Shown: positions 1 to 64,000, counted from the stretch's first letter. The stretch: 64,000 bases of DNA from an uncultured Oscillospiraceae bacterium (GCA_944386055.1 CALWZP010000008.1:28671-92670), one strand, 5' to 3'. Translations and numbers: made by a program. Notes: generated by a model from the sequence alone, not told the origin.

Positions 1-104
1 ACTTTTTCCGCGCGCAGAAAGGACCTCGCCCTCAGGCGAAACAACAGCACAGACCGTCAGCTCCGCAAAAAACCGCGAAAAAGGGAAAAATTTCTGCCGT
101 CCTC

Positions 105-133
105 TTGACATGCCTATATTTCCGATATATATT
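105..133 (+). promoter_or_regulatory. sigma-70-type promoter of the PadR operon (-35 TTGACA 105-110, 17-nt spacer, -10 TATATT 128-133)
   Basis: Hexamers and spacing were read directly from the sequence. The site lies about 50 nt upstream of the PadR ATG. Confidence 0.5.
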
Positions 134-143
134 GATGACAGAG

Positions 144-164
144 GTACATAGAAAATCTATGTAC
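144..164. promoter_or_regulatory. Perfect inverted repeat GTACATAG-N5-CTATGTAC, a candidate PadR autoregulatory operator
   Basis: 8-bp arms with a 5-nt spacer, lying between the -10 box and the SD (AAAGGAG 168-174). It contains the ATGT/ACAT half-sites typical of PadR operators. Confidence 0.5.
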
Positions 165-182
165 AGAAAGGAGCGTAGAATC

Positions 183-533
183 ATGAGCGGAGAAAAGAAC
201 CCCCTGGCGGGGAGCACCACCCTGCTGGTGCTGTCCCTTCTGGCCCAGAAGGACATGTACGGCTACCAGATGATCGCCGAGCTGGAGGAGCGGATGGACC
301 GCACCTTCAGCATGAAGGAGGGGACCCTCTACCCCATCCTTCACGGCCTGGAGAACCAGGGGGCGCTGAAGTCCTACAACAAGGAGGCGCCCTCGGGCAA
401 GACCCGGAAGTACTACCATATCACCAAAAAAGGACTGTCCCTGCTGAAGGAGAAGCGGGAGGAGTGGACCACCTTCACCGAGAAGGTGAACGCCGTCATC
501 GCCAGCGCCGGCCCCCTGCCTGACCTGGCATGA
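183..533 (+). CDS. PadR family winged-helix transcriptional regulator
   Basis: The ORF 105..533 was trimmed to the ATG at 183, which is preceded by AAAGGAG. The sequence LLVLSLL..DMYGYQMI..L....F.MKEGTLYPILHGLENQG.L is a classic PadR signature. The stop overlaps the next start (ATGA). Confidence 0.9.
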   Translation: MSGEKNPLAGSTTLLVLSLLAQKDMYGYQMIAELEERMDRTFSMKEGTLYPILHGLENQGALKSYNKEAPSGKTRKYYHITKKGLSLLKEKREEWTTFTEKVNAVIASAGPLPDLA

Positions 534-1315
534 GCACCGGCGGGGAGGGCGGGGGAGAGGGCCGCGCCCCCTTTGCCCGCTTCACCGACCAGGTCTGCGG
601 CCAGATCCTGTTCCGCCCCGCCCACCGGCGGGTGCGGGCAGAGCTCACCGCCCACCTGGAGGACCGGGCGGAGGCGCTGGAGGCCCGGGGCGTCCCCCCG
701 GAGGAGGCCGAGGAACAGGCGGTGGCCGCCATGGGCGACCCGAAGCGCCTGGGAAAGGCCCTGCACAAGGAGCACTGGCCCATCCTGGGCTGGATCGGGC
801 TGCTGTGGCCGGCGGCGCTGATGCTGGTCATCATTCTTCGGTTTTTCGTGGCGCCCTATCTCCCCGGGACGCTCTATCTCCGGGCGGCCGGGGTGGACCC
901 GGGGCAGGTGATCTTCTCCAGCAGCCCGAACCGGAACATAGAGCAGTCCGGCGTCTTTATCACCAGGGAGGGGGCGGAGTACCATTTTTACCGAACGGCC
1001 ATCCCGAAAGCCCTGGCGCTCCTGGTGTCCGACGAGGCGGTGGCCGTGGTCGGGCATGTGTCCTACGACCTGGTCACCGGGGAGATCACCTGGGAAAAGG
1101 AGCTGCCCTGGATATACGGCTCTGCTGTGGAGAGCGGGGACGATATCCACCTGAGATTTATATGGGCGACCAACGAAAACGGCCGGCCGGACGCGGGGAT
1201 GTACCACATGGGTCTGCTGCCGGCGGAGGACATCGACCCGGCCTGGCGGACCGACCTGTATCAGGAGATCGGGGACGGGCTGGCCCTGTTCGCCGGGTAT
1301 GAGACAGATTGGTGA
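530..1315 (+). CDS. Family A copy 1: PadR-associated membrane protein with a DUF1700/permease-prefix (HAAS-like) N-domain, 1 TM and a divergent ectodomain
   Basis: The gene is translationally coupled to PadR. Its N-terminus (FTDQVCGQILFRPAHRRVRAELTAHLEDRAEALEARGVPPEEAEEQAVAAMGDPKRLGKAL.KEH) is a diverged version of the module shared by the five downstream paralogs. A single hydrophobic span follows. Confidence 0.7.
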   Translation: MSTGGEGGGEGRAPFARFTDQVCGQILFRPAHRRVRAELTAHLEDRAEALEARGVPPEEAEEQAVAAMGDPKRLGKALHKEHWPILGWIGLLWPAALMLVIILRFFVAPYLPGTLYLRAAGVDPGQVIFSSSPNRNIEQSGVFITREGAEYHFYRTAIPKALALLVSDEAVAVVGHVSYDLVTGEITWEKELPWIYGSAVESGDDIHLRFIWATNENGRPDAGMYHMGLLPAEDIDPAWRTDLYQEIGDGLALFAGYETDW

Positions 1316-1344
1316 GACAGGGGCCTGACAGAGGGGGGAGCGAT

Positions 1345-2100
1345 ATGGACAGAAGCCCACGGGAGGAATTCATCGAAGCGGTGTGTGCCCAGGTCCGCTT
1401 CACCCCCGCCCGGAAGCAGATTGCCGACGAGCTGCGGGCCCATCTGGAGGACCGGGCGGCCATGCTGACCGAGCACGGCGTCACTCCCGAGGACGCCGCC
1501 GCCCGCGCCGTGGCATCCATGGGCGACCCGGAGGAGATCGGCGTAGCGCTGGATAAGGAGCACTCCTCCTTCTGGGGGTGGACGGCGGAGCTGGCCGGGG
1601 TGTTCATCGGGCTGGTGATCGCCCTCTTCCTGCTGTTCGGGTGGTTGGGAATCTTCTTCCTGCAGGAGGACTTCGACGGCGCCTTCCTCTACCGGTACAG
1701 CACCTCCGGCATGGACCACTATCTGAGCATGTATGACGAGGAGGACACCATCTGCAAGGGCCGGACCCTGGCCCTGCTGGAGACGGAGGAGTACTGGGCG
1801 GTGGTCACCGGGGTGGGGCTGTGCGTCCCTACCCCCGCCCTGCAGACGGACTGCTTTGTGATCTATAAAAATCCCTTCGTCCATGAGCACCCCCGGTATT
1901 CCGGCTGCGTCCGGGTGGAGGGGGTAGAGGGGGAGAACGGCCCCCTGGACAGCTGGGCGCTGGCCCAAGCCTACGAGCTGTGGCGGGAGGGCGAGGGGCC
2001 AATGCCGGACATCCCGGAGGAGCTCACCCTCACCCTGGTGAGCGACCTGGGGAAGTCCGTTACAATCACGGTGCCCATGACCTGGAGAAATGGAGGGTGA
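1345..2100 (+). CDS. Family A copy 2 (HAAS-like N-module + TM + divergent ectodomain)
   Basis: The ORF 1309..2100 was trimmed to the ATG at 1345 after a GAGGGGGGA SD. It carries the motif FIEAVCAQVRFTPARKQIADELRAHLEDRAAMLTEHGVTPEDAAARAVASMGDPEEIG. Confidence 0.7.
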   Translation: MDRSPREEFIEAVCAQVRFTPARKQIADELRAHLEDRAAMLTEHGVTPEDAAARAVASMGDPEEIGVALDKEHSSFWGWTAELAGVFIGLVIALFLLFGWLGIFFLQEDFDGAFLYRYSTSGMDHYLSMYDEEDTICKGRTLALLETEEYWAVVTGVGLCVPTPALQTDCFVIYKNPFVHEHPRYSGCVRVEGVEGENGPLDSWALAQAYELWREGEGPMPDIPEELTLTLVSDLGKSVTITVPMTWRNGG

Positions 2101-2103
2101 CTC

Positions 2104-2199
2104 ATGAGAAAACCCAACAACCGCGCCCGGGCGATCCGGAATGTGGTGATCCTGCTTCTGCTGCTGGTGTGGATCGCCGCCCTGATGCTGCCCCGGTGA
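2104..2199 (+). CDS. b1: 31-aa TM-only remnant of family B (MRKPNNRARAIRNVVILLLLLVWIAALMLPR), a possible minigene or pseudogene
   Basis: An ATG lies 4 nt after the A2 stop, with a GGAGGGTGA SD. The N-terminus matches the B-family signal-anchor pattern (basic residues, then IRN, then a hydrophobic helix). The ORF is too short for the ORF track. Confidence 0.4.
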   Translation: MRKPNNRARAIRNVVILLLLLVWIAALMLPR

Positions 2200-2219
2200 T
2201 GAGAGAGGAGGCCCGGGCC

Positions 2220-2657
2220 ATGGAAAAGCAAAAGTCCCCCGGCGGGGAGTTTATTGATGCGGTGTGCGCAAAGGTCCGGTTCACCCCCGCCCGGGAGAAA
2301 ATCGCGGAAGAACTCCAGGCCCACATAGAGGACCGGGCGGCCATGCTGACGGAGCACGGCGTCGCCCCGGAGAGCGCCGCCGCCCGGGCGGTGGCCGCCA
2401 TGGGCGACCCGGCGGAGATCGGCGCAGCGCTGGACAGAGAGCACTCCCCCTTCTGGGGGTGGATGGCCATCTGGACCGATATCGCGCGGTATCTGGTGCT
2501 GTTCCTGGTGGGGCTGATGGTGCTCTTTATCCTGATGGGGGAGGACCTCCCCACGCCGATGAGGCCAATGGCGGTCCACGACTGCGGGGGACAGGCCGCG
2601 CCGGTGGGCTGTGAATGGGCCGGACATGAGACGGGAGAGGAGGGTGAGGCGCTGTGA
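2220..2657 (+). CDS. Family A copy 3 (HAAS-like N-module + TM, short 45-aa ectodomain)
   Basis: The ORF 1980..2657 was trimmed to MEKQKSPGGEFIDAVCAKVRFTPAREKIAEELQAHIEDRAAML.... The SD is GAGAGGAGG. The stop overlaps the B1 start (GTGA). Confidence 0.7.
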   Translation: MEKQKSPGGEFIDAVCAKVRFTPAREKIAEELQAHIEDRAAMLTEHGVAPESAAARAVAAMGDPAEIGAALDREHSPFWGWMAIWTDIARYLVLFLVGLMVLFILMGEDLPTPMRPMAVHDCGGQAAPVGCEWAGHETGEEGEAL

Positions 2658-3358
2658 ACAGGAGAAACGCCATCCGCACCGGGGTCAACCTGCTGGTGGT
2701 GGGGGCCTTTGTGGCGTGGCTGCTGCTCAGCATCCGCCCCTGCTTCACCCCGGGGATGGTGCTGTGGTATACCCAGCACGACCTCGGCAGCTCCTTCACC
2801 GGCAATGTCTACGAGTCCACCGCCGGAAACGGCGGCACGGTCTGGACGGGCCGGATGGGGGACGGATACGGCCTCATCGCGGCGGAGAAGGAGGGACTTC
2901 TGTACCGCCGGAGCGCCGCCTATCTCATCGGACCGGGAGACCCGATCTCGTACACGCAGGAAAACCTGGACGGCCAGATCCAGGGCTACTTCTTCGGCCA
3001 TGTCAGCGACCCAGACATCGTCCGGGTGGAGGTGATCTGGCGGGCGGGCCACGCTCAGGACAACGGCGAGACCCAGAGCATCGTCATCACGGAATTTCAC
3101 GAGGGGATGTTCCACTTCTTCCTGGGGTTCCAGTCGTACATCTATGATTCCCCCCTGTTTTACGATCTCACCGTGGGCATGGACTACATCCTCTCTGCCT
3201 ACGACGCGGCGGGGGAGCTGGTCTGCCGATACGACGACTGGGATTGGGAGACGGCTCCGGGTCCGCTGGAGGAGGGGGTCCGTCCGGTGGAGCGGGACTG
3301 GGCCGACGGCCTGTCCACCAGAAAAACAGGGTGGACCACCGTCTATATCCGCCCCTGA
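2654..3358 (+). CDS. Family B copy 1: N-terminally anchored extracytoplasmic protein of unknown function
   Basis: GTG start overlapping the A3 stop. It has a signal-anchor (MNRRNAIRTGVNLLVVGAFVAWLLL) and the motifs RPxFTPxM, GLxAAEKEGLLYR, FFGHV.DPDI.RVEV, TEF..GMF and DYILSAYDAAGELVCRYD, ending in TTVYIRP. These motifs are shared with B2 and B3. Confidence 0.7.
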   Translation: MNRRNAIRTGVNLLVVGAFVAWLLLSIRPCFTPGMVLWYTQHDLGSSFTGNVYESTAGNGGTVWTGRMGDGYGLIAAEKEGLLYRRSAAYLIGPGDPISYTQENLDGQIQGYFFGHVSDPDIVRVEVIWRAGHAQDNGETQSIVITEFHEGMFHFFLGFQSYIYDSPLFYDLTVGMDYILSAYDAAGELVCRYDDWDWETAPGPLEEGVRPVERDWADGLSTRKTGWTTVYIRP

Positions 3359-3376
3359 CAGAGAGGAGGGCCGGCC

Positions 3377-4126
3377 ATGGAAAAGCAGAATACCCCCGGC
3401 GGGGAATTTGTTGACGCGGTGTGTGCCAAAGTCCGCTTCAAGCCCGCCCGGAAGCAGATCGCCGCGGAGCTCCGGGCCCACCTGGAGGACCGGGCGGCCA
3501 TGCTGGAAGAGCACGGCGTGCCGCCTGAGGACGCCGCCGCCCGGGCCGTGGCCGCCATGGGGGACCCGGAAGAGATCGGCACGGCCCTGGACAGGGAGCA
3601 CTCCCCCCTCTGGGGCTGGGCGGCGTTGTGGGCCGATGTGGCGCGGTATCTGGCGCTGGCGGCGCTGGCGCTGTGGCTGGGGCTGATTTTGATGTCCGTC
3701 GTGCCGGCGCCGGAGCTGTTCCACACCGGCGAGATCGCGTACGACGAGTTCCGGTGGACCGAGGCGGGGCCGGAGGAGTACCGGCAGGAGACGATCTCCC
3801 TCCACATCCCCTTCGAGACGGAGGACTCCTGGGGGGTGGTGCAGTCGGCGGAGCTGCGGCGGGGCGCCCGGTGGATGGAGGTCACCATCCGCTATGCGGA
3901 GCTGACCAAGGACCCCTTTCTGCCGGTGGCCCACGATGTCTGGTGCCGGCAGATCCGGGGGGCGGACGGCGCTGTGCTGGCGGCGCGGGACTCCCGGTGG
4001 GCCGAGCTGGAAAATCAGCCGGTGGAGGGCCCGCCGCCCGAGACGCTGTATCTGGACCTGGTCACCGCCCGGGGGACGGAGTTCACCGTGGAGGTGCCGT
4101 TGGAAGCGGGAGGTGAGGGGCAGTGA
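3377..4126 (+). CDS. Family A copy 4
   Basis: The protein begins MEKQNTPGGEFVDAVCAKVRFKPARKQIAAELRAHLEDRAAMLEEHGVPPEDAAARAVAAMGDPEEIGTALDREHSPLWGW, followed by a TM span and a 150-aa ectodomain. The stop overlaps the B2 start (GTGA). Confidence 0.7.
   Translation: MEKQNTPGGEFVDAVCAKVRFKPARKQIAAELRAHLEDRAAMLEEHGVPPEDAAARAVAAMGDPEEIGTALDREHSPLWGWAALWADVARYLALAALALWLGLILMSVVPAPELFHTGEIAYDEFRWTEAGPEEYRQETISLHIPFETEDSWGVVQSAELRRGARWMEVTIRYAELTKDPFLPVAHDVWCRQIRGADGAVLAARDSRWAELENQPVEGPPPETLYLDLVTARGTEFTVEVPLEAGGEGQ
3545..3625 (+). repeat. 81-nt tract in A4 that reads identical to 6015..6095 in A6
   Basis: Visual comparison (gccgtggccgccatgggggacccggaagagatcggcacggccctggacagggagcactcccccctctggggctgggcggcg). 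It overlaps the 3' end of the A5/A6 tract, which makes A6 a mosaic. Confidence 0.75.
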
Positions 4127-4848
4127 ACAGGAAAAAGGCGGTCCGCATTGGGGCAGATCTGGCGGTGATCGCCCTGGTGGCGGCCGTCATAGCGATGTGG
4201 TGGCTGCTGGGCAGCCGCCCCAGCTTCACCCCGGAGATGGCCCTGGAGCGCGCCCAGCGCTGGTACGGCAGCTTCTTCACCGGCCAGGTGTACGAGCTGC
4301 CCGGCGAGGCGGGCGGCGCCGTCTGGCTGGGCCGGATGGGGGAGGAGTACGGCCTCGTCGCGGCGGAGAAGGAGGGGCTGCTGTACCGCGGGACCGCCGT
4401 CAACACCATCCGGGATCTGGAGGGGCAGCCGCTGGTGTTCACGGAGGGGCCGGAGCAGATCGGCCTGACGGAAAATCAGGGCTGGTTCTTCGGCCATGTC
4501 ACCGACCCGGACATCGCCCGGGTGGAGGTGTTCTGGAAGAAAAGCAGCCAGGACCCCTTTGACGCATTCCAGAGCGTCGCCGTCACCGAATTTTACGACG
4601 GGATGTTCTGCTTCCCCATGGGCTTTGTGGAGGCCGAGGGGCCTTGGTTTAATCCCTACCGCGTCTCTGCGGACTACATCCTCTCGGCCTACGATGAGGA
4701 GGGGGAGCTGGTGTGCCGCTATGACCAGTGGAATTGGCAGGAGGGCCTGTGGCTGGAGGCGGACGGGCTCCGCCGTGTGGACTGGAACTGGGCCGACGGC
4801 CTGCCCACCGTGGAGACAGAGTACACCACCGTCTACATCTGCCCCTGA
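4123..4848 (+). CDS. Family B copy 2
   Basis: GTG start overlapping the A4 stop. It shows the same motif set as B1 and ends TTVYICP. Confidence 0.7.
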   Translation: MNRKKAVRIGADLAVIALVAAVIAMWWLLGSRPSFTPEMALERAQRWYGSFFTGQVYELPGEAGGAVWLGRMGEEYGLVAAEKEGLLYRGTAVNTIRDLEGQPLVFTEGPEQIGLTENQGWFFGHVTDPDIARVEVFWKKSSQDPFDAFQSVAVTEFYDGMFCFPMGFVEAEGPWFNPYRVSADYILSAYDEEGELVCRYDQWNWQEGLWLEADGLRRVDWNWADGLPTVETEYTTVYICP

Positions 4849-4868
4849 CAGAGAGAGGAGGGCCGGTC

Positions 4869-5672
4869 ATGGAAAAGCAGAAAACTCCTGGCGGGGAGTT
4901 TATTGACGCAGTGTGTGCCAAAGTCCGCTTCAAGCCCGCCCGGCAGCAAATTGCCCAGGAACTCCAGGCCCACCTGGAGGACCGGGCGGCCATGCTGGAG
5001 GCGCACGGCGTCACCCCCGAGGACGCCGCCGCCCGTGCCGTGGCCGCCATGGGGGACCCGGAGGAGATCGGCGCGGTCCTGGACAGGGAGCACTCCCCCT
5101 TCTGGGGGCGGGCCAGCCGGGTGACCCTGGTGCTGGCGGCGCTGCCTCTGCTGCTCTTTCTGGCCAGCGGGCTTTACTGGTTCGGCCTCCACGACGATGA
5201 CGGCAATTTGGACACCCTGTTCCTCTTCAGGGAGGCGCTGGACTACGGCACTGCGGACAATCTGGTGGGATCGGTCCAGGTGGGGGAGTGGTACGACACG
5301 GGATACGGCTGGATCTACCTAAGCGGGGTGGACATCTATGCCTGGGCCCACGAGGGGGTCAGCGAGCTGATCTTTGATTTCGACCAGCTCTACATCCGCC
5401 GGGCCCCCCGGGACCGCCAGCACGCCCGGGTCACCTTTACGCCCCTGCGGGTGTATGACGAGACGGGACAGTACCAGGAGGGCTGGCTGTACCGCGGCGC
5501 CCCCACCAGGACCCTGTATCTGGTCTTTGGGGACCCGGACGACTCCATCTACACCACCCAGGTGGAGCTGGACCTGGAGGTGGTCCAGCGGGTCCGGCTG
5601 GAGAGCCTGCAGGTCCTCGCCGGGCGCAGCGAGGCGGATGACGCCTGGCAAAACCCCGCCTATCTGCCGTGA
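4869..5672 (+). CDS. Family A copy 5
   Basis: The ORF 4728..5672 was trimmed to the ATG at 4869 (MEKQKTPGGEFIDAVC...) after a GAGAGGAGGG SD. Its N-module is nucleotide-identical to A6 over 164 nt. Confidence 0.7.
   Translation: MEKQKTPGGEFIDAVCAKVRFKPARQQIAQELQAHLEDRAAMLEAHGVTPEDAAARAVAAMGDPEEIGAVLDREHSPFWGRASRVTLVLAALPLLLFLASGLYWFGLHDDDGNLDTLFLFREALDYGTADNLVGSVQVGEWYDTGYGWIYLSGVDIYAWAHEGVSELIFDFDQLYIRRAPRDRQHARVTFTPLRVYDETGQYQEGWLYRGAPTRTLYLVFGDPDDSIYTTQVELDLEVVQRVRLESLQVLAGRSEADDAWQNPAYLP
4899..5062 (+). repeat. 164-nt tract in A5 that reads identical to 5877..6040 in A6
   Basis: Base-by-base visual comparison of the two stretches (tttattgacgcagtgtgtgcc ... ccatgggggacccgga). Both flanks diverge. 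Confidence 0.8.
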
Positions 5673-5688
5673 GAGAGAGGAGATCAAG

Positions 5689-5817
5689 ATGACCCGAAAG
5701 AACCGCCGGCGGACCATCCGCAACCTGATCGTGTTCCTGCTGCTGACCCTGTGGTGCGGCGCGCTGCTGGTCCGGGAGGTCTGCCCCGAGCTGTTTTACT
5801 ACCCCTATGTCCCCTGA
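5689..5817 (+). CDS. b2: 42-aa TM-only remnant of family B (MTRKNRRRTIRNLIVFLLLTLWCGALLVREVCPELFYYPYVP)
   Basis: ATG after a GAGAGAGAGGAG SD. It has a B-like N-terminal anchor, and its last residues (Y..P-stop) resemble the B C-terminus TTVYI[RC]P-stop. This fits an internal deletion of the ectodomain. Confidence 0.4.
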   Translation: MTRKNRRRTIRNLIVFLLLTLWCGALLVREVCPELFYYPYVP

Positions 5818-5846
5818 GTACCCGGGCATCAAGAGGAGGTGTCCCC

Positions 5847-6593
5847 ATGGAAGAGAAGAAGTCCCCCGGCGGGGAATTTATTGACGCAGTGTGTGCCAAA
5901 GTCCGCTTCAAGCCCGCCCGGCAGCAAATTGCCCAGGAACTCCAGGCCCACCTGGAGGACCGGGCGGCCATGCTGGAGGCGCACGGCGTCACCCCCGAGG
6001 ACGCCGCCGCCCGTGCCGTGGCCGCCATGGGGGACCCGGAAGAGATCGGCACGGCCCTGGACAGGGAGCACTCCCCCCTCTGGGGCTGGGCGGCGGTGTG
6101 GACATTTGTGGCGCGGTGCATTGTGGCATTTTTTGTGCTAATCGCGGTGATGCTACAGGTGGGACAACCTGGATTTTCCCATGCCTTTTTCAATACATCC
6201 CGGGCGGGCTTCATCTCCCCGCGGGAACAGCCCCTGATGACGGTCTCCCTGGGGCAGTGGTATGCCACAGAGCACCTTCTGGTCCGAATGAATAAAGCGG
6301 AGGTCTACCAGTATGCCGGCCCGCCGCGCGTCGGCTCGCTCCCCCCGCTCATAGGCGATTATACCGTAGAGATCAGCTATACCCAGTGGTATCGGAACCC
6401 CTTCCTGCGGACGGACCGGCAGTATGTCACCTGTCAGGACATCTGGGATGATGAGACGGGGGCGCATTATCCGGACGGTATCCTGGGGGACGCCAGGCCG
6501 CAGACGCTCTATCTCCAGCTGTCGGAGCCGGACGGGGAGCCCTTCGTGGTGGAGGTGCCCCTGGACTGGGAGGAGGTGAACGGGGATGTCTGA
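5847..6593 (+). CDS. Family A copy 6
   Basis: The ORF 5751..6593 was trimmed to the ATG at 5847 (MEEKKSPGGEFIDAVC...) after an AAGAGGAGG SD. The stop overlaps the B3 start region. Confidence 0.7.
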   Translation: MEEKKSPGGEFIDAVCAKVRFKPARQQIAQELQAHLEDRAAMLEAHGVTPEDAAARAVAAMGDPEEIGTALDREHSPLWGWAAVWTFVARCIVAFFVLIAVMLQVGQPGFSHAFFNTSRAGFISPREQPLMTVSLGQWYATEHLLVRMNKAEVYQYAGPPRVGSLPPLIGDYTVEISYTQWYRNPFLRTDRQYVTCQDIWDDETGAHYPDGILGDARPQTLYLQLSEPDGEPFVVEVPLDWEEVNGDV

Positions 6594-7275
6594 CAGAAGG
6601 CGGGCGGCGCGAAACCTGATCACCATCGTAATCCTGGTCCTGATCCCGGCATCCCTCTACCTGATCGTCGAGCAGCCCAATTTTACCCCGGGCATGGCCC
6701 GCTTCCGGGTGGAGTATGAGTACGGCGTCCGGCTGACCCAGGTCAGCGAGGTGAAGCTGGATCTGGACCGGGACCGGAGCGGCTGGAACGAGGCACAGCA
6801 ATTTGGAGCTCTGGCCTATGCAGAGGATGCCGTCTGTATGTTTGGCCGGGTGGGAAAGGACTACGCCCTCATCGCCGCCGATCGGCACAAGGGGGAACTG
6901 TGGTGGGACGAGCTCTGGTACTGCCGTCTCCGGCCTCAGGAGGGGGTGCCTGTGGTCAGCTCTCACGAGTGGGGGCTATATGAAGGCGGCACAAAACTGA
7001 TCCAGGGGATACAGCGCGGCGACATGGTATTCTGCGCGGTGCTGGATCCAGACATCACAAGGGTGGAGCTAACCTACCCTCAGAGCATGGAAAACCGTGT
7101 ATGTACCGTGGAGGCCACGGAGTTTTATGACGGGATGTTCCTGCTCTATCTCGGAGACTGGCAGTATGACCACTACATCCTCTCCGCCTACGACGCGGCG
7201 GGGGAACTGGTCTACCGGGATACCCGCTGGGGCGCGGATCAGGGCTGGATCGAAGAGACCTATATCCGCCCATAA
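6586..7275 (+). CDS. Family B copy 3 (most diverged)
   Basis: The ATG at 6586 overlaps the end of A6. It has a signal-anchor (MSDRRRAARNLITIVILVLIPASLYLIV) and the motifs QPNFTPGM, DPDITRVEL, TEFYDGMF and HYILSAYDAAGELVYRD, ending in YIRP. Confidence 0.7.
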   Translation: MSDRRRAARNLITIVILVLIPASLYLIVEQPNFTPGMARFRVEYEYGVRLTQVSEVKLDLDRDRSGWNEAQQFGALAYAEDAVCMFGRVGKDYALIAADRHKGELWWDELWYCRLRPQEGVPVVSSHEWGLYEGGTKLIQGIQRGDMVFCAVLDPDITRVELTYPQSMENRVCTVEATEFYDGMFLLYLGDWQYDHYILSAYDAAGELVYRDTRWGADQGWIEETYIRP

Positions 7276-7279
7276 AAAC

Positions 7280-7311
7280 AGGGCCGCGGAGGGGGATCCC
7301 TCCACGGCCCT
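7280..7311. terminator. GC-rich hairpin between the convergent B3 and rlmI-like genes (bidirectional terminator candidate)
   Basis: AGGGCCGCGGAGGG-gat-CCCTCCACGGCCCT, a 14-bp stem with one G-U pair. An A-run lies upstream and TGCCGCATTT downstream. Confidence 0.55.
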
Positions 7312-7321
7312 GCCGCATTTC

Positions 7322-8548
7322 TCACACCACCTGGAACAGGTAGAACTTCAGATAGCTGGTCTCCGGCACCCCCCACAGGATGGGGTGGTCGGGGGACTGC
7401 TGCCGCGCCTCGATCTGCCGCAGGGAGACGGCGGCGTCCGCCGCGGCGTCGTGGAGCATCCGCCGGAACAGCGGCTCGGTCATGAAGTGAGAGCAGGAGC
7501 AGGTGGCCAGATACCCGCCCCGGGGCAGCAGCCTCATGGCCTTCAGGTTGATCTCCTTGTACCCCCGGAAGGCGTTTTTCACCGTGGTGCTGCTCTTGGT
7601 GAAGGCAGGGGGGTCCAGGATGATGAAGTCATAGTCCCGCCGCCTCTCCGCCGCCATGCGGGTGAGCAGCTGGAAGACATCGGCCGTCACGAAGTCCATC
7701 CTCTCCTCCAGGCCGTTGCGGGCGCAGTTGGCCCGGGCCAGGGCGATGGCGTCGGCGGAGATGTCCACCGCGGTGACATGCGCCGCCCCGCCCTTCACCG
7801 CGTTGAGGGCGAAGGACCCGGTGTGGGTGAAGCAGTCCAGCACCCGCCGCCCCTTTGCCAGCCGGGCCGCCGCCTGGCGGTTGTACTTCTGATCCAGGAA
7901 AAAGCCGGTCTTCTGTCCGTCGATGTAGTCCACATCATAGACCACCCCGTTCTCGGTGATGGTCACATGGCCGTCCAGGCCGGTCTCCAGGCCGGGGGCG
8001 GCGAAGAAGCCCTTCCCCTGTTCCAGCCCCTCCTTTTCCCGGATGGCCACATCGTTGCGCTCATAGACGGCCCGCACCGGGGCGCCCATCTCCCCCAGCA
8101 GCCGGACCAGCAGGGGGAAGAGCAGCGCCTTCCGCCGCTCCAGCCCCAGGCACAGGGTCTGGGTCACCAGGATGTCCCCAAAGCGGTCCACCGTCAGGCC
8201 GGGGAGCTGGTCCGCCTCCCCGAACACCAGGCGGCAGTTGGAGAAGAAGTCCGCCCCCATCACCGCCCGGCGGTACTCCAGGGCGTAGCGCAGCCGCCGG
8301 GTCCAGAAGTTCTCGTCAAAGCGGTCGTTGGGGTTGCGGGAGAGCAGCCGCACCCGGATCTTGGAGACCTCGTTGTAAAATCCCGCCCCCAGCCAGCGCC
8401 CCTTCCGGGAGCGCACATCCACGATGCCGCCGTTTTCCGGCGCGCCCTCCAGGGCGGTGACCTCCTCCCCGAACACCCAGGGGTGGCCGCCCCGCAGGGC
8501 GCGCTCCGCCTTCTCGGTGACGGTGACCGCGGGAAAGCCTCGTTCCAT
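7322..8548 (-). CDS. rlmI: Class I SAM-dependent rRNA (cytosine-C5) methyltransferase, RlmI/YwbD-like, with an N-terminal PUA-like domain
   Basis: The protein contains HPWVF..E, QKTGFFLDQ, VLDCF.HTG.F and IILDPPAF. The start was trimmed to the ATG at 8548, 7 nt after GGAGGTG. Confidence 0.8.
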   Translation of the reverse strand: MERGFPAVTVTEKAERALRGGHPWVFGEEVTALEGAPENGGIVDVRSRKGRWLGAGFYNEVSKIRVRLLSRNPNDRFDENFWTRRLRYALEYRRAVMGADFFSNCRLVFGEADQLPGLTVDRFGDILVTQTLCLGLERRKALLFPLLVRLLGEMGAPVRAVYERNDVAIREKEGLEQGKGFFAAPGLETGLDGHVTITENGVVYDVDYIDGQKTGFFLDQKYNRQAAARLAKGRRVLDCFTHTGSFALNAVKGGAAHVTAVDISADAIALARANCARNGLEERMDFVTADVFQLLTRMAAERRRDYDFIILDPPAFTKSSTTVKNAFRGYKEINLKAMRLLPRGGYLATCSCSHFMTEPLFRRMLHDAAADAAVSLRQIEARQQSPDHPILWGVPETSYLKFYLFQVV

Positions 8549-8674
8549 GGCCGTAACACCTCCGTCCGGCATCTGTACGGCAGATGCCGGTGTGCTGCGC
8601 GCACAGCCCCGCCGGGCGGGGCTGCCGCAGGAGGTATTGTATCACATTCCCCGCGGGATGAAAAGAGGACGGCC

Positions 8675-9262
8675 TTATCCCTCCGGCGGACCCAGCAGGA
8701 TGGGTTGGAGCTGCCGGCCCTCCAGGGCGGCCTCCACCGCCTCGGGGACGCGCTCCATCACCGCCACCAGGGAGGTGGGCTTGTGCTCCGGGTCGTCCTG
8801 CTGGAAGGGGACGAAGTAGAAGTTCTTCCGGGCCAGCAGCACCCCGATGTTCTGGGCGGCCCCAGCCAGCCCGTCGTTGGTGGACACCGCCGCCACCACC
8901 GGCCGGCCGTTGCGTAGGTGGGCCTTGGCTGCCATGGTCACCGAGGTGTCCGCGATCCCCGCCGCCAGCTTGGCCAGGGTGTTCCCCGTGCAGGGGCAGA
9001 TGACCAGCACATCCAGCAGCTTCTTGGGCCCGATGGGCTCCGCCTCCTTGACGGTGGTGATGGGCCGGCGGTCGCAGATGCGCTGCATCTCCCGCATGAA
9101 GTCGTGGGCGTTGCCGAACCGGGTGTCGGTGGCGGCCACCGTCTCGGACACGATGGGCTGCACCTGCCACCGGGCGGCGGTCTGCTCCAGGGCGGCGATG
9201 GCCCGGGCCATGGTGCAGAAGGAACCGGTGAAAGCGAATCCCACCCGAATTTCCCCGCTCAT
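8675..9262 (-). CDS. dpaB: Dipicolinate synthase subunit B (SpoVFB, flavoprotein-like)
   Basis: The protein contains VGFAFTGSFCT, ICPCTGNTLAKLA.GI.D and NDGLG.N, and is paired with dpaA upstream. Confidence 0.9.
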   Translation of the reverse strand: MSGEIRVGFAFTGSFCTMARAIAALEQTAARWQVQPIVSETVAATDTRFGNAHDFMREMQRICDRRPITTVKEAEPIGPKKLLDVLVICPCTGNTLAKLAAGIADTSVTMAAKAHLRNGRPVVAAVSTNDGLAGAAQNIGVLLARKNFYFVPFQQDDPEHKPTSLVAVMERVPEAVEAALEGRQLQPILLGPPEG

Positions 9263-10140
9263 TCCCCCACCTCCAGTTCATGCAGAATGTGATAGATGGT
9301 GTCCCGGATGCACTGCCCCGCGGTGACGGGGGCCACTTTGCCCGGGAGGGACAGGGCCCAGATGACCTTGACTCCCAACTGGGCGGCGGCCTCCAGGTCG
9401 ACTCCCCCGGGTTTGGAAGCCAGGTCGATGACCAGCGCCCCCTCCTTCAGATCGGCCAGCTCTGCCCGGCCCAGCACCCGGGCGGGGGCGGTGTTGACGA
9501 TCAGGTCGTAGCCGCACAGCCAGCCGCTGAGCTGTTCGGTGTGCTCTCCGCCCCAGCCGAAGGCCTCCGCCCAGGCCAGGTGGTCGAACCGGCGGGAGGC
9601 CACGCTCACCCGGGCCCCCAGGGCGCTGAGCCGCTGGGCCAGCAGCCGTCCCAGCCGCCCATACCCGATGACCAGCGCCCGGGCGCCGTGGAGGGTGATG
9701 GGCATCTCCTCCATGGCGATCTGCAGCGCTCCCTCCGCGGTGGGCACCGCGTTGGCTACCGCCAGCTCCTCCCGGGCAAAATAGTCGTGGAGGGTGATGC
9801 CCCGCTCCGCCGCCGCCTGGGCGGCGGCAGGAGTGACCATGCCGGCGCAGATGATCTGCCGGGGGTCCAGCCGGTCCAGCACATTCTGAAAAGGCAGCGG
9901 GTCAGGGTCCAGAGGGGTGGACAGCTTCCCCTCCGCATCCAGGACGGGGAGGGGGAGGACGACACAGTCCGCCTGTTCCACCCCCCGCAGGCAGGGCTGT
10001 GAGGTCAGGCCGGGGAGAGGCTCCCCCTGACCGCCCAGGGCGAAGGTATGTACCCGGTGCCCGTCCCGGGCCAGCGACTCAGCCAGCCGCACCTGGCGCA
10101 GGTCCCCTCCGATCACCCAGAAATCCAGTTCATAGTTCAT
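9259..10140 (-). CDS. dpaA: Dipicolinate synthase subunit A (SpoVFA)
   Basis: The ORF was trimmed to MNYELDFWVIGGDLRQ... (ATG 10140 after GGAAGGAG). It has a Rossmann motif (LVIGYGRLGR), and its stop overlaps the dpaB start. Confidence 0.9.
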   Translation of the reverse strand: MNYELDFWVIGGDLRQVRLAESLARDGHRVHTFALGGQGEPLPGLTSQPCLRGVEQADCVVLPLPVLDAEGKLSTPLDPDPLPFQNVLDRLDPRQIICAGMVTPAAAQAAAERGITLHDYFAREELAVANAVPTAEGALQIAMEEMPITLHGARALVIGYGRLGRLLAQRLSALGARVSVASRRFDHLAWAEAFGWGGEHTEQLSGWLCGYDLIVNTAPARVLGRAELADLKEGALVIDLASKPGGVDLEAAAQLGVKVIWALSLPGKVAPVTAGQCIRDTIYHILHELEVGE

Positions 10141-10365
10141 TCTCGATTTCTCCTTCCAATGAGACATGCCGTGGGCCGGCATTTGATGATCGTTCTACAG
10201 TCCAGTGTATGCCGTCCCCTCCAGCCGGTTCCCCAGAGGAAAGAGACCGGTTTTATTTGCTTTTTTGAAATGCATGGTATATAATGGGCAAAACCACCCG
10301 GGATACCGAGAAAATGGGGCGTTCCCGCGTCCCGCCGGCCCCGGCACAAAAGGGGAGCGAGCCGG

Positions 10366-11808
10366 ATGAAACAGCGCACCAACTACACCATGCTGTGCGA
10401 TTTCTACGAGCTGACCATGGGCAACGGATATTTCCAGACAGGGCTGAAGGATCGGATCTGTTATTTCGATGTATTTTTCCGCAAGGTGCCGGACGGCGGC
10501 GGCTTTGCCATCGCCGCGGGGCTGGAGCAGATCATCGAGTACATTCGGGATCTGCACTTTGACGAGGAGGACCTGGCCTATCTCCGGGGCAAAGGAGTGT
10601 TTGACGAGGGCTTTTTGGAGTACCTGCGTACCTTCCGCTTCACCGGGGATATCTGGGCGGTGCCGGAGGGGACCCCCATCTTCCCCGGGGAGCCCATCCT
10701 GACGGTGCGCGCCCCCGCCATCCAGGCCCAGTTTATCGAGACCTTTGTGTTGCTGACCCTCAACCACCAGTCCCTGCTGGCAACCAAGGCCAACCGCATC
10801 GTCCGGGCGGCTAAGGGCCGGCCAGTGTCCGAGTTCGGTTCCCGCCGGGCTCAGGGGGTGGACGGGGCGCTGCTGGGGGCCCGGGCGGCCTATATCGCGG
10901 GCTGTGCCGCCACCGCCTGCACCATGGCGGACCAGTGGTATAGCTCTCCCGCCACGGGGACCATGGCCCACTCCTGGGTGCAGATGTTCCCCGACGAGTA
11001 CACCGCCTTCAAGACCTACTGCCAGCTCTACCCCCATGCCGCCACCCTGCTGGTGGACACCTACAATGTCCTCAAGTCGGGGGTGCCCAACGCCATCCGC
11101 GCCTTTCAGGAGGTGCTGCTCCCCCAGGGGATCACCAGCTGCGGCATCCGGCTGGACTCGGGGGACCTGGCCTATCTCTCCCGCAAGGCCCGGGAGATGC
11201 TGGATAAGGCGGGGTTGACCCAATGTAAAATCGTGGTGTCCAACAGCCTGGATGAATATATCATTCGGGACCTGCTGGACCAGGGAGCGGCCATCGACGC
11301 GTTCGGCGTGGGCGAGCGGCTGATCACCGCCAAGAGCGACCCGGTGTTCGGCGGGGTGTACAAGCTGGCCGCCATCGAGGAGGAGGATGGCACCATCACC
11401 CCCAAGATCAAGGTCAGCGAGAACCCGTCCAAGATCACCACCCCGCATTTTAAGAAGGTCTACCGCCTGTTCGCGAAGGACACCGGAAAGGCAGAAGCGG
11501 ACTATATCTGTGTCCACGACGAGACGGTAGATCCGGCCCAGCCCCTGGAGTTGTTTGACCCTGACGCCACCTGGAAGCGGAAGACCCTTTCCAATTTCCG
11601 GGCGGTAGAGCTGCTGGTGCCGGTGTTCCGCGGCGGTGAGCTGGTCTACTCCCTGCCCAGCATCGAGGACAGCCGGGACTACTGCGCCCGGCAGGTGGAC
11701 CTGCTGTGGGATGAGGTGAAGCGGTTTGAGTTCCCCCATAACTATTATGTGGATCTGTCCTCCCGGCTGTGGCAGATCAAACAGGACCTGCTGAAGCAGA
11801 ACGGCTGA
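10366..11808 (+). CDS. pncB: Nicotinate phosphoribosyltransferase
   Basis: The N-terminus is typical of PncB: TMLCDFYELTMGNGYF....D..YFDVFFRK.P..GGF.I.AGLEQ. The 480-aa length also fits. Confidence 0.9.
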   Translation: MKQRTNYTMLCDFYELTMGNGYFQTGLKDRICYFDVFFRKVPDGGGFAIAAGLEQIIEYIRDLHFDEEDLAYLRGKGVFDEGFLEYLRTFRFTGDIWAVPEGTPIFPGEPILTVRAPAIQAQFIETFVLLTLNHQSLLATKANRIVRAAKGRPVSEFGSRRAQGVDGALLGARAAYIAGCAATACTMADQWYSSPATGTMAHSWVQMFPDEYTAFKTYCQLYPHAATLLVDTYNVLKSGVPNAIRAFQEVLLPQGITSCGIRLDSGDLAYLSRKAREMLDKAGLTQCKIVVSNSLDEYIIRDLLDQGAAIDAFGVGERLITAKSDPVFGGVYKLAAIEEEDGTITPKIKVSENPSKITTPHFKKVYRLFAKDTGKAEADYICVHDETVDPAQPLELFDPDATWKRKTLSNFRAVELLVPVFRGGELVYSLPSIEDSRDYCARQVDLLWDEVKRFEFPHNYYVDLSSRLWQIKQDLLKQNG

Positions 11809-11841
11809 GAACCGCCGGGGCCGCCCTTTTGAAAACGGGTG

Positions 11842-11870
11842 TTGACAAGAGGGCGGCCCCATGCTATAAT
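11842..11870 (+). promoter_or_regulatory. Consensus sigma-70 promoter for the tRNA pair (-35 TTGACA 11842-47, 17-nt spacer, -10 TATAAT 11865-70)
   Basis: Exact consensus hexamers with the optimal spacer, about 40 nt upstream of tRNA-Leu. Confidence 0.7.
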
Positions 11871-11910
11871 ACATAGGCACTCAAAAGAGGAGACCGGTCC
11901 GCAACCTCCT

Positions 11911-11997
11911 GCCGGAGTGGCGGAATTGGCAGACGCCCGGGACTTAAAATCCCGTGGGAGCGATCCCGTGCCGGTTCGATCCCGGTCTCCGGCACCA
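11911..11997 (+). tRNA. tRNA-Leu (anticodon TAA), type II with a long variable arm and encoded CCA
   Basis: Hand-folded: acceptor GCCGGAG/CTCCGGC, anticodon stem CGGGA/TCCCG, loop CTTAAAA, long variable arm, T-loop TTCGATC. Confidence 0.9.
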
Positions 11998-12002
11998 CAT
12001 AT

Positions 12003-12078
<76 letters not shown>

Positions 12079-12122
12079 GAAACCCGTCTGATTTCGCAGA
12101 AAATCAGACGGGTTTTCTTTTT
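12079..12122 (+). terminator. Rho-independent terminator after the tRNA pair
   Basis: Stem GAAACCCGTCTGATTT / AAATCAGACGGGTTTTC followed by TTTTT. Confidence 0.85.
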
Positions 12123-12316
12123 GCTGAATGATGAAGGATTCAGACCGGACCTGAGGAATTGCTGATTGCCCCAATACCTGAAATACTGGGTTATGGGCGA
12201 GGCAGCCCCCTCGCCCGTTTTAACAGTTTGAGGGAATTCAGAGAATCGCCGTCTAAAAGGGAACATCAGGTATATGATGCTGATGGGTGTATGAAAAATG
12301 GTACAAAGGAAAATGC

Positions 12317-12355
12317 AAAATCGCCATGCAGCCTCTGCGGTTGCATGGCGATTTT
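12317..12355. terminator. Bidirectional rho-independent terminator (serves the LysR gene on the minus strand)
   Basis: Perfect 14-bp stem AAAATCGCCATGCA / TGCATGGCGATTTT with T-runs available on both strands. Confidence 0.75.
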
Positions 12356-12381
12356 GATTTTCTAAAAAGGTCTGGAGGACA

Positions 12382-13272
12382 TTAGGAGTCCGGATAAAGT
12401 TCCTGAGCCATCCTTACGAATTCCAATACAGACGCTTTTGCGTTGTCCCGGTGCCAGCCCAACGCAAGTTCAATAAATGCGGTAGAACCTGCGATGGGAA
12501 TTACCCGAATTTCTTCCGGCCAGACGGCCAGATTCATGTGGGAGGGAAGGATGGTAAAACCGAGCCCCGCCTGGACTGCGGCAAAGATGGTGGCAGCCTG
12601 TGGATAGTAGATTTTCTGGTTGGACTCAAGACCATGCTGAGCCAGGATATCCAAGATCTTGGGAAACAAAAACGGCGCCGCGGAATTGCTTTCCATAATA
12701 AGCGGAAAACCCTTTAAACCGGACAGATCCTGGGGGTCTACCAATGAGGTGTATTTCTGATGGATATAAACGGCATAGCGATCCGGACGGATAGGAGTGG
12801 TGTCCAACATATCAAAGGAGCGCAGGAGCGGAGCGACAGAGAAGTAAAGATCACATGCATTCTGATTGATCATTCCCACCTGCCGCCCGCCGTTTCCGCT
12901 GTCCATACGAATATGGATGTTAGGATACTGCTGATGATAGATGGAGACATACTCGGTCATAACCGTTTCAGCGCCGCCAGTGGAGGAGATGTCCAGAAAT
13001 CCGATGGCCCCACGGCTGATGTCATTCATCCGGCTTTCTGCTTCCATCATCTGGTTTAAAATGTTGACAGCATAATTGTAAAACTCTGACCCGGCAAAAG
13101 TCAGGGTAACGCTATGCTTTGTCCGGTGAAACAGCTGGACGCCCAGTTCGGCCTCCAGCTTGGCGATTTGGTTGGTGAGAGCGGGTTGGGAGATAAAGTA
13201 TTGTTTGGCGACCCGGGAGAAATTCAACGCCTGGGTCAGCGAGACGAAGTAAGTCAACTGGTTCTTGTCCAA
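12382..13272 (-). CDS. LysR family transcriptional regulator, divergent from the Mo-hydroxylase operon
   Basis: The HTH reads QLTYFVSLTQALNFSRVAKQYFISQPALTNQIAKLEAELGVQLF. The ORF extends to 13299, but GGGAGGTG followed 5 nt later by a TTG at 13272 gives the canonical MDKNQL.YF N-terminus. Confidence 0.85.
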   Translation of the reverse strand: MDKNQLTYFVSLTQALNFSRVAKQYFISQPALTNQIAKLEAELGVQLFHRTKHSVTLTFAGSEFYNYAVNILNQMMEAESRMNDISRGAIGFLDISSTGGAETVMTEYVSIYHQQYPNIHIRMDSGNGGRQVGMINQNACDLYFSVAPLLRSFDMLDTTPIRPDRYAVYIHQKYTSLVDPQDLSGLKGFPLIMESNSAAPFLFPKILDILAQHGLESNQKIYYPQAATIFAAVQAGLGFTILPSHMNLAVWPEEIRVIPIAGSTAFIELALGWHRDNAKASVLEFVRMAQELYPDS

Positions 13273-13678
13273 GAGGGCACCTCCCTTGCCCAGAGGCATA
13301 GTACGACAGTATACAAAGATAGGATTCGCCGAAACATCAACAATAGCAAGATTTATTTTGTCACAGCCGCCTCTCCGCCGATGGTGTCAACGGGAGCCGG
13401 TGCAGCCTGCAATACTGGCACCGGACATTTGTCCTGAAAGTACCTGCGGAACACCATGTAATGGTTCCGCTTTGCAGAGCTATTATTAATATTATACCAT
13501 GTTTGAGAAAGAAAAGACAACCCTGCTTGTGAAAAGAGCGATAGAAAAGCCTGCTATTTTTGATTTGTTTTGGTTATAAGGACTAAGAATTTTTGAAATT
13601 CCAATTCCCAATGTACTGTGGTATCGTTATTTATGTAACAAAGACTGCAGATCACAATTTTGACAGAAGGTGGAATTT

Positions 13679-16276
13679 ATGCCGACTTTTACGCTGAATG
13701 GAGCGGTCTGCTCTACGACAAAAAGCAAAAAGCTTTTGAAATTTCTGCGGGATGACCTGCATCTGACCAGCGTGAAGAACGCCTGCGGTGAGGGAGCGTG
13801 CGGCAGCTGCACTGTGCTGATGGATGGAAAGCCAGTGCGTAGCTGCATTCAGACCACGGACCGGGTGGATGGGCACAGTATCATCACCTGCGAGGGGTTG
13901 TCCCAGCGGGAGAAGGAGGTCTATTCCTATGCTTTTGCCGAGGCAGGAGCCGTGCAGTGCGGCTTCTGTATTCCAGGGATGGTGCTGGCGGCGAAAGCGC
14001 TTTTGGACAGAAAGCCGGATCCCTCGATTCAGGAGATCAAACAGGCCATACGGGGGAATATCTGCAGATGTACCGGGTATGTGAAAATTGAACAGGCGAT
14101 CCTGCTGGCGGCCAGACTTTTCCGCAGTGGCGAGCAGGTTCCGCACAGAGAATTTCTGGGGGGCCTGGGAGAGCGGATGCATCGGGTGGATGCCAGAGAC
14201 AAGGTGCTGGGGACGGCCAAGTTTGCGGACGACCTCTATCTGGACGGGATGCTGTTTGGAAGCGCTCTGCGCAGCAAATACCCCAGGGCGCGAGTGCTGT
14301 CCATCGACACATCGGAGGCCCGGTCCATGCCGGGGATTGCCGGCGTGCTGACCGCGGAGGATATCCCAGGAGCGCGCAAGATTGGATATATTGTCCCTGA
14401 CTGGGATGTGCTGGTCCCAGTGGGGGAGACGACGCATTTTCTGGGAGACGCCATCGCTCTTGTGGTGGGAGAGAACGAGGAGGTGGTAGAGCAGGCCAAG
14501 CAGAAAATCCGGGTGGAGTATGAGGAACTGCCGGCGATCTTCTCCTTTCAGGAGTCCATGCGGGGGGATATTCAAGTTCATGAGGACCGTCCCAACCTGA
14601 TGTGTGAACGGCACATCCTCCGGGGTGACGCGGATAAGGCCATCCGGGAGAGCAAGTATGTGGTGACCACCAAGTACAAGACCCCCTATAACGAACATGC
14701 CTTTATGGAGCCGGAGTGCGCTGTGGCAGAGCCGGAGGGAGAGGAGGGCGTACACCTCTACTGTGGGGACCAGGGAATCTATGAGTCCCGCAAGAAATGC
14801 TCCGCCATGCTGGGTATTCCAGAGGAGAAATTTCATGTTACTGCTATGATGGTTGGCGGTGCATTTGGAGCAAAAAATGACATGGTGGTGCAGCACCATG
14901 CTGCACTGGCGGCCTGGTGTCTTAAGCGCCCGGTAAAGGTCCGCCTGACCCGGCAGGAAAGTCTGGAGATTCACCCAAAGCGTCCGCCCTTGGAGATGGA
15001 ATTTACCACTGCTTGCGACGAAAACGGCTATCTTACCGCGACCAAGGCTGTGGTGCTCCGGGATAACGGGGCATATGCCTCCGCCGGCATCCCGGTGCTG
15101 GAGAGGGCGTGTGTACTTGGAACCGGACCTTATCACTATGACAATGTGGATATCCTGGGTCAGGCTTGGTATTCCAACAATGTGCCCGGTGGAGCATTCC
15201 GCGGCTTCAGCGTACCGCAGACCGCCTTTTGCACGGAGTGCAATCTGAACAAGCTGGCCAAGCTGGTGGGCATCTCCCCCTTTGAGATCCGATACCGCAA
15301 CGCCATCCGCCCGGGACAGGCCATGCCAAATGGGCAGATCATGGGTGAGGACTGCGCGTTGGTGGAAACTCTGGATGCCGTGCGCGCCGATTACGAGGCG
15401 CATCCCGATGCGGGGATCGCCTGTGGCTTCAAAAATAGCGGGACTGGCACTGGGCTGACCGACACCGGGCGTTGTCGATTGGTAGTGAAGGATGGCTTGA
15501 TCCATATATACAGCGGAGCTGCTTGCCTGGGTCAGGGCATGGGGACTGTGGAGACGCAGATGGTGTGCGAAGTGACCGGTGTCAGGCCGGAGCAGACCCT
15601 GTTCTGCACTCCGGACACCGACACCTCGCCGGATTCGGGGATGGCCATTGCCTCTCGCCATACCGTGATCACGGGAGAGGCAGTCTGTCTTGCCAGCAGA
15701 AAACTGAAACAGGCCATGGAGACAGTAAATGGAGACCTGGGTGCCCTGGAGGGGCAGGAGTTTCTGGGGGAATTCAGTCCTCCCACTGACCCCATGGATT
15801 CTACAAAGAAGAATCCGGTCTCCCATGTGACCTACTCCTTTGCAACCATGATGGTGCTGCTGGATGAGCACAACATGGTAGAGCGGGTGATTACCGCAAC
15901 AGATGTGGGGCGCCCAGTGAACCCAACCAATATTGAGGGACAGCTGGAGGGCGGCGTGACCATGGCCCTGGGCTTTGCATTGATGGAAAAGTTTGAGGTA
16001 GACCATGGAAAGGTACTCACCCGCTACGGAACACTGGGGCTGCCCCGGGCCGACCAGATTCCGGAAATCGAGGTGCGAATTGTGAACCGGGGAGCAGATG
16101 GCCCGGCAATGGGCGCCAAGGGATGCGGGGAGATATCCACCATCCCGGTCGCACCGGCGCTGCAGTTGGCCTATTATAACCGCACCGGCGTATTCCAGAC
16201 GGAACTGCCCCTGAAGACCCCATATTGGAGGCACAGAGGGGGCAGTACAGCAAAACCACAGGCCAAGAAAGAATAA
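13679..16276 (+). CDS. Fused [2Fe-2S] + molybdopterin-binding hydroxylase of the xanthine dehydrogenase/aldehyde oxidase family (XdhD-like; candidate selenium-dependent molybdenum hydroxylase)
   Basis: The N-terminus carries CGEGACGSCTV, QCGFCIPGM and NICRCTGY (two 2Fe-2S clusters). This is followed by Mo-hydroxylase a/b-hammerhead and MoCo-binding domains (GGAFG.K, GQG..T). The ATG at 13679 follows GAAGGTGG. Context is yqeB/yqeC/selD. Confidence 0.85.
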   Translation: MPTFTLNGAVCSTTKSKKLLKFLRDDLHLTSVKNACGEGACGSCTVLMDGKPVRSCIQTTDRVDGHSIITCEGLSQREKEVYSYAFAEAGAVQCGFCIPGMVLAAKALLDRKPDPSIQEIKQAIRGNICRCTGYVKIEQAILLAARLFRSGEQVPHREFLGGLGERMHRVDARDKVLGTAKFADDLYLDGMLFGSALRSKYPRARVLSIDTSEARSMPGIAGVLTAEDIPGARKIGYIVPDWDVLVPVGETTHFLGDAIALVVGENEEVVEQAKQKIRVEYEELPAIFSFQESMRGDIQVHEDRPNLMCERHILRGDADKAIRESKYVVTTKYKTPYNEHAFMEPECAVAEPEGEEGVHLYCGDQGIYESRKKCSAMLGIPEEKFHVTAMMVGGAFGAKNDMVVQHHAALAAWCLKRPVKVRLTRQESLEIHPKRPPLEMEFTTACDENGYLTATKAVVLRDNGAYASAGIPVLERACVLGTGPYHYDNVDILGQAWYSNNVPGGAFRGFSVPQTAFCTECNLNKLAKLVGISPFEIRYRNAIRPGQAMPNGQIMGEDCALVETLDAVRADYEAHPDAGIACGFKNSGTGTGLTDTGRCRLVVKDGLIHIYSGAACLGQGMGTVETQMVCEVTGVRPEQTLFCTPDTDTSPDSGMAIASRHTVITGEAVCLASRKLKQAMETVNGDLGALEGQEFLGEFSPPTDPMDSTKKNPVSHVTYSFATMMVLLDEHNMVERVITATDVGRPVNPTNIEGQLEGGVTMALGFALMEKFEVDHGKVLTRYGTLGLPRADQIPEIEVRIVNRGADGPAMGAKGCGEISTIPVAPALQLAYYNRTGVFQTELPLKTPYWRHRGGSTAKPQAKKE

Positions 16277-16319
16277 TAGAAAGTGCACAGAACAAACAAA
16301 ACTTAAGGAGGAAAGAACG

Positions 16320-17384
16320 ATGAAAAAGCTGATGACTGCACTGCTGACCATGGCCATGTTAACGGCGCTTGTACTGACCGGATGTGGCGGAGAGGAGCAA
16401 GCCGGCGGGGACACTCCGGAGGATACCGTCTATACCCTCCGGATTGGCACAGGAACTGGCGGACGAGACAAACAGGTCGCATGGATGGAAGAGTTTGAGA
16501 CTCAGCTGGAGGCAGCCACGGAGGGGCGCATTGATGTGCAGTGCTATCCGTCCGGCTCCATCGGCACCATGGCCGAGATGGTCCAGGGTGTTGTGGACGG
16601 CTCTCTGGATGCGGGCTGCTTCCCCACCGCGTACTGGTCCACCATTTTCCCCGCTGCGGCCTGTACAGAACTGCCCAACCTGTTTCCGGGCGGCAGTGAA
16701 CAGCTGTGGAACATCCTGATGACTCAGGACACCAAACTGGAGGAGGAGTACATCGCTCATGGAGTGATTCCGGGGACTTGGTTGATGGTCCCTGAGCGTA
16801 CCATCATCTCCAGCACCAAAATCGAGAGCATGGAGGATCTCCAGGGCAAGGTGATCTGGTGCACACCCAGTGACATGCTGCTCAAGGAGATTGAAATGCT
16901 GGGGGCTGTGTCCTCTGCCATTAATGTGGGAGAACTGGCTCCTTCTCTGCAGAACGGGACAGTGGACGGCGCAGCCTCAGAAATCACGCTCTATTATTCC
17001 CAGTCGCTGCAGACTGCAGGCGGCAACTATCTGCTGGAGGCTCCTGGTGATGCTTTTATCTCGATCTTTGCCATCAGTCAGCATTGGTGGGACCAAGTTC
17101 CAGAGGACCTGAGAGAGATTGTGCTGGAGGTTGCCAACGACACAGCCACAAACTTTGAGGTGGAGTATGTCCAGAACCAGACAGCGGAGGCCTATGAGGA
17201 GATGCAGGCTGCCGGCATGGAGGTGGTAATTCCCAGCGAGGAGTTCCAGGCAGACATGGATGCCGCTCTGGCGGGGCTTGCTGATTGGTACTTGGAAACC
17301 TACCCGGAAGCTACCGAGGTCTACAACGATATGGTGGACCGCGTTGCGGCAGATGAAGCCGACAACACGCAGGGTGAGAACTGA
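16320..17384 (+). CDS. TRAP transporter substrate-binding subunit (DctP family), lipoprotein
   Basis: It has a lipobox (LVLTGC) and sits directly upstream of the DctQ/DctM-type genes. Size and layout fit the DctP family. Confidence 0.8.
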   Translation: MKKLMTALLTMAMLTALVLTGCGGEEQAGGDTPEDTVYTLRIGTGTGGRDKQVAWMEEFETQLEAATEGRIDVQCYPSGSIGTMAEMVQGVVDGSLDAGCFPTAYWSTIFPAAACTELPNLFPGGSEQLWNILMTQDTKLEEEYIAHGVIPGTWLMVPERTIISSTKIESMEDLQGKVIWCTPSDMLLKEIEMLGAVSSAINVGELAPSLQNGTVDGAASEITLYYSQSLQTAGGNYLLEAPGDAFISIFAISQHWWDQVPEDLREIVLEVANDTATNFEVEYVQNQTAEAYEEMQAAGMEVVIPSEEFQADMDAALAGLADWYLETYPEATEVYNDMVDRVAADEADNTQGEN

Positions 17385-17461
17385 GAGGAGGTTCTCGCCT
17401 GAATATTGGCCGAAGGGGGCGGAGCGCCCGCCTCTTCGGAAGCTGAAGGGAAGGAGTGCCT

Positions 17462-17950
17462 ATGAAAGCCTGTCGTGACACGGTCAAAAAATTGATGGAT
17501 GTCCTGTTTGCAGTGGCTGCAATCCTCTATGGCGCGGGCACTGTGCTGGCGGTGGGGAACGCCGTCTGCCGTAAATTTTTGGACATTGGAATTGCCTGGG
17601 GAGATGAGCTGACTACCTATCTTATTGTAGTGGCGTTTTTCTTAACCATTCCCTATCTGGAGCTTCACAACGGATCTCTGTGTATTGGTCTGCTGGATAA
17701 CTTGATCAAGAATAAGACTGTGGCCCGAATATTGTATGTTATTCGGGGGTTATTGGTGGTATCCCTGAGCATCATCATTGTGCGGTATGGCCTTGTGGCT
17801 ATCGATTCCGCCATTGCATCTGATCTGAGGACCTTCACTCTGCGGTGGCCAAAGGCAATCTTTTACGCAATCTCGGTTGCCGGTTTTGCCCTGAGCGTTG
17901 TCTCCTGGATCACGATCATCCTACTGAACAAGGGGGAGAAGATGGAATGA
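17462..17950 (+). CDS. TRAP transporter small permease (DctQ family)
   Basis: A hydrophobic protein of about 160 aa with 4 predicted TM spans. The ATG at 17462 follows GGGAAGGAG, and the stop overlaps the dctM start (ATGA). Confidence 0.8.
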   Translation: MKACRDTVKKLMDVLFAVAAILYGAGTVLAVGNAVCRKFLDIGIAWGDELTTYLIVVAFFLTIPYLELHNGSLCIGLLDNLIKNKTVARILYVIRGLLVVSLSIIIVRYGLVAIDSAIASDLRTFTLRWPKAIFYAISVAGFALSVVSWITIILLNKGEKME

Positions 17951-19218
17951 ATATTGCCCATATCATCGTGGCATTTGTCATCCTGCTGGGTTTGATGCTG
18001 CTGAACTTCCCCATCTATACTGCGATCCTGAGTTCTGGCCTTTATCTGATGGTCTTTGTAAACCACATGCCCCTTCAGAGTATCTTCACCTCCATGTTTG
18101 AAGGGGTCACCAACAGCAGCCTGATGGCGATCCCATTCTTTGTTTTGGCTGGGTGCTTTATCTCCTCCGGGCAATTGGGGAAACGGCTAATGGATTGCTT
18201 CTCGACCCTGTTGAGGGGGGTGCGGGGCGGGATGCCCATCGCATGCCTGGCGTCCAACGCCTTGTTCGGCGCCATCTCCGGGTCCCCCCCCGCGGCGACT
18301 GCGGTGTTCTCCAAAATTATCCACGGGCCCATTGCCCGGGAGGAGAACGACAAGATGGCCACGGGATTGGTGGTCTCCGCTGCGGGACTTTCCTCCATTA
18401 TTCCGCCCAGCGTGACCATGATTATCTACGGCGTGGCCACCGAGACTTCCATTAGCACAATGTTTATCGCGGGAATTCTGCCCGGCCTGCTGATTGTGGC
18501 AATCATTGGAGTCTACCTGATCTTCGCCAGCAGGAGAAGGGCCGGCGAGGAGAACAAGGTGGATTGGAAAGAGGTCGGCAGTGCCTGGATCCGGGGCATT
18601 CCGGTGTTGATTCTGCCGGTGGCCGTCTTGGGCGGTATCTATGGCGGCTTTGTTACTCCGACAGAGGCCGGCGCGCTGTCTGCCATTTACTGCTGCGCCG
18701 CCAGCCTGCTTATGCGAGACATCCGTCCCCAAGATGTCCTCCGTGTCCTGAAGGAGGGCCTGCACACTGTGGGACAGGTGTTTATCCTGATCGCCTCCTC
18801 CGCCTTCTTCGCACGGGCCCTGACCGTCAGTCAGTTCCCTCAGTGGCTGACCAGCTACTTTGAGGACTATGGAAAGATCCAGTTCTTGCTGCTGCTGAAC
18901 ATCCTGCTTTTGGTTGTGGGCTGCTTTTTTGACACCAGCGCCGCCATCCTGATTCTGGCGCCCATGCTGCTGCCGCCCGCTCTGGCCCTTGGAATTGACC
19001 AGATCCACCTGGGGATCATCTTTGTGGTAAATCTGGTGATCGGTATGTTTACACCGCCTTTCGGTCTGAATATCTTTGTGGCGCAGAGTGTGCTGGGATA
19101 CGACATGAAGTACATCTCCAAATGCCTGATCCCCTATATCCTGCTCTACATTGTGGCGGTACTGATCATTACTTTTGTGGAGCCCATCTCTACCTTCCTG
19201 CCCGGCCTGCTGGCATGA
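17947..19218 (+). CDS. TRAP transporter large permease (DctM family)
   Basis: The ORF was trimmed to MNIAHIIVAFVILLG.... It is a polytopic protein of about 423 aa with a typical DctM pattern (GIPVLILPV..LGGIY.G..TPTEA). Confidence 0.85.
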   Translation: MNIAHIIVAFVILLGLMLLNFPIYTAILSSGLYLMVFVNHMPLQSIFTSMFEGVTNSSLMAIPFFVLAGCFISSGQLGKRLMDCFSTLLRGVRGGMPIACLASNALFGAISGSPPAATAVFSKIIHGPIAREENDKMATGLVVSAAGLSSIIPPSVTMIIYGVATETSISTMFIAGILPGLLIVAIIGVYLIFASRRRAGEENKVDWKEVGSAWIRGIPVLILPVAVLGGIYGGFVTPTEAGALSAIYCCAASLLMRDIRPQDVLRVLKEGLHTVGQVFILIASSAFFARALTVSQFPQWLTSYFEDYGKIQFLLLLNILLLVVGCFFDTSAAILILAPMLLPPALALGIDQIHLGIIFVVNLVIGMFTPPFGLNIFVAQSVLGYDMKYISKCLIPYILLYIVAVLIITFVEPISTFLPGLLA

Positions 19219-19243
19219 TAATCTTTCCTTTACCAAAGCGCAC

Positions 19244-19282
19244 AAATACAAAGCCTTTCCCACGCGGAAAGGCTCTGTATTT
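19244..19282 (+). terminator. Hairpin after dctM (weak terminator or processing site)
   Basis: 17-bp stem with one mismatch (AAATACAAAGCCTTTCC / GGAAAGGCTCTGTATTT). The trailing T-run is only short. Confidence 0.4.
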
Positions 19283-19314
19283 GGCAATGGTTATTCTTTG
19301 AAAAAGATAATGGG

Positions 19315-20049
19315 GTGAATGAGGTGACACTGCTTCAGGCGCTGGCAATTCCGGCGGGACATGGAGGAACTGCACTGGTGGGCGGCGGGGGAAAAACAAC
19401 ACTGATGCGGCTGCTGGGGAAGGAACTGGGAGATGCGGGGAAGCGCACGGTGCTTACTACAACCACCGCGATTCTACCGCCGGAAGGGATCCCCCTGGTT
19501 ACAGACGGATGGCAGCTGCGCAACGCGCTGCGCATAGATCGGGAGGTCTGTATGGGACGCACCGGGAAGGACGGCAAGGTACACAACCCCGGCACTGCGC
19601 TTCTGGAGGAGGCTTGTCTATTGGCGGACCGATTGCTCATCGAGGCAGACGGCGCTCGGCATATGCCAATCAAGGCACCTGGCAGCTTTGAACCGGTGAT
19701 TCCAGCTTGGGCAGACAGTGTGGTGGCGGTGGCGGGCTTGAGCGCGCTGGGGGAGACGCTCGGAGCCGCGTGTTTTCGAAGCGCGTTGGCCAGTCATATG
19801 CTGGGCGTCGGGCTGGAGGAACCACTGACCCCGGCGCTGCTGGCCCGACTGCTTACAAGTCCGGCGGGACAGCGTAAGCGTATCCCGCCCAAGGCGGGCT
19901 TTTGTATCCTGCTCAACCAGGCGGACGACATGGAGCGGGTGTGGGGTGGAATCGAAACAGCCCATTGGATCAAAAAATATCTTCCGCATTGCCGTGTGGT
20001 CATTGCCTCACTCCACAGCGGGGAGAGGATCAAAAATATTTTTGCATAG
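19315..20049 (+). CDS. yqeC: Selenium cofactor biosynthesis protein YqeC family
   Basis: It has the P-loop-like VGGGGKTTLM and the VLTTTTAILPP motif characteristic of YqeC, with yqeB and selD downstream. The start (GTG 19315) is uncertain. Confidence 0.75.
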   Translation: MNEVTLLQALAIPAGHGGTALVGGGGKTTLMRLLGKELGDAGKRTVLTTTTAILPPEGIPLVTDGWQLRNALRIDREVCMGRTGKDGKVHNPGTALLEEACLLADRLLIEADGARHMPIKAPGSFEPVIPAWADSVVAVAGLSALGETLGAACFRSALASHMLGVGLEEPLTPALLARLLTSPAGQRKRIPPKAGFCILLNQADDMERVWGGIETAHWIKKYLPHCRVVIASLHSGERIKNIFA

Positions 20050-20062
20050 AGGGTGCTGGAAT

Positions 20063-20866
20063 ATGCTGGTTTTGATCAAAGGAGCGGGAGACCTGTCATC
20101 TGGAATTGCATGCCGACTGTACCGCAGCGGGTTTCAGGTGGTGATGACAGAGACGGCACGGCCTACTACGGTGCGCTGCACAGTGGCTTTTTCAAGGGCA
20201 GTATACCGGAAGGAGACCCAAGTAGAGGATATCCCCGGACAACTGGCGGTGAGTACAGAGGAGTGCCGAAGGCTCGTTGAAGCCGGCGTGGTGGCGGTTG
20301 CGGTGGATCCGGAGTGTCAGTTGCTGTCCCAGCTGCACCCTGATGCGCTGGTGGATGCCATCATTGCCAAGAGAAATACAGGAACCCGAATAGACGATGC
20401 CCCTGTTGTGATAGGAGTAGGGCCAGGATTCACCGCGGGGGTGGATTGCCATGCCGCAGTGGAGACCCAGCGGGGCCATGACCTGGGCCGGGTATTATAC
20501 AAAGGGAGCCCCACCCCTGATACCGGGATCCCTGGGGAGATTGGAGGGTACACCACCCAGCGTGTGCTCCGGGCAGAGGTGGATGGAATATTCATGGCAC
20601 GGGCAGCTATCGGCGACAGCGTCCGGGCGGGACAGGAAGTGGGGCGAATTGGGACATTGCCTGTGCGCGCCCAGATTAGCGGTGTGCTGCGGGGGCTGTT
20701 GCCCGACCAGACACCGGTATACACAGGAATGAAAGTGGGGGATGTGGATCCCAGATGCCGGGTGGAGCACTGCTATACGGTTTCAGATAAGGCGAACGCA
20801 GTGGGCGGCGGCGTATTGGAGGCGATACTCAATGGCATGGAGAAGAGGAGACGGAATGGACTGTGA
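20063..20866 (+). CDS. yqeB: Selenium-dependent molybdenum hydroxylase system protein, YqeB/EF2563 family
   Basis: The ORF was trimmed to MLVLIKGAGDLSSGIACRLYRSGFQVVMTE..RPTTVRCTVAFS.AVY. Size, motif and neighbourhood match the short YqeB family. Confidence 0.75.
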   Translation: MLVLIKGAGDLSSGIACRLYRSGFQVVMTETARPTTVRCTVAFSRAVYRKETQVEDIPGQLAVSTEECRRLVEAGVVAVAVDPECQLLSQLHPDALVDAIIAKRNTGTRIDDAPVVIGVGPGFTAGVDCHAAVETQRGHDLGRVLYKGSPTPDTGIPGEIGGYTTQRVLRAEVDGIFMARAAIGDSVRAGQEVGRIGTLPVRAQISGVLRGLLPDQTPVYTGMKVGDVDPRCRVEHCYTVSDKANAVGGGVLEAILNGMEKRRRNGL

Positions 20867-21896
20867 AATCAGAATGACAAAGCTGGCACAGTGCGCCGGG
20901 TGCGGGGCGAAGGTGGGCGCGGGGATGCTGTCCGCGCTGCTGGAGGGACTTCCCGTGCCCTGCGATGAGAGACTTCTGGTAGGATACGATACCAGCGATG
21001 ATGCTTCTGTTTACCAGATATCAGAGGAATTGGCGTTGGTGCAGACAGTGGATTTTTTCCCGCCCATTGTAGATGACCCCTATTTATTTGGACAAATCGC
21101 CGCTGCCAACGCCATCAGCGATGTGTATGCCATGGGTGGCGAGCCGCGCCTCGCACTGAATATGATGTGCATGCCGAAAAAGCTCCCGGACCGGGCGGTA
21201 CGGGAGATCCTGCGGGGTGGCTACGAAAAAGCGGCTGAGGCGGGGGTGATGATCTCCGGCGGACACAGTATTCAGGACGAGGAGCCCAAGTACGGACTGG
21301 CAGTGACGGGCTTCGTCCATCCGCAGAGATATTTGCGCAACAATTCTGCCAGGGAGGGGGATGTGCTCATCCTGACAAAACCGCTGGGGATTGGGATTAT
21401 CACCACGGCGCACAAGGCGGGACTGGCGGACGAGGTGGTCTATGACATGGCAGTGAAACAGATGGCGCAGCTGAACCGGGACGCACGGGATGTAATGGTC
21501 CGCTATCCTGTGAATGCCTGCACAGATGTCACGGGCTTCTCTTTGCTGGGCCATACCTTGGAGATGACGGGGGAGGGCAGAGTGACTGCGGTTCTGAACA
21601 GTGAGGCAGTTCCTTTGCTGCCCGGGGTGCTGGAGCTGGCCCGTCTGGGACTGCTGCCGGAGGGAATGTATCGAAACCGACACTATGCTCAGCCCCATGT
21701 CAAAAGTGCCAACAGCGTGAGCCGAGAGAGGCTGGATGCATTCTACGACCCGCAGACCTCGGGAGGGCTGCTTATCGCAGTCCGGCCAGAAGCGGCATCT
21801 GCGCTGCTGAGCGAACTGAAGGACAAGATTCCATGCGCCGGAGCGATTGGCACTATGGAAGCAGCACGAGAAGACTGCGCTATATTTATCCGATAG
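20856..21896 (+). CDS. selD: Selenide, water dikinase (selenophosphate synthetase), Cys-type
   Basis: The N-terminal motif is TKLAQCAGCGAKVG, followed by an AIR-synthase-like fold (DDA.VY, DFF.P.VDDPY.FG.IAA.NA.SD..AMGG). The ATG at 20856 follows GAGGAG and overlaps the end of yqeB. Confidence 0.9.
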   Translation: MDCEIRMTKLAQCAGCGAKVGAGMLSALLEGLPVPCDERLLVGYDTSDDASVYQISEELALVQTVDFFPPIVDDPYLFGQIAAANAISDVYAMGGEPRLALNMMCMPKKLPDRAVREILRGGYEKAAEAGVMISGGHSIQDEEPKYGLAVTGFVHPQRYLRNNSAREGDVLILTKPLGIGIITTAHKAGLADEVVYDMAVKQMAQLNRDARDVMVRYPVNACTDVTGFSLLGHTLEMTGEGRVTAVLNSEAVPLLPGVLELARLGLLPEGMYRNRHYAQPHVKSANSVSRERLDAFYDPQTSGGLLIAVRPEAASALLSELKDKIPCAGAIGTMEAAREDCAIFIR

Positions 21897-21899
21897 AGA

Positions 21900-23045
21900 T
21901 TATGCCAGCGCCAGGACGGCCGCTGCAGCGGCGCTTATATCCTCTTCGGAAGTAAACCAGCCCAGAGAGAAGCGAACGGTGCCCTGAGGGAAAGTCTCCA
22001 GAGAATGATGGGCCAATGGAGCACAGTGGAGGCCGCAACGCGTCAGGATGCCGTAGTTTTGTTCCAGTGCAGCGGCGACCTCACCGTTGTCCCGACGCAG
22101 AAAATCCACCGAGATGACACCTACGCGGTCTTCGGCGCGTTTGGGACCGGGGAGCCGGATATGAGGGCAGCCGTTCAGTGCGTTCAGGAATCTGGCGGTA
22201 AGGGCAATCTCATGGGAACGGAGGGCATCAAGTCCCACGGAGCGGACAAAGGACAGCGCGGCACCAAGACCGAGAATGCCAGGAAGATTGGAGGTACCGG
22301 CCTCGAAGCGGTCGGGGAGAGTGTCCGGCATCTCAGGAGAATCGGAGGCGCTGCCTGTTCCGCCGGTAATCAGGGGAGACAGCTGACGGGCAAAGCCGGG
22401 GGACAGGGCGATGCCGCCGATTCCTTGAGGACCCATCAGTCCCTTGTGCCCCGCGAAACAGATAGCATCCGCCCTCAGGGTGCCCAGGGATACCGGAATA
22501 TGACCCGCTGTCTGCGCGGCATCCACTGCAAAGGATACCCCTTGGGCTTGGCACAGTTCTCCCATGGCGGGAAGGTCCAGAATGGTACCGCTGACATTGG
22601 ATGCGTGGGTCATCATTACCAGCCGGGTCTCCGGGCGAAACAGGGACCGGGCCGCCGACAGGTCCAGGCGCCCAGCGCAGTCGCAGGGGACGACAGAAAA
22701 AGAGACGCCGCGCTTTTCCAGGTCAACCACAGTGCGGAAGACGGCGTTGTGCTCCATGCCGGAGATAATGACATGATCGCCTGGGCGCAGAGAGCCCCGG
22801 AGAATCAGATTGATGCTTTGAGTTGCGCCGGGGGTAAAGAGTATCCATTCACAGCCGGCACAGCCGAACAGATCTGCCAGTGCCTCCCGCACCGCCATTA
22901 CCTGCAGTTCAGATCGGATGGAGAGTATATGACTAGAGCGGTTGATATTACTGCTGCCATGCTCTAGACAGTCGCAGACCGCAGATGCGACGCCAGGAGC
23001 TTTGGGAAAGCTGCCGGCAGCTTGATCCAAATAGATCATCTCCAT
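21900..23045 (-). CDS. Class V aminotransferase: NifS/CsdA-like cysteine desulfurase or selenocysteine lyase
   Basis: It carries the PLP-lysine motif FAGHKGLMGPQGIG and the active-site loop RCGLHCAP. It is convergent with selD, and the two stop codons are separated by only 3 nt. Confidence 0.85.
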   Translation of the reverse strand: MEMIYLDQAAGSFPKAPGVASAVCDCLEHGSSNINRSSHILSIRSELQVMAVREALADLFGCAGCEWILFTPGATQSINLILRGSLRPGDHVIISGMEHNAVFRTVVDLEKRGVSFSVVPCDCAGRLDLSAARSLFRPETRLVMMTHASNVSGTILDLPAMGELCQAQGVSFAVDAAQTAGHIPVSLGTLRADAICFAGHKGLMGPQGIGGIALSPGFARQLSPLITGGTGSASDSPEMPDTLPDRFEAGTSNLPGILGLGAALSFVRSVGLDALRSHEIALTARFLNALNGCPHIRLPGPKRAEDRVGVISVDFLRRDNGEVAAALEQNYGILTRCGLHCAPLAHHSLETFPQGTVRFSLGWFTSEEDISAAAAAVLALA

Positions 23046-23175
23046 AAAACACCTCCGGCAAATCTGCGATGGTATTTGAGAAGCCCTGAATCAGAGTGTA
23101 CTTTATTTGAAATGCCAAGTCCCTGTATTCATGATACCACGATAAAAGCAGAAAAAACAGTGAGGAGAAGTGAAA

Positions 23176-24282
23176 ATGAGTGCGAAACGATATTTGCCCA
23201 TTTTGATCGCCGGAGCGCTGGTGGGTGCGGCAGCCCTGCTCCTGACCTTCATGGGAAATCCTGCCAATATGGGTTTTTGCATCGCCTGCTTTCTGCGGGA
23301 TACAGCGGGAGCCCTGGGCCTTCATTCCGCAGGGACTGTTCAATACGCCCGGCCGGAGATCATAGGCATCATTCTGGGCGCCAGCGCTGCGGCGCTGGTT
23401 ACAGGGGAGTTCAAGGGACGCGGCGGCTCCGCTCCTCTTACCCGCTTTATCCTGGGCTTTGCTATGATGGTGGGGTCACTGATGTTCTTGGGCTGTCCGC
23501 TGCGGATGGTTCTTCGCCTTGGGGGAGGAGACCTGAATGCCTTGGTGGGACTGGGGGGATTCACCTGTGGAATTCTGGTGGGAATCCTGGCGCTGCAGAA
23601 CGGCTTTACTCTGCGTCGCTCCTATGTGCTGACCCGTGTGGAGGGCGGGGTATTCCCTTTGATTACTGCGGCAGTGTTGGCCGTGCTGATCCTGGCCCCA
23701 GCGCTGCTCCGCTTCAGCAAGGAGGGGCCTGGGTCCATGCGGGCCCCAATCCTGCTGTCTCTGATCTTCGGCCTTTTGGTGGGTGTTCTGGCCCAGCGGA
23801 CCAGGCTGTGCACTGCAGGTGGGATCCGAGACGCTGTGCTGTTCCGGGACTTTTACCTGTTGCTGGGGCCGGTAGCTATCCTGGCGGTTACTGTAGTAGG
23901 GAACCTGGCCATAGGGAAGTTCAACCCTGGATTTGTGGGCCAACCGGTGGCCCATGCCGACGGAATATGGAACTTTATAGGAATGGCCTTGGTGGGATGG
24001 AGCGCAATTCTGCTGGGGGGGTGCCCACTGCGGCAGCTTATTCTGGCAGGGGAGGGCAACAGCGATTCCGCTGTGGCGGTGCTGGGGATGGTGGTGGGTG
24101 CGGCCTTCTGCCATAACTTCGGTCTGGCCTCTTCCGCAGAAGGGCCTACGGGCAATGGAAAAGCAGCGGTGGTTCTGTGCTTTATTGTGGTAGCGGCCAT
24201 CACACTTCTGAATATGGAGCATCTGGGAAAACGCAAGGCGGTTTCCACGCAGAAAGGAGAATTAAGAGATGGAAAAGATTGA
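23176..24282 (+). CDS. yedE: YedE/YeeE family putative selenium/sulfur-compound transporter
   Basis: A polytopic protein with the conserved N-terminal GNPANMGFCIACFLRD motif and an internal repeat. The ATG at 23176 lies 8 nt after GAGGAG. Confidence 0.8.
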   Translation: MSAKRYLPILIAGALVGAAALLLTFMGNPANMGFCIACFLRDTAGALGLHSAGTVQYARPEIIGIILGASAAALVTGEFKGRGGSAPLTRFILGFAMMVGSLMFLGCPLRMVLRLGGGDLNALVGLGGFTCGILVGILALQNGFTLRRSYVLTRVEGGVFPLITAAVLAVLILAPALLRFSKEGPGSMRAPILLSLIFGLLVGVLAQRTRLCTAGGIRDAVLFRDFYLLLGPVAILAVTVVGNLAIGKFNPGFVGQPVAHADGIWNFIGMALVGWSAILLGGCPLRQLILAGEGNSDSAVAVLGMVVGAAFCHNFGLASSAEGPTGNGKAAVVLCFIVVAAITLLNMEHLGKRKAVSTQKGELRDGKD

Positions 24283-24478
24283 TGCCAGAGGGCGGTCCTG
24301 CCCTGAGCCGGTCATCCTGACGCAGAGGCAGTTCCGCAGTACAGATAAATTTGAGGTGTTAGTGGATAACGCCTGTGCGGTGCAGAACATAACCCGTTTT
24401 GCGGAGAATAAAGGGGCGTCTGTCACGGTAACCGAGACCGGGGAGGATGAGTATACCATTTTGGTACAAAAGAAATGA
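24269..24478 (+). CDS. yedF: TusA/SirA-like sulfur(selenium)-carrier protein (short YedF-like)
   Basis: A 69-aa protein with the DARG..CPEPV motif. It overlaps the end of yedE. Confidence 0.75.
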   Translation: MEKIDARGRSCPEPVILTQRQFRSTDKFEVLVDNACAVQNITRFAENKGASVTVTETGEDEYTILVQKK

Positions 24479-24714
24479 AGGAACGGCTGGTGACCTTCCA
24501 TACCCACTTGGGAGCGGTGAAATTATACCGGGAGCTGAGCAGACAGAAATTTGCCGTCCGGATGATGCCGGTCCCGCGCGTGCTGAGTTCCAGCTGCGGG
24601 ACCTGCCTGCGGACAAGCTATGATGGCCCGGCGGAGGACTTGCTGACAGAGGATGTGCAGGGAGTCTATGAAGTGGAGGCGGATGGATACCGTCTGCTGA
24701 AGGGAGAGAATTGA
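24475..24714 (+). CDS. DUF3343-like small protein (putative Se/S carrier-like)
   Basis: A 79-aa protein with an ATGA overlap with yedF. Its pattern is F.TH.A.K.......K......P.P......CG.C. Confidence 0.55.
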   Translation: MKERLVTFHTHLGAVKLYRELSRQKFAVRMMPVPRVLSSSCGTCLRTSYDGPAEDLLTEDVQGVYEVEADGYRLLKGEN

Positions 24715-25722
24715 ATGGCGGGGGAGGACAAAGAGTCGGTACAGGAGCAGGCATGCGGTTGTGTGGTGCTGGCCTCCGGAAAGGGAACGCGGTTTGGCGG
24801 TGGAAAGCTACACGCACTTTTCCGCGGGAAGCCGCTGATCCAGTGGGCGCTGTCCGCTGTGCCGGCCGAACTGACTGACCGGACCGTCGTGGTTGTGGGG
24901 GATGAGACCATCCGCTCATTGGCGCGGAGACACGGCTTTCGCACAGTGGAGAACAATGCACCTGAACAGGGCATCAGCCACAGCATCCAGCTGGGGCTGG
25001 CTCCTTTGCAGGAGTGGTGTGGTCGGGTGCTGTTCCTCATGGCGGATCAGCCCATGCTGCGTACAGAGACCATTCGCAACGCCCTTCGTCTGTCCGAAGA
25101 AGCGACAGATAGGATTGTGGCATTAGCCTGGAACGGCAGAAGACGGAACCCATGTATCTTCCCAGCAAAATTTTTCCCGGAACTGATGTCCCTTACCGGG
25201 GACCAGGGTGGAAACGCAGTAGCAGCGCGGCATCCATCTCGCTTGCTGCTGATTGAAGCACCATGGGAAGAGACGGAGGACATTGACGACCAGGAGACCC
25301 TGGCCAGGCTGAGCGTTCAATCAGAACTGAGGATTGATCCGCTATATCCAGAGATTACTATGCGGTTGTATATGCAGAGCAAATGCTTTGGTCCAGGTAT
25401 CGCCGCGCTGCTGGAACGGGTCAGAGAACTGGGATCTCTGCGGGCCGCTGCGGCATCCATAGGTATGTCATATTCTAAGGCCTGGGGAGTCGTGCGCCGG
25501 TGTGAGAGGGCACTGGGGTGGCCTCTGCTGGTGCGCCAAACAGGGGGGCGAAACGGCGGCGGTGCCGTTCTGACGGCGGATGCCGGAGAACTGCTGCAGA
25601 TGTATCGGGAGTGCTGCCGAGAGTTGGATGACCTGGCGGAACGGCTGGTATTGGATAAGGCGAGGCGCTATTTTGCAAAGGAGAACAAAACCATATTGAG
25701 GGAGAGGGGGGGACGGACATGA
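24715..25722 (+). CDS. Fusion protein: MocA/MobA-like molybdenum-cofactor nucleotidyltransferase + ModE-N-like winged-helix domain
   Basis: N-terminal part: VVLASGKGTRFGG.K......GKPL plus MADQP. C-terminal part: GSLRAAAASIGMSYSKAWGVVRRCERALGWPLLVRQTGGRNGGGAVLT..G..LL, which closely parallels the ModE N-terminal HTH (SYKSAW....LV.R..GG..GGGA.LT). Confidence 0.75.
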   Translation: MAGEDKESVQEQACGCVVLASGKGTRFGGGKLHALFRGKPLIQWALSAVPAELTDRTVVVVGDETIRSLARRHGFRTVENNAPEQGISHSIQLGLAPLQEWCGRVLFLMADQPMLRTETIRNALRLSEEATDRIVALAWNGRRRNPCIFPAKFFPELMSLTGDQGGNAVAARHPSRLLLIEAPWEETEDIDDQETLARLSVQSELRIDPLYPEITMRLYMQSKCFGPGIAALLERVRELGSLRAAAASIGMSYSKAWGVVRRCERALGWPLLVRQTGGRNGGGAVLTADAGELLQMYRECCRELDDLAERLVLDKARRYFAKENKTILRERGGRT

Positions 25723-26651
25723 TGCGATTGAAATGGCGAGAGGCCTTGAGAAGGGCTGGAGCGGGAGATGCAGCTTCAGTCTCTTTTCCCATGGATGGAA
25801 AAGTTTATCAGAGAATATTTCGCCCAGAGACACGGCTGATTTTGTTGGGAGCGGGCCATGTGGCACAGGCTCTGTGCGGCTATGGGGCGGAGCTGGGGTT
25901 CCGCGTGAATGTAGTAGATGATCGGCCGGAATTTATTACACAGGAGCGGTTTCCCCAGGCGGCGCAATTGCTTTGCGGAAGCTATCCTGCGGTGATCCGA
26001 GATCTGAAGATAGGCACGCAGGACTTTGTGGCGGTGATGACTCGAGGCCACCGCTATGATACCCTGTGTGTTTGTGCCATCCTGGAGGGTGAATTGCCAA
26101 GCTATTTGGGAGTTATCGGCTCCCGGCACAAGGCGCAGGCGCTGCTGGAGCTGCTGGCGACGGAGGGATTTTCCAGGGAGACATTGGACAAGATCCATAC
26201 GCCCATCGGACTGGACATTGGAGCCTTGACTGTACAGGAGATCGCCGTATCCATTGTAGCGGAATTAATCCAGCACAGACGGAAGAAAACGCCCAGAGCC
26301 CATGGGGCCACTTTGCTGATAGAGGATGGACTGGACCCGGCGCTGGCAGTAGCGACCCAACAACAGGAGAAAAACTGGGTATTGGCGATGGTCTATGAGA
26401 CAACGGGTTCTACGCCGGCGAAGACTGGAGCCATGATGTTGGCAGATAGGACTGGAAACACAATTGGGACTGTCGGCGGCGGAAACGGAGAATATAGAGT
26501 GGTGCAGCAGGCACGCAGCATAGCTGGTACCGGTGACTGTATCAGCATGACTCTGGATTTGGACAACCCCTTGGCCGAGCCGGAGGGAATGGTTTGCGGA
26601 GGAACCATGAAAGTGATGTTGATAGATATGGGAGAACCGGAGGAAAGATAA
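25719..26651 (+). CDS. xdhC: XdhC/CoxI family molybdenum-hydroxylase maturation protein
   Basis: It has the Rossmann-like motif RLILLGAGHVAQAL plus VMTRGH..D and IGSR.K..., with an ATGA overlap with the upstream gene. Confidence 0.8.
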   Translation: MMRLKWREALRRAGAGDAASVSFPMDGKVYQRIFRPETRLILLGAGHVAQALCGYGAELGFRVNVVDDRPEFITQERFPQAAQLLCGSYPAVIRDLKIGTQDFVAVMTRGHRYDTLCVCAILEGELPSYLGVIGSRHKAQALLELLATEGFSRETLDKIHTPIGLDIGALTVQEIAVSIVAELIQHRRKKTPRAHGATLLIEDGLDPALAVATQQQEKNWVLAMVYETTGSTPAKTGAMMLADRTGNTIGTVGGGNGEYRVVQQARSIAGTGDCISMTLDLDNPLAEPEGMVCGGTMKVMLIDMGEPEER

Positions 26652-26749
26652 CTGCAAGGAAAGGCAGAAGAGGCGTGAGTTTGGCGGAAAGCCTGTAGAC
26701 TTTCCGATACTGCAGTGTGCTTGAAAGGGCCTTGAAGGGGAACACGCGT

Positions 26750-27679
26750 TTATATTTGATGGAGATCAGATGCCGGCAAGGGAAGTTTGTCCCCCCCGCC
26801 ATAGAGCTCCCGCAGCACGGCGAGGAACTCGGCGGCGGCGCTGTTGCCGCTGCGGGGATCCCAGCCCACGGCGTTGACGGTGAGAGCGTCGTCTCCGGGA
26901 ATGGGGAAGGAGCGGACATGCTCGGTGTTGATGCTCTTCCCCGCCGCGCCGGGGAAGAGGGTGAAGCCCATTCCAGCGTTGGTGAAGGCAGCCACCGCAC
27001 GCAGGTCGTTGCAGGCGATGATGTTCCCCGTGTCGAAGCCCCGAGCCCGGCAGATGGAGAACACCTGATCCACCAGGAAGGGCCCCTCGGACCGGGACTC
27101 GGTGATCAGAGGGAGGGGGGCGAGGGAGGTAAAGTCGTCCGGGTCCACCCGGCCGGCGAAGGTGTCCGGGACGAACAGATGAAAGCGGTCCTCATCGGTG
27201 ACCAGATAGGACAGGCTCTCGTTGGACTGAAGCAGGGTCTGGAAAGAGAAATAAAAGTCGTATTCCCCCTTGTTGATGGCGGACATCTGCACCATCCCGG
27301 TGGAGAACTCCAGATCGATCTGGACCTGGGGACAGCGGCGGCTGAACACCGCCAGCACCCGGTGGACCACATGGTCCAGGGTGCTGATGGCGGACAGGCG
27401 GATATGGCCTGTTTTTCCCAGCGCGATATTGCGTACCCGCCGCTTGGCGGAGGCGGTCATATCCAATACAGACAGGGCATAGCGGAAGAACTCCTCCCCT
27501 TCCCGGGTAAGAGCCACCTGGTGGCTGCTGCGCAGGAACAGCCTGGCTCCCAGTTCCTTTTCCAGCTCGGTGATGCGCCGGCTGATGGCGGGCTGGGTGA
27601 TATAGTGCAGCTTGGCCGCCTGAGTGAAGTTTAAAGTCTGCGCGACGGAGACAAAATAGCGGAGCTGGTCAAAATCCAT
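26750..27679 (-). CDS. LysR family transcriptional regulator
   Basis: The N-terminus is MDFDQLRYFVSVAQTLNFTQAAKLHYITQPAISRRITELEKELG. It is divergent from the enoate-reductase operon. Confidence 0.9.
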   Translation of the reverse strand: MDFDQLRYFVSVAQTLNFTQAAKLHYITQPAISRRITELEKELGARLFLRSSHQVALTREGEEFFRYALSVLDMTASAKRRVRNIALGKTGHIRLSAISTLDHVVHRVLAVFSRRCPQVQIDLEFSTGMVQMSAINKGEYDFYFSFQTLLQSNESLSYLVTDEDRFHLFVPDTFAGRVDPDDFTSLAPLPLITESRSEGPFLVDQVFSICRARGFDTGNIIACNDLRAVAAFTNAGMGFTLFPGAAGKSINTEHVRSFPIPGDDALTVNAVGWDPRSGNSAAAEFLAVLRELYGGGDKLPLPASDLHQI

Positions 27680-27743
27680 AACGGATCCCCCCGATGCCGT
27701 GCTGTTCGGGGGCCCCCGGATAACACGGCCGTTTTTTTCATTC

Positions 27744-27766
27744 TACAATAACATTTTGTTATTGTA
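27744..27766. promoter_or_regulatory. LysR-type operator: perfect inverted repeat TACAATAAC-N5-GTTATTGTA containing a T-N11-A core
   Basis: Read directly from the sequence. It lies in an AT-rich patch between the divergent LysR gene and the reductase gene. Confidence 0.55.
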
Positions 27767-27900
27767 AACAAAAAAAGCGGCATTTCCCTTGTGGAAATCT
27801 TCATGCTATGCTATGGCTGTCATCAGTGGGCAGGAGCGCCCGCTGTCCCCGGAGCGGGGCGCTGCCGGGGGCCATCCGTATGAAAAAAGGAGCGTCTGAT

Positions 27901-29832
27901 ATGAGCTACAAGCATCTGTTCACGCCGGTGAAGATCGGCAACTGTGAGATCCCCAACCGCATCGCGGTGACCGCCATGGTGTGCAGCATGTGCACCGAGG
28001 AGGGCGACGCCACCGAGCGCTATCTGAAGTACCACGAGGCCAAGGCCCGGGGCGGCTACGGCCTGATCATCACCGAGGATTACCGGGTCAACGCCCATGC
28101 GGGCGGCTATAAGTATGTGGCCGGCATTTATAAGGAGTCCCAGATCGAGGGCCACCGCAAGGTGGTGGAGGCGGTGCACAAGTACGGCACCAAGATCTTC
28201 TGTCAGATCTACCACGCCGGCCGCCAGTCCAGCAGCAGCGTCAACGGCGGCGTACAGATCGTGGCGCCCTCTCCCACCTCCAGCCCCTGGAACCGCGACC
28301 TGGCCCGGGAGCTGACCATTCCCGAGATCAAGCAGATTGTCAAGGACTTCGGCAACACCGCCGCCAACGCCAAGAAGGCGGGCTTTGACGGCATCGAGAT
28401 CCACGCGGGCAACGGCTATCTCATCGCGGGATTCATGTCCTTCCACAGCAACAAGCGCACCGACGAGTACGGCGGTTGCTTTGCCAACCGGATGCGCTTC
28501 TTCGACGAGGTGTACCACGCCGTGCGGGAGGCGGTGGGCCCCGACTTCCCCATCATGGTGCGCTTCTCCGCCGACGAGCATACCCTGTCCGGCCGCACTC
28601 TGGAGGAGTCCAAGATGGTGGCCAAGCACATGGAGGAGCTGGGGGTGGACGCCATCAACTGCTCCAACGGCATCTACGGCACCTACAACCCCGGCCAGGT
28701 GTCCCCCTCCTATCAGCCCCACGCCTGGACCATCGGCAACGCCAAGGCCCTGAAGGAGATCGTGAAGATCCCCGTGCTGGGCGTCAACTCCATCGACGAC
28801 CCGCACATGGCGGAGTCCCTGCTGGACCAGGGCTACTGCGACATCGTGGGGATGAGCCGCTGCTCCCTGGCCGACCCCGATATGCCCAACAAGGCCAAAG
28901 CGGGAGAGGACGAGCGCATCCGTCCCTGCATCCGCTGCATGCAGGGCTGCGTGACCAGCACCTATCTGCAGATCCCCATGCGCTGCTGCGTCAACCCCGA
29001 GATGAACCGGGAGTATCTGTACACCTTTGAGGACAAGCCCGCGCCCAAGAAGGTGCTGGTGGTGGGCGGCGGCGTCGCCGGCATGCAGGCCGCCATCGCC
29101 GCGGCCCGCCGGGGACACGATGTCACCCTGTGGGAGAAGAGCGACGCCCTGGGCGGACAGTTCATCGCCGCGGCCTATCCTCCGGGAAAGGGCGACTATG
29201 TCACCTACACCTGCTATATGATCAACGAGCTGAAGGTGCAGAAGGTAAAGGTGGAGATGAACAAGAACGCCACCGCCGATGCGGTGCGCGCCTTCGGCGC
29301 CGACAAGGTGATTCTCGCCACCGGCGGCCTGCCCAACCGCCCCCGTGTGCCCGGCATCGACCGTGAGAATGTCTACTTTGCCGAGGATATCCTCCGCGGC
29401 CGGGTGCTGCCCGAGGGCCGTATTCTGGTGGCCGGCGGCGGCGAAGTGGGCGTGGAGACCGCCATGCACCTGGCCGACGCCGAGCGGGGCGAGATCACCG
29501 TGGTGGAGATGACCGGCGGAATCTGCGCCGGCGCCGACGGCACCCGCGTGGTGGCGATGAAGAAGTTCCTCAACGAGCGGGAAGTGCGCCTGATGCTGAA
29601 CACCAAGGTGCTGGAGTTCTGCGCCAACGGCGTGCTGGTGGAGCAGAGGGGCCGGATCCGGCTGATCCCCTGCGACCATGTGGTGGTGTCCATGGGCTAT
29701 CACCCCAACAACGCCCTGGCGGAGGAACTGAAGGACCTGGGCGACAAGATGGTGGTCGTGGGCGACGCCGTCAAGTGTGCCAACGCCATGGAGGCCGGCG
29801 TGTCCGGCTTCGAGGCGGGCTACAACGCCTGA
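27901..29832 (+). CDS. FMN/[4Fe-4S]/FAD enoate reductase family oxidoreductase (OYE-like N-domain, 2,4-dienoyl-CoA reductase/2-enoate reductase type)
   Basis: The ORF was trimmed to MSYKHLFTPVKIGN.EIPNRI (ATG after AAAGGAG). It carries HAGRQ, the Fe-S motif RPCIRCMQGC, and VLVVGGGVAGMQAA plus a second dinucleotide fold. Confidence 0.85.
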   Translation: MSYKHLFTPVKIGNCEIPNRIAVTAMVCSMCTEEGDATERYLKYHEAKARGGYGLIITEDYRVNAHAGGYKYVAGIYKESQIEGHRKVVEAVHKYGTKIFCQIYHAGRQSSSSVNGGVQIVAPSPTSSPWNRDLARELTIPEIKQIVKDFGNTAANAKKAGFDGIEIHAGNGYLIAGFMSFHSNKRTDEYGGCFANRMRFFDEVYHAVREAVGPDFPIMVRFSADEHTLSGRTLEESKMVAKHMEELGVDAINCSNGIYGTYNPGQVSPSYQPHAWTIGNAKALKEIVKIPVLGVNSIDDPHMAESLLDQGYCDIVGMSRCSLADPDMPNKAKAGEDERIRPCIRCMQGCVTSTYLQIPMRCCVNPEMNREYLYTFEDKPAPKKVLVVGGGVAGMQAAIAAARRGHDVTLWEKSDALGGQFIAAAYPPGKGDYVTYTCYMINELKVQKVKVEMNKNATADAVRAFGADKVILATGGLPNRPRVPGIDRENVYFAEDILRGRVLPEGRILVAGGGEVGVETAMHLADAERGEITVVEMTGGICAGADGTRVVAMKKFLNEREVRLMLNTKVLEFCANGVLVEQRGRIRLIPCDHVVVSMGYHPNNALAEELKDLGDKMVVVGDAVKCANAMEAGVSGFEAGYNA

Positions 29833-29877
29833 GCACAGGAAAATACCGCGGACGCTGAGAGAGGGAGGGAACCTGTC

Positions 29878-31065
29878 ATGCTTGCGATCCGAAATGTCAC
29901 GGTGGCGGACGGCACCGGAACCGTCACCACGCTGCTGATAGAAAACGGGACCATTGTTGCCAATGGGAAGGATGCGGCGATCCCTGCGGAGGCGGGCGTC
30001 ATCGCTGGGGAGGGACTGTATGTCCTGCCCGGGTTCATTGACGCGCACACCCACATGGGCGGCTCCAGCGCCTTCGATCACCCCCCTGCCGGGAGCCGCC
30101 ATGAGACTTACGGTTATATCGAGGCCCGGGAGGGCTTCCTGAACTGGGGCGTCACCGCGGTGCGCAGCTGCGGCGACCGGTCAGAGGACATGCTGGCCTT
30201 TCGGGCGGATGTCCGCGCCGGCAAGGAACGCTCCCCCCGGCTGGTGTGCTGCGGGCCGTTCTTCCAGGCGGAGAACGGACACCCCTGGGCCACGGTATAT
30301 ATGAAGAGTGAGCTGCTTTTGAAGGACGCGGCGATCTTTGTGGACCAGCGGGTGCCGGTGGAGCGCCGGGTGGCCGCTGTGGCCGGCATGGGGGTGGACT
30401 TCATCAAGGTGTTCTACGCCCACCTGAACAAGATGGACTATCCCAATCCGGTGTCCCGCCTGACCAAGGAGCAGCTCAAGCGCGTCGTGGACAGTGCCCA
30501 CCGCAGCGGGCTGAAGTGCGCCGTCCATGTGGACGGCCCGGCGGAGATGATGGATGCGGCCGAGGCCGGGGCCGACTTCATCGAGCACATGATCGGCGCG
30601 GGCGGCACCGACACGGAGTTCACCGACGAGATGGTGCAGAAGGTGAAGGACAGCGGCGCCGTGGTGGACCCCACCATGATCTCCATCCTGCGCTTTGACA
30701 ACACCCCCGGCTTCCCCTCGGTCTGGGAGGCGCTGAAAAAGGCGGTAAAGCAGTTCTACGACGCGGGCATCCCCCTGGCGGTGGGCTGCGATTCCGGCAT
30801 CCCCTTCGTCCCCTTCGGGGAGTCCCTGCATGATGAGATGGCCTGCCTCAATGAGGCGGGCATCCCCGCGGCGGACATCCTGAAGATGGTCAGCCGCACC
30901 AACGCCAGGGTGCTGGGGCTGGAGGACCAGCTGGGTTCCCTGGAGGTGGGGAAGAAGGCGGACATCGTCCTGCTGGGCTCCGACCCCGTGAAGGACATCC
31001 ACAACACCCGGGACATCCGTCTGGTGCTGCTGGACGGCCATGTGGCGGTGGACCGGATGGGCTGA
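29878..31065 (+). CDS. Amidohydrolase family metallo-hydrolase
   Basis: It has LPGFIDAHTHMGG (the HxH metal motif) plus later H/D motifs, a size of about 395 aa, and a GGGAGGGA SD. Confidence 0.8.
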   Translation: MLAIRNVTVADGTGTVTTLLIENGTIVANGKDAAIPAEAGVIAGEGLYVLPGFIDAHTHMGGSSAFDHPPAGSRHETYGYIEAREGFLNWGVTAVRSCGDRSEDMLAFRADVRAGKERSPRLVCCGPFFQAENGHPWATVYMKSELLLKDAAIFVDQRVPVERRVAAVAGMGVDFIKVFYAHLNKMDYPNPVSRLTKEQLKRVVDSAHRSGLKCAVHVDGPAEMMDAAEAGADFIEHMIGAGGTDTEFTDEMVQKVKDSGAVVDPTMISILRFDNTPGFPSVWEALKKAVKQFYDAGIPLAVGCDSGIPFVPFGESLHDEMACLNEAGIPAADILKMVSRTNARVLGLEDQLGSLEVGKKADIVLLGSDPVKDIHNTRDIRLVLLDGHVAVDRMG

Positions 31066-31111
31066 TCCGGTCTGGCTTTTGCGATACGCGATACTCCTCA
31101 TTCTAATCATT

Positions 31112-31148
31112 GGGAAGCCCCCGGCGCTGTAAGCGCCGGGGGCTTCCC
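31112..31148. terminator. Bidirectional terminator hairpin
   Basis: Perfect 16-bp stem GGGAAGCCCCCGGCGC-tgta-GCGCCGGGGGCTTCCC between two convergent genes. Confidence 0.7.
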
Positions 31149-31161
31149 GCGTCCGAGAAGA

Positions 31162-32070
31162 CTACCCCTGCCGGCGGGGAGGCGGCTCCGGGGGAAACAG
31201 CTCCTCCACGGTATCCCAAAAACGAAGGGCGGCGGGGTTGGAACAATCCCTTCGGCGGGCGGCGATGGATACCATCTTCTGGGGGGTATCCAGGGGGATC
31301 ACCGCCACCTCGTCCCGGGGCCAGTTCTCCACGATGGAGGCGGGCAGGACAGACACCCCCATTCCCGCCGCCACCGAGATGAGCACCGAGTCCGCACGGT
31401 TGTACAGGTTGACCACCTTGGGGACATAGTGCAGGGAGCGGCAGATCTGCAGCACCTGGTCGTGGAGGACGGGGCCCTCCGCCCGGGCGGTGGCGATGAA
31501 GGGACGGTCCCGCAGGGAGGACAGGTCGCCGGGAGTGACCTGCCCCTCCTCTCCCCGAGGGACAATGAGGCAGAAGGGGCTGCGGTCGATGACCAGCTGG
31601 GTCATCCGGTGCTGGCTGGGGAGCAGCCCCTCCACGGCAAAGTAGAGGTCGAAGCTCTCCTCCTGCAGGGCGTGCATCAGCTCTCTGCCGTTAAAAAAGC
31701 TGACATCCACCTGTACCTCCGGACAGCGCTGATAGAAGGCGGACAGGCACCGCCCCAGCCGGGAGGGGGAGGCGGCCAGCGTGGCCACCGCGATGCGGCC
31801 CACCCGCCCCTCGGCGATGTTCACCGCCCGGGCCTGGGCAGCCTCCAGCCGCTCCAGGATGTCGGCGGCGTCGTCCCAGAAGGCGCGTCCCGCCTCGGTG
31901 AGGCGCACCTGATGGCTGCTGCGGCGGAACAGCTTTACCTGGAGGGACTGCTCCAGCGCGCTGATTTGACTGCTGATGGCGGGCTGGGAGATGAAATGGC
32001 GCCGGGCCGCCTCGGTAAAGTTCAGCGTCTCCGCCACAGTGACGAAATATCGAAGCTGGTTGATGTCCAT
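31162..32070 (-). CDS. LysR family transcriptional regulator
   Basis: The N-terminus is MDINQLRYFVTVAETLNFTEAARRHFISQPAISSQISALEQSL. Confidence 0.9.
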   Translation of the reverse strand: MDINQLRYFVTVAETLNFTEAARRHFISQPAISSQISALEQSLQVKLFRRSSHQVRLTEAGRAFWDDAADILERLEAAQARAVNIAEGRVGRIAVATLAASPSRLGRCLSAFYQRCPEVQVDVSFFNGRELMHALQEESFDLYFAVEGLLPSQHRMTQLVIDRSPFCLIVPRGEEGQVTPGDLSSLRDRPFIATARAEGPVLHDQVLQICRSLHYVPKVVNLYNRADSVLISVAAGMGVSVLPASIVENWPRDEVAVIPLDTPQKMVSIAARRRDCSNPAALRFWDTVEELFPPEPPPRRQG

Positions 32071-32268
32071 AACCGCGTTTCCCTCCCTTATTTTCTCCTC
32101 CTCAGTGTAACGAAAAAACGCAGTGCTGTAAAGGGGTTGAGGGACTTCTATAAGACAAAGTTATGGACCGGACCGGATTCTCTATTTCCGTCCCCGGGGA
32201 AGGGGGATTACAATAAAAGAGACCATCCGGCCTGATCGGCAGGCACGGAAAACGACAAAACGGAGGGA

Positions 32269-33807
32269 ATGGACATGATCCGAAAAGCGAGCGACATCAA
32301 GCTGAAGGTGCTGCCCGTCCTGTTTGGGATGGAGCATCTGTACTACTACGAGGGGCCCTGCCGCCTGGTGGACGGCGAGGCGCTGCAGCCGGGCTTTGAC
32401 AAGATCGGCAACGAGATGTTCTGGAAGGGCTTTCTGGACAACATCGCCCAATATATGCCCGCCGGGGTGGAGGTGCTGGAGCCCGTCCGGGGCGGACGCA
32501 CCGACGACTGGGACAACAAGGAGACCATGTGGGAGACCTTTGCCCAGGCGGTGTCCGGGGCGGATGTGGCCTTTGTGTTCAGTAACCTGGGGGTGGACGA
32601 CCTGGCCATCGAGTTCCATCTCCGTTTCCCCATCCCTATGGTGATCTGTCCCACCAGCTCCTACTCCCCCACCCAGGTGTACGCCGCGCTGAAGGCCAAA
32701 GGGAGGGGGGAGGAGCTCTACGCCCCCATGAGCTGGACGAGGGTGCCCCTGCTGTTCACCGCCCTGCGGGCCCGGAAGGTGATCCGCAGCACCCGCATCC
32801 TGCTGGCCAGCCGGGGAAGCTCCACCGTCAGCTACGCCTCGCCGGACACCTTCGCCGACCAGGACCGCATCACCCGGAAGCTGGGGGTGCTGTTCCGCCA
32901 TGTGAGCATCCATGAGGTGATGGACCAGATGTCCCCGGCCCTCCCGGGGGGCAATCCCACCACCCCGGGCCGCAGGACCCTGGACCTGACGGAGGAGGAC
33001 CGGGCGGAGATGGAACGCCTGGCGGACGAGCTGCTGGGCGGCGCCCAGTATGCCGATGTGGAGCGGCAGTACCTGCTCAACTCCCTGGCGGCCTATCTCA
33101 CGGTGAAAAAGCACATGGACTTCGCCGACTGCAACGCCTTCACCGCCCCCTGCCCCGACGCCTGCTCCACCCGGCGGATGAACGAGCAGAAGTTCACCTT
33201 CTGCCTCACCCACTCCCTGCTCAACGAGCAGGGGATCCCCTCCGCCTGCGAGTTCGACGCCAACTCCGCCCTGTCCATGCAGGCGCTCATCGCGGTGTCG
33301 GGACAGTCCCCCTATATGGGCAACACCTCCCCCCTGCCCTATGAGAACGGCGGCTTTATGCCCCTGGCCGGCCTGTCGGAGGAGCGCAAGGCCGCCCTGC
33401 TGGCCGATCCGGAGAACCTGTATTACATGCACCACTCCGTTCCCCACCGCTGCATGCGCCGGCCGGATAAGAGGGAGCCTTACGGCCTGAATCATTTCGC
33501 CTATGAGCAGAAGTTCGGCGCGGTGCTGCGCTATGACTTCGAGCGGGACAGGGGCCAGGTGGTGACGGTGTGCCGCTTCTCCCCCGACGGGGAGAAGATG
33601 CTCATCGGCCGGGGCGAGGTCGTGGGGGGCGACGGCTATCAGATGCCCAACTGCCGTACCACCGTCATCTTCCGGGTGAAGGACCAGGAGGACTTCTACC
33701 GCAAGCAGCTGGAGGTGGGCAATCACTGCGCCCTGGTGTTCGGCGACTATACCAGGGAGCTGGCCGCCCTGGCGGAGGTGCTGGGGGTGGAGGCCCTGAT
33801 GGCCTGA
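32269..33807 (+). CDS. Uncharacterised protein, possibly of the L-fucose/L-arabinose isomerase-like superfamily
   Basis: A 512-aa protein with an AACGGAGGGA SD. The C-terminal GNHCALVFGDYTRELAALAEVLGVE resembles the end of FucI/AraA-like isomerases. The assignment is from memory only. Confidence 0.4.
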   Translation: MDMIRKASDIKLKVLPVLFGMEHLYYYEGPCRLVDGEALQPGFDKIGNEMFWKGFLDNIAQYMPAGVEVLEPVRGGRTDDWDNKETMWETFAQAVSGADVAFVFSNLGVDDLAIEFHLRFPIPMVICPTSSYSPTQVYAALKAKGRGEELYAPMSWTRVPLLFTALRARKVIRSTRILLASRGSSTVSYASPDTFADQDRITRKLGVLFRHVSIHEVMDQMSPALPGGNPTTPGRRTLDLTEEDRAEMERLADELLGGAQYADVERQYLLNSLAAYLTVKKHMDFADCNAFTAPCPDACSTRRMNEQKFTFCLTHSLLNEQGIPSACEFDANSALSMQALIAVSGQSPYMGNTSPLPYENGGFMPLAGLSEERKAALLADPENLYYMHHSVPHRCMRRPDKREPYGLNHFAYEQKFGAVLRYDFERDRGQVVTVCRFSPDGEKMLIGRGEVVGGDGYQMPNCRTTVIFRVKDQEDFYRKQLEVGNHCALVFGDYTRELAALAEVLGVEALMA

Positions 33808-33808
33808 G

Positions 33809-34234
33809 ATGGACGACCGGCGCCTTGAAGCGGCCCGGGCACGCATCCGGCTGGGACAGCGGGCCGCCGCCGGCCAGGCCCGGGCCGCCCGGGAGGACCC
33901 GGCCCTGACCAGACAGTCCCTGGAGGGCTATCTGCGGCAATACATCCTGGAGAAGTTCCTGCTGGCGGACTGCCCTCCGGAGACCGACGAGCTGGGCGTG
34001 CTGGCGAGGGAGAGCCTGGCCCGGAGCATGTCCATGGCCCCGGGGCTGGCGGCCATCTACGACACCTCGGCGGGGTGCAGCTCCGCCAGCTCGGTGGACA
34101 CCAAGCTGGCCCTGCTTCTGCTGGCGGTGCAGAAGGACTTCCGGGTCCGGCTGGATCCCGCCCGGGCGGTACGGGCGGAGCGGGTGCCGGAACTGACGGA
34201 TATGATCTGGGAGAACTTGAGAAAGGGACTGTAA
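33809..34234 (+). CDS. Hypothetical protein (141 aa)
   Basis: The ATG lies 1 nt after the upstream stop, on the same strand, and a GC hairpin follows. I recognise no family. Confidence 0.5.
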   Translation: MDDRRLEAARARIRLGQRAAAGQARAAREDPALTRQSLEGYLRQYILEKFLLADCPPETDELGVLARESLARSMSMAPGLAAIYDTSAGCSSASSVDTKLALLLLAVQKDFRVRLDPARAVRAERVPELTDMIWENLRKGL

Positions 34235-34368
34235 GGGAGGGGGCGCGCCGCGCCCCCTTCTCTGATTCCGGGCGGTCTGACAGGGCAAAACGGATGGAAC
34301 CGCCGGGCACAACCTTTATCACGGGATAATTTTGATGAAAAAATGTTGCAAGCGGGCCGGAGTATGAT

Positions 34369-35469
34369 ATGATGAAAAGGCAAACCATACAAGGAAGGTG
34401 CGTGTTGACCGTGCTGGTGAGCGTGATCGTCCCCGTCTACAATGCGGAAAAGACCCTGGAGCGATGCCTTCGCAGCCTCCAGAGACAGACTTGGAGAGAC
34501 CTGGAGGTCATCGCGGTCAACGACGGGAGCACCGACGGAAGCCTGAAGATCATCCGGAAATACTGCGCCATGGATCCCCGGTTCCGATGCGTGGACAAGG
34601 GGAACACCGGCGTGTCGGACAGCCGCAACCGGGGTATGGCCCTTGCTGCGGGGGAGTATCTCCAATTTGTGGACAGCGACGACTGGATCCCATCCAACTC
34701 CACCCAGCTGATGGTGGAGGCCGTCACCCGAAACAGGGCGGACATGGCCATTGGGGACTACATCCGGGTCAGCCCCTCCTCCACTGCGGAGAAGGGGCAC
34801 ATCCCGAGGGAGGGACGGATCACCCGGGCGGAATATGCCGCCTATATGATGCAGGCGCCGGCAAACTTCTATTACGGCGTGATGTGGAATAAGCTCTACC
34901 GTGCCGATGTGGTGCGGGACAACGGACTTCGGTGCAGCGACGAGCTGAGCTGGTGTGAGGACTTCCGCTTCAATCTGGAGTATCTTCGGTGCATCCAGAG
35001 CGTGGCGGTGCTGTTCCAGCCGGTATACTTCTATGTCAAACGCAAGGGAAGCCTGGTGGATACCCAGGTGGATCTGGCCAACACGGTGAGGACCAAAAAA
35101 GCGCTGTTCCAGGACTATAAAGAGCTGTACGACGACCTGGATATGTATGAGGAGCACAAGCTGCGCATCCAGGCCTTTTATCTGGAGTTTGCCCGGGACG
35201 GTCCCCGCCGCCCCGCCCGGCCGGGTCGGGAACCGGGAAAGAAGGCGCTGAAGCTGAAGCCGTTTAAGAAGGAGAGGTCGAATGATCCGGAGAGGTTTGA
35301 AGCGGGCCTGCCTGGTCTTGGCCATCTATTTGGTCTATCTGGTGATCGGCGCGGCGGCGCCCTTCTGGCAGACACCGGAGTTGCCGTCGGGGGAGCGGGT
35401 GTCGGCGCCGGTGGAGGAGCTGCTGACGGACCGGGAGACGCCGGACCGGGCGCAGATCCTGGAGACTAA
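34369..35469 (+). CDS. Family 2 glycosyltransferase (3' end problematic)
   Basis: It carries VSVIVPVYNAEKTLERCL.SL..QT..D.E.I.VNDGSTD.S and FVDSDD. Alternative starts are a GTG at 34402 and a TTG at 34405. The last 188 nt overlap the next gene out of frame (see findings). Confidence 0.7.
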   Translation: MMKRQTIQGRCVLTVLVSVIVPVYNAEKTLERCLRSLQRQTWRDLEVIAVNDGSTDGSLKIIRKYCAMDPRFRCVDKGNTGVSDSRNRGMALAAGEYLQFVDSDDWIPSNSTQLMVEAVTRNRADMAIGDYIRVSPSSTAEKGHIPREGRITRAEYAAYMMQAPANFYYGVMWNKLYRADVVRDNGLRCSDELSWCEDFRFNLEYLRCIQSVAVLFQPVYFYVKRKGSLVDTQVDLANTVRTKKALFQDYKELYDDLDMYEEHKLRIQAFYLEFARDGPRRPARPGREPGKKALKLKPFKKERSNDPERFEAGLPGLGHLFGLSGDRRGGALLADTGVAVGGAGVGAGGGAADGPGDAGPGADPGD

Positions 35470-36715
35470 CCGTTCCGCCTGGACCGAGCGGCTGCGCCTG
35501 CTCAGCCGGGCGGAGGAGTCCATCGTAATGTCCACCTTCGACATGCGGGACGGGGAGAGCACCCGGGATATCCTGTCGGTGCTGTACCAAAAGGCCCAGG
35601 AGGGGGTGGAGGTGCGCATTCTGGTGGATGGAATCAGCGGCTTTCTCCGCATGGGGGGACGGCCTCTGTTTGAGACCCTTCAGGCACACCCCAACATCGA
35701 GATCCGATTATACAATCCCATCACTTTTTGGACTGTCCTGACCCCGTGGACCACCCAGGGGCGGATGCACGACAAGTATATCATCGTGGACGACCTGGCC
35801 TATGTCCTGGGCGGGCGGAACACCTTTGACTACTTCATCGGGGAGTACCCCACCGACCACCGCAGCCTGGACCGGGAGGTGCTGGTGTACAACGGCGGCC
35901 ACGGCGCGCCGGAGGGGCGGGAGAGCTCCCTGTATCAGGTGCTGGATTACTTCCATCAGGTGTGGAACAGCGAGGCGTGTGCCCCCTATGGAGGCACGGC
36001 GGGGGAGACGGCACAGGAGGAGGTCCAAACCATGCTGCAGGAGCGGTACGATGCCCTGACAGCGGCGGAGCCCGCTCTGTTTGACCCCAGCTACGACTAT
36101 GCGGCGCACACCGTGGAGACCCAGGGAGTGACCCTGCTGTCCAACCCCACCCACATCTATGCCAAGGAGCCTGTGCTCTTTGCCCAGATGATGGCCCTGG
36201 CGGACCGGGCGGAGGAGTCGGTGGTGCTCCACACCCCCTATGCGGTGCTCAATGACACCATGGCCGATACTCTGGCCGCCGTGGCGGAAGAGGTGCCGGT
36301 GACGGTGATGCTCAACGCGGTGGAGAACGGGGACAATGTGGTGGCCTCCAGCGACTACCGCTATCACCGGGACGAGGTGATGGGCACCGGCGTGCAGCTG
36401 CTGGAGTATGCCGGGGGACTGTCCTACCACGGAAAATCCATGGTGGTGGACGGGGAGATCGCCCTCATCGGCTCGTACAACCTGGACCTGCGCAGCACCT
36501 ATGTGGACACCGAGCTGATGGTGGCGGTGCGCAGCCCCCAGCTGGCCCAGGAGCTGCTGGAGTCCATGGAGGGGCTGCACCGGGACTGCCGCCTGGCGTC
36601 CCCGGAGGGGGACACGGTGCCCGACGGCCTGACCATCCCGGAGGCGCCCTGGACCCGGCAGGCGGTGTGGACGGTGCTGGGTCTGGTACTGCAGCCCTTC
36701 CGGATCCTGGTATAA
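35282..36715 (+). CDS. Phospholipase D-like / cardiolipin-synthase-like protein (two HKD motifs)
   Basis: N-terminal TM span, then HDKYIIVDD and HGKSMVVDGE..LIGSYNLDLRS. The ATG follows AAGGAGAGG. Confidence 0.85.
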   Translation: MIRRGLKRACLVLAIYLVYLVIGAAAPFWQTPELPSGERVSAPVEELLTDRETPDRAQILETNRSAWTERLRLLSRAEESIVMSTFDMRDGESTRDILSVLYQKAQEGVEVRILVDGISGFLRMGGRPLFETLQAHPNIEIRLYNPITFWTVLTPWTTQGRMHDKYIIVDDLAYVLGGRNTFDYFIGEYPTDHRSLDREVLVYNGGHGAPEGRESSLYQVLDYFHQVWNSEACAPYGGTAGETAQEEVQTMLQERYDALTAAEPALFDPSYDYAAHTVETQGVTLLSNPTHIYAKEPVLFAQMMALADRAEESVVLHTPYAVLNDTMADTLAAVAEEVPVTVMLNAVENGDNVVASSDYRYHRDEVMGTGVQLLEYAGGLSYHGKSMVVDGEIALIGSYNLDLRSTYVDTELMVAVRSPQLAQELLESMEGLHRDCRLASPEGDTVPDGLTIPEAPWTRQAVWTVLGLVLQPFRILV

Positions 36716-36789
36716 GGAGGCCTGTCGGAGTATAGTCCGGGGAGCGAACGGACATAATGGGAGCATCTGACAAGAAGGAGGAGACGCCC

Positions 36790-37383
36790 ATGTCCGTCCC
36801 ATTTGAACGCAGCCAGACCAAGCAGAACCTGATGCGCGCCTTTGCGGGGGAGAGCCAGGCCCGCAACCGCTATACCTTCGGCGCCAGCCTGGCCAGGGAC
36901 AAAAATCTCCAGGTGATCCAGGGGATCTTCCTGTTCACCGCGGAGCAGGAGAAGGAGCACGCCGAGCTGTACTACAATCTGCTGCGCCCCTTCTGCGGGG
37001 AGAACATCCAGGTGGACGGGAGCTATCCCGTCTCCCTGTTCTCCGATATGGTGGAGTGCCTGCGGGACGCCCAGCACAACGAGTATCAGGAGTGGGAGAA
37101 GGAGTACCGGAGGTTCTCCGAGATCGCCCGGGAGGAGGGCTTTGCCGAGATCGCCAAGACCTTCGCCGATGTGGCGGCCATCGAGCAGACCCACGGCGAC
37201 CGCTTCGGCCGGTACGCCGACATGCTGGAGGAGGGGAGCCTGTTCGCCTCGGACCAGCCGGTGCAGTGGGTGTGCCTCAACTGCGGCCACATCGTGGAGG
37301 CCACCGCCGCCCCCGCCCTGTGCCCCGTGTGCAGCCACGGTCAGGGCTATTTCATCCGGCGGGAGAGCTCTCCCTATATCTGA
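36790..37383 (+). CDS. Rubrerythrin (ferritin-like diiron domain + C-terminal rubredoxin-like CxxC..CxxC)
   Basis: It carries T..NL..AFAGESQARNRY, E..EH and CLNCGH....CPVC. The ATG at 36790 follows AAGGAGGAG. Confidence 0.9.
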   Translation: MSVPFERSQTKQNLMRAFAGESQARNRYTFGASLARDKNLQVIQGIFLFTAEQEKEHAELYYNLLRPFCGENIQVDGSYPVSLFSDMVECLRDAQHNEYQEWEKEYRRFSEIAREEGFAEIAKTFADVAAIEQTHGDRFGRYADMLEEGSLFASDQPVQWVCLNCGHIVEATAAPALCPVCSHGQGYFIRRESSPYI

Positions 37384-37509
37384 GACGGCGTGAGAAGACC
37401 GTGCGGCGCGGAGGGGTCCCGAAGGGGGCTTCCTCCGCGCCGCGCTGTCTGTCCGCCGGTTGACAGCCGGCGGAGTCCCGTGATAGCATGGAGAAAAACG
37501 AGGGGAGGG

Positions 37510-38214
37510 ATGGGGATGTACCCCTGGACAAGAGACCGGGTGGAGTGGTATCAGCGGGCGGTGGCCTTCACCGGCTTTGACCGGGCGCTGGCGGATCTGG
37601 CCGCGGAGGACCTGCCTCTGGAGGAGACGGTCTGCGACCTGGGCTGCGGGACCGGCTATCTGTCCCTGGAGCTGGCCCGCCGGGGATACCGGGTCACGGC
37701 GGTGGATCGGAGCAAGGTGTGTTTGGACTGGCTGCGGGAGGAGACCGCCCGGCGCGGACTGGCGGAGCGGCTGACCGTTTGGGAGACCGACTGGCATCTG
37801 CTGCCCGCCGGGGCGTCGTGGGATCGGGTGATGATGGTATTTGCGGGCAAGCCGGATGTGGAGCTGGAGCGGTATCTGTCCCTGGCCCGGCGGCGGCTGG
37901 TGCTGGTGATCAAGTCCAGCGTCCAGAGCCATGTTCAGGCAGACGGGGTTCCTCCCCTTTACCTCCGGGGCGGCGACGCCGTGGAAGGGGACCTGCGCCG
38001 GCTGGGCCTGCGCTATGCCCGCCGGGACGAGGTACTGGAATTCGGCCAGCCCCTGCGTTCCCGCGCGGAGGCGGAGGAGTACTTGAAGGCGTTCCAGGTG
38101 GACGGCACGGCCCCCGGCAGCGCGCTGGAGCGGCTGGTGGAGACGGAGGACCCGGAGTGGCCCCTTTATCTGCCCAACCGAAAGGCCATGACCGTCTTTT
38201 CCATCACGCGCTGA
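37510..38214 (+). CDS. Class I SAM-dependent methyltransferase
   Basis: It has motif I (VCDLGCGTGYLSLELARRG). The start may be 37510 or 37516. Confidence 0.75.
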   Translation: MGMYPWTRDRVEWYQRAVAFTGFDRALADLAAEDLPLEETVCDLGCGTGYLSLELARRGYRVTAVDRSKVCLDWLREETARRGLAERLTVWETDWHLLPAGASWDRVMMVFAGKPDVELERYLSLARRRLVLVIKSSVQSHVQADGVPPLYLRGGDAVEGDLRRLGLRYARRDEVLEFGQPLRSRAEAEEYLKAFQVDGTAPGSALERLVETEDPEWPLYLPNRKAMTVFSITR

Positions 38215-38222
38215 ATGAAGAG

Positions 38223-38256
38223 GTCCCCGGGGCCGGCATCTGCCGGCCCCGGGGAC
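38223..38256. terminator. Bidirectional terminator hairpin
   Basis: Perfect 16-bp stem GTCCCCGGGGCCGGCA / TGCCGGCCCCGGGGAC between two convergent genes, followed by TTTG. Confidence 0.7.
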
Positions 38257-38260
38257 TTTG

Positions 38261-39649
38261 TTACAGCAGACAGGGGGCCAGCAGCTCCAGGACCTGGGGC
38301 AGGCGGCCGGCGTCGATCCCCGCATAGTTCACCACCAGGGCGTGGGGCTGGACCAGGTGGGGGCGGGCGGTATAGTCGGAGAGAAAAGACAGGCGGATGC
38401 CGGCCTGGGCGGCCAGTGCCTCCGCCTCCCGGTCCGGGCGTCGGGTGTCCAGCTCCAGCAGGAAATGCAGCCCCGCGTGCTCCTCCCGGATGCGGCTGCG
38501 GGGCCCCAGGGGGCTTTGCCGGATGGCCTGGATGACCTGATCCCGCTTGGCGCGGTAAAAGGTCCGCATACGGCCGATATGCCGCTCAAATCCGCCGCCG
38601 TCGAGGAACTTTGCCAGGGTGTGCTGCTCCAGACTGGTGACGGTGCAGGCATAAAACCCCAGCTCACGGCGGTACCGCTCCAGCAGGCGGGAGGGCAGCA
38701 CCATATAGCTGATGCGCAGGGAGGGGGCGATGGTGCGGGAGAAGGTGTTGATGTAGATGACCCGCTGGTCTGCGTCAATGCTCTGCAGGGTGGGGATGGG
38801 GCGGCCGGAAAAACGGAACTCGCTGTCATAGTCGTCTTCGATGACGCAGCGGTCCTCCGTTTGCCCCGCCCAGCGCAGCAGCTCCTGCCGCCGCCCCACC
38901 GGAGTGACGATGCCGGTGGGATAGTGGTGGGAGGGGGACAGATGGAGGATCTGCGTGTCACTGGCGGCCAGGGCGCCCGGATCCACCCCATGGCAATCCA
39001 GGGGCAGCTCCCGCACGGTGACGCCGCAGGCCCGGTAGATCCGGGGGATCTTGGCATAGCCCGGGTCCTCCACCCCATAGACCTTGTCCCGGCCCAGCAG
39101 CTGGACCAGCAGGTTGTACAGATACTCCGTCCCCGCCCCCAGGATCACCTGGTCCGGATGCACGGAGATGCCCCGCGCGCGGTAGAGATAGCCGGCGATG
39201 GCCCGGCGCAGGGCGGGCACCCCCTGGAAGGGGACCGGCTCCAGCAGGGCGGGCCCCTCCTGGGTGAGGACCTGGCGCATCAGCTTGGCCCACAGGCTGA
39301 AGGGGAAGCGGCTGCCCTCCACACTGCCGCCCCGCAGATCCATGAGGCAGGGCGGGGCCAGCGGCGCCGGAAGGAGCGGGGCGGGAGAGGCGGCGGGCAG
39401 ACAGCGGGCCACAGGATTGACAAAATATCCCCGGCGTTCCTGCGAACGGAGGTATCCCTCGGCGACAAGCTGGGAATAGGCGGCCTGCACCGTCACCACG
39501 CTGATCCCAAGCTGGCGGGCCAGGGACCGCTTGGAGGGCAGCTTTTCATGGGCGGAGAGCCGTCCGGAGAGAATATCCTCCCGCAGACAACAGCTGAGAT
39601 ACTCATAGGCGGGGCGGTGCCCCCGCTGGTCCAGCAGATAGGTCAGCAT
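38261..39649 (-). CDS. MocR/PdxR-type regulator (GntR wHTH fused to an aminotransferase class I/II domain)
   Basis: N-terminal LPS.R.LA..LG.S..TV..AY..L.AEGY, followed by a PLP fold-type I domain of about 350 aa. Confidence 0.85.
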   Translation of the reverse strand: MLTYLLDQRGHRPAYEYLSCCLREDILSGRLSAHEKLPSKRSLARQLGISVVTVQAAYSQLVAEGYLRSQERRGYFVNPVARCLPAASPAPLLPAPLAPPCLMDLRGGSVEGSRFPFSLWAKLMRQVLTQEGPALLEPVPFQGVPALRRAIAGYLYRARGISVHPDQVILGAGTEYLYNLLVQLLGRDKVYGVEDPGYAKIPRIYRACGVTVRELPLDCHGVDPGALAASDTQILHLSPSHHYPTGIVTPVGRRQELLRWAGQTEDRCVIEDDYDSEFRFSGRPIPTLQSIDADQRVIYINTFSRTIAPSLRISYMVLPSRLLERYRRELGFYACTVTSLEQHTLAKFLDGGGFERHIGRMRTFYRAKRDQVIQAIRQSPLGPRSRIREEHAGLHFLLELDTRRPDREAEALAAQAGIRLSFLSDYTARPHLVQPHALVVNYAGIDAGRLPQVLELLAPCLL

Positions 39650-39685
39650 GATATGAGCTCCAATCTGGTATGATAATTTTTTATA

Positions 39686-39734
39686 AAAGTGGGTATTTCA
39701 ATCATATCAGATTCTATTAAAATACAAAGTACCC
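39686..39734. promoter_or_regulatory. Candidate MocR/PdxR binding region (AAAGTGGGTAT ... AAAGTACCC)
   Basis: Two AAAGT-containing elements with complementary GGGTA/TACCC cores, in the divergent intergenic region. They resemble the AAAGTGG-type PdxR boxes as I recall them. Confidence 0.3.
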
Positions 39735-39772
39735 GCAAAGGCAAGCGAAATTTTTGACAGGAGTGAGGAACA

Positions 39773-40318
39773 ATGGGCAACAAAGAACGGGATTCCCTGC
39801 GGCGCCTGGTCCAGGCGTCCATGCTGGCGGCCATGGCCTGTGCGGCCACCCTGGTGATCCAGATCCCATCCCCGATGAACGGATATGTGAACCTGGGAGA
39901 CGCTGTGGTGCTGCTCTCCGGCTGGCTGCTGGGGCCTTGGTACGGCTTTGCCGCGGCGGGCGTGGGCTCCATGCTGGCGGATCTGTTCAGCGGCTATGCC
40001 CACTATGCTGCCGGGACCCTTCTCATCAAGGGCGCCATGGCGGCGGTGGCGGGACTGCTGTATGGCGTGGTGTGCCGGGCGGGGAGGCGGCCGCTCCCGG
40101 CGCGGCTGGTCAGCGCTGCGGCGGCGGAAACGGTGATGGTGCTGGGGTATTTTTCCTTCGCCGGACTGTGGCTGGGGAACGGGCTGGCCGCGGCGGCCGG
40201 CATTCCGGGGAATGTGGTCCAGGCGTGCTTCGGCCTGGCGGCGGGCGTCCTGCTGGCGGCGGCGCTGGACCGGGCCGGGGTCAGACCTGCCGGGGGAGGG
40301 ACTGAGCGTAAAATATAG
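39773..40318 (+). CDS. ECF transporter S component (predicted vitamin B6-related, by PdxR linkage)
   Basis: A 181-aa, roughly 6-TM protein with the pattern Y.NLGDAVV...G.LLGP..G..A.G.GS.LADL. It is divergent from the MocR regulator. Confidence 0.7.
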   Translation: MGNKERDSLRRLVQASMLAAMACAATLVIQIPSPMNGYVNLGDAVVLLSGWLLGPWYGFAAAGVGSMLADLFSGYAHYAAGTLLIKGAMAAVAGLLYGVVCRAGRRPLPARLVSAAAAETVMVLGYFSFAGLWLGNGLAAAAGIPGNVVQACFGLAAGVLLAAALDRAGVRPAGGGTERKI

Positions 40319-40409
40319 CGGGAAGGCTTGCCTTTCAGGGGGAAGGCGAATATAATATTTTCTGCACGGTGCGAAATATATCTACATCATGAAAAGGAGT
40401 GCCTTCCCT

Positions 40410-40943
40410 ATGTCCAACATCTGGCATGACATCGACCCCAAGCGCATTACCCCCGAGGACTTTATCGCCGTGGTGGAGATCCCACAGGGCAGCAAAAAGA
40501 AATACGAGCTGGACAAGAGCACCGGTCTGATCATTCTGGACCGGGTGCTGTACACCTCCACCCATTATCCCGCCAACTACGGCTTTATCCCCCGCACCTA
40601 TGGCGATGACGGCGATCCGCTGGATGTGCTGGTGCTGTGCTCCGAGGCACTGGACCCCCTGGTGCTGGTGCGCTGCTACCCCATCGGGGTGATCAAGATG
40701 CTGGACAACGGCCGCAACGACGAGAAGATCATCGCCGTCCCCTTCTCTGACCCGACCTTCAATACCATTCAGGATCTGTCTGAGCTGCCCGCCCACCGCT
40801 TTGATGAGATGGCCCACTTTTTCACGGTGTACAAGGCCCTGGAGGGCAAAGAGACCGTGGCCGGCGATGTGATGGGCCGGGATGAGGCCGTCAACATCAT
40901 CAAAGGCGCCTTGGCCAATTACATCGAAAACTTCTGCAAGTGA
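40410..40943 (+). CDS. ppa: Inorganic pyrophosphatase, family I
   Basis: It carries EIP.GS..KYE.D and YP.NYGFIP.T...DGDPLDVLV. The ATG at 40410 follows AAGGAG. Confidence 0.9.
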   Translation: MSNIWHDIDPKRITPEDFIAVVEIPQGSKKKYELDKSTGLIILDRVLYTSTHYPANYGFIPRTYGDDGDPLDVLVLCSEALDPLVLVRCYPIGVIKMLDNGRNDEKIIAVPFSDPTFNTIQDLSELPAHRFDEMAHFFTVYKALEGKETVAGDVMGRDEAVNIIKGALANYIENFCK

Positions 40944-40983
40944 CCCAGGGACCCGACAAAGCTGATACAAGGAGTCTGCCCCC

Positions 40984-41694
40984 ATGCTCGCAACATTCAT
41001 CAATGCCGCCTTGATCCTGGCCGGCAGCGCCATCGGCCTGCTCTTCCGAAACCGAATCAGCCAGCGCTTTGCCGCCGTGGTTACCCATGCTCTGGGCCTG
41101 TGCGTGATGGGGATCGGAATCACCTCGCTGGTGGGGACGGAGAATACGCTATGCGTTATCATATGCATGGTGGTGGGTACCCTCCTGGGGGAGGCGCTGC
41201 GCATCGAGGAGCGGCTGGACGGGGCCGGTGTGCTGCTGCGGGACAAGCTGATCCGGGGAGAGGGCAGCAGCCGTTTCACCGAGGGGTTCGTCACCGCATC
41301 CATCCTGTACTGCGTGGGCTCCATGGCGGTGATGGGGGCCATGGAGGCGGGGATCAACCATGACTACTCCATCCTCATCTCCAAGGGGGTCATCGACGGG
41401 GTCACCTCCATCAGCTTCGCCGCCGCCATGGGGATCGGCGTGGCCTTTTCCGTGGTGCCGCTGGTGCTGTATCAGGGGGCGCTGACCCTGATCTTCGCCG
41501 CCGCAGGCCAGGGGATGGATCCCGCGGTGATCACTGAAATGAGCGCTGTGGGCGGCACCATCATTCTGGGCATCGGCATCAATATGCTGGGGCTGGCTCC
41601 TGTAAAGCTGAAAGTGGGCAATATGCTGCCCGCCATCTTCCTGCCGCTGCTGTATATCCCGGTGGCAAACCTTTTGTCCGGACTGATTTTGTGA
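40984..41694 (+). CDS. DUF554 family membrane protein
   Basis: The pattern is MLATFINAALILAGSAIGLL...I, a polytopic protein of about 235 aa typical of YdfK/DUF554. Confidence 0.7.
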   Translation: MLATFINAALILAGSAIGLLFRNRISQRFAAVVTHALGLCVMGIGITSLVGTENTLCVIICMVVGTLLGEALRIEERLDGAGVLLRDKLIRGEGSSRFTEGFVTASILYCVGSMAVMGAMEAGINHDYSILISKGVIDGVTSISFAAAMGIGVAFSVVPLVLYQGALTLIFAAAGQGMDPAVITEMSAVGGTIILGIGINMLGLAPVKLKVGNMLPAIFLPLLYIPVANLLSGLIL

Positions 41695-41794
41695 GCAAAG
41701 GGCGGGAGCGGCACAGGCCCGAAACACAGGGTTTTGCACAACGGAAAAAATTTTTTCTTTTTCCTCTTTACAAGCGGAGAAAAATGTGATAGCA

Positions 41795-41823
41795 TTGACG
41801 ATGCAAAGAATTATTACTATTAA
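41795..41823 (+). promoter_or_regulatory. perR promoter (-35 TTGACG, 17 nt, -10 TATTAA) overlapped by a Fur/PerR-box-like AT-rich element AATTATTACTATTAA
   Basis: Hexamers were read directly. The AT-rich 15-mer at 41809-41823 resembles the TTATAAT-N-ATTATAA PerR box. Confidence 0.4.
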
Positions 41824-41846
41824 GGACCGCAGGAGAGGATATCCCA

Positions 41847-42263
41847 ATGGAACATGCAATTCGTTACAGCAAGAAGCGAGAGGCGATCCTTGATGCCATC
41901 CGCAGCACCCATGTCCATCCCACGGCTGAGTGGGTGTACCAGACGCTGAAGCCCACCCACCCGGACCTGAGCCTGGGTACGGTATACCGCAACCTCACCT
42001 TTTTCCGGGAGCAGGGGATGATCCGCAGCGTAGGGGTCATCGGCGGGCAGGAGCACTTTGACGGCGACCTGTCTCCCCACAGCCACTTCATCTGCCTGGA
42101 GTGCGGCGCGGTGTACGACCTGCCCCGGCCGGAGACGCTGGAGGGCCTGGACCAGCGGGTGAGCGAGCACTATGGCGTTCAGGTGGACAGCTGTGACCTG
42201 ACCCTTCGGGGCGTGTGCCGCAAATGCCTGGAGAACCGCGCCGAGGACGACCAAGCCGTGTAA
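41847..42263 (+). CDS. perR: Fur family peroxide-responsive repressor (PerR-like)
   Basis: It carries HPTAEWVY......P.LSLGTVYRNL, H.HF.C..CG and C..C. It sits upstream of rubrerythrin and rubredoxin genes. Confidence 0.8.
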   Translation: MEHAIRYSKKREAILDAIRSTHVHPTAEWVYQTLKPTHPDLSLGTVYRNLTFFREQGMIRSVGVIGGQEHFDGDLSPHSHFICLECGAVYDLPRPETLEGLDQRVSEHYGVQVDSCDLTLRGVCRKCLENRAEDDQAV

Positions 42264-42332
42264 TCCGTCCTCTCGGACGGAACACCTATATCCATTTCAA
42301 ACGCAAAAATAAAAAACAGGAGGAAACAAAAC

Positions 42333-42920
42333 ATGAAAAAGTTTGTCTGCACCGTCTGTGGTTATGTGTATGAAGGGGAGCAGCCCCCCGCCGAGTGTCC
42401 CGTGTGCCATGTTCCCGGCGATAAGTTCGTGGAGATGAAGGGCGAAGTGAAGCTGGCCGCGGAGCATGAGTACGGCATCTATGCCAAGACGGTGAAGAAC
42501 AATGCCGATATCTCCGCCGAGGACAAGGCCTATATCCTGGAGCAGCTGAAGGCCAACTTCACCGGCGAGTGCTCTGAGGTGGGCATGTACCTGTGCATGG
42601 CCCGCATCGCCCACCGCGAGGGCTATCCTGAGATCGGCCTGTACTGGGAGAAGGCCGCCTATGAGGAGGCCGAGCACGCCGCCAAGTTTGCCGAGCTGCT
42701 GGGCGAGGAGCTGGAGCCCAACATGAAGGCGGACACCAAGGCCAACCTGGCCTGGCGTGTGGACTGCGAGTTCGGCGCCACCCAGGGCAAGGTGGATCTG
42801 GCTGCCTGTGCCAAGCGCAACAATCTGGATGCCATCCACGACACCGTCCACGAGATGGCCCGCGACGAGGCCCGTCACGGCAAGGCGCTGAAGGGCCTGC
42901 TGGACCGCTACTTCGGCTGA
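42333..42920 (+). CDS. Reverse rubrerythrin (N-terminal rubredoxin-like CxxC..CxxC + ferritin-like diiron domain)
   Basis: The N-terminus is [19 protein letters not shown], followed by E..EH motifs. The SD is AGGAGG. Confidence 0.85.
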
Positions 42921-42945
42921 ATCCGGCGGGAAAAGGAGCAGAGCC

Positions 42946-43101
42946 ATGGATCAGTATAAGTGCCCCTGCGGCTATATCTACGACCCGGCAACGGGCGATC
43001 CCGACCACGGCGTCGCACCCGGGACCCCCTGGGAAGCCGTGCCGGCGGACTGGGTGTGCCCCATCTGCGGACTGGAGAAGGAGACCTTTGAGAAGGTCTG
43101 A
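42946..43101 (+). CDS. Rubredoxin (51 aa)
   Basis: Hand-translated: [51 protein letters not shown]. The SD is AAAGGAG. It is too short for the ORF track. Confidence 0.9.
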
Positions 43102-43111
43102 GAACAGGAAA

Positions 43112-43148
43112 CAGAGGAGCGAAGTCGTACTTCGCTCCTCTGTTTTTT
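43112..43148 (+). terminator. Rho-independent terminator
   Basis: Perfect 14-bp stem CAGAGGAGCGAAGT / ACTTCGCTCCTCTG followed by TTTTTT. Confidence 0.85.
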
Positions 43149-43250
43149 CGCCGCAATTGGGAAATAAGACCGGAACAGGAGTAAAGATGGTCTTGCCAGG
43201 CGATACTGAGAAAGAGATCACCCCGCCCCGGCGGAGAGAGGAGGTAAGAA

Positions 43251-43409
43251 ATGGCGGAGCGGTATGAGTGCCCCTGCGGCTATGTCTATGATCCGGCGGA
43301 GGGCGACCCCGACCACGGCATCGCCCCCGGTACCCCCTGGGAGAAGGTGCCGGACGACTGGGTGTGCCCCGTGTGCGCCCTGGGGAAGGACTCCTTTGAA
43401 AAAATCTGA
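43251..43409 (+). CDS. Rubredoxin (52 aa), second paralog
   Basis: Hand-translated: [52 protein letters not shown]. The SD is GAGAGGAGG. Confidence 0.9.
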
Positions 43410-43659
43410 AGAGGAAGAAGAGGGACGCGGAGCGTGTGCTTCACGCCCCTTTTCCATTCCTGAGGACACTGCCTGCGGAGAGAGCGGAGGGCGCTTACAG
43501 GAGGAATGCGACACATTCCTTTAAAATTCGGCATAACGCACAGGAATGGAAAGCGGTGTTCGTGGGAATCGCCAGTAGGAAGGGGAGCTGGTTTCGCCTA
43601 TAATAGAGACCGTGTCCATGGAGGATGGACAGCGCAGAGTGAAGGAGCGGAGCGCAGAG

Positions 43660-44970
43660 ATGGGAAAACGATTTTTCGGTGACACGCTGATTCTGGGCAT
43701 GGCACTGTTTTCCATGTTCTTTGGGGCGGGAAATATTATCTTTCCCCCCTATCTGGGGATGGAATCCGGCAGCCAGTGGGTCGCCGGATTTATCAGCTAC
43801 TATATGGCGGATATCGGCCTGTCGGTGATGGCGATTCTGGCTCTGCTGAAGCAGCGGGGGCGGATGGAGGGAGTCATCGGAGCGATTGGCCGCCTGCCCT
43901 CTAAGCTGATGCTGTCTGCCATGGTGCTGTGCATCGGGCCGCTGATCGCGGTACCCCGTACCGGCGCCACCACCCATGAGATGTTTATGACTCCAATTTT
44001 CGGACCAATGCCGCCCCTGGTGGGAAGCCTGATTTTCTTTGGCGTGGTGTTTCTGCTGACCATCCGGGAATCCTCCGTGGTGGATATTTTGGGGAAATTC
44101 CTTACCCCCGCTCTGCTGCTGGGACTGATGGTGTTGATCCTCCGGGGAGTGATCTCCCCCATGGGGGAGATCACCGACCAGCTGCGCCAGGGCTCTGTGG
44201 TGCAGAATGGCATCTCCGCCGGCTATCAGACCATGGACTCTATGGCGGCGGTGATCTTCGGCATTATCATCATTGCGAATATCCGTGGACGGGGCTATAC
44301 CGAGGAGAAGCAGCAGTATCGTCTGGCGGCCTGTGCCAGCCTGGCGGCGGCGGCGGGACTGCTGGTGGTGTACGGCGGACTGACCTATCTGGGGGCCGCC
44401 GCCACCGGAACACTGGATCAGCCGCTTCCCCGGACGGAGCTGATTTTGTACATCACCCGGTCTCTGATGGGGGAGGCGGGAACTGTGATCCTGGGGATCG
44501 TGGTGGCGCTGGCGTGCATCACCACCGCCGTAGCCCTCATCAGCGCCAGCGCACGGCACTTTTCCCAGCTGTCCGGCGGACGGATCGGGTACGGGACGCT
44601 GGTGGCGGCGTTCTGCCTGTTCAGCGCAGTGACCTCCGCCATTGGGACGGACCGGATCGTGGAGATCGCATCCCCCATCCTCAGTGTGCTCTACCCCGGG
44701 ATGCTGGCTCTGCTGGTGCTGTCCTTTTTCTCCGGACGGGTGGTGAACCGCAGGGTGATCCAGGGGGCGGTGATCGGAGCGCTGCTGGCGGGGCTGTGTG
44801 AGCAGCTCTATCTGGCGGGACTGCCGCTGGAATTCATTACCTGGATGCCTCTGGCCGGCTATGGCTTCAGCTGGCTGCTGCCCGCCGCTGTGACGGGGGC
44901 GGCAGGGGGCCTGATTGGGCGGGCATTTCCGCCGGAGGAGGAACTGAAAGAGCGCTCCGCAGCGGAATGA
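43660..44970 (+). CDS. brnQ: Branched-chain amino acid transport system II carrier (BrnQ/LIVCS family)
   Basis: It carries LGMALFSMFFGAGNIIFPP.LG and about 12 TM spans. The ATG at 43660 follows GAAGGAG; the ORF could extend to 43612. Confidence 0.85.
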   Translation: MGKRFFGDTLILGMALFSMFFGAGNIIFPPYLGMESGSQWVAGFISYYMADIGLSVMAILALLKQRGRMEGVIGAIGRLPSKLMLSAMVLCIGPLIAVPRTGATTHEMFMTPIFGPMPPLVGSLIFFGVVFLLTIRESSVVDILGKFLTPALLLGLMVLILRGVISPMGEITDQLRQGSVVQNGISAGYQTMDSMAAVIFGIIIIANIRGRGYTEEKQQYRLAACASLAAAAGLLVVYGGLTYLGAAATGTLDQPLPRTELILYITRSLMGEAGTVILGIVVALACITTAVALISASARHFSQLSGGRIGYGTLVAAFCLFSAVTSAIGTDRIVEIASPILSVLYPGMLALLVLSFFSGRVVNRRVIQGAVIGALLAGLCEQLYLAGLPLEFITWMPLAGYGFSWLLPAAVTGAAGGLIGRAFPPEEELKERSAAE

Positions 44971-44989
44971 TCATCGGAGAGATAAGAAG

Positions 44990-45019
44990 ACGGACGGCAA
45001 GGATTTCCTTGCCGTCCGT
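44990..45019. terminator. Terminator hairpin between two convergent genes
   Basis: 13-bp stem ACGGACGGCAAGG-attt-CCTTGCCGTCCGT followed by TCTTTG. Confidence 0.65.
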
Positions 45020-45038
45020 TCTTTGCTGCCCGGAATCG

Positions 45039-45482
45039 TTATTTTTTCTGATAGGCGTCCCCGTCGTAATAGGGGTTCATCACCACCGAGAAGTGGAAGA
45101 TGGGCCGGTCCACCCGGTTGAACTTCAGGGGCATGTGGGGCATATTGGCGGGGACGAAGATCATGGTGCTGCGGGTGATGATGTGGTGCTCGCCGTCCAG
45201 CCACAGCTCCAGCTCCGCCCCCAGGTCATAGCGGTCATCGGGGTTGCTGCCGAAGAAGCCGATGATCTCGTCGCAGTTGTGGGAGTGCTCTCCAAACACT
45301 GGATTCTGCTCGGGGATCTTGCAGTACCAGGAGGTGTTCATCTGAAAGGCGCCGGGCACCACATTGTTGTCGATCCACAGAATGCGCTTGGCAAAGCGGT
45401 TGTACATCTCCCGGAATTCGGGGGAGGGAAGCTCAGGCTCGTGCAGGTCCTGGACGATGTATTTGTCAGTTCTCTGTGCCAT
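45039..45482 (-). CDS. Cupin-domain protein of unknown function
   Basis: Cupin motif 1 (GEHSHNCDEIIGFFG) and a motif-2-like VPANMPHMPLKFN. The ATG at 45482 lies 10 nt after AAGGAG. Confidence 0.6.
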   Translation of the reverse strand: MAQRTDKYIVQDLHEPELPSPEFREMYNRFAKRILWIDNNVVPGAFQMNTSWYCKIPEQNPVFGEHSHNCDEIIGFFGSNPDDRYDLGAELELWLDGEHHIITRSTMIFVPANMPHMPLKFNRVDRPIFHFSVVMNPYYDGDAYQKK

Positions 45483-45573
45483 ATTGATCATGCTCCTTCT
45501 CTGTCATCAGGGGAGTGGCCCCCAAAAATGAATAGGTTCACTTTCTTGAGTATATCCGATTTTTATCGGTATG

Positions 45574-46818
45574 TCAATCTGTGTTCTCCTCCCGGGGGGA
45601 GAGATCAGCCGCCCGGCGTAGAATGGACAGGGGAGGCACCTGCCGGGGCAGGGAGAGATAGAACTGCATTTCCGGTTTTTTTGCCTGGTCCAGGGGAGTG
45701 CCGTCCGAGAGGGCCAGCCCCTCCGCCGTCAGGGAGATGGGCTCCACGCCGGGGCCCACCAGCTCCAGTGCCTCCCCGGCGGAGAGCTTGTTGCGCAGGG
45801 AGACCAGGGCCCGGCCGGAGGGGTCGCAGGACACCACCACCGCCACGATCTGCCAGTCCCGGAGATAGCGGGCGCTGTGGACATACTGCCCCGGCTGGCC
45901 GTAGTAAAAGCCGGTGGAGTAGTGCCGGTGGCTCACTTTCTCCACCTCCTCCCGCCAGACGGGGGAGAGGGGCTGCCCCGCGGCGGTGGCGTCGATGGCG
46001 TGGCGGTAGGCCCCGGTGACCACTGCGGCGTAATAGGCGGATTTGGCCCGGCCCTCGATTTTCAGGGAGGTGAGCCCAACCCGCATCAGGTCGTCCACAT
46101 GGTCGATCATGCACAGATCCCGGGAGTTGAGAATGTAGGTGGCCCCGTCCTCCTCCCGGATGGGGAAGTACTCCCCCGGCCGCTTCTCCTCCACCAGGGC
46201 GTACTGGTAGCGGCAGGGCTGGGCGCAGGCGCCCCGGTTGGAGTCCCGCCCCGCGCCGGTCATGTAGTTGGACAGCAGGCACCGCCCGGAATAGCTGACG
46301 CACATGGCGCCGTGGACGAAGGCCTCCAGCTCCAGCTCCGGCGGGGTCTTGGCCCGGATGCGGGCGATCTCCTCCAGGGAGAGCTCCCGGGCCAGGATCA
46401 CCCGGCTGGCCCCCAGGTCGTGCCACGCCCGGGCGGACTGGTGGTTCACCACGCTGGCCTGGGTGGAGATATGGACGGCCACATGGGGGGCCCAACGCTT
46501 GGCCAGAGCCAGCACCCCCACATCCGCCACGATCACCGCGTCCGCGCCCTCCTGCTCCAGAAAGGCAAGCCATTCCGGCAGGCGGTCCACCTCCTCGTCC
46601 CGGGGCATGGTGTTGCAGGTGACATGGACGGCCACCCCGCGCTGATGGCAGAATCGAATGGCACGGGACAGCTCCTCCGGGGAGAAATTGCCGGCAAAAG
46701 AGCGCATGCCGAACTCGGTGCCGGCCAGATAGACGGCGTCGGCGCCATAGGCCACCGCCATCTGCAGCCGCTCCATGTCCCCGGCGGGGGAGAGAAGCTC
46801 CGGTTTCGCTGGCGTCAT
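45574..46818 (-). CDS. Peptidase U32 family protein
   Basis: The ORF was trimmed to MTPAKPELLSPAGD...L.AV..GADAVY. It has E.FVHGAMC.SYSGRC.LS and a GGAGG SD. Confidence 0.85.
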   Translation of the reverse strand: MTPAKPELLSPAGDMERLQMAVAYGADAVYLAGTEFGMRSFAGNFSPEELSRAIRFCHQRGVAVHVTCNTMPRDEEVDRLPEWLAFLEQEGADAVIVADVGVLALAKRWAPHVAVHISTQASVVNHQSARAWHDLGASRVILARELSLEEIARIRAKTPPELELEAFVHGAMCVSYSGRCLLSNYMTGAGRDSNRGACAQPCRYQYALVEEKRPGEYFPIREEDGATYILNSRDLCMIDHVDDLMRVGLTSLKIEGRAKSAYYAAVVTGAYRHAIDATAAGQPLSPVWREEVEKVSHRHYSTGFYYGQPGQYVHSARYLRDWQIVAVVVSCDPSGRALVSLRNKLSAGEALELVGPGVEPISLTAEGLALSDGTPLDQAKKPEMQFYLSLPRQVPPLSILRRAADLSPREENTD

Positions 46819-46888
46819 AAGGAGACCTCCTTGACAGCGCTGTGGGCCGTGCCTGGCACGGCCCACAGCGGGGAGTGGGCGGCAGGGG

Positions 46889-48040
46889 TCACTGATAGCG
46901 CTCCTGAGTCGCCATGAAGTTCTGCATCTGGGAGTAGGTCTGGAAGAAGTGATGCTGTCCGTCGTCCCCCAGGACATAGTAATAGTCGCTGGTATCGTCG
47001 GGATTCATGGCCGCCTGGATGGAGGCCAGTCCGGGATTGCAGATGGGTCCGGGGGGCAGGCCGGGATAGAGGTAGGTGTTATAGGGGGAGTCGATCTGAC
47101 GGTCCGCGTCGGTGGGTACATTGCCGCCGTTGATATAGGTCAGGGTGGCGTCGATCTGGAGATAGCCGTTGGTGCCGGCGGAGGCGTTGACATTCTCCAG
47201 ACGGTTGTAGATCACCGAGGCGATATGGGCCCGGTCGGTGCCGTCGGTCTCCCGTTCGATGAGGGAGGCGATGGTGAGGATTTCGTGGAGGGTGTAATCT
47301 CCCTGAGAGATCTCCTCCCGCATCTCATCGGTGACCCGGGCGTCAAAGCCCTGGAGCAGCCGGTTGATGACATACAGGGGATCCTGGTTCAGGTAGAAGT
47401 TGTAGGTGTCGGGATAGAGATAGCCCTCCAGCCGGGTGGCCTCTCCCAGGGGGATGTCCGCCAGGAAGGAGAAGGCGTAGTCGTGGGTGGCAGCCATATC
47501 ATTGAGCTCGCCCACTGTGGCGACCCCCTCTTCCTCCAGCAGCTCAAAGGTCTGCGCCAGGGTGAGGCCCTCGGGGATGGTCACCGTGATCTCCACCCGG
47601 GAGGTGGAGCGGGAGCTGATGTTGGTGAGGATGGCCCGGTAGTCCATGTCGGTGTTGAGCACATAGATGCCCGGGGAGATGTCGTCCTTGGTCCCGGTGA
47701 AGGTGGCGAACAGATTGAAGAGCAGCTTGTTCTCGATGATGCCCTGGTCTTTCAGCTTGTCCGCCACATCGCCGAAGGAGTCCCCATCCTCCACCACCAC
47801 CGTGGCGGTGAGAGGATCTTTGTTCAGAGCCAGCACATCGTTGGCCGCCAGCCAGCAGATGCAGGCCAGCACAAAGGAGACGGCGATGATGAATACTGCA
47901 TAGAGCAGGGCGCTCATCCCCGCGGGGAGGCGCTGACTGCGCCGGCGGGCGGTGCTGTGTGTGCGGGGACGCTGCCCCGAGGTCTGCCCGGTGCTCTGCC
48001 GCCGGGGGCGGGAGGAGGGGGTGTGGTCTTGCTGTGACAT
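46889..48040 (-). CDS. mltG: Endolytic murein transglycosylase MltG (YceG-like)
   Basis: N-terminal TM span after a basic low-complexity tail. It carries LEGYL.PDTY, ASI.ERE and SPYNTY...GLPPGPI.NPG. Confidence 0.9.
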   Translation of the reverse strand: MSQQDHTPSSRPRRQSTGQTSGQRPRTHSTARRRSQRLPAGMSALLYAVFIIAVSFVLACICWLAANDVLALNKDPLTATVVVEDGDSFGDVADKLKDQGIIENKLLFNLFATFTGTKDDISPGIYVLNTDMDYRAILTNISSRSTSRVEITVTIPEGLTLAQTFELLEEEGVATVGELNDMAATHDYAFSFLADIPLGEATRLEGYLYPDTYNFYLNQDPLYVINRLLQGFDARVTDEMREEISQGDYTLHEILTIASLIERETDGTDRAHIASVIYNRLENVNASAGTNGYLQIDATLTYINGGNVPTDADRQIDSPYNTYLYPGLPPGPICNPGLASIQAAMNPDDTSDYYYVLGDDGQHHFFQTYSQMQNFMATQERYQ

Positions 48041-48181
48041 AGGAACCTTCCTTTCAGACTGTGAAAAAAGCGGAGTGGAAAGGGGAGGGCGTGGAACGGT
48101 GGATAAGCTGCCCTCATAAGATAAGGCAGATGGAGCTTCCCGCTGTGCGGGGCCCCAAATTTATAGTGAGGTGAATCATTC

Positions 48182-48334
48182 ATGTGCTGTGGGAACAACT
48201 GGGGCGGTAACAACTGCCTGTGGATCATCCTGATCCTGATCATCCTCTTCGGCTGCGGCAACGGCTGCGGCAACAGCTGCAACAGCTGCAGCAGCAACAG
48301 CTGCGGCTGCAATGACGGGTGCAGCTGCTGCTGA
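48182..48334 (+). CDS. 50-aa Cys/Gly/Asn-rich peptide with a central hydrophobic helix (YjcZ-like sporulation-type small protein)
   Basis: Hand-translated: MCCGNNWGGNNCLWIILILIILFGCGNGCGNSCNSCSSNSCGCNDGCSCC. A GAGGTGA SD lies upstream and a terminator downstream. Confidence 0.6.
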   Translation: MCCGNNWGGNNCLWIILILIILFGCGNGCGNSCNSCSSNSCGCNDGCSCC

Positions 48335-48359
48335 CCTGTTCCGGTGCATAGGGGAGGGC

Positions 48360-48385
48360 GGGGCGTCTGCGGACGCCCCGCTTTT
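48360..48385. terminator. Terminator hairpin GGGGCGTC-tgcg-GACGCCCC followed by GCTTTT
   Basis: Read directly. It lies between the convergent peptide gene and the MTHFS gene. Confidence 0.65.
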
Positions 48386-48395
48386 CCATGCCATG

Positions 48396-48980
48396 CTACC
48401 GGGCATCGCCGGGCAGCAGAAGAGTCTCGGTGACCACCATGTGGACAGGCAGGTCATGTTCCTCCGCCGGGACCAGGGACTGCAGCAGCAGATCCCGGCA
48501 CAGCCCGACAGAGAAGCCGGAGAAGCCCGCCAGCCACCGGTCATAGTATCCGCCCCCATGCCCCAGACGGTAACCCCGCCGGTCGTAGCACAGGGCGGGG
48601 ACCAGGGCAAAGCCGATCTCGCCCGGGGGGACCAGTTCCGCCTCGGACGGAGGTTCGGGGATTCCGAAGGGGCTGGAGACCAGAGGCAGTTCCGGAGTGA
48701 AGCGCCGGCACTCCATCCGCCGCCCCGGGATGCACCGGGGCAGCAGCACCCGTTTCCCCTCCCGGTGGAGGGCACGGATCAGGGGGAGAGTGTCCGGCTC
48801 GTCTCCCACCCCCAGAAAGAGGAAAAGCGTTTCCGCACGCTGAAAGGCGGGCAGCTGTGCCAGCTGCCGGAACAGGGCCGCATCGCTCTCCCGCCGGGCG
48901 GCGGGGGACAGGTCCCGCGCCCGGGCAGACAGCTCGGCGCGCAGGCGGCGCTTTTCCTCAGTGACGGTAGTAGACGGCAT
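48396..48980 (-). CDS. 5-formyltetrahydrofolate cyclo-ligase
   Basis: It carries K..LR, the motif D.RG.RLG.GGGYYDR, and is about 194 aa long. Confidence 0.85.
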   Translation of the reverse strand: MPSTTVTEEKRRLRAELSARARDLSPAARRESDAALFRQLAQLPAFQRAETLFLFLGVGDEPDTLPLIRALHREGKRVLLPRCIPGRRMECRRFTPELPLVSSPFGIPEPPSEAELVPPGEIGFALVPALCYDRRGYRLGHGGGYYDRWLAGFSGFSVGLCRDLLLQSLVPAEEHDLPVHMVVTETLLLPGDAR

Positions 48981-49503
48981 GGCGCACCTGCTGGGCGGCC
49001 TGAGCGCCTTTGAGCACCTCCACCAGCTTCAGCCCGAAGTCGAACACCGCCCCGGCGGCCTCACCGGTGATGATGCGGCCGTCCGCCACCACGGGACAGC
49101 CCTCCTTCACCACGGCGGAGTACATCTGGTTCTCCATGCCAGGGTAACACACGGCGCTGCGCCGGTCCAGGATGCCCATGTGGGCCAGAATGGTGGGGGC
49201 GGCGCAGATGGCGGCCACATAGGCCCCCTTGTCCCGGGCGGACTGGATGAAGGCCAGGGCGAACAGGTTCATCCGGATGTTCTCCACGCCCCCCAGTCCG
49301 CCGGGCAGCACCAGCATCTCCAGATCGTCGGTGGACACCTGGGACAATGTGGCGTCCGCGGTGACGGTGATGTGATGCGCGCCGGTGACGGTCAGCCCGT
49401 CCAGCCCCACCAGGGTCACCTCGCAGCCGCCCCGGCGCAGCAGATCGGCGGTGACCAGGGCCTCCGCCTCTTCAAAACCGTCCGCCAGCAGGATATCGAC
49501 CAT
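48958..49503 (-). CDS. DJ-1/PfpI family protein
   Basis: It has LPGG.GG and the AAICAAP nucleophile-elbow motif. Confidence 0.85.
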   Translation of the reverse strand: MVDILLADGFEEAEALVTADLLRRGGCEVTLVGLDGLTVTGAHHITVTADATLSQVSTDDLEMLVLPGGLGGVENIRMNLFALAFIQSARDKGAYVAAICAAPTILAHMGILDRRSAVCYPGMENQMYSAVVKEGCPVVADGRIITGEAAGAVFDFGLKLVEVLKGAQAAQQVRHAVYYRH

Positions 49504-49548
49504 AGTTGGGATCCCTCCTTGATTCCCCGCAGCGATTGTCCGCTGTGG

Positions 49549-50223
49549 TCACAGAAGATATGGGGAGAGGATGCGCCAGATCTCCCCATGGATGTCCTCC
49601 ACCGTGCGCAGTCCTTTTTGGTCCACACAGGGGACGGTGGTCCAGCCCAGGGTCTCCGCCGCCAGCCTGGCCGCCTGGTGGCAGGTGGCCAGATAGTCGG
49701 TGTCCACCTCGTGGATATCCCCGTGGGTGTGGGTGCGCGCCTCCCGGCTGCGCAGGTTTTCCACGGCCTGAGCCGTGGGCATGTCCAGATAGATCACCCG
49801 ATCAGGGACGGGCAGTCCCAGACGCCGGAACTCGAAATCATACAGCCAGCGGAAAAATTCCTCCCACTGCCCGGGGGGCAGCTTGCCCGCCTGGTGCACG
49901 GCGTTGGAGGTGGTGTACCGGTCGGCCAGCACCAGTCCCCCCGCCTGATAGTATTCTCCCCACACCTTGCGGTAGGAGGCAAAGCGGTCCACTGCGTAAA
50001 AGGAGGAGGAAGCGTACGGGTTCACATCTCCCGGACTGCCGCCGAACTCCCCGCCCAGGTACATCCGCACCAGGGCGGAGGAGGGCTGATCATACTGGGG
50101 GAAGACGATGCGGTGGAAGGGGACGCCCTCCTCCTCCAGCCGCTGGCACATGCGGGCGAACTGGGTGGATTTGCCCGAGCCGTCCGTCCCCTCGAACACG
50201 ATGAGCTTTCCCGCCATGGTCAT
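49549..50223 (-). CDS. tmk: dTMP kinase family protein
   Basis: It has the P-loop IVFEGTDGSGKSTQ and DRYTTSN.VHQ. The ATG at 50223 overlaps the upstream stop (ATGA); the alternative start is 50217. Confidence 0.7.
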   Translation of the reverse strand: MTMAGKLIVFEGTDGSGKSTQFARMCQRLEEEGVPFHRIVFPQYDQPSSALVRMYLGGEFGGSPGDVNPYASSSFYAVDRFASYRKVWGEYYQAGGLVLADRYTTSNAVHQAGKLPPGQWEEFFRWLYDFEFRRLGLPVPDRVIYLDMPTAQAVENLRSREARTHTHGDIHEVDTDYLATCHQAARLAAETLGWTTVPCVDQKGLRTVEDIHGEIWRILSPYLL

Positions 50224-50978
50224 CCCTCCTCCGGGCCGCGCCCGGCCTTGCGGTCCCGCTCGGTGAGGCGGCGGGCCGCCACACCCAGCAGGAACAGGGG
50301 CAGCCGGGCCATCCGCCCGATGCGCCGGGGCTCCTTCTTCAGGCGGTACAGCCACTCCAGCCCCAGCTTCTGCCAGCGCTCCGGCGCCCGCTCCACCCGG
50401 CCGGCGTAGACATCCAGGGCGCCCCCCAGCCCGATGGCCAGATGGGCCCCGGTCTCCGGCCCGTGGGCGGCCATCCACTTCTCCTGCTTGGGGGCGCCCA
50501 GGCACACCAGCAGCAGGTCGGGGGCGCCCTCCCCCACGCGCCGGGCCGCCTCGGCGTCGTCTTTGAAATATCCGTCCCCGCAGCCGCAGAAGGTCAGGCC
50601 GGGGTAGCGGGCGGACAGATTGGCCATGGCCTCCTCCGCCACACCGGGCTTGGCGCCCAGAAGATAGACTCGGGCACCGCCGGACTGCTCCAGGGCGGCC
50701 ATCAGGTCGCTGGCAAAGTCGATGCCGGGCACACGCCCCTTCAGAGGACGGCCCAGGAGCTTGGCGGCGTAGATCACCCCGATCCCGTCGGGGATGGTCA
50801 GGTCCGCCCCGTTGAGCAGACGCAGAAACTCCGGGTCCTGCCGGGCCAGCAGAATAAACTCCGGATTGGGGGTGACCACATAGTGGAAGCCGGAAGAGCG
50901 GACCAATTCCGCCCCGGCGCAGACCGCCTCGTCCAGAGTCAGATTGTCAAAGGCCACGCCTTCTATGACCTGTTTCAC
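50220..50978 (-). CDS. WecB/TagA/CpsF family glycosyltransferase
   Basis: It carries V.TPNPE, DG.G and V.L.GAKPGVAE. The GTG start follows GAGGTG. Confidence 0.85.
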   Translation of the reverse strand: MKQVIEGVAFDNLTLDEAVCAGAELVRSSGFHYVVTPNPEFILLARQDPEFLRLLNGADLTIPDGIGVIYAAKLLGRPLKGRVPGIDFASDLMAALEQSGGARVYLLGAKPGVAEEAMANLSARYPGLTFCGCGDGYFKDDAEAARRVGEGAPDLLLVCLGAPKQEKWMAAHGPETGAHLAIGLGGALDVYAGRVERAPERWQKLGLEWLYRLKKEPRRIGRMARLPLFLLGVAARRLTERDRKAGRGPEEG

Positions 50979-51125
50979 AAGAGCACCTCTTCCCGCGGCG
51001 GAGCGCCCAGCAGCGGCCCGCCGCGGACGGCGGAACCGCCGTCACATGAGATTGGAGGTATTTTACCACAATTTCCACGGAAAGTCCACGAAAAGATGCC
51101 GGAAAGGAAAAAGCGGGAAAAAGAC

Positions 51126-51153
51126 TTGACAAATGGGACCGGAGGGCTATAAT
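51126..51153 (+). promoter_or_regulatory. Promoter of the ABC importer operon (-35 TTGACA, 16 nt, -10 TATAAT)
   Basis: Consensus hexamers were read directly. Confidence 0.6.
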
Positions 51154-51246
51154 AGACACAACCCCGTCGTGGGTCTTTTTCTCACAGCAATTCTTTAACC
51201 ATTAAAAGCACTAAAGCAACACGAGCAAGCATGGAGGATGAAACCG

Positions 51247-52287
51247 ATGAAGAAAAAGCTTTCCAAATTCCTCGCCCTGACTCTGGCGCTGGCCATGGCC
51301 CTGGGCCTGTCCGCCTGCGGCGGAAATGAAGAGCCCCAGGAGACCGGCACCGCCGGCACCGAGACCAGTTCCCCTGCCCCTGGGGAGTCCCAGAGCGCCG
51401 GCGAGACCTATACCGTGGGCATCGTGCAGCAGATGCAGCATGTGGCCCTGGACTCCGCCACCGAAGGCTTCCAGGACGCCCTCACCGAGCTGCTGGGCGA
51501 CCAGGTGACCTTTGAGTATCAGAACGCCTCCGGCGAGGCCACCAACTGCACCACCATCGTGGGCGACTTCGTGGCCTCCAATGTGGATCTGATCATGGCC
51601 AACGGCACCACTGCTCTCCAGGCCGCGGTGTCCGCCACCGGTGACATCCCCATCCTGGGCACCTCCATCACCGAGTACGGCGTGGCCCTGGGCATCGACG
51701 GCTTTACCGGCACCACCGGCATGAATGTCTCCGGTACCTCTGACCTGGCCCCTCTGGATCAGCAGGCGGCCATGATCCAGGAGTGGTTCCCCGAGGCCCA
51801 GACCGTGGGTCTGCTCTACTGCTCCGCCGAGCCCAACAGCCAGTATCAGGTGGACACCGTCCAGGGATATCTGGAGGCGGCGGGCATCACCTGTACCCAG
51901 TACTCCTTCTCCGACTCCAATGATCTGTCCGCCGTGGCCACCACCGCCTGCGCCAACAGCGATGTGGTGTATATCCCCACCGACAATACCTGTGCCAACA
52001 ACACCCAGCTCATCGGCAACATCGCCATCGATGCCGGCACCCCCATCATCGCCGGCGAGGAGGGCATCTGCTCCGGCTGCGGCGTGGCCACCCTGACCAT
52101 CAGCTACTACGACATCGGCTACAAGACCGGCGAGATGGCCTATGAGATCCTGGTCAATGGCGCCGACCCTGCCGAGATGCCCATCGAGTACGCGCCCCAG
52201 TTCACCCCCAAGTACAACGCCGCCATGTGCGAGACGCTGGGGCTGACTCCGCTGGAGGGCTATGAGGCCATCGAGGCCGCCGAGTAA
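51247..52287 (+). CDS. ABC transporter substrate-binding lipoprotein (ABC_sub_bind-type, unknown ligand)
   Basis: Lipobox LGLSAC. The ATG at 51247 lies 9 nt after GGAGG (the ORF begins at 51238). The core carries Q..H.ALD....GF. Confidence 0.8.
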   Translation: MKKKLSKFLALTLALAMALGLSACGGNEEPQETGTAGTETSSPAPGESQSAGETYTVGIVQQMQHVALDSATEGFQDALTELLGDQVTFEYQNASGEATNCTTIVGDFVASNVDLIMANGTTALQAAVSATGDIPILGTSITEYGVALGIDGFTGTTGMNVSGTSDLAPLDQQAAMIQEWFPEAQTVGLLYCSAEPNSQYQVDTVQGYLEAAGITCTQYSFSDSNDLSAVATTACANSDVVYIPTDNTCANNTQLIGNIAIDAGTPIIAGEEGICSGCGVATLTISYYDIGYKTGEMAYEILVNGADPAEMPIEYAPQFTPKYNAAMCETLGLTPLEGYEAIEAAE

Positions 52288-52307
52288 ACTTCCGGAAAAC
52301 GACAACG

Positions 52308-52350
52308 AAAAAGGGCGCGGAAAAGGGGCTTCTCTTTTCCGCCCTTTTTT
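52308..52350 (+). terminator. Intra-operon rho-independent terminator/attenuator after the binding-protein gene
   Basis: Stem AAAGGGCG(C)GGAAAAG / CTTTTCCGCCCTTT followed by TTTTTT. Confidence 0.7.
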
Positions 52351-52409
52351 GCTATACTATCCTGGTATATAAGGCTTGCCCCGGGCAAGCTATGGGAGGA
52401 GAAATTCAT

Positions 52410-53333
52410 TTGGACATCATGAGTCTGTTCAACGCCCTGCCCAGTGTGGCGGCTCAGGGGCTGATCTGGGGCATCATGGCCATCGGTGTGTTCATCACCT
52501 TCCGCATCCTGGATGTGGCGGACCTGACGGTGGACGGCACCCTGTGCACCGGCGGCGCCACTTTCATCATGCTCACCATGGCGGGCGCCAATGTGTGGGT
52601 GGCCATGGTGGGCGCCTTCTGCGCCGGCATGGTGGCCGGACTGATCACCGGCCTGTTCCACACCGCCTGCGGCATCCCCGCGATCCTGGCCGGCATCCTG
52701 ACCCAGCTGGCCCTCTATTCCATCAACCTGCGCATCATGGGGCAGGCCAACCGCCCGGTGAACGCCACCCAGTACGACCTGCTGGTCTCCCAGCGTGATG
52801 TGCGGGAGATCGGGCTGAACAACCCCATTCTGATCAGCGCCCTGTTCGTCATCGTCATCATCGCCCTGCTCTATTGGTTCTTCGGCACCGAGCTGGGCTC
52901 CTCCCTCCGGGCCACCGGCGCCAACCTGAACATGGCCCGGGCCCAGGGCATCAATGTCAATGTGACCAAGGTGCTGGGGCTGATGGTGTCCAACGGGCTG
53001 GTGGCCCTGTCCGGTTCCCTGCTGGCCCAGTATCAGGGCTTTGCCGATGTGAACATGGGCCGGGGCGCCATCGTCATCGGCCTGGCCGCCGTCATCATCG
53101 GCGAGGTGATCTTCGGCCGGATCTTCCGCAACTTCGCCCTGCGGCTGCTGGCGGTGGCCCTGGGGGCCGTCATCTACTACCTGGTGTATCAGGTGGTCAT
53201 CTGGCTGGGGCTGAAGACGGACGATATGAAGCTCATCACCGCCCTCATCGTGGCCGTGTTCCTGGCCATCCCCTTCTGGAAGGGGAAGTACTTCGACCGG
53301 TTCGCCAGAAAGGGGGGCGGCGCAAATGCTTGA
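52410..53333 (+). CDS. ABC transporter permease (branched-chain/BPD_transp_2-like)
   Basis: A polytopic protein with QGLIWGIMAIGVFITFRILD.ADLTVDG. The TTG at 52410 lies 8 nt after GGGAGGAG; the alternative is the ATG at 52419. Confidence 0.8.
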   Translation: MDIMSLFNALPSVAAQGLIWGIMAIGVFITFRILDVADLTVDGTLCTGGATFIMLTMAGANVWVAMVGAFCAGMVAGLITGLFHTACGIPAILAGILTQLALYSINLRIMGQANRPVNATQYDLLVSQRDVREIGLNNPILISALFVIVIIALLYWFFGTELGSSLRATGANLNMARAQGINVNVTKVLGLMVSNGLVALSGSLLAQYQGFADVNMGRGAIVIGLAAVIIGEVIFGRIFRNFALRLLAVALGAVIYYLVYQVVIWLGLKTDDMKLITALIVAVFLAIPFWKGKYFDRFARKGGGANA

Positions 53334-54117
53334 GCTGAAAAATATCAGCAAGACCTTCAACGCGGGCACCGTCAATGAGAAGGCGGCGCTGAACGGCCTG
53401 TCTCTGCGGCTGGAGGAGGGGGACTTCGTCACCGTCATCGGCGGCAACGGCGCAGGCAAGTCCACTATGCTCAACGCGGTGGCCGGCACCTTCCCGGTGG
53501 ACGGGGGGCAGATCCTCATCGACGGCACCGATGTCACCCGCCTGCCGGAGCACAAGCGGGCCAAATACATCGGCCGGGTGTTCCAGGACCCCATGACAGG
53601 TACCGCCGCCACCATGCAGATCGAGGAGAACCTGGCCCTGGCCGCCCGCCGTGGAAAGAGCCGCACCCTGCGTCCCGGCATCACCAAAAAAGAGCGGGAG
53701 GAGTATGTGGAGCGGCTGAAGATCCTGGACCTGGGGCTGGAGACGAGGATGACCACCAAGGTGGGGCTGCTCTCCGGCGGACAGCGCCAGGCGCTCACCC
53801 TGCTCATGGCCACCCTCATCAAGCCCAAGCTGCTCCTGCTGGACGAGCACACCGCCGCCCTGGACCCCAAGACCGCGGCCAAGGTGCTGGACGCCACCGA
53901 GCGCATCGTCACCCGGGACCACCTCACCACCCTGATGATCACCCACAACATGAAGGACGCCATCACCCACGGCAACCGGCTTATCATGATGAAGGACGGG
54001 CAGATCATCTTTGACATCTCCGGGGAGGAGAAGAAAAAGCTGACGGTGGAGGATCTGCTGGACAAGTTCAAGGTGGCCGGCGAGGATGATCTCAGCGACA
54101 AAATGGTGCTGTCCTGA
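53326..54117 (+). CDS. ABC transporter ATP-binding protein
   Basis: Walker A GGNGAGKST, signature LSGGQRQ and Walker B LLLLDEH. Confidence 0.9.
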   Translation: MLELKNISKTFNAGTVNEKAALNGLSLRLEEGDFVTVIGGNGAGKSTMLNAVAGTFPVDGGQILIDGTDVTRLPEHKRAKYIGRVFQDPMTGTAATMQIEENLALAARRGKSRTLRPGITKKEREEYVERLKILDLGLETRMTTKVGLLSGGQRQALTLLMATLIKPKLLLLDEHTAALDPKTAAKVLDATERIVTRDHLTTLMITHNMKDAITHGNRLIMMKDGQIIFDISGEEKKKLTVEDLLDKFKVAGEDDLSDKMVLS

Positions 54118-54141
54118 CGGCGGCACGGCATACGCACACAG

Positions 54142-54172
54142 GAGGGGGCGGGCCCACCGGGCCCGCCCCCTC
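54142..54172 (+). terminator. GC-rich hairpin after the ABC operon (no clear U-tract)
   Basis: Perfect 14-bp stem GAGGGGGCGGGCCC-acc-GGGCCCGCCCCCTC. Confidence 0.4.
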
Positions 54173-54194
54173 TCCGTCCCTGGCGCAAAGACGG

Positions 54195-54223
54195 TTGGCA
54201 GGGACGGAAAAATCTGATATAAT
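54195..54223 (+). promoter_or_regulatory. Promoter upstream of nudF and the two-component operon (-35 TTGGCA, 17 nt, -10 TATAAT)
   Basis: Hexamers were read directly. Confidence 0.55.
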
Positions 54224-54271
54224 GGAAACACTATCACCATTCCGCACAGCAGGGAAAAGGAGGAGACCGGC

Positions 54272-54808
54272 ATGGATCTGACGGAGGAACGGCTGGACAG
54301 CCGGGAAATATTCCGGGGACATATCGTCACTCTGACGGTGGATCAGGTGCGTTTGCCCAATGGCGGACAGGCCGTCCGGGAGGTGGCCCGCCACCCGGAT
54401 GGGGTGGCGGTGCTGGCGCTGGATGAGGCGGGCCGGGCGGTGCTGGTGACGCAGTACCGCTACCCCCTGGGGCGCACCCTGCTGGAGATCCCGGCGGGGA
54501 AGCTGGACGGGGGGGAGGAGCCACGGGCCGGCGCTTTGCGGGAGCTGGAGGAGGAGGCCGGGGTGCGGCCGGACGAGCTCACCGAGCTGGGGGCCGTCTA
54601 TGTCTCTCCGGGGTTCTGCGACGAGAAGATCCACCTCTATCTGGCCCGGGGACTGCACCAGACGGCAAGCCACCCCGACGAGGACGAGTTCCTCTCCGTC
54701 TCCCGGATGCCATTTGACCGGCTGGTGGAGCTGGTGCTCTCCGGCCAGGTGGAGGACGGCAAGACGGTGGCCGCCGTGCTGAAGGCGAAGCTGATCCTGG
54801 ACAAGTGA
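54272..54808 (+). CDS. nudF: ADP-ribose pyrophosphatase (NUDIX hydrolase)
   Basis: It has the Nudix box GK.D.GE.P...A.REL.EE.G and the N-terminal E......F.G pattern. Confidence 0.85.
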   Translation: MDLTEERLDSREIFRGHIVTLTVDQVRLPNGGQAVREVARHPDGVAVLALDEAGRAVLVTQYRYPLGRTLLEIPAGKLDGGEEPRAGALRELEEEAGVRPDELTELGAVYVSPGFCDEKIHLYLARGLHQTASHPDEDEFLSVSRMPFDRLVELVLSGQVEDGKTVAAVLKAKLILDK

Positions 54809-54828
54809 CTGCAAAGGAGGGGCACGCT

Positions 54829-55533
54829 GTGGGAAAGACCGTGCTGGTGATCGAGGATGAGAAGAACATCGTGGATATCCTCAATTTCAACCTGACCAGA
54901 GAGGGATATACCGTACTGGAGGCCTATGACGGGGAGGCGGGGATCCAGCTGGCGCTGGACAACAACCCTGATCTGATCCTTCTGGACCTGATGCTGCCCA
55001 AGGTGAGCGGGTTCGAGGTGTGCCGCACCCTGCGTCAGGCGGGCAGCGCCATCCCCATCATCATGCTTACCGCCCGGGAGGAGGAGACGGACAAGGTCCT
55101 GGGTCTGGAACTGGGGGCGGACGACTATATCACCAAGCCATTCTCCATGCGGGAACTGCTGGCCCGGGTGAAAGCCAATATCCGCCGGGGGGAGATGGCG
55201 CCCCCCGCCCCCTCCGGAGAGAGGGAGTCGCAGATGGTGCGGGGCCGCATCACCGTGGACCGGGAGCGGATGACGGTGAGCAAGGACGGCGTCCCTCTGG
55301 ACCTGTCCCAGCGGGAGTACGAGCTGATCTGCTTTCTGGCCTCTCAGCCTGGAAAGGTGTTCCCGCGGGAGGTACTGATGGAGCGGGTGTGGAACTATGA
55401 CGGCTTTGTGGGAGATGTCCGGGCGGTGGATGTGGCCATCCGCCGCCTGCGGGAGAAGGTGGAGGACGACCCCGCCGCCCCCACTTTCATCATCACCCGG
55501 CGGGGCCTGGGCTACTGCTTCAGCGGGCAGTGA
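54829..55533 (+). CDS. OmpR-family response regulator (WalR/YycF-like)
   Basis: The GTG at 54829 follows AAGGAGGGG. It carries VLVIEDE, DLILLDLMLP, DDYITKPFS.REL.ARV and a wHTH C-domain. Confidence 0.9.
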   Translation: MGKTVLVIEDEKNIVDILNFNLTREGYTVLEAYDGEAGIQLALDNNPDLILLDLMLPKVSGFEVCRTLRQAGSAIPIIMLTAREEETDKVLGLELGADDYITKPFSMRELLARVKANIRRGEMAPPAPSGERESQMVRGRITVDRERMTVSKDGVPLDLSQREYELICFLASQPGKVFPREVLMERVWNYDGFVGDVRAVDVAIRRLREKVEDDPAAPTFIITRRGLGYCFSGQ

Positions 55534-55563
55534 CCGCCCCGGGGCCGGAAAGGAGGTGCGCCT

Positions 55564-57342
55564 GTGCGCCGCAGTACACTGCAGATGAAACTGGTGCTGA
55601 TCATGGTGCTGCTCATCGTCTCTCTGATGGCGGTGGTGGGCGCGTTTCTGATCAACTCGGTGACGGGCTTTTATCTGAAGGACTTCTACAACCAGATCAA
55701 CAACACCTTCGGCAGCGAGACCTCTCTGATGTGGGATCTGCAGAATGAGACCGAGGGGGAGGAGAACGGCGCCGAGCATATCAAGTCCATTCTGGACGCC
55801 TATGCCGGTTCCCTGGGGGTGGATGGCCGCAACCGAAACTATTACATTCTGGATATGGAGGGCAACTATCTGGCGGGCTCCGACGACGAAGGGGGCCCCT
55901 ATCTGGACCTGAAGCCCAATCTGCTCCACACCATGCGCACCGGAGAGGTGAGCAGCGAGAGCAGCGTGGCGGCGGACTATATGGACGCGGCCATCCCCAT
56001 CCAGCGGGGGGACGACAGCTATATCATCTACATCCTGGACAACCGTGAGACGGTGGAGAACCTGAACGCCGAGCTGTTCCGCCTGATCATCGAGGCGCTG
56101 TTCTTCGGCATGATCATCTCGGTGCTGCTCTCCTTCCTTCTTTCCCGCACGGTGGTCACCCCCATCCGGCAGCTCACCGCCGGGGCGGAGCAGGTGGCGG
56201 CGGGAGATTTCTCCCGGCGCCTGCCGGTAAACTCAGACGACGAGATCGGCGTGCTCACCAATACCTTCAATGAGATGGCAGGCCGCCTGAAGGACACCAT
56301 TCAGCAGGTGGAGAACGAGCGGGACAAGCTGGATACCCTCTTTCTCCACATGACGGACGGCGTGGTCGCCTTTTCCAACGACGGGCAGGTGATCCAGTCC
56401 AACCCGGCGGCGGAGAAGATGCTCTGCCGTCCCATCAGCCAGGACAGCCGCTATGAGGAGATGTTCGGCGATGTGGTCCCTCTGGAACAGGTGCTGGAGC
56501 TGGAGCGTCCCAACTATCTCCAGAGCCAGCGGGAGGTCAACGGCCGCTATCTGGAGCTGCTGCTCACCCCTTTTGACCAGAACAGTCAGGCGGGGGCGCT
56601 GGTGGTGCTCCACGACATGACCGACATGCGCCGCAACGAGGAGCTGCGCCGGGAATTTGTGGCCAATGTCTCCCACGAGCTGCGCACCCCCCTCACCAAC
56701 ATCCGCAGCTATGCCGAGACCCTGGCGGACAATGCCGGGGAGATGCCGCCCGACACGGAGAAGGACTTCCTGGGGGTCATTCTGGCGGAGTCCGACCGCA
56801 TGACCCATATCGTCCAGGACCTGCTTACCCTGTCCCGGCTGGACGCGGGGCAGGCGGATCTGAAGCTCACCTCCTTCCCCTTCGACAAGGCGGTGAGCGA
56901 GGTGTACAACGCCGTGCTGCTGGAGGCGCAGCGCCACGACCACGCCATCTCCCTGCACCTGGAGCCCGACCTGCCGGAGATCGTGGCCGACCGGGAGCGG
57001 ATCATCCAGGTGATGATGAATGTGGTGTCCAACTCCATCAAGTACACCCCCGACGGCGGGACCATCTCCATCACCGCGGGGCGGGAAGGGGACCAGGTGT
57101 GGATGCAGGTGGACGACAACGGCATCGGCATCCCCGATCCCAAGGACCGGGCCCGCATCTTCGAGCGGTTCTACCGGGTGGACAAGGCCCGCTCCCGGGA
57201 GTCGGGAGGCACCGGCCTGGGGCTGTCCATCGCCAAGGAGATCGTGGACCGGCACCAGGGGGTGCTGGAGCTGGTGGACAAGGCGGGGCCCGGTCTGGCC
57301 ATCCGCATGACCCTTCCCGTTGGAGGTCCCGGCCATGGATAG
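55564..57342 (+). CDS. Sensor histidine kinase (WalK-like: TM-sensor-TM, HAMP, PAS, HisKA, HATPase)
   Basis: The GTG follows AGGAGG. It has the H-box FVANVSHELRTPLT plus N, G1 (DNGIGIP) and G2 (GGTGLGLSI) boxes. Confidence 0.9.
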   Translation: MRRSTLQMKLVLIMVLLIVSLMAVVGAFLINSVTGFYLKDFYNQINNTFGSETSLMWDLQNETEGEENGAEHIKSILDAYAGSLGVDGRNRNYYILDMEGNYLAGSDDEGGPYLDLKPNLLHTMRTGEVSSESSVAADYMDAAIPIQRGDDSYIIYILDNRETVENLNAELFRLIIEALFFGMIISVLLSFLLSRTVVTPIRQLTAGAEQVAAGDFSRRLPVNSDDEIGVLTNTFNEMAGRLKDTIQQVENERDKLDTLFLHMTDGVVAFSNDGQVIQSNPAAEKMLCRPISQDSRYEEMFGDVVPLEQVLELERPNYLQSQREVNGRYLELLLTPFDQNSQAGALVVLHDMTDMRRNEELRREFVANVSHELRTPLTNIRSYAETLADNAGEMPPDTEKDFLGVILAESDRMTHIVQDLLTLSRLDAGQADLKLTSFPFDKAVSEVYNAVLLEAQRHDHAISLHLEPDLPEIVADRERIIQVMMNVVSNSIKYTPDGGTISITAGREGDQVWMQVDDNGIGIPDPKDRARIFERFYRVDKARSRESGGTGLGLSIAKEIVDRHQGVLELVDKAGPGLAIRMTLPVGGPGHG

Positions 57343-58648
57343 AAAAAAGCGCCGGATGATCGAGCTGGGGAAGGACGCGGTGATCGTCCTGCTGCTCCTG
57401 TCCGCCCTGTGGCTGATCGGGCGCCCCCAGCTGTACGGCAGGCAGGTGGAGGAGTGGCTCTCCTCCGCCCTCCAGCGCGGCAGCGGAACAGCGGGTGTGG
57501 TGACAGACAGCGTGGATGTCACCCAGCTGCTCCGCCCGGTGCGCATGGCGGTGATGACCGACCAGGGGCGGTACGGCACCGCCTATGACAGCCAGGGGAC
57601 CCAGCTCCTCTTCAGCACGGCGGCAGACCTGCTCAACGAGGCGCTCACCAGCGCCCAGGAGCCTCAGCGGGTAAGCCGTCAGGTGTGGGAGGATGCCCTG
57701 GGCACCGCCCCGGGCATCTACTACGAATTTGCCGGCGCCCTCCCCCTCTCGGTGATGGCCGATCTGATGTCCGGCGGGGAGAGCGGCAGCCAGCTGGATG
57801 GCGTCTCCGCCCGGGTGAGCCTGTGTGTCCGCCAGGATGAGGTACAGCTGATCTATCTGGATGAGACCGACGGGTACTGCTACGCCGCAGCCACCGATGT
57901 GGTCAGCACTGCGCAGCTGAGCAGCGCGGCCCGGGGCTATACCGCCAACGGGACACAATTTGCCTTCGAGCGGGAGGACTGCAGCAGTCTGGCCTTCTAT
58001 ACCATGCTGCCTTCCCAGACGCCCCAGCCGGCGGAATGCCTGGCGGTCAATCCGCTGACGGCGGAGGAGACCGGTGCCTCCGTGCTGGAACAGCTGGGCT
58101 TCGGCGTCCAGGGCACCTCTCATTACGAGGCGCCGGACGGCACGGTGTACCTCAACAGCGGCGACACCCTGCGCCTGGGGAATGACGGGCGGGTGACCTT
58201 CACCGCGGGGGAGGCGTCTCCAGCGCGCTTTTCGGTGAGCACCGTTCAGGAGGAGGCGTCTCCGGCGGAGAATATGGAGCTGATCTACCAGCTGGTGCGA
58301 CAGGTGGCGGTCCCCTGGCAGGGGGACGCGGAACTGCAGCTCACCCGCTATGAGCGGCAGGAGGACGGATCGGTCTGGGTGGAGTTCGAGTATTATATCG
58401 GCGGGGCCCAGGTGATTCGGGGGGACGGGAGTCCTGCGGTGAGCGCGGTGCTCCAGGATGGAGCGGTCACCGACCTGGTGTTCTGCCTCCGCACCTATAC
58501 CCAGAGCGGCAGCCTGTGCGCCGTTCTCCCGGTGACTCAGGCCGCCGCCGCAGTCACCGCACTGGAAGGGGAGGGCGGCGAACTGCTGCTGTGCTACCGG
58601 GACAACGGCGGCGGAACGGTGTCCGCCGGCTGGGTCGTGACCCGCTGA
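57335..58648 (+). CDS. YycH-like membrane-anchored regulator of the kinase (positional/architectural call)
   Basis: It overlaps the end of the kinase gene. It has an N-terminal anchor and a 400-aa ectodomain, and it precedes a YycI-like gene. Confidence 0.5.
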   Translation: MDRKKRRMIELGKDAVIVLLLLSALWLIGRPQLYGRQVEEWLSSALQRGSGTAGVVTDSVDVTQLLRPVRMAVMTDQGRYGTAYDSQGTQLLFSTAADLLNEALTSAQEPQRVSRQVWEDALGTAPGIYYEFAGALPLSVMADLMSGGESGSQLDGVSARVSLCVRQDEVQLIYLDETDGYCYAAATDVVSTAQLSSAARGYTANGTQFAFEREDCSSLAFYTMLPSQTPQPAECLAVNPLTAEETGASVLEQLGFGVQGTSHYEAPDGTVYLNSGDTLRLGNDGRVTFTAGEASPARFSVSTVQEEASPAENMELIYQLVRQVAVPWQGDAELQLTRYERQEDGSVWVEFEYYIGGAQVIRGDGSPAVSAVLQDGAVTDLVFCLRTYTQSGSLCAVLPVTQAAAAVTALEGEGGELLLCYRDNGGGTVSAGWVVTR

Positions 58649-58667
58649 GAGAAGGGAGGCGGTCTCC

Positions 58668-59525
58668 TTGGAGTGGTCCAGGCTGAAAAATATCATCATC
58701 CTCATTCTGGCTGCGGCCAATGTGATGCTGGCTGGGCTGGCGCTGTTCACCTGGCAGCGGGACGAGACTGCCCAGCGGGAGGCCATGGCCAACGCCGTGG
58801 CGCTGCTGGAGGAGAAAAATGTCTCGCTGAACTGGGAGCCGGAGGAGATGTCCCTCCAGGTGATGGAGGTACAGCGGGATCAGGGTCGGGAAGATGTGCT
58901 GGCCGCCGCCCTGCTGGGAGAGACGGTGAAGGAGGACCGGGGCGCCGGAGTATACCGCTATGTCAGCAGCCGGGGGGTCGTCCAGTTTCACAGCAACGGC
59001 GAGTTCTCCGCCGCCTTCCCGGTGGGAGAGTTCCCTCTGGACGGCGCCGCGCCGGAGGAGCACGCCCTGAAGACCCTGGAGCTCCTGGATTTTCAGGGAC
59101 GCGTGCTGGAGGTGCGTGAGGAGGACAGCCGGATTGAGGTCACTGTCTGCCAGACCCTGGGCGGTACGCCGGTGCTGTCCTGCACCGCGGTGCTGGTGTA
59201 TGAGCAGGACTGCCTTACCGCCATCGGTCCCGGCCGCCGGCTCAACGGCACAGCCTATGCGGTGGAGGGAGAAACGCCGTGCATCTCTGCGGCCAGCGCG
59301 CTGATCCGCCTGTCCAACGGGCTGCTGGAACTGGGAGATGTGAGCAAAACGGTCACTGAAGTGGAGGAGGCATACCGCCTCTCCTCCAGCTTTTCCGGCC
59401 CCATCCAGCTTCTGCCGGTGTGGTATATCACCACTGACACCGGCAGCTATCAGCTCAATGCGCAGACCGGCGAGCTGACCCGCAGCGTGGTGACCGGCGG
59501 GGAGACGATGGCCGCCGCCTCGTAA
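58668..59525 (+). CDS. YycI-like two-component regulatory protein
   Basis: The TTG start follows GAAGGGAGG. The N-terminus MEWSRLKNIIILILAAANVML parallels the YycI MDW.R.K.IF..AF..LN pattern. Confidence 0.6.
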   Translation: MEWSRLKNIIILILAAANVMLAGLALFTWQRDETAQREAMANAVALLEEKNVSLNWEPEEMSLQVMEVQRDQGREDVLAAALLGETVKEDRGAGVYRYVSSRGVVQFHSNGEFSAAFPVGEFPLDGAAPEEHALKTLELLDFQGRVLEVREEDSRIEVTVCQTLGGTPVLSCTAVLVYEQDCLTAIGPGRRLNGTAYAVEGETPCISAASALIRLSNGLLELGDVSKTVTEVEEAYRLSSSFSGPIQLLPVWYITTDTGSYQLNAQTGELTRSVVTGGETMAAAS

Positions 59526-59540
59526 GCGGAGAGAAAATAA

Positions 59541-59578
59541 CACAGCCCCGGCGCGGCATCTGCCGCGCCGGGGCTGTG
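59541..59578. terminator. Bidirectional terminator
   Basis: Perfect 18-bp stem CACAGCCCCGGCGCGGCA / TGCCGCGCCGGGGCTGTG, followed by CTGTTGTTT. Confidence 0.75.
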
Positions 59579-59605
59579 CTGTTGTTTGGGGAAGAGGGCG
59601 CGCCG

Positions 59606-60946
59606 TCAGTGCTGCGCGGCGGCCTGACTTGGGGCGGGGTCGGACAGGCAGACCACCGCGCTTTCCAGCCGGTGCCCCTTGATCTGGGTGATCTTGATGG
59701 TCAGGCCATAGTCTTCCACCTCCGGGGTGCTCCCATCGCTGGGGACCATTCCCAGCAGGTTGAAAACGAAGCCGCTGAAGGTGTCGTAATCCTCCAACGG
59801 AAGGGACACGCCCAGCTGAGCGGCCACCTCCTCCAGCGGTGCGTTGCCCCGGATGCGCCAGGTACGGGAGTCCAGCTTCTGGATGGCGGGCAGCTCCTGA
59901 GGGAGGGAGGTATCCTCATCCAGGTCGCCCACCAGCTGCTCCAGCAGGTCGGTGATGGTGAGCACACCGCTCATCCCGCCGTACTCGTCCACCACCACGG
60001 CGAAATAGGTGCGGGTCTTCTTCATATTCTGAAACAGCACATCCGCCCGCACCGATTCAGGGACGAAGTAGGCGGGCTTCACCGCATGGAGCATCACCGA
60101 TTTGCGGCTTTTGTCCTTCAGACGGAGATAGTCCTCCGAGTCCAGCACCCCAACGATCTTGTCCGGGGTCTCATCACAGATGGGGTAGACGGTGTGGCGG
60201 CTCTCGTTGATGGTCTGCTCCCACTGCTGGTCGCTTTCATCCAGCCACAGCATGGTCACCTCGGTGCGGTGGGTCATGATATCCTCGGCAGAGATGTCGT
60301 CGAACTCAAAGATGTTCTGGATCATGCTCTGCTCCTCGGGCTGGATGGTGCCCTGCTGCTGCCCGGCGGCCAGCAGCAGGCGGATCTCCTCCTCCGGGTC
60401 GCCCTCCTCAGTGCTGTTGGGGTCCACCCCCATCAGGCGCAGCAGCCCGTTGGTGGACACGGTGAACAGCCACACCACCGGGGTGAACACCTTGGACACG
60501 GCGTAGATGAGGCCGGACATTCCCAGGGCGATGGCCTCCGCCTTTTTCATGGCCAGCCGTTTGGGAATCAGCTCTCCCAGCAGCACGGTGAAATAGGTCA
60601 GCACGATGGTGATCACCGCCATGGACAGGGCCTGCACCACGCCCCGGGGTACCGCCACGCCGAAGCCCAGCAGCCAGGACACCAGCCGGTCGGAAAAGTT
60701 CTCGGTGGCCACTGCGCTGCTGAGCAGGTTGACCAGCGTGATGCCCACCTGGATGGTGGCCAGAAAACCGGCGGGCTGAGCGGTGAGGCGGGAGAGGCGC
60801 ACGGCCCGCTTGTCCCCCTCTGCGGTGAGCTGGGCCAGGCGGTTGTCGTTCATGCTGATGACCGCGATCTCCGCACAGGCGAAGATGGCGTTAAGGGCGA
60901 TAAAGACGAATTGAAGCAGAATCAACCATAATAAGGGTGTGTCCAA
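59606..60946 (-). CDS. CNNM/hemolysin-family protein (DUF21 TM domain + CBS pair + CorC/HlyC C-domain)
   Basis: It carries LN..FA.AE.A..S, GE..PK and MT.R, with a C-terminal transporter-associated domain. The TTG start follows AGGAGG. Confidence 0.85.
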   Translation of the reverse strand: MDTPLLWLILLQFVFIALNAIFACAEIAVISMNDNRLAQLTAEGDKRAVRLSRLTAQPAGFLATIQVGITLVNLLSSAVATENFSDRLVSWLLGFGVAVPRGVVQALSMAVITIVLTYFTVLLGELIPKRLAMKKAEAIALGMSGLIYAVSKVFTPVVWLFTVSTNGLLRLMGVDPNSTEEGDPEEEIRLLLAAGQQQGTIQPEEQSMIQNIFEFDDISAEDIMTHRTEVTMLWLDESDQQWEQTINESRHTVYPICDETPDKIVGVLDSEDYLRLKDKSRKSVMLHAVKPAYFVPESVRADVLFQNMKKTRTYFAVVVDEYGGMSGVLTITDLLEQLVGDLDEDTSLPQELPAIQKLDSRTWRIRGNAPLEEVAAQLGVSLPLEDYDTFSGFVFNLLGMVPSDGSTPEVEDYGLTIKITQIKGHRLESAVVCLSDPAPSQAAAQH

Positions 60947-61339
60947 AAGAATTCCTCCTGAATTTGATCGAGATATATCTGTGAAGCACGAAATGTACCG
61001 GCCTTCCGGGGCTTACAGCAGCAAAAAAACGCACAACAAACAGGACAACATCTTGTTGCCCGCTGTTCTGCGCGACGCCCATGGACGCCCCATGGGAGGA
61101 ATCAGGTTGGAAGGAAGATCAGCTTTACAGGCCCGACAGCCAGATGTAGCAGGGTCAGGGTCGGCAGGATCGCTCACGATAAAAAGCACCTTTCTTTCTG
61201 CAGAATTTCTTTTACTATACTATAAAACCGCCTTTCTGTCAATCCCGGCGTCCCGTCATGTTTCTCCCCCTCGGCGCATATACCTGTAGCAACATCTGCG
61301 CGCCGCACCATCGTGCGGGGATAGGGGAGTTGTTGACAG

Positions 61340-61588
61340 TTGAAAGGGAATATTGAGGAGCGGGCCTGCCAGATGGCCCTCTACATCATAGAGAACAGGA
61401 CGACGGTGCGCGCCGCCGCCCGGAAGTTCAACATCAGCAAGAGCACGGTACACAAGGACCTCTCCGAGCGCCTGCCCGCTTTCAACCGGCCGCTCTATCT
61501 CCAGGTGAAGAGCGTTCTGGAGGAGAATAAGGCACAGAGGCATATACGGGGTGGAATTGCGACCAGGAGAAAATACAAAGGGGAATAG
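61340..61588 (+). CDS. spoIIID: Sporulation transcriptional regulator SpoIIID
   Basis: It has the signature SKSTVHKDL.ERLP......L...V..L...NK..RH.RGG.AT..KY. The TTG start gives an N-terminus colinear with B. subtilis SpoIIID. Confidence 0.9.
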   Translation: MKGNIEERACQMALYIIENRTTVRAAARKFNISKSTVHKDLSERLPAFNRPLYLQVKSVLEENKAQRHIRGGIATRRKYKGE

Positions 61589-61603
61589 AATTGAAGCGGA
61601 AAA

Positions 61604-61632
61604 AGAGGGGCGCACCGTGCGTCCCTCTTTTT
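61604..61632 (+). terminator. Rho-independent terminator after spoIIID
   Basis: Stem AGAGGGGCGCA-ccg-TGCGTCCCTCT with one mismatch, followed by TTTTT. Confidence 0.75.
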
Positions 61633-61712
61633 CCATACGGGGTGGAAAGGGAAGGAGGATCGTGCTATGATAGAGAAAAAGGCCCGTCCGGGCTGAGAGG
61701 AGATGCACGCCT

Positions 61713-62345
61713 ATGTTTACCTGCGCATCCTGTCATGTGATGGCATGCCGTACCGGGCAGTTGGACCAGATGCCCAAAAACTGTCCCATGCAGGACCGGG
61801 AGCTGTTCGATCAGGTACTCCAAGAGTATTTCAAGCCGGAGAATCACGACTTCTTCGTGGCAAGCGCGGCGGTGGAGGCCATAGGGTACTGCCGCTGGCC
61901 CCGTCTGCGGGAGACGGCGGAGTTCGCCCGGCGGATGGGATACACCCGCCTGGGCCTGGCCTTCTGCGTGGGACTGCGCCGGGAGGCGGAGGTGGTGGAT
62001 CGGCTGCTGCGGAAACAGGGGTTCGAGGTGGTCTCGGTGGCCTGCAAGACGGGCTCCATCCCCAAGGACGCGGCGGGCATCCCCCCGGAGTACCGGGTGA
62101 ATCCAGGGCAGTACGAGGCCATGTGTGACCCCATCGCCCAGGCGGAGTTGCTGAACCGGGCGGGGACCCAGTTCAACATCTGCCTGGGTCTGTGCGTGGG
62201 GCACGACTCCCTGTTTTACAAGTACTCCAAGGCCCTGGTGACCACCCTGGTGGCCAAGGACCGGGTCACGGGGAACAACCCCGCCGCCGCCATCTACTGC
62301 GCGGAGGGGTATTTCAAGGACCGGCTGGACCCGGACAAGCCCTGA
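61713..62345 (+). CDS. DUF1847 family metal-binding protein
   Basis: The N-terminus is C..C....C........P..CP, and later motifs are LG.C.G...E, CK.G and LGLCVGHD. Confidence 0.65.
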   Translation: MFTCASCHVMACRTGQLDQMPKNCPMQDRELFDQVLQEYFKPENHDFFVASAAVEAIGYCRWPRLRETAEFARRMGYTRLGLAFCVGLRREAEVVDRLLRKQGFEVVSVACKTGSIPKDAAGIPPEYRVNPGQYEAMCDPIAQAELLNRAGTQFNICLGLCVGHDSLFYKYSKALVTTLVAKDRVTGNNPAAAIYCAEGYFKDRLDPDKP

Positions 62346-62357
62346 GGGACGGCAGAG

Positions 62358-62393
62358 ACGGAGCGGGGGGCGCGAAAGCGCCCCCGCCCCGTC
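62358..62393. terminator. GC-rich hairpin after the DUF1847 gene (core GGGGGCGC-gaaa-GCGCCCCC), followed by an A-run rather than a T-run
   Basis: Read directly. The core stem extends imperfectly to GACGG.../...CCGTC. Confidence 0.35.
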
Positions 62394-62423
62394 AAAAAAG
62401 CCCAACCCTATGCAGCCAGCATA

Positions 62424-62452
62424 TTGTTTTTGCCGGGGCGGGCAGGTATAAT
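62424..62452 (+). promoter_or_regulatory. Promoter (-35 TTGTTT, 17 nt, -10 TATAAT) for the last gene
   Basis: Hexamers were read directly. Confidence 0.5.
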
Positions 62453-62487
62453 GGAGGCAAAGCCCGGCATCGGGCACAGACAGTTTC

Positions 62488-62528
62488 GTGGAGCGGGCCC
62501 GCTCCACACCGTGGGATATCCCACGGTG
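62488..62528 (+). promoter_or_regulatory. Two abutting perfect palindromes in the 5' leader (20-mer GTGGAGCGGGCCCGCTCCAC; 22-mer CACCGTGGGATATCCCACGGTG)
   Basis: Both were verified as self-complementary by hand. They share one base and lie between the -10 box and the SD. Confidence 0.6.
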
Positions 62529-62554
62529 AAAACCTTGTGAAAGGGGAAATGGAT

Positions 62555-64000
62555 ATGGTATTGTCCAAGGGGAAGATCATCATTCTGGCCGTTGTCATCG
62601 TGATCGTGGCAGCGGTCGGCGGCTTCTTTTTCATCCAGTCCAACAATGAGGCCCAGAGCCAGGCCGACCGTGTGATCGATTGGATGTTCGACTATCTCGG
62701 TTCCGGTTCCTTCGATCTGGACGACAGCTCGGCCTATCCGGAATATCTCGCGGAGCTTGAGACGGTGCGGGACAACAGGAAATTCCAGCGGGGGCTGGTG
62801 GAGATCGTGGACGAATTTTCCCAGGTGGGGCTCCACAACTATGATTTTGGCCGGGACGACCTTACGATGATCGAGACCAGGTATGGTGACAAGCTGTACT
62901 ATGGAGAGGTGGAAAGTCTCTTTTCCGATGTGGTGGGTCTTTTGAACCAGGCGGGCTATGAGGACGAGGAGCTGCGGGACAGCTTCATCGCCTTCTTCGT
63001 GGGGGCGGCCCAGGAGGCCCGGGAGCGGACCGAGCTGGAGGAGACCTCACAGGAAAACGAGCTGGAGCAGGGCAGCTATCTGGACAAGGTGCTCCAGGAC
63101 GCGGCTGCCTTCGGCCAGGTGGGCGGCGACTTCTATCAGATCCCCGCCGACCAGGTGGCCACGGTGGAGGAGATCGCCCAGCACTATGACCAGGCCATCC
63201 AGCTCTCCCGGGACGCGGGAGACCGGGATACCTTCGCCGACGCCCTGTCCGCCGCCACCTCCTCCCCCGTCCTGGAGGGGCAGACCTTCCTGGACGGCGG
63301 GGAGATCGTGGACTTCCTCATGGAGGACGGCGGGACGCTCTACACCCTGTGCAATGGGGTGGGCGGCTATTACGACACCCACACGATCGACCGGGATGGT
63401 CAGATCACCTACTACGGCGATTTTGCCCGGCGGACCGCCACCAGCGGCGGCGGCCAATATGACATGAGCGAGATGACGCCGGAAGTCTGGTGGTCGCTGT
63501 CCTCGGGGCAGCGGGAGGAGATCACCAGCGGGAACCGGGTGAACACCTACCGTTCCTACTACCTCCTGGGGGAGGACTACGACGGCGATGTGGACCCCGC
63601 CCTGGGGGATGACGGCTACGGCTATGTCTATGTCAACCCGGACGGGAGCTCGCTCTATTTCCGGAGCAGTTCCATCGCCTATATGGACAACGCCGACTTC
63701 GGAGAAACTGTGATCAACGGGGACTTCGCCGACCTCACCTCGGAGATGGCGGAGGAGTATCAGGAAAATCTCCCGGCAGCAAATCTTTCGGACCCCTGGT
63801 ATGATATGATCGAGGGCACCACTCCCGTGACGGACGAGGCATACGCCCCCTATACCGGGACCTTCTTCGGCGGGGAAGATGGAAATATCAGGATGCACTC
63901 AGAGTTTCGCCTGCGGGACGGACAGGTGTATTGGGCCACGAACCGTCGCATATACCTCAACATGATGGGAAGCACAGTCCACGCTTTCTTTTCCGACCTG
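62555..64000 (+). CDS. Hypothetical N-terminally anchored, acidic extracytoplasmic protein (3'-partial; runs off the window)
   Basis: It is absent from the ORF track because there is no stop codon in the window. I translated the frame by hand from the ATG at 62555 (alternative 62549) to 64000 and found no stop. It has a TM anchor (KIIILAVVIVIVAAVGGFFFI). Confidence 0.65.
   Translation, partial: MVLSKGKIIILAVVIVIVAAVGGFFFIQSNNEAQSQADRVIDWMFDYLGSGSFDLDDSSAYPEYLAELETVRDNRKFQRGLVEIVDEFSQVGLHNYDFGRDDLTMIETRYGDKLYYGEVESLFSDVVGLLNQAGYEDEELRDSFIAFFVGAAQEARERTELEETSQENELEQGSYLDKVLQDAAAFGQVGGDFYQIPADQVATVEEIAQHYDQAIQLSRDAGDRDTFADALSAATSSPVLEGQTFLDGGEIVDFLMEDGGTLYTLCNGVGGYYDTHTIDRDGQITYYGDFARRTATSGGGQYDMSEMTPEVWWSLSSGQREEITSGNRVNTYRSYYLLGEDYDGDVDPALGDDGYGYVYVNPDGSSLYFRSSSIAYMDNADFGETVINGDFADLTSEMAEEYQENLPAANLSDPWYDMIEGTTPVTDEAYAPYTGTFFGGEDGNIRMHSEFRLRDGQVYWATNRRIYLNMMGSTVHAFFSDL

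Follow-up and report, generated by a model that had tools for sequence, protein, structure and literature searches.

The closest described relatives of the locus analyzed here are the HAAS/PadR-like wHTH dyads (Ravi et al. 2024, mSystems; PMC11237479), which overlap with DUF1700/HAAS (PF22564) and NF038403. HAAS, whose definition includes an invariant GxP motif (PMC11237479), is a PadR-coupled signalling module located N-terminally of transmembrane (TM) sensors, and release of PadR upon a signal has been proposed; HAAS-PadR binding in the published model is a comparative-genomic prediction only (PMC11237479; PMC12419801). In the described dyads there is one HAAS protein per PadR, with HAAS fused to multi-TM or to Toastrack, PspC, FtsX or VanZ sensors. 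A related operon that was studied experimentally is lltR (lmo0599)-lmo0600 (DUF1700)-lmo0601 (DUF4097) of Listeria monocytogenes, for which a >100-fold derepression was observed in the lltR mutant (Hauf et al. 2019, PMC6624303).

Operon layout and candidate PadR operator

In the gut Oscillospiraceae bacterium investigated here, one PadR gene is followed by six genes for HAAS-domain membrane proteins, most of them with a co-protein of their own. Positions 105-7311 of the window, i.e. the whole stretch of 64,000 nucleotides that was analyzed, hold a single plus-strand operon with promoter, palindromic operator candidate, PadR and six single-pass membrane proteins (A1-A6):

105..133, + strand: sigma-70-type promoter, TTGACA-17-TATATT, 11/12 consensus positions matched
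144..164, no strand assigned: palindromic operator candidate, GTACATAG-N5-CTATGTAC
183..533, + strand: PadR, winged-helix regulator, 116 aa, short form; ORF open from 105, ATG at 183
530..1315, + strand: A1, diverged HAAS/perm_prefix_1 module, one TM (85-103), own ectodomain type; no B partner
1345..2100, + strand: A2, HAAS module, TM and beta ectodomain; NF038403 54.8 bits
2104..2199, + strand: mini-b1, 31 aa, basic N-terminus and TM; partner of A2-type genes
2220..2657, + strand: A3, short, HAAS module, TM and 40-aa tail; NF038403 49.7 bits
2654..3358, + strand: B1, type-II membrane protein, divergent DUF5044-like ectodomain; TM 9-27, 3 K/R ahead of TM
3377..4126, + strand: A4, HAAS module, TM and beta ectodomain; NF038403 53.6 bits
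4123..4848, + strand: B2, type-II membrane protein, DUF5044-like
4869..5672, + strand: A5, HAAS module, TM and beta ectodomain; NF038403 53.3 bits
5689..5817, + strand: mini-b2, 42 aa, basic N-terminus and TM; partner of A5-type genes
5847..6593, + strand: A6, HAAS module, TM and beta ectodomain; NF038403 53.4 bits
6586..7275, + strand: B3, type-II membrane protein, DUF5044-like, most diverged B
7281..7310, no strand assigned: candidate shared terminator, GC-rich hairpin GGGCCGCGGAGGG-N4-CCCTCCACGGCCC

All ORFs named in an earlier sequence-only reading of this DNA were found at the coordinates it gave, and so were the overlap of the PadR stop with the A1 start (ATGA at 530-533), the coupling of A3 to B1 and of A4 to B2 by GTGA overlaps at 2654 and 4123, and the ATG of B3 at 6586 inside the 3' end of A6. 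Where genes do not overlap they are separated by 3-30 nt, and the promoter proposed at 105-133 is the sole promoter-like site within positions 1-7500 (sigma-70-like); this combination argues for one transcription unit. Five of the six A genes have a coupled type-II membrane partner, three of them full-length (B1-B3) and two in mini forms (31 and 42 aa). Every A, B and mini-b protein contains a single hydrophobic span, which agrees with the claim of exactly one such span after each A N-module. The terminator candidate, read directly from the sequence and absent from the listing of the consensus scan, lies between the operon and a convergent methyltransferase gene, with a T-run on the minus-strand side only.

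The regulator belongs to the PadR family (PF03551, 81 bits at a cut-off of 27, residues 16-89), and its dN/dS against the orthologue of another species (L001) is 0.10. In all related loci the -35 context TTGACAT(A/G)CCT is found upstream of PadR. The palindrome noted at 144-164 is indeed present and occurs once in the 64 kb window (0.02 occurrences expected). In all other lineages the promoter is overlapped by two ATACCT-N9-AGGTAT palindromes, of which it corresponds to the second; it departs from them by symmetric substitutions (C to A matched by G to T), and thus the dyad has been kept. The operator sequence was not found a second time in the 64 kb window, nor was any other target of this PadR, so that the operon itself is the only visible output, which suits an effector function of the encoded proteins as well as a sensor function.

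HAAS modules, ectodomains and partner proteins

That six A proteins share one N-terminal module is far beyond chance, as reflected by their NF038403 matches and by a direct repeat of 286 nt, which DNA comparison revealed in six copies at the starts of the A genes. All six match NF038403 (perm_prefix_1) with 49.7-57 bits (E 2.4e-13 to 1.2e-15; curated cut-off 30 bits). The full-length A proteins scored just under the cut-off of Pfam HAAS (PF22564; 22-24.2 bits, gathering score 27), the N-module of A4 alone reached 26.4 bits, and with E <= 0.01 (best 2.9e-7) Pfam HAAS recognizes 13/13 N-modules, taken from three lineages. Profile comparison thus supports the assignment to the PadR-associated family that had been expected from the sequence. 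A1, with 57 bits against NF038403 and 45-56% identity to the other copies, is a diverged version of the module, again as proposed. The GxP motif appears as M-G-(D/N)-P in the 13 modules of the three lineages and is invariant except for one D-to-N change. In the AF2 model of A4 (pLDDT 78.6; helices within 9-74, TM helix 77-107, nine strands) three helices (22-45, 50-61, 64-74) are seen, with a break at G62-D-P64, i.e. the three-helix arrangement with GxP kink of HAAS. The context is that of HAAS as well: a standalone PadR comes first here and in every related locus whose contig extends far enough upstream, and behind each module there is one TM. The usual carriers of perm_prefix_1 are ADOP/FtsX-type permeases, multi-TM proteins with a MacB periplasmic domain after the prefix. 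We rejected such an identity for the A proteins, which have one TM only and FtsX_ECD (E 0.1-0.16) as sole FtsX-related match.

The N-modules are homogenized between copies, the 286-nt block being kept alike: A5 and A6 share 98% DNA identity in this part (dS 0.02), while their ectodomains are 28% identical. The ectodomains had been described as hardly alignable and are so, with only 25-30% identity among A2, A4, A5 and A6 and an A1 ectodomain unrelated to those of A2-A6. Strains that are 98% identical to each other have different N-modules but identical ectodomains. Values of dN/dS are 0.17-0.30 for N-modules, 0.24-0.64 for ectodomains (whole-gene) and 0.29 for mini-b; as all are below 1, each of these parts is constrained. 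Foldseek searches of the ectodomains against PDB and BFVD returned nothing below E 0.03, so neither the A nor the B fold matches a solved structure, or any known ligand-binding fold, there. HMM searches of A and B against PADLOC defence systems and PHROGs phage families gave no match either, and PadR gave only weak generic HTH matches. We also considered an orphan array of polymorphic toxin or immunity genes and rejected it, since no toxin or immunity family of Pfam/NCBIfam is present and the A genes are complete, with starts of their own.

Family B, for which the sequence-only reading knew of no described function, indeed belongs to no characterized family; it is a divergent relative of the uncharacterized Pfam family DUF5044 (PF16447, about 200 aa, Firmicutes). 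With hhalign, the close B set aligned to the DUF5044 set over 143 columns (98% probability, E 1.6e-13), and a profile built exclusively from close B sequences found DUF5044-type proteins among 1.84 billion representatives (E 1e-4 to 9e-4). B1-B3 themselves had no Pfam match at E <= 1, DUF5044 included (gathering score 25 bits); more distant relatives do match it, P0086 for example with 91 bits. B and DUF5044 proteins are alike in N-terminal anchor and length, in the order of their motifs (FTPxxA helix, NDPxIVRVE, GYDAxGELV) and in their position after the HAAS gene within the same PadR-A-B context. Unlike DUF5044 proteins, B1 and B2 are extended by about 40 aa at the C-terminus, and the two mini-b partners consist of the anchor alone. 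DUF5044 was not mentioned in the literature searched. The motifs listed earlier for B hold for B1 and B2 and more loosely for B3, which is 37% identical to B1. In the AF2 model of B2 (pLDDT 73) a TM helix (3-30) and a helix (37-48) precede an all-beta domain.

The TM-only ORFs after A2 and A5, initially taken for remnants of B, are both real, but 'remnant' is probably the wrong word, since they are called as genes, conserved between strains and species and coupled to the A gene. For mini-b1, whose Shine-Dalgarno sequence GGAGGG lies in the last codons of A2, a gene is called in three related loci (L002, L006, L016), and L001 from the other species keeps a 32-aa ORF (dN/dS 0.29). After every A5-type gene mini-b2 is found (5/5 in four arrays; 98-100% identical among copies). 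Judged from these sequences, the mini-b genes are probably functional and not decayed.

Related genomes contain no fixed set of these genes, which bears out the variation anticipated by the sequence-only reading: at one chromosomal site we found five array versions that differ in number, order and content of cassettes, all compared sequences being metagenome assemblies, in which repeats can be mis-joined. With this, none of the conditions under which that reading would have failed has been observed. As the ectodomain dN/dS (whole-gene, 0.24-0.64) is below 1, the label 'diversifying' holds for this cassette turnover only and not for selection on point mutations. The proposed pairing of each A after A1 with a second membrane protein is seen throughout, as cognate pairs (A3-B1, A4-B2, A6-B3, A5-type with b42 and A2-type with b31) are kept together in the five array versions. 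A3 and B1 are adjacent in 4/4 arrays that carry them, A6 and B3 diverge in parallel from L001 (42% and 46% identity), and in one locus (L014) one A is fused to one B in a single protein. Wherever the contig includes the PadR end of an array, the array begins with an A1-type gene. PadR followed by n pairs of a HAAS protein and a DUF5044 protein (n = 1-4) recurs in all other sampled lineages, each time with the same operator pair over the promoter. Searching for the DUF5044 motif alone led to nine loci, in 9/9 of which A and B genes alternate, and in 7/7 of those with contig sequence ahead of the first A, PadR comes first; L008, L009, L012 and L014 show the same arrangement, PadR and then alternating A and B. 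Several Clostridia lineages conserve operons in which PadR precedes one to four A/B pairs, and the architecture is not unique to this genome. In a second lineage an SLH cell-wall-binding protein comes after the arrays, and phage-tail-like genes adjoin. Databases also contain chimeric entries at these repeats (P0009, P0012, P0055) and apparent B1/B2 mosaic proteins, the latter from contigs of 0.9-1.7 kb, which may be assembly chimeras.

A putative multi-input switch and its alternatives

We lean slightly towards the view that PadR controls its own operon and that this operon provides a battery of membrane receptor cassettes, each made of two proteins; probably the operon works as a multi-input envelope sensor. 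In each cassette the A protein combines a cytoplasmic HAAS/permease-prefix helical module with one TM helix and a usually beta-rich ectodomain. The translationally coupled B protein starts with a basic N-terminus and one TM helix, and either ends there or continues into a DUF5044-like ectodomain. PadR would bind the palindrome over and just downstream of the promoter and thereby repress the operon; the lltR operon is the experimental precedent for such autoregulation. The HAAS modules of all six A proteins would, we infer, bind PadR, holding or releasing the same PadR dimer at the membrane. Hold or release would be decided by the state of the A·B pair, a presumed heterodimer, as set by the envelope contacts of its putatively ligand-sensing ectodomain(s); the direction of the switch is presumed likewise. 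As each A·B pair would decide this for one PadR, the outcome would be a many-inputs-to-one-regulator switch, and a set of putative receptors feeding one PadR is what fits the observations best. With six HAAS modules per PadR from one transcript, binding would need to be conditional, because otherwise the repressor would always be titrated away. Selection and gene conversion would keep the HAAS modules alike, since all must fit one PadR, and the 286-nt homology blocks may form a hot spot for gain, loss and reordering of cassettes. The whole-gene dN/dS values below 1 give no proof of an arms race.

Alternatively, A and B might be envelope effectors and not sensors, e.g. surface shields, decoys or wall-associated proteins directed against phages, bacteriocins or host factors, with HAAS reporting their amount in the membrane to PadR as dosage feedback; in that case, it would be pressure on these very surface proteins that makes cassettes turn over between strains. 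Such a role is consistent with the operon as only detectable PadR target, with the variable ectodomains being the part swapped between strains, with the SLH protein and phage-tail-like genes beside the second-lineage arrays and with the treatment of co-transcribed membrane proteins as effectors in characterized PadR operons (PMC6624303). However, six maintained, homogenized PadR-partner modules (dN/dS 0.17-0.30, gene conversion) seem excessive if one feedback link is enough, the short A3 keeps its HAAS module without an ectodomain, and PADLOC and PHROGs yielded no known defence or phage family; we consider effectors possible but doubtful.

The array could also mainly be a recombination reservoir for receptor or antigen variation, like orphan modules in polymorphic-toxin or pilin loci, in which the 286-nt boundary blocks allow swapping, duplication and deletion of cassettes and only some copies matter at once. 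The six direct repeats, the five array versions at one site (two of them within ~98% flank identity), the mosaic B1/B2 proteins and the differing N-modules beside identical ectodomains point in this direction, but the mosaics stem from the short contigs mentioned above, and the locus contains no silent-cassette structure, invertase/recombinase gene or toxin domain. Moreover, every copy is intact with its own start codon and Shine-Dalgarno sequence in one operon, so that all are expected to be expressed together, which renders a mere reservoir improbable. Rather doubtful, too, is a recombination-driven surface receptor repertoire, in which the HAAS-encoding blocks would be both the common plug into one PadR and the homology arms for shuffling, duplication and exchange of A·B cassettes. 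Which agents outside the cell (phages, bacteriocins, surface molecules of host or neighbours) trigger the same response would then vary between strains of a gut species, and bacteria would thus possess a counterpart of a variable set of innate receptors. The idea that the paralogues are decaying, or that the array arose as an artefact when a repeated gene was assembled, and that there is no joint function could draw on the metagenomic origin of all sequences and on the chimeric entries, but it is largely refuted and very improbable: a 201-kb contig matches the window with 100% identity over 12 kb, independent assemblies of different samples yielded the same arrays (L006/L007; L019/L020/L021), all genes are intact with dN/dS below 1, and the operon type is conserved across distant lineages.

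Comparison with known systems

The locus resembles the HAAS/PadR dyad in that a standalone short PadR directly precedes a protein with an N-terminal three-helix GxP module, in that this module precedes a TM segment and a presumed sensor, and in the proposed hold/release logic. It differs by up to seven single-pass HAAS proteins after one PadR, by HAAS modules that are alike between copies, by cassettes that turn over between strains, and by cognate DUF5044-type co-proteins, which are not mentioned in PMC11237479 or PMC12419801. Like the self-repressed lltR operon of Listeria, it has genes for a DUF1700/HAAS membrane protein and for a further envelope protein after PadR; in Listeria, however, there is only one such pair, lmo0600 spans the membrane several times, DUF4097 (Toastrack) takes the place of DUF5044 in the second protein, and no array or variation has been reported. 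Single-pass membrane anti-factors with a conserved cytoplasmic regulator-binding module and variable ectodomains also occur in the SigI/RsgI paralogue sets of Clostridium thermocellum and in sigM-yhdL-yhdK of B. subtilis, and in the sigM operon the anti-factor comes with a small membrane co-protein. Both rely on sigma factors and have one regulator for each sensor, whereas here no sigma factor is involved and all sensors share one PadR repressor within one operon. The locus represents a form of the predicted HAAS/PadR dyad that had not been described before.

Operon anatomy and the candidate operator

The operon occupies positions 105-7311 of the + strand and comprises twelve genes, which overlap or are spaced by 3-30 nt. 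PadR is followed by six membrane proteins with a shared N-terminal domain, the N-module (A1-A6); all but A1 form a cassette with a partner of their own, which is either a full-length membrane protein (B1-B3) or an anchor-only one (mini-b1, 31 aa, b31; mini-b2, 42 aa, b42). By re-reading ORFs, junctions and motifs we verified all sequence details listed in the sequence-only reading.

Features of the operon (window coordinates)
105-133, + strand: promoter TTGACA-17-TATATT, the sole promoter-like site in 7.5 kb
144-164: perfect palindrome (candidate operator), single occurrence in the 64 kb window
183-533, + strand: PadR
530-1315, + strand: A1
1345-2100, + strand: A2
2104-2199, + strand: mini-b1
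2220-2657, + strand: A3
2654-3358, + strand: B1
3377-4126, + strand: A4
4123-4848, + strand: B2
4869-5672, + strand: A5
5689-5817, + strand: mini-b2
5847-6593, + strand: A6
6586-7275, + strand: B3
7281-7310: GC-rich hairpin between the operon and a convergent PUA/SAM-methyltransferase gene and dpaBA

This genome is not alone in carrying the locus. The first 12 kb of the window are identical to a 201-kb contig of a Brazilian metagenome (ENA ERZ24773253, BRZ_BM NODE_89), and among species-representative genomes the same locus was found in one only, an uncultured Oscillospiraceae MAG. PadR scored 81 bits on PF03551, and all six A proteins exceeded the curated cut-off of NCBIfam perm_prefix_1 (49.7-57 bits; cut-off 30). 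On Pfam HAAS the full-length A proteins stayed just below the cut-off (22-24 bits vs 27), while isolated N-modules from three lineages matched in 13 of 13 cases at E <= 0.01. The G-x-P motif, the defining feature of HAAS (PMC11237479), is invariant among N-modules. A single hydrophobic span is present in every A, B and mini-b protein, and the AlphaFold model of A4 (pLDDT 78.6) consists of a helical N-domain (9-74), a TM helix (77-107) and a nine-strand ectodomain.

In other lineages the promoter region reads TTGAC-ATACCT-N9-AGGTAT-(3 nt)-ATACCT-N9-AGGTAT; the first palindrome covers -35 to -10, and the second lies shortly downstream. The window palindrome GTACATAGAAAATCTATGTAC aligns to the second site and differs from it symmetrically (one arm has A for C, the other T for G), as expected of a dimeric protein-binding site. 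Conserved promoter-region palindromes with such changes support PadR autoregulation via this candidate operator; in Listeria, experiments have shown autoregulation of the lltR-DUF1700 operon (PMC6624303). A second operator was looked for across the 64 kb window and not found. Where other lineages have the first operator (ATACCT-N9-AGGTAT, -35 to -10), the window carries a degenerate ATGCCTATATTTCCGATATAT (110-130) while the copy in L001, the corresponding locus of a sister species, is intact, so that one of two candidate PadR sites may have been lost in the window's lineage.

A Shine-Dalgarno sequence is present for each B gene, often within the conserved C-terminal E-G-G-E codons of the A protein. 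As the GGAGG-type sequence that encodes the C-terminal E-G-G-E / N-G-G (2086-2103, 2630-2656, 4100-4125, 6560-6590) sits 6-12 nt ahead of the next B start, the C-terminal 'motif' of the A proteins is probably, in part, the coupled partner's Shine-Dalgarno sequence. Past the start codons of PadR and A3-A6, at 15-30 nt, we noted a CCCC(C)-N4-GGGG hairpin (199-215, 2235-2248, 3393-3405, 4882-4901, 5862-5875; codons P-L-A-G / P-G-G-E), not present in distant lineages, that may affect translation initiation or be a mere part of a converted block. Upstream of PadR about 1 kb is devoid of called genes (3275-4336 of L002, a locus with the window's array; window 1-104 is the 3' end of this gap) and rich in GC hairpins, among them a strong stem at L002 3495-3530 that resembles a terminator; Rfam searches of the operon and this gap gave sub-threshold matches only. 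Elsewhere in the window, 12000-28000 has a lower GC content (0.50-0.59 vs about 0.65), encodes a LysR regulator, a molybdenum hydroxylase (aldehyde oxidase / xanthine dehydrogenase family) and a TRAP transporter gene, and may be horizontally acquired.

Cassette pairing and evolution of the copies

Five array versions were found at one chromosomal site; several were independently assembled from different samples, a point against artefacts of assembly.

Array versions (order after PadR)
Window / L002: A1, A2·b31, A3·B1, A4·B2, A5·b42, A6·B3
L006 / L007 (flanks ~98% identical to the window): A1', A2'·b31, A2·b31, A5'·b42, A4·B2, A5·b42, A6·B3
L016 + L017: A1', A2'·b31, A3·B1, A4·B2, A5'·b42, A6·B3
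L019 / L020 / L021: A1, A1', A3·B1, A5'·b42, A6·B3
L001 (another species): A1', A2, A2'·b32, A4·B2, A3·B1, A6'·B3'

Across the five versions A3-B1, A4-B2, A6-B3 and A5-type-b42 are constant partners, and the A2-type-b31 pairing holds with one exception, in L001. A6 and B3 diverge in parallel from their L001 counterparts (42% and 46% identity; 77-86% for other pairs). The cassettes are fixed pairs, and the array that they make up is fluid. Partners are also complementary in build: the short A3, devoid of an ectodomain, goes with a full-length B, and A2 and A5, which have ectodomains, go with anchor-only mini-b proteins; A4 and A6 combine ectodomains with full-length B partners.

Each A gene carries one of six copies of a 286-nt direct repeat, which spans its ribosome-binding region and N-module. 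N-module dS among A2-A6 is 0.20-0.55 (0.02 for A5/A6, 98% DNA identity), whereas ectodomains share 25-30% identity and that of A1 is unrelated. Between strains, the A4, A6 and A2 ectodomains are identical and their N-modules differ at many sites. For A2 and A4 vs L001, dS is higher in the N-module (0.49-0.57) than in the ectodomain (0.20-0.26). These contrasts point to gene conversion among N-modules. In a second lineage, too, the first A is distinct and later A genes are alike.

The dN/dS values vs L001 were 0.10 for PadR, 0.20 for the flanking methyltransferase, 0.17-0.30 for N-modules, 0.24-0.64 for ectodomains and 0.29 for mini-b1; being below 1, they indicate that all parts are constrained, the ectodomains least of all. 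Searching for positive selection, we found none across whole genes, with all whole-gene and per-domain values vs L001 below 1 bar one, the 32-codon N-terminus plus TM of B2 (1.71), a segment too short for interpretation. In three database proteins (P0009, P0012, P0055; contigs of 1.3-4.6 kb) the B2 N-half or the A6 N-module is joined to unrelated proteins (a PF03631 membrane protein; a protein carrying Pfam PF19290 and PF19289), and chimeric assembly at the repeats is the most likely explanation. Apparent B1/B2 mosaics in databases (P0002, P0004) come from contigs of 0.9-1.7 kb; with these chimeras as a warning, we do not rely on them.

Family B and the operon type in other lineages

B1-B3 gave no match in Pfam and NCBIfam searches, and only 14 close relatives were found among 5.8 billion clusters. 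A profile of the close B set matched 35 proteins at E <= 0.001 among 1.84 billion representatives, most of them N-anchored and about 170-230 aa long; several carry Pfam DUF5044 (e.g. P0086, 91 bits). Aligned by hhalign with an independent DUF5044 set, the close B set reached 98% probability (E 1.6e-13, 143 columns), marking family B as a divergent DUF5044. Because 3-5 Lys/Arg precede the hydrophobic span, B and mini-b proteins are predicted to have the N-terminus inside and the C-terminus outside. The B2 model (pLDDT 73) comprises a TM helix, a short helix with an FTPxxA motif and an all-beta domain.

Foldseek returned nothing below E 0.03 for either model (A4 against the PDB; B2 against the PDB and BFVD), TM-scores being about 0.2 and hits generic beta-sandwich proteins only. 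Against PDB sequences, neither the B profile nor the HAAS-module profile gave anything credible, and DUF1048 / 2O3L did not come up; PADLOC and PHROGs searches gave no match for A or B proteins. Homology of A ectodomains to B/DUF5044 was not detectable (hhalign probability <1%) despite a common 'YD-x-x-G' hairpin motif. B-profile matches to SpaA, PKD and cadherin-like repeat proteins were rejected as giant adhesins whose score is summed over many repeats; Foldseek does not back these matches, and they are a weak beta-sandwich hint at most.

Every DUF5044-type protein with a readable contig directly follows a HAAS-type A gene, with PadR first, and in all 13 independent loci sampled DUF5044 genes adjoin HAAS and PadR genes. 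There is one A/B pair in Peptococcaceae BICA1-8 (L009), three each in L008, L012 and L013, and two in L014, the first one fused. A metagenome scan with a DUF5044 subset alignment as query source yielded, via the DUF5044 motif alone, nine more loci, all of which alternate A/B (9/9); L025 and L030 have the most pairs, four. PadR leads in all seven of these loci whose contig extends upstream past the first A gene. Between the two main lineages the A ectodomains show a distant relationship (hhalign 76%, E 2.4e-5). The PadR-A/B operon type is conserved far beyond this genome.

The fused protein of L014 (1941-2666; P0056, 241 aa; found in two samples) consists of a HAAS module, a TM and the C-terminal half of DUF5044; it could have arisen by natural fusion or by deletion. 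In the second lineage a gene for a small SLH-domain protein follows the array, and convergent to this gene is a phage-tail-like cluster (Baseplate_J, Mu Gp48-like, CBM_5_12, holin) that may be a prophage or tailocin; the arrangement is kept in four loci (L008 9802-12654; L012 8187-11048; L025 14058-15688; L030 10646-12294).

A possible signalling mechanism and known HAAS/PadR dyads

The sequence-only reading proposed one PadR wired to many receptor heads. The anatomy agrees with it (one promoter, operator and PadR; six single-pass HAAS proteins; fixed partners coupled in translation), whereas sensing itself is what we infer; on balance, we think that many membrane receptors probably feed one PadR regulator. 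PadR would repress its own operon, and the cytoplasmic HAAS modules would bind the PadR dimer conditionally: with six modules per PadR, unconditional binding would abolish repression, and so signal gating would be required. A·B pairs would form via TM helices plus, where present, ectodomains, and whatever the ectodomains encounter would decide whether PadR is held or released.

The main alternative, though rather unlikely, is that A and B are themselves envelope effectors and that their amount feeds back on PadR; the operon itself is the sole visible PadR target, and in the second lineage the SLH protein and the phage-tail-like cluster adjoin the arrays. That the array is a recombination reservoir we consider improbable, a reading weakened by all copies being intact and co-transcribed.

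HAAS/PadR pairs are a proposed alternative to histidine-kinase two-component systems, and this locus provides a natural test set for the proposal. As six HAAS modules would have to fit one regulator, the residues that all of them retain point to the likely interface; ectodomains vary by cassette and strain, so inputs should be separable by experiment, and the conserved candidate operator is usable in reporter constructs. Pfam DUF5044 gains a first functional context, as obligate partner of a HAAS receptor. The arrays also represent within-species structural variation at a signalling locus of uncultured gut Oscillospiraceae; if cassettes recognise phages, bacteriocins or host molecules, the arrays would be strain-level markers of ecological specificity.

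Our literature searches (DUF5044, HAAS domain, PadR anti-repressors) turned up neither experiments on such arrays nor a mention of DUF5044. The locus shows those defining features of HAAS/PadR dyads that were testable. It differs from the described dyads in its tandem battery of HAAS proteins under one PadR, in their single-pass build with beta ectodomains, and in the apparently obligate DUF5044-type co-protein for each of them, an association absent from the two descriptions of HAAS (PMC11237479, PMC12419801); unlike in those dyads, moreover, the HAAS modules here show concerted evolution, and there is turnover of cassettes between strains.

Follow-up and report, generated by a model that had tools for sequence, protein, structure and literature searches.

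A compositional island with a TRAP-linked hydroxylase of the selenium-dependent XDH family in an uncultured Oscillospiraceae bacterium

The selenium-cofactor trait, or selenium-dependent molybdenum hydroxylase (SDMH) system, was reportedly described in 2008 by Haft and Self and by Zhang. Four classes of SDMH enzyme have been named, those for nicotinate, for xanthine, for purine and for 2,8-dioxopurine. The locus EF2563-EF2570 of Enterococcus faecalis V583 runs on into ygeW, ygeX, ygeY, hyuA, ygfK, ssnA, carbamate kinase and a xanthine permease (PMC2276186). A second reference point is DOPDH (XdhAC), known from Clostridium sporogenes and a gut uric-acid gene cluster; it is SelD-dependent, with a Mo domain nearest to nicotinate dehydrogenase, and a preprint lists A1078T/S among its features. 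YqeB and SelD are genetically needed for selenium-dependent purine use in C. difficile (PMC11448449) and C. sporogenes, and deletion of YqeC in C. difficile gives no phenotype (PMC11448449).

The window, meaning the whole stretch of DNA analyzed here, is 64 kb from an uncultured Oscillospiraceae bacterium. HMM scans find every gene named in the original prediction within a block at 12382-26651, with the coordinates and order it had given, and the proposal of a co-localized SDMH set is borne out: SelD, YqeB and YqeC, by which the trait is recognized together with a co-located XDH-family molybdenum hydroxylase, lie in one block with that hydroxylase and with genes for selenium supply and Mo-cofactor tailoring. 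The NCBIfam models suggested as a check on the hydroxylase, YqeC and YqeB all score over their cut-offs. The gene identities hold as well, but three descriptions need amending, as yedF is 2 ORFs and not a single gene, the MocA-like protein is a helix-turn-helix (HTH) fusion scoring under its family cut-off, and the XdhC protein has its domains swapped. The compositional island and the adjacent reductase and amidohydrolase genes (27901-31065) had no place in the original prediction. The features are listed here, with family scores as bits versus the curated NCBIfam cut-off and with domains from Pfam.

11911-12078 (+), tRNA-Leu(taa) and tRNA-Met(cat), by ARAGORN and Rfam
12079-12116, hairpin terminator after the tRNA pair
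12382-13299 (-), LysR1 regulator (LysR models), divergent from the hydroxylase operon
13679-16276 (+; alternative start 13670), fused 2x[2Fe-2S]/molybdopterin hydroxylase, TIGR03311 1197/830
16320-17384 (+), TRAP substrate-binding protein of DctP type, DctP match in NCBIfam and Pfam
17462-17950 (+), DctQ, TRAP small membrane subunit, Pfam DctQ 53.7 bits
17947-19218 (+), DctM, TRAP large membrane subunit, dctM TIGR00786 335/268
19378-20049 (+; alternative start 19315), YqeC, accessory protein for the selenium cofactor, TIGR03172 178/73, PF19842
20063-20866 (+), YqeB, selenium-dependent Mo cofactor maturation protein, TIGR03309 354/220
20856-21896 (+), SelD, selenophosphate synthetase, TIGR00476 399/125
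21900-23045 (-), class-V aminotransferase of the EF2568 family (cysteine desulfurase/selenocysteine lyase-like), TIGR01977 395/377
23176-24282 (+), YedE-family putative selenium transporter, TIGR04112 489/200
24269-24478 (+), TusA-like ORF with CPEP motif, PF01206
24475-24714 (+), DUF3343/Se_S_carrier ORF, PF11823
24715-25722 (+), MocA-like cytidylyltransferase fused to a winged HTH, NTP_transf_3 and HTH_1
25719-26651 (+), XdhC-family Mo-cofactor insertion chaperone, XdhC_C and XdhC_CoxI
26750-27679 (-), second LysR regulator, GC3 host-like, divergent from the reductase gene
27901-29832 (+), FadH/2-enoate-reductase/OYE-type FMN-FeS-FAD reductase, by profile matches
29878-31065 (+), amidohydrolase, prolidase/imidazolonepropionase-like, by profile matches

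As the original prediction stated, the core is the same as in EF2563-EF2570 (PMC2276186). Shared are SelD, YqeB, YqeC, the EF2568-type lyase (SclA/EF2568), a TusA/DUF3343 carrier, MocA (ygfJ/mocA) and a clustered fused FeS/Mo hydroxylase of TIGR03311 (EF2570), and because of this match the SDMH system itself counts as already known. The case for the locus as a useful model system is weakened, given that the organism is uncultured and that C. difficile deletion mutants of selD, yqeB and yqeC already exist (PMC11448449).

The yqeB and yqeC genes adjoin each other and selD, and the hydroxylase gene, with the same orientation as yqeC, lies 3 kb upstream of it. YqeC has the Walker-A motif GGGGKTT, and its start at 19378 is that of the called gene in L001. 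SelD is of the Cys type, as its N-terminus reads QCAGCGAK and the gene has no in-frame TGA. The lyase-like PLP protein, encoded convergently with selD, carries GHK and GLHCAP motifs; it reaches the broad EF2568 family model but misses the SclA model NF040779 (377 bits, cut-off 525). YedE carries 2 GCP motifs. The 2 ORFs corresponding to YedF overlap by ATGA, and the YedF model TIGR03527, whose cut-off is 110, gives 56 bits in a match that covers profile positions 1-68 only; since both the TusA-like and the DUF3343 halves are present, the function is probably retained. The MocA-like protein scores 133 bits where TIGR03310 asks for 186, with Pfam NTP_transf_3 at 118 bits, and has an extra ModE/LysR-type HTH (ModE_repress domain, residues 227-306), a fusion that among the loci compared is seen only in the window and in L010, from a related Oscillospiraceae MAG. 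In the XdhC protein, the Rossmann domain XdhC_C (40-183) comes before XdhC_CoxI (215-272). LysR1 scores 108 bits against a cut-off of 250 for the "selenium metabolism-associated LysR" model NF040786, and its counterpart in the syntenic L010 locus is 78% identical.

Whether selD is an orphan is a separate matter. It is quite possible, though we lean against it, that selenocysteine decoding and/or selenouridine synthesis is encoded in this genome as well, in which case yedE, the TusA-like and DUF3343 genes, the lyase gene and selD would serve those traits in addition to the hydroxylase. Selenium traits co-occur significantly in bacteria and the Sec trait is present in many Clostridia (PMC5029168), and the gene inspection covered 64 kb of a metagenome contig that measures 201 kb or more. 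Against this, scanning about 50 ORFs, with ARAGORN and Rfam for the tRNA, finds no selA, selB, selU or tRNA-Sec within the 64 kb, in agreement with the original prediction, and selD is part of the apparently acquired cassette, with yqeB on one side and the lyase gene on the other, as in the E. faecalis orphan-selD locus. A non-orphan selD would be compatible with the explanation we prefer below and touches the word orphan alone.

In its composition the block is an island, with a GC3 of 0.651 in 14 block genes versus 0.862 in 34 flanking genes and zero overlap between the 2 sets of values (U = 0, p = 7 × 10−8). The left boundary of the low-GC3 block comes directly after the 2 tRNA genes. L010 has the identical gene order in its block with another upstream flank and host-like GC, so deviant composition and variable context, the marks of a genomic island, are both found. 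No integrase or transposase is present among the ORFs of 12.1-26.7 kb, all of which are accounted for, and a search for flanking direct or att-like repeats finds just one chance 12-mer shared by the borders.

The hydroxylase has a fused, FAD-less architecture, in which Pfam finds Fer2_2, Ald_Xan_dh_C, MoCoBD_1 and MoCoBD_2 but nothing for FAD, and its match to TIGR03311 (Se_dep_XDH) is full-length. The best full-length solved relative is the D. gigas aldehyde oxidoreductase at 344 bits, and the nearest solved Mo domain is that of the large subunit of E. barkeri nicotinate dehydrogenase (PDB 3HRD), at 272 bits over about 400 residues. In a neighbor-joining tree, 16 sequences with at least 63% identity to the window hydroxylase form a monophyletic subclade, which has 34 clade-specific positions. 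These include N403, A472, M658 and I660, at the positions of E802, L873, P1076 and A1078 in bovine XOR, and C819, a neighbor of the catalytic E821; R479, F513 and E821 are conserved. In family members from outside the subclade, Glu is found at the E802 position in 105/105 and Thr at the A1078 position in 104/105. A purine-type enzyme is expected to have Glu at the first and Thr or Ser at the second, and here these are Asn403 and Ile660.

The transporter beside the hydroxylase follows the same division. All 3 TRAP components, DctP, DctQ and DctM, are present in the window, and of the 10 subclade loci examined, 6 have TRAP genes beside the hydroxylase (the window, L010, L011, L014, L095 and L097), compared with none of about 80 loci whose hydroxylase has 59% identity or less; among the loci examined, the linkage is limited to the subclade. 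The binding protein has Trp180 in the carboxylate-clamp column, equivalent to SiaP R147, where all 5 solved TRAP binding proteins have Arg, a residue that acts as the carboxylate selectivity filter of these proteins (PMC4646407). Trp is found in that column in 17/17 database relatives and also in the binding proteins of L010, L014 and L095. Hydroxylase and binding protein co-vary, with Asn-type hydroxylases accompanied by Trp-type binding proteins (4/4) and His-type hydroxylases by Arg-type ones (2/2). Because the binding protein is without the carboxylate clamp, nicotinate itself is argued against as the substrate. Within TIGR03311, the hydroxylase falls in a separate subclade, one that is linked to TRAP genes and has a remodeled substrate pocket.

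These residues and neighbors bear on the purine or xanthine role that was implicit in the original prediction, and they weaken it. Its fullest form would be an ordinary purine system, in which a selenium-dependent xanthine dehydrogenase or DOPDH/XdhAC is fed with urate or xanthine by the TRAP transporter and other parts of the genome hold the remaining pathway genes. The high TIGR03311 score fits this, as do relatives named "selenium-dependent xanthine dehydrogenase" in their sources, the fused FAD-less architecture in common with DOPDH, and the conserved equivalents of R880, R912, F914 and E1261; moreover, a Trp-lined, clamp-less binding protein could fit a purine. However, Asn replaces the Glu802 equivalent and Ile the DOPDH hallmark Thr/Ser, with 32 other clade-specific positions besides, and the 64 kb contain none of ygfK, ssnA, hyuA, ygeW, ygeX, ygeY, carbamate kinase, a Bmp transporter or a xanthine permease. 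DOPDH-type relatives, by comparison, adjoin ygeX, ssnA, ygfK and Bmp ABC transporters in several of the roughly 80 loci that show no TRAP genes. Purine-pathway genes are likewise absent from the other subclade loci examined, save in L011, where an OTCase-like gene upstream could be ygeW and would then favor a purine role. Overall, we find an ordinary purine system unlikely. A purine-like substrate held in another binding mode is possible, because the TIGR03311 score is well above the cut-off and the enzyme is 57-61% identical to those of purine clusters.

That the enzyme is instead an aldehyde oxidoreductase like D. gigas MOP, of the sulfur type and independent of selenium, and lies next to yqeB, yqeC and selD for some other reason, is highly improbable, for although the top full-length solved relative is such an enzyme, fused and FAD-less too, and NF045668 matches at 478 bits, that score is far under its cut-off of 1100 while TIGR03311 passes its own, the Mo domain is nearer to the selenium-dependent nicotinate dehydrogenase, and YqeB or YqeC genes directly adjoin subclade hydroxylases in 3 further loci (L094, L096 and L101), the last of which also adjoins an NDH-like split hydroxylase.

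Downstream of the cassette and one gene away from it, there is encoded the reductase, with 2-naphthoyl-CoA reductase (6QKG) and FadH (1PS9) as its best solved relatives. Homologs of 46-48% identity are encoded directly upstream of the subclade hydroxylase in L094 and L096, and in L094 a homolog of the amidohydrolase (41% identity) lies between the two. From these arrangements, the reductase is probably the second pathway step and the amidohydrolase probably the ring-opening step. Both genes have host-like GC3, unlike the cassette, and homologs of both are also found where the hydroxylase is absent; for these reasons, and at identities of 41-48%, the coupling may be loose or coincidental here.

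The explanation that we prefer, and consider fairly probable, is a self-contained and horizontally acquired SDMH cassette whose hydroxylase acts on a substrate other than xanthine or urate and passes its product to the neighboring reductase and amidohydrolase. Going by what is known of the families, a selenium species would be taken up by YedE and carried by the TusA-like and DUF3343 proteins, with the EF2568-type PLP lyase as a further source of selenide, from selenocysteine. SelD would turn selenide and ATP into selenophosphate, from which YqeB, perhaps with the P-loop protein YqeC, would put the labile selenium ligand on Mo. The Mo cofactor would be brought into its cytosine-dinucleotide form by the MocA-like domain, then held and inserted by XdhC. 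A heteroaromatic substrate would enter by the TRAP transporter and be hydroxylated, or reduced in the reverse direction, by the FAD-less 2x[2Fe-2S]/Mo enzyme, and the product would go on to the FadH/OYE-type reductase and the amidohydrolase, in a scheme of hydroxylation, reduction and hydrolysis comparable to nicotinate fermentation and to the pathway of 2,8-dioxopurine. We infer the selenium content, substrate and reaction direction of the subclade hydroxylase; the substrate would be another N-heterocycle, probably non-carboxylated, and not xanthine or urate. Enzyme and transporter are of rare variants, whose target is probably a ring compound other than xanthine or uric acid.

A further step, which we take tentatively and are only slightly less ready to accept than to doubt, is that the Asn/Ile subclade with its TRAP linkage may constitute a fifth functional SDMH class. 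It would open an undescribed anaerobic route for non-carboxylated N-heterocycles in gut Oscillospiraceae, with Trp-type TRAP import, reductase and amidohydrolase, and the whole selenium-cofactor trait would pass from genome to genome as a single cassette. If that is true, a rare TRAP family with the clamp Arg replaced by Trp would be the importer for the fifth class.

Set against the known systems, the window differs from the E. faecalis locus in having no purine pathway, in having TRAP, YedE, XdhC, a split YedF and the MocA-HTH fusion, and in a hydroxylase whose substrate pocket is not that of EF2570. The transporter has the 3 components of DctP-type TRAP systems such as SiaPQM, with Trp180 instead of the conserved Arg in its binding protein. 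DOPDH is of the same family as the window enzyme and likewise a fused chain without FAD, but DOPDH-type enzymes have Glu at E802 and Thr/Ser at A1078 and are found beside ygfK, ssnA and ygeX, whereas the window enzyme has Asn, Ile and 32 more clade-specific residues, and lies beside TRAP. E. barkeri nicotinate dehydrogenase (NDH), a selenium-dependent Mo hydroxylase, is the closest solved comparison for the Mo domain; it has 4 subunits, with one for FAD and with the Mo subunit split, where the window enzyme is a single chain that lacks FAD. The amidohydrolase of the window is prolidase/imidazolonepropionase-like and not nearest to enamidase, and the reductase is of FadH/OYE type, yet the neighborhood of hydroxylase, reductase and amidohydrolase resembles nicotinate fermentation, which runs from the hydroxylase through 6-hydroxynicotinate reductase to enamidase.

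The ORFs of 12.3-27.7 kb were enumerated and searched against NCBIfam and Pfam, and all the genes that the original prediction had named for a selenium-dependent molybdenum hydroxylase (SDMH) set are found there, in the order and on the strands it claimed. The HMM check proposed along with it was run, and YqeB, YqeC and the Se-dependent hydroxylase all exceed their NCBIfam cut-offs.

Genes of the cassette, window 12382-26651 (scores and cut-offs in bits)
12382-13299, minus strand: LysR regulator (NCBIfam/Pfam)
13670/13679-16276: fused 2Fe-2S/Mo hydroxylase, TIGR03311 1197, cut-off 830
16320-19218: TRAP transporter DctP, DctQ and DctM (NCBIfam/Pfam)
YqeC: TIGR03172 178, cut-off 73
YqeB: TIGR03309 354, cut-off 220
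SelD: 399, cut-off 125, N-terminus QCAGCGAK
EF2568-family PLP lyase, convergent: TIGR01977 395, cut-off 377
YedE: TIGR04112 489, cut-off 200
TusA-like ORF and DUF3343 ORF, joined by an ATGA overlap: together a split YedF
24715-25722: MocA-like protein
25719-26651: XdhC

By Pfam, the hydroxylase has the Fer2_2, Ald_Xan_dh_C, MoCoBD_1 and MoCoBD_2 domains and lacks an FAD domain. Motifs seen in the translations are three Cys clusters in the hydroxylase, the Walker A sequence GGGGKTT in YqeC, GHK and GLHCAP in the lyase, two GCP in YedE, and CPEP in the TusA-like protein, and the N-terminus of SelD makes it the Cys type. The lyase is under the cut-off of the SclA exception model (377 vs 525). Homology and codon-position GC mark the 920-aa antisense ORF at 13652-16414 as a shadow of the hydroxylase gene, and it was rejected. 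In a near-identical assembly (L004 1604-4504, Logan SRR29999941), DctP is broken into pieces of 105 and 221 aa and DctM is reduced to a fragment of 287 aa, reflecting either strain pseudogenisation or assembly errors.

Three features go beyond the predicted list, the first being the split YedF. The second is the MocA-like protein, in which a C-terminal winged-HTH domain of the ModE/LysR type is fused to the cytidylyltransferase, an arrangement seen only in the window and in L010 (21096-22097), the cassette of a related Oscillospiraceae MAG; MocA is unfused in loci of the type encoding 2,8-dioxopurine dehydrogenase (DOPDH). At locus L072 the HTH part is a separate ORF. The third is domain order in the XdhC-family protein, where the Rossmann domain XdhC_C (residues 40-183) comes ahead of XdhC_CoxI (215-272), while the canonical order is XdhC_CoxI before XdhC_C. 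Three LysR regulators lie within 20 kb (12382-13299, 26750-27679 and 31162-32070), each divergent from a catabolic unit and each far under the cut-off for the selenium metabolism-associated LysR (106-121 bits vs 250).

The orphan status suggested for selD was judged on the 64-kb window, which, as predicted, has no selA, selB, selU or tRNA-Sec: SelA, SelB and SelU are missing from the roughly 50 ORFs searched, and Rfam at the gathering threshold matched neither tRNA-Sec nor a Moco riboswitch, recovering just the tRNA-Leu and tRNA-Met at 11911-12078 that ARAGORN also reports. The flanks hold housekeeping genes, among them nicotinate phosphoribosyltransferase, a dipicolinate synthase subunit, RlmI, a WalRK-like two-component pair, and MltG. 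The window matches ENA ERZ24773253 NODE_89, a human-associated metagenome contig 201 kb in length, at 100% identity over 21 kb, and the hydroxylase search of genome contigs gave two matches, both to uncultured Oscillospiraceae MAG contigs.

The cassette is an island in composition. Its 14 genes have a mean GC3 of 0.651 (range 0.59-0.74), which does not overlap the 0.862 mean (range 0.75-0.93) of 34 flanking genes, and the low-GC3 stretch starts about 300 bp past the two tRNA genes and ends ahead of the next LysR gene at 26750. In L010 the cassette genes keep the identical order at 58-91% amino-acid identity; the upstream flank there is unrelated to that of the window, a tRNA-Thr lies 1.6 kb off, and GC is host-like. 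Near the left border lie two long perfect hairpins: 12079-12116, the 16-pair terminator following tRNA-Met, and 12316-12356, with 18 pairs, just past the stop codon of the first lysR and inside the AT-rich gap of 300 bp that makes up the border. The promoter and terminator scan did not clearly rise over shuffled sequence (13 promoters vs 7.4±2.6, and 17 terminators vs 15.7) and was used solely for these two hairpins and for 19252-19274. A comparison of the borders for att-type direct or inverted repeats (11850-12450 vs 26500-27900) gave one chance 12-mer only, and since no integrase is found in the island, the case for it is made from composition and context alone. It looks as though a complete Se-cofactor trait, with selD and Se uptake included, has moved as one 14.5-kb unit; horizontal transfer of this trait has rarely been reported (PMC5029168). 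Just to the left of the tRNA pair is the nicotinate phosphoribosyltransferase gene (10366-11808), which has host-like GC3, so it probably neighbors a nicotinate-dehydrogenase-like hydroxylase by coincidence.

The closest solved structure to the full-length hydroxylase is D. gigas aldehyde oxidoreductase, which has no FAD domain, and the closest for the Mo domain is the large subunit of Se-dependent nicotinate dehydrogenase. Database searching finds thousands of relatives, and the names given by the sources, where there are any, read 'selenium-dependent xanthine dehydrogenase'. Relatives at 58-59% identity do sit in classical purine contexts, as in L013, with ygeX-ssnA-ygfK-xdhAC and Bmp ABC transporters, and L012, adjoining a three-subunit XDH. 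A 2025 preprint describes XdhAC as a Se- and SelD-dependent DOPDH, with an A1078T/S change with respect to bovine XOR. We aligned the window enzyme with bovine XOR and with 120 relatives, and a neighbor-joining tree places 16 sequences, each sharing 63% identity or more with it, in a monophyletic subclade. Its members have 34 clade-specific residues in common, including Asn at XOR-E802 (His in 2 members), Ala at L873, Met at P1076, Ile at A1078, and a Cys beside the catalytic Glu. The other sequences have Glu at E802 and Leu at L873 in 105 of 105 cases each and Thr at A1078 in 104 of 105. The equivalents of Arg880, Arg912, Phe914 and Glu1261 are kept across the whole alignment. Hence the window enzyme is a TIGR03311 member by HMM score that does not bear the residue and context marks of purine enzymes, and the subclade is distinct, yet annotation pipelines call its members 'xanthine dehydrogenase' despite changed purine-binding residues and neighbors.

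TRAP genes flank the hydroxylase in 6 of 10 subclade loci (the window, L010, L011, L014, L095 and L097), against none of about 80 loci where the hydroxylase is at most 59% identical, several of which have ygfK, ssnA or ygeX instead. A search of metagenome contigs by generic 2Fe-2S motifs returned mostly distant relatives, which served as the negative control set for the TRAP linkage, and added one subclade locus, L014. In the binding protein (SBP), Trp180 of the window aligns to the column holding arginine in all 5 solved DctP-type SBPs, and it is through that arginine that TRAP transporters select for carboxylates (PMC4646407). L010, L014 and L095 keep the Trp in their SBPs, as do 17 of 17 SBP relatives, at 44-99% identity, that a search of 5.8 billion proteins recovered. 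At L011 and L097 the hydroxylase has His in place of Asn and the SBP has Arg, a co-variation (Asn/Trp versus His/Arg) that is suggestive, though seen in few loci (4 and 2). A search of the available library of papers found none joining SDMHs with TRAP transporters. Directly after the TRAP genes of L095, a Cyclase-family gene (6746-7390; PF04199, the kynurenine formamidase/isatin hydrolase type) is a possible hint of an indole- or formamide-type metabolite.

Directly to the right of the island, the window encodes a reductase (27901-29832), nearest to 2-naphthoyl-CoA reductase and FadH, and an amidohydrolase (29878-31065), both with host-like GC3. Counterparts occur in L094, in the order FadH/OYE-type reductase, amidohydrolase, hydroxylase, YqeC, and in L096, in the order reductase, hydroxylase, YqeC, with identities of 46-48% for the reductase and 41% for the amidohydrolase. 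The L096 hydroxylase (2390-6253, P0009, 1287 aa) has 4Fe-4S ferredoxin and Fe-hydrogenase large-subunit-like domains at its C-terminus, a fusion suggesting that the FAD-less enzymes may exchange electrons with a low-potential partner of ferredoxin or hydrogenase type. An enamidase assignment for the amidohydrolase was rejected, its best solved relatives being prolidase, Arg-carboxypeptidase and imidazolonepropionase-like proteins, and for that reason nicotinate is disfavored as the substrate; an SBP lacking the carboxylate clamp also counts against it. In L101 (3-6570, P0007), the subclade hydroxylase comes directly after an NDH-like split hydroxylase, consisting of an FAD-subunit fragment and subunits of 344, 171 and 439 aa, and directly before YqeB. 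The large subunit of the split enzyme likewise carries Asn where XOR has E802 (GGGFGEKN). No hydroxylase was found near the amidohydrolase homologs of three long contigs, L098-L100, so the linkage is facultative and not obligatory. An ORF pair of the window at 32269-34234 (512 and 141 aa) has no match in Pfam or NCBIfam; similar-sized unannotated pairs flank a LysR/OYE/amidohydrolase module in L099, an Oscillospiraceae MAG contig (990-2975 and 10755-12817).

The locus is most likely a self-sufficient SDMH cassette. Its gene content and family memberships, the island, the subclade and the replaced SBP arginine are demonstrated directly by the analysis. Family knowledge is what we infer the steps from, and with them the selenium content, substrate class, reaction direction and pathway coupling. 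YedE, the TusA-like and DUF3343 proteins and the lyase would supply Se, SelD would activate it to selenophosphate, the MocA-like domain would make the MCD form of the cofactor, XdhC would insert it, and YqeB, perhaps with YqeC, would install the labile Se ligand. The FAD-less hydroxylase would then act on a compound brought in by the TRAP system, and the neighboring reductase and amidohydrolase would handle the product. The roles of SelD and YqeB have genetic support from C. difficile and C. sporogenes, and deletion of yqeC in C. difficile is phenotype-free (PMC11448449).

The interesting lead is the substrate question. The points of interest are a hydroxylase subclade labeled 'xanthine dehydrogenase' with altered purine-binding residues, a rare SBP family without the arginine thought to limit TRAP transporters to carboxylates, and a whole Se-cofactor trait in one transferable 14.5-kb block. 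To our knowledge, SDMHs are the least understood biological use of Se, with a handful of activities known. Were the substrate identified, more of the chemistry of gut anaerobes would become known, and a compact operon would be at hand for reconstituting the Se-Mo cofactor heterologously.

The Se-cofactor trait was rightly recognized in the original prediction, but its core of YqeB, YqeC and SelD is already established, being equal to that of E. faecalis EF2563-EF2570, and on maturation the locus brings no new information. Its proposed value as a model system is low, the organism being uncultured. Compared with E. faecalis, the window has no purine pathway, its hydroxylase pocket is remodeled, its TRAP transporter comes without the carboxylate-clamp arginine, and its YedF is split, its MocA fused to an HTH domain, and its XdhC domains swapped.
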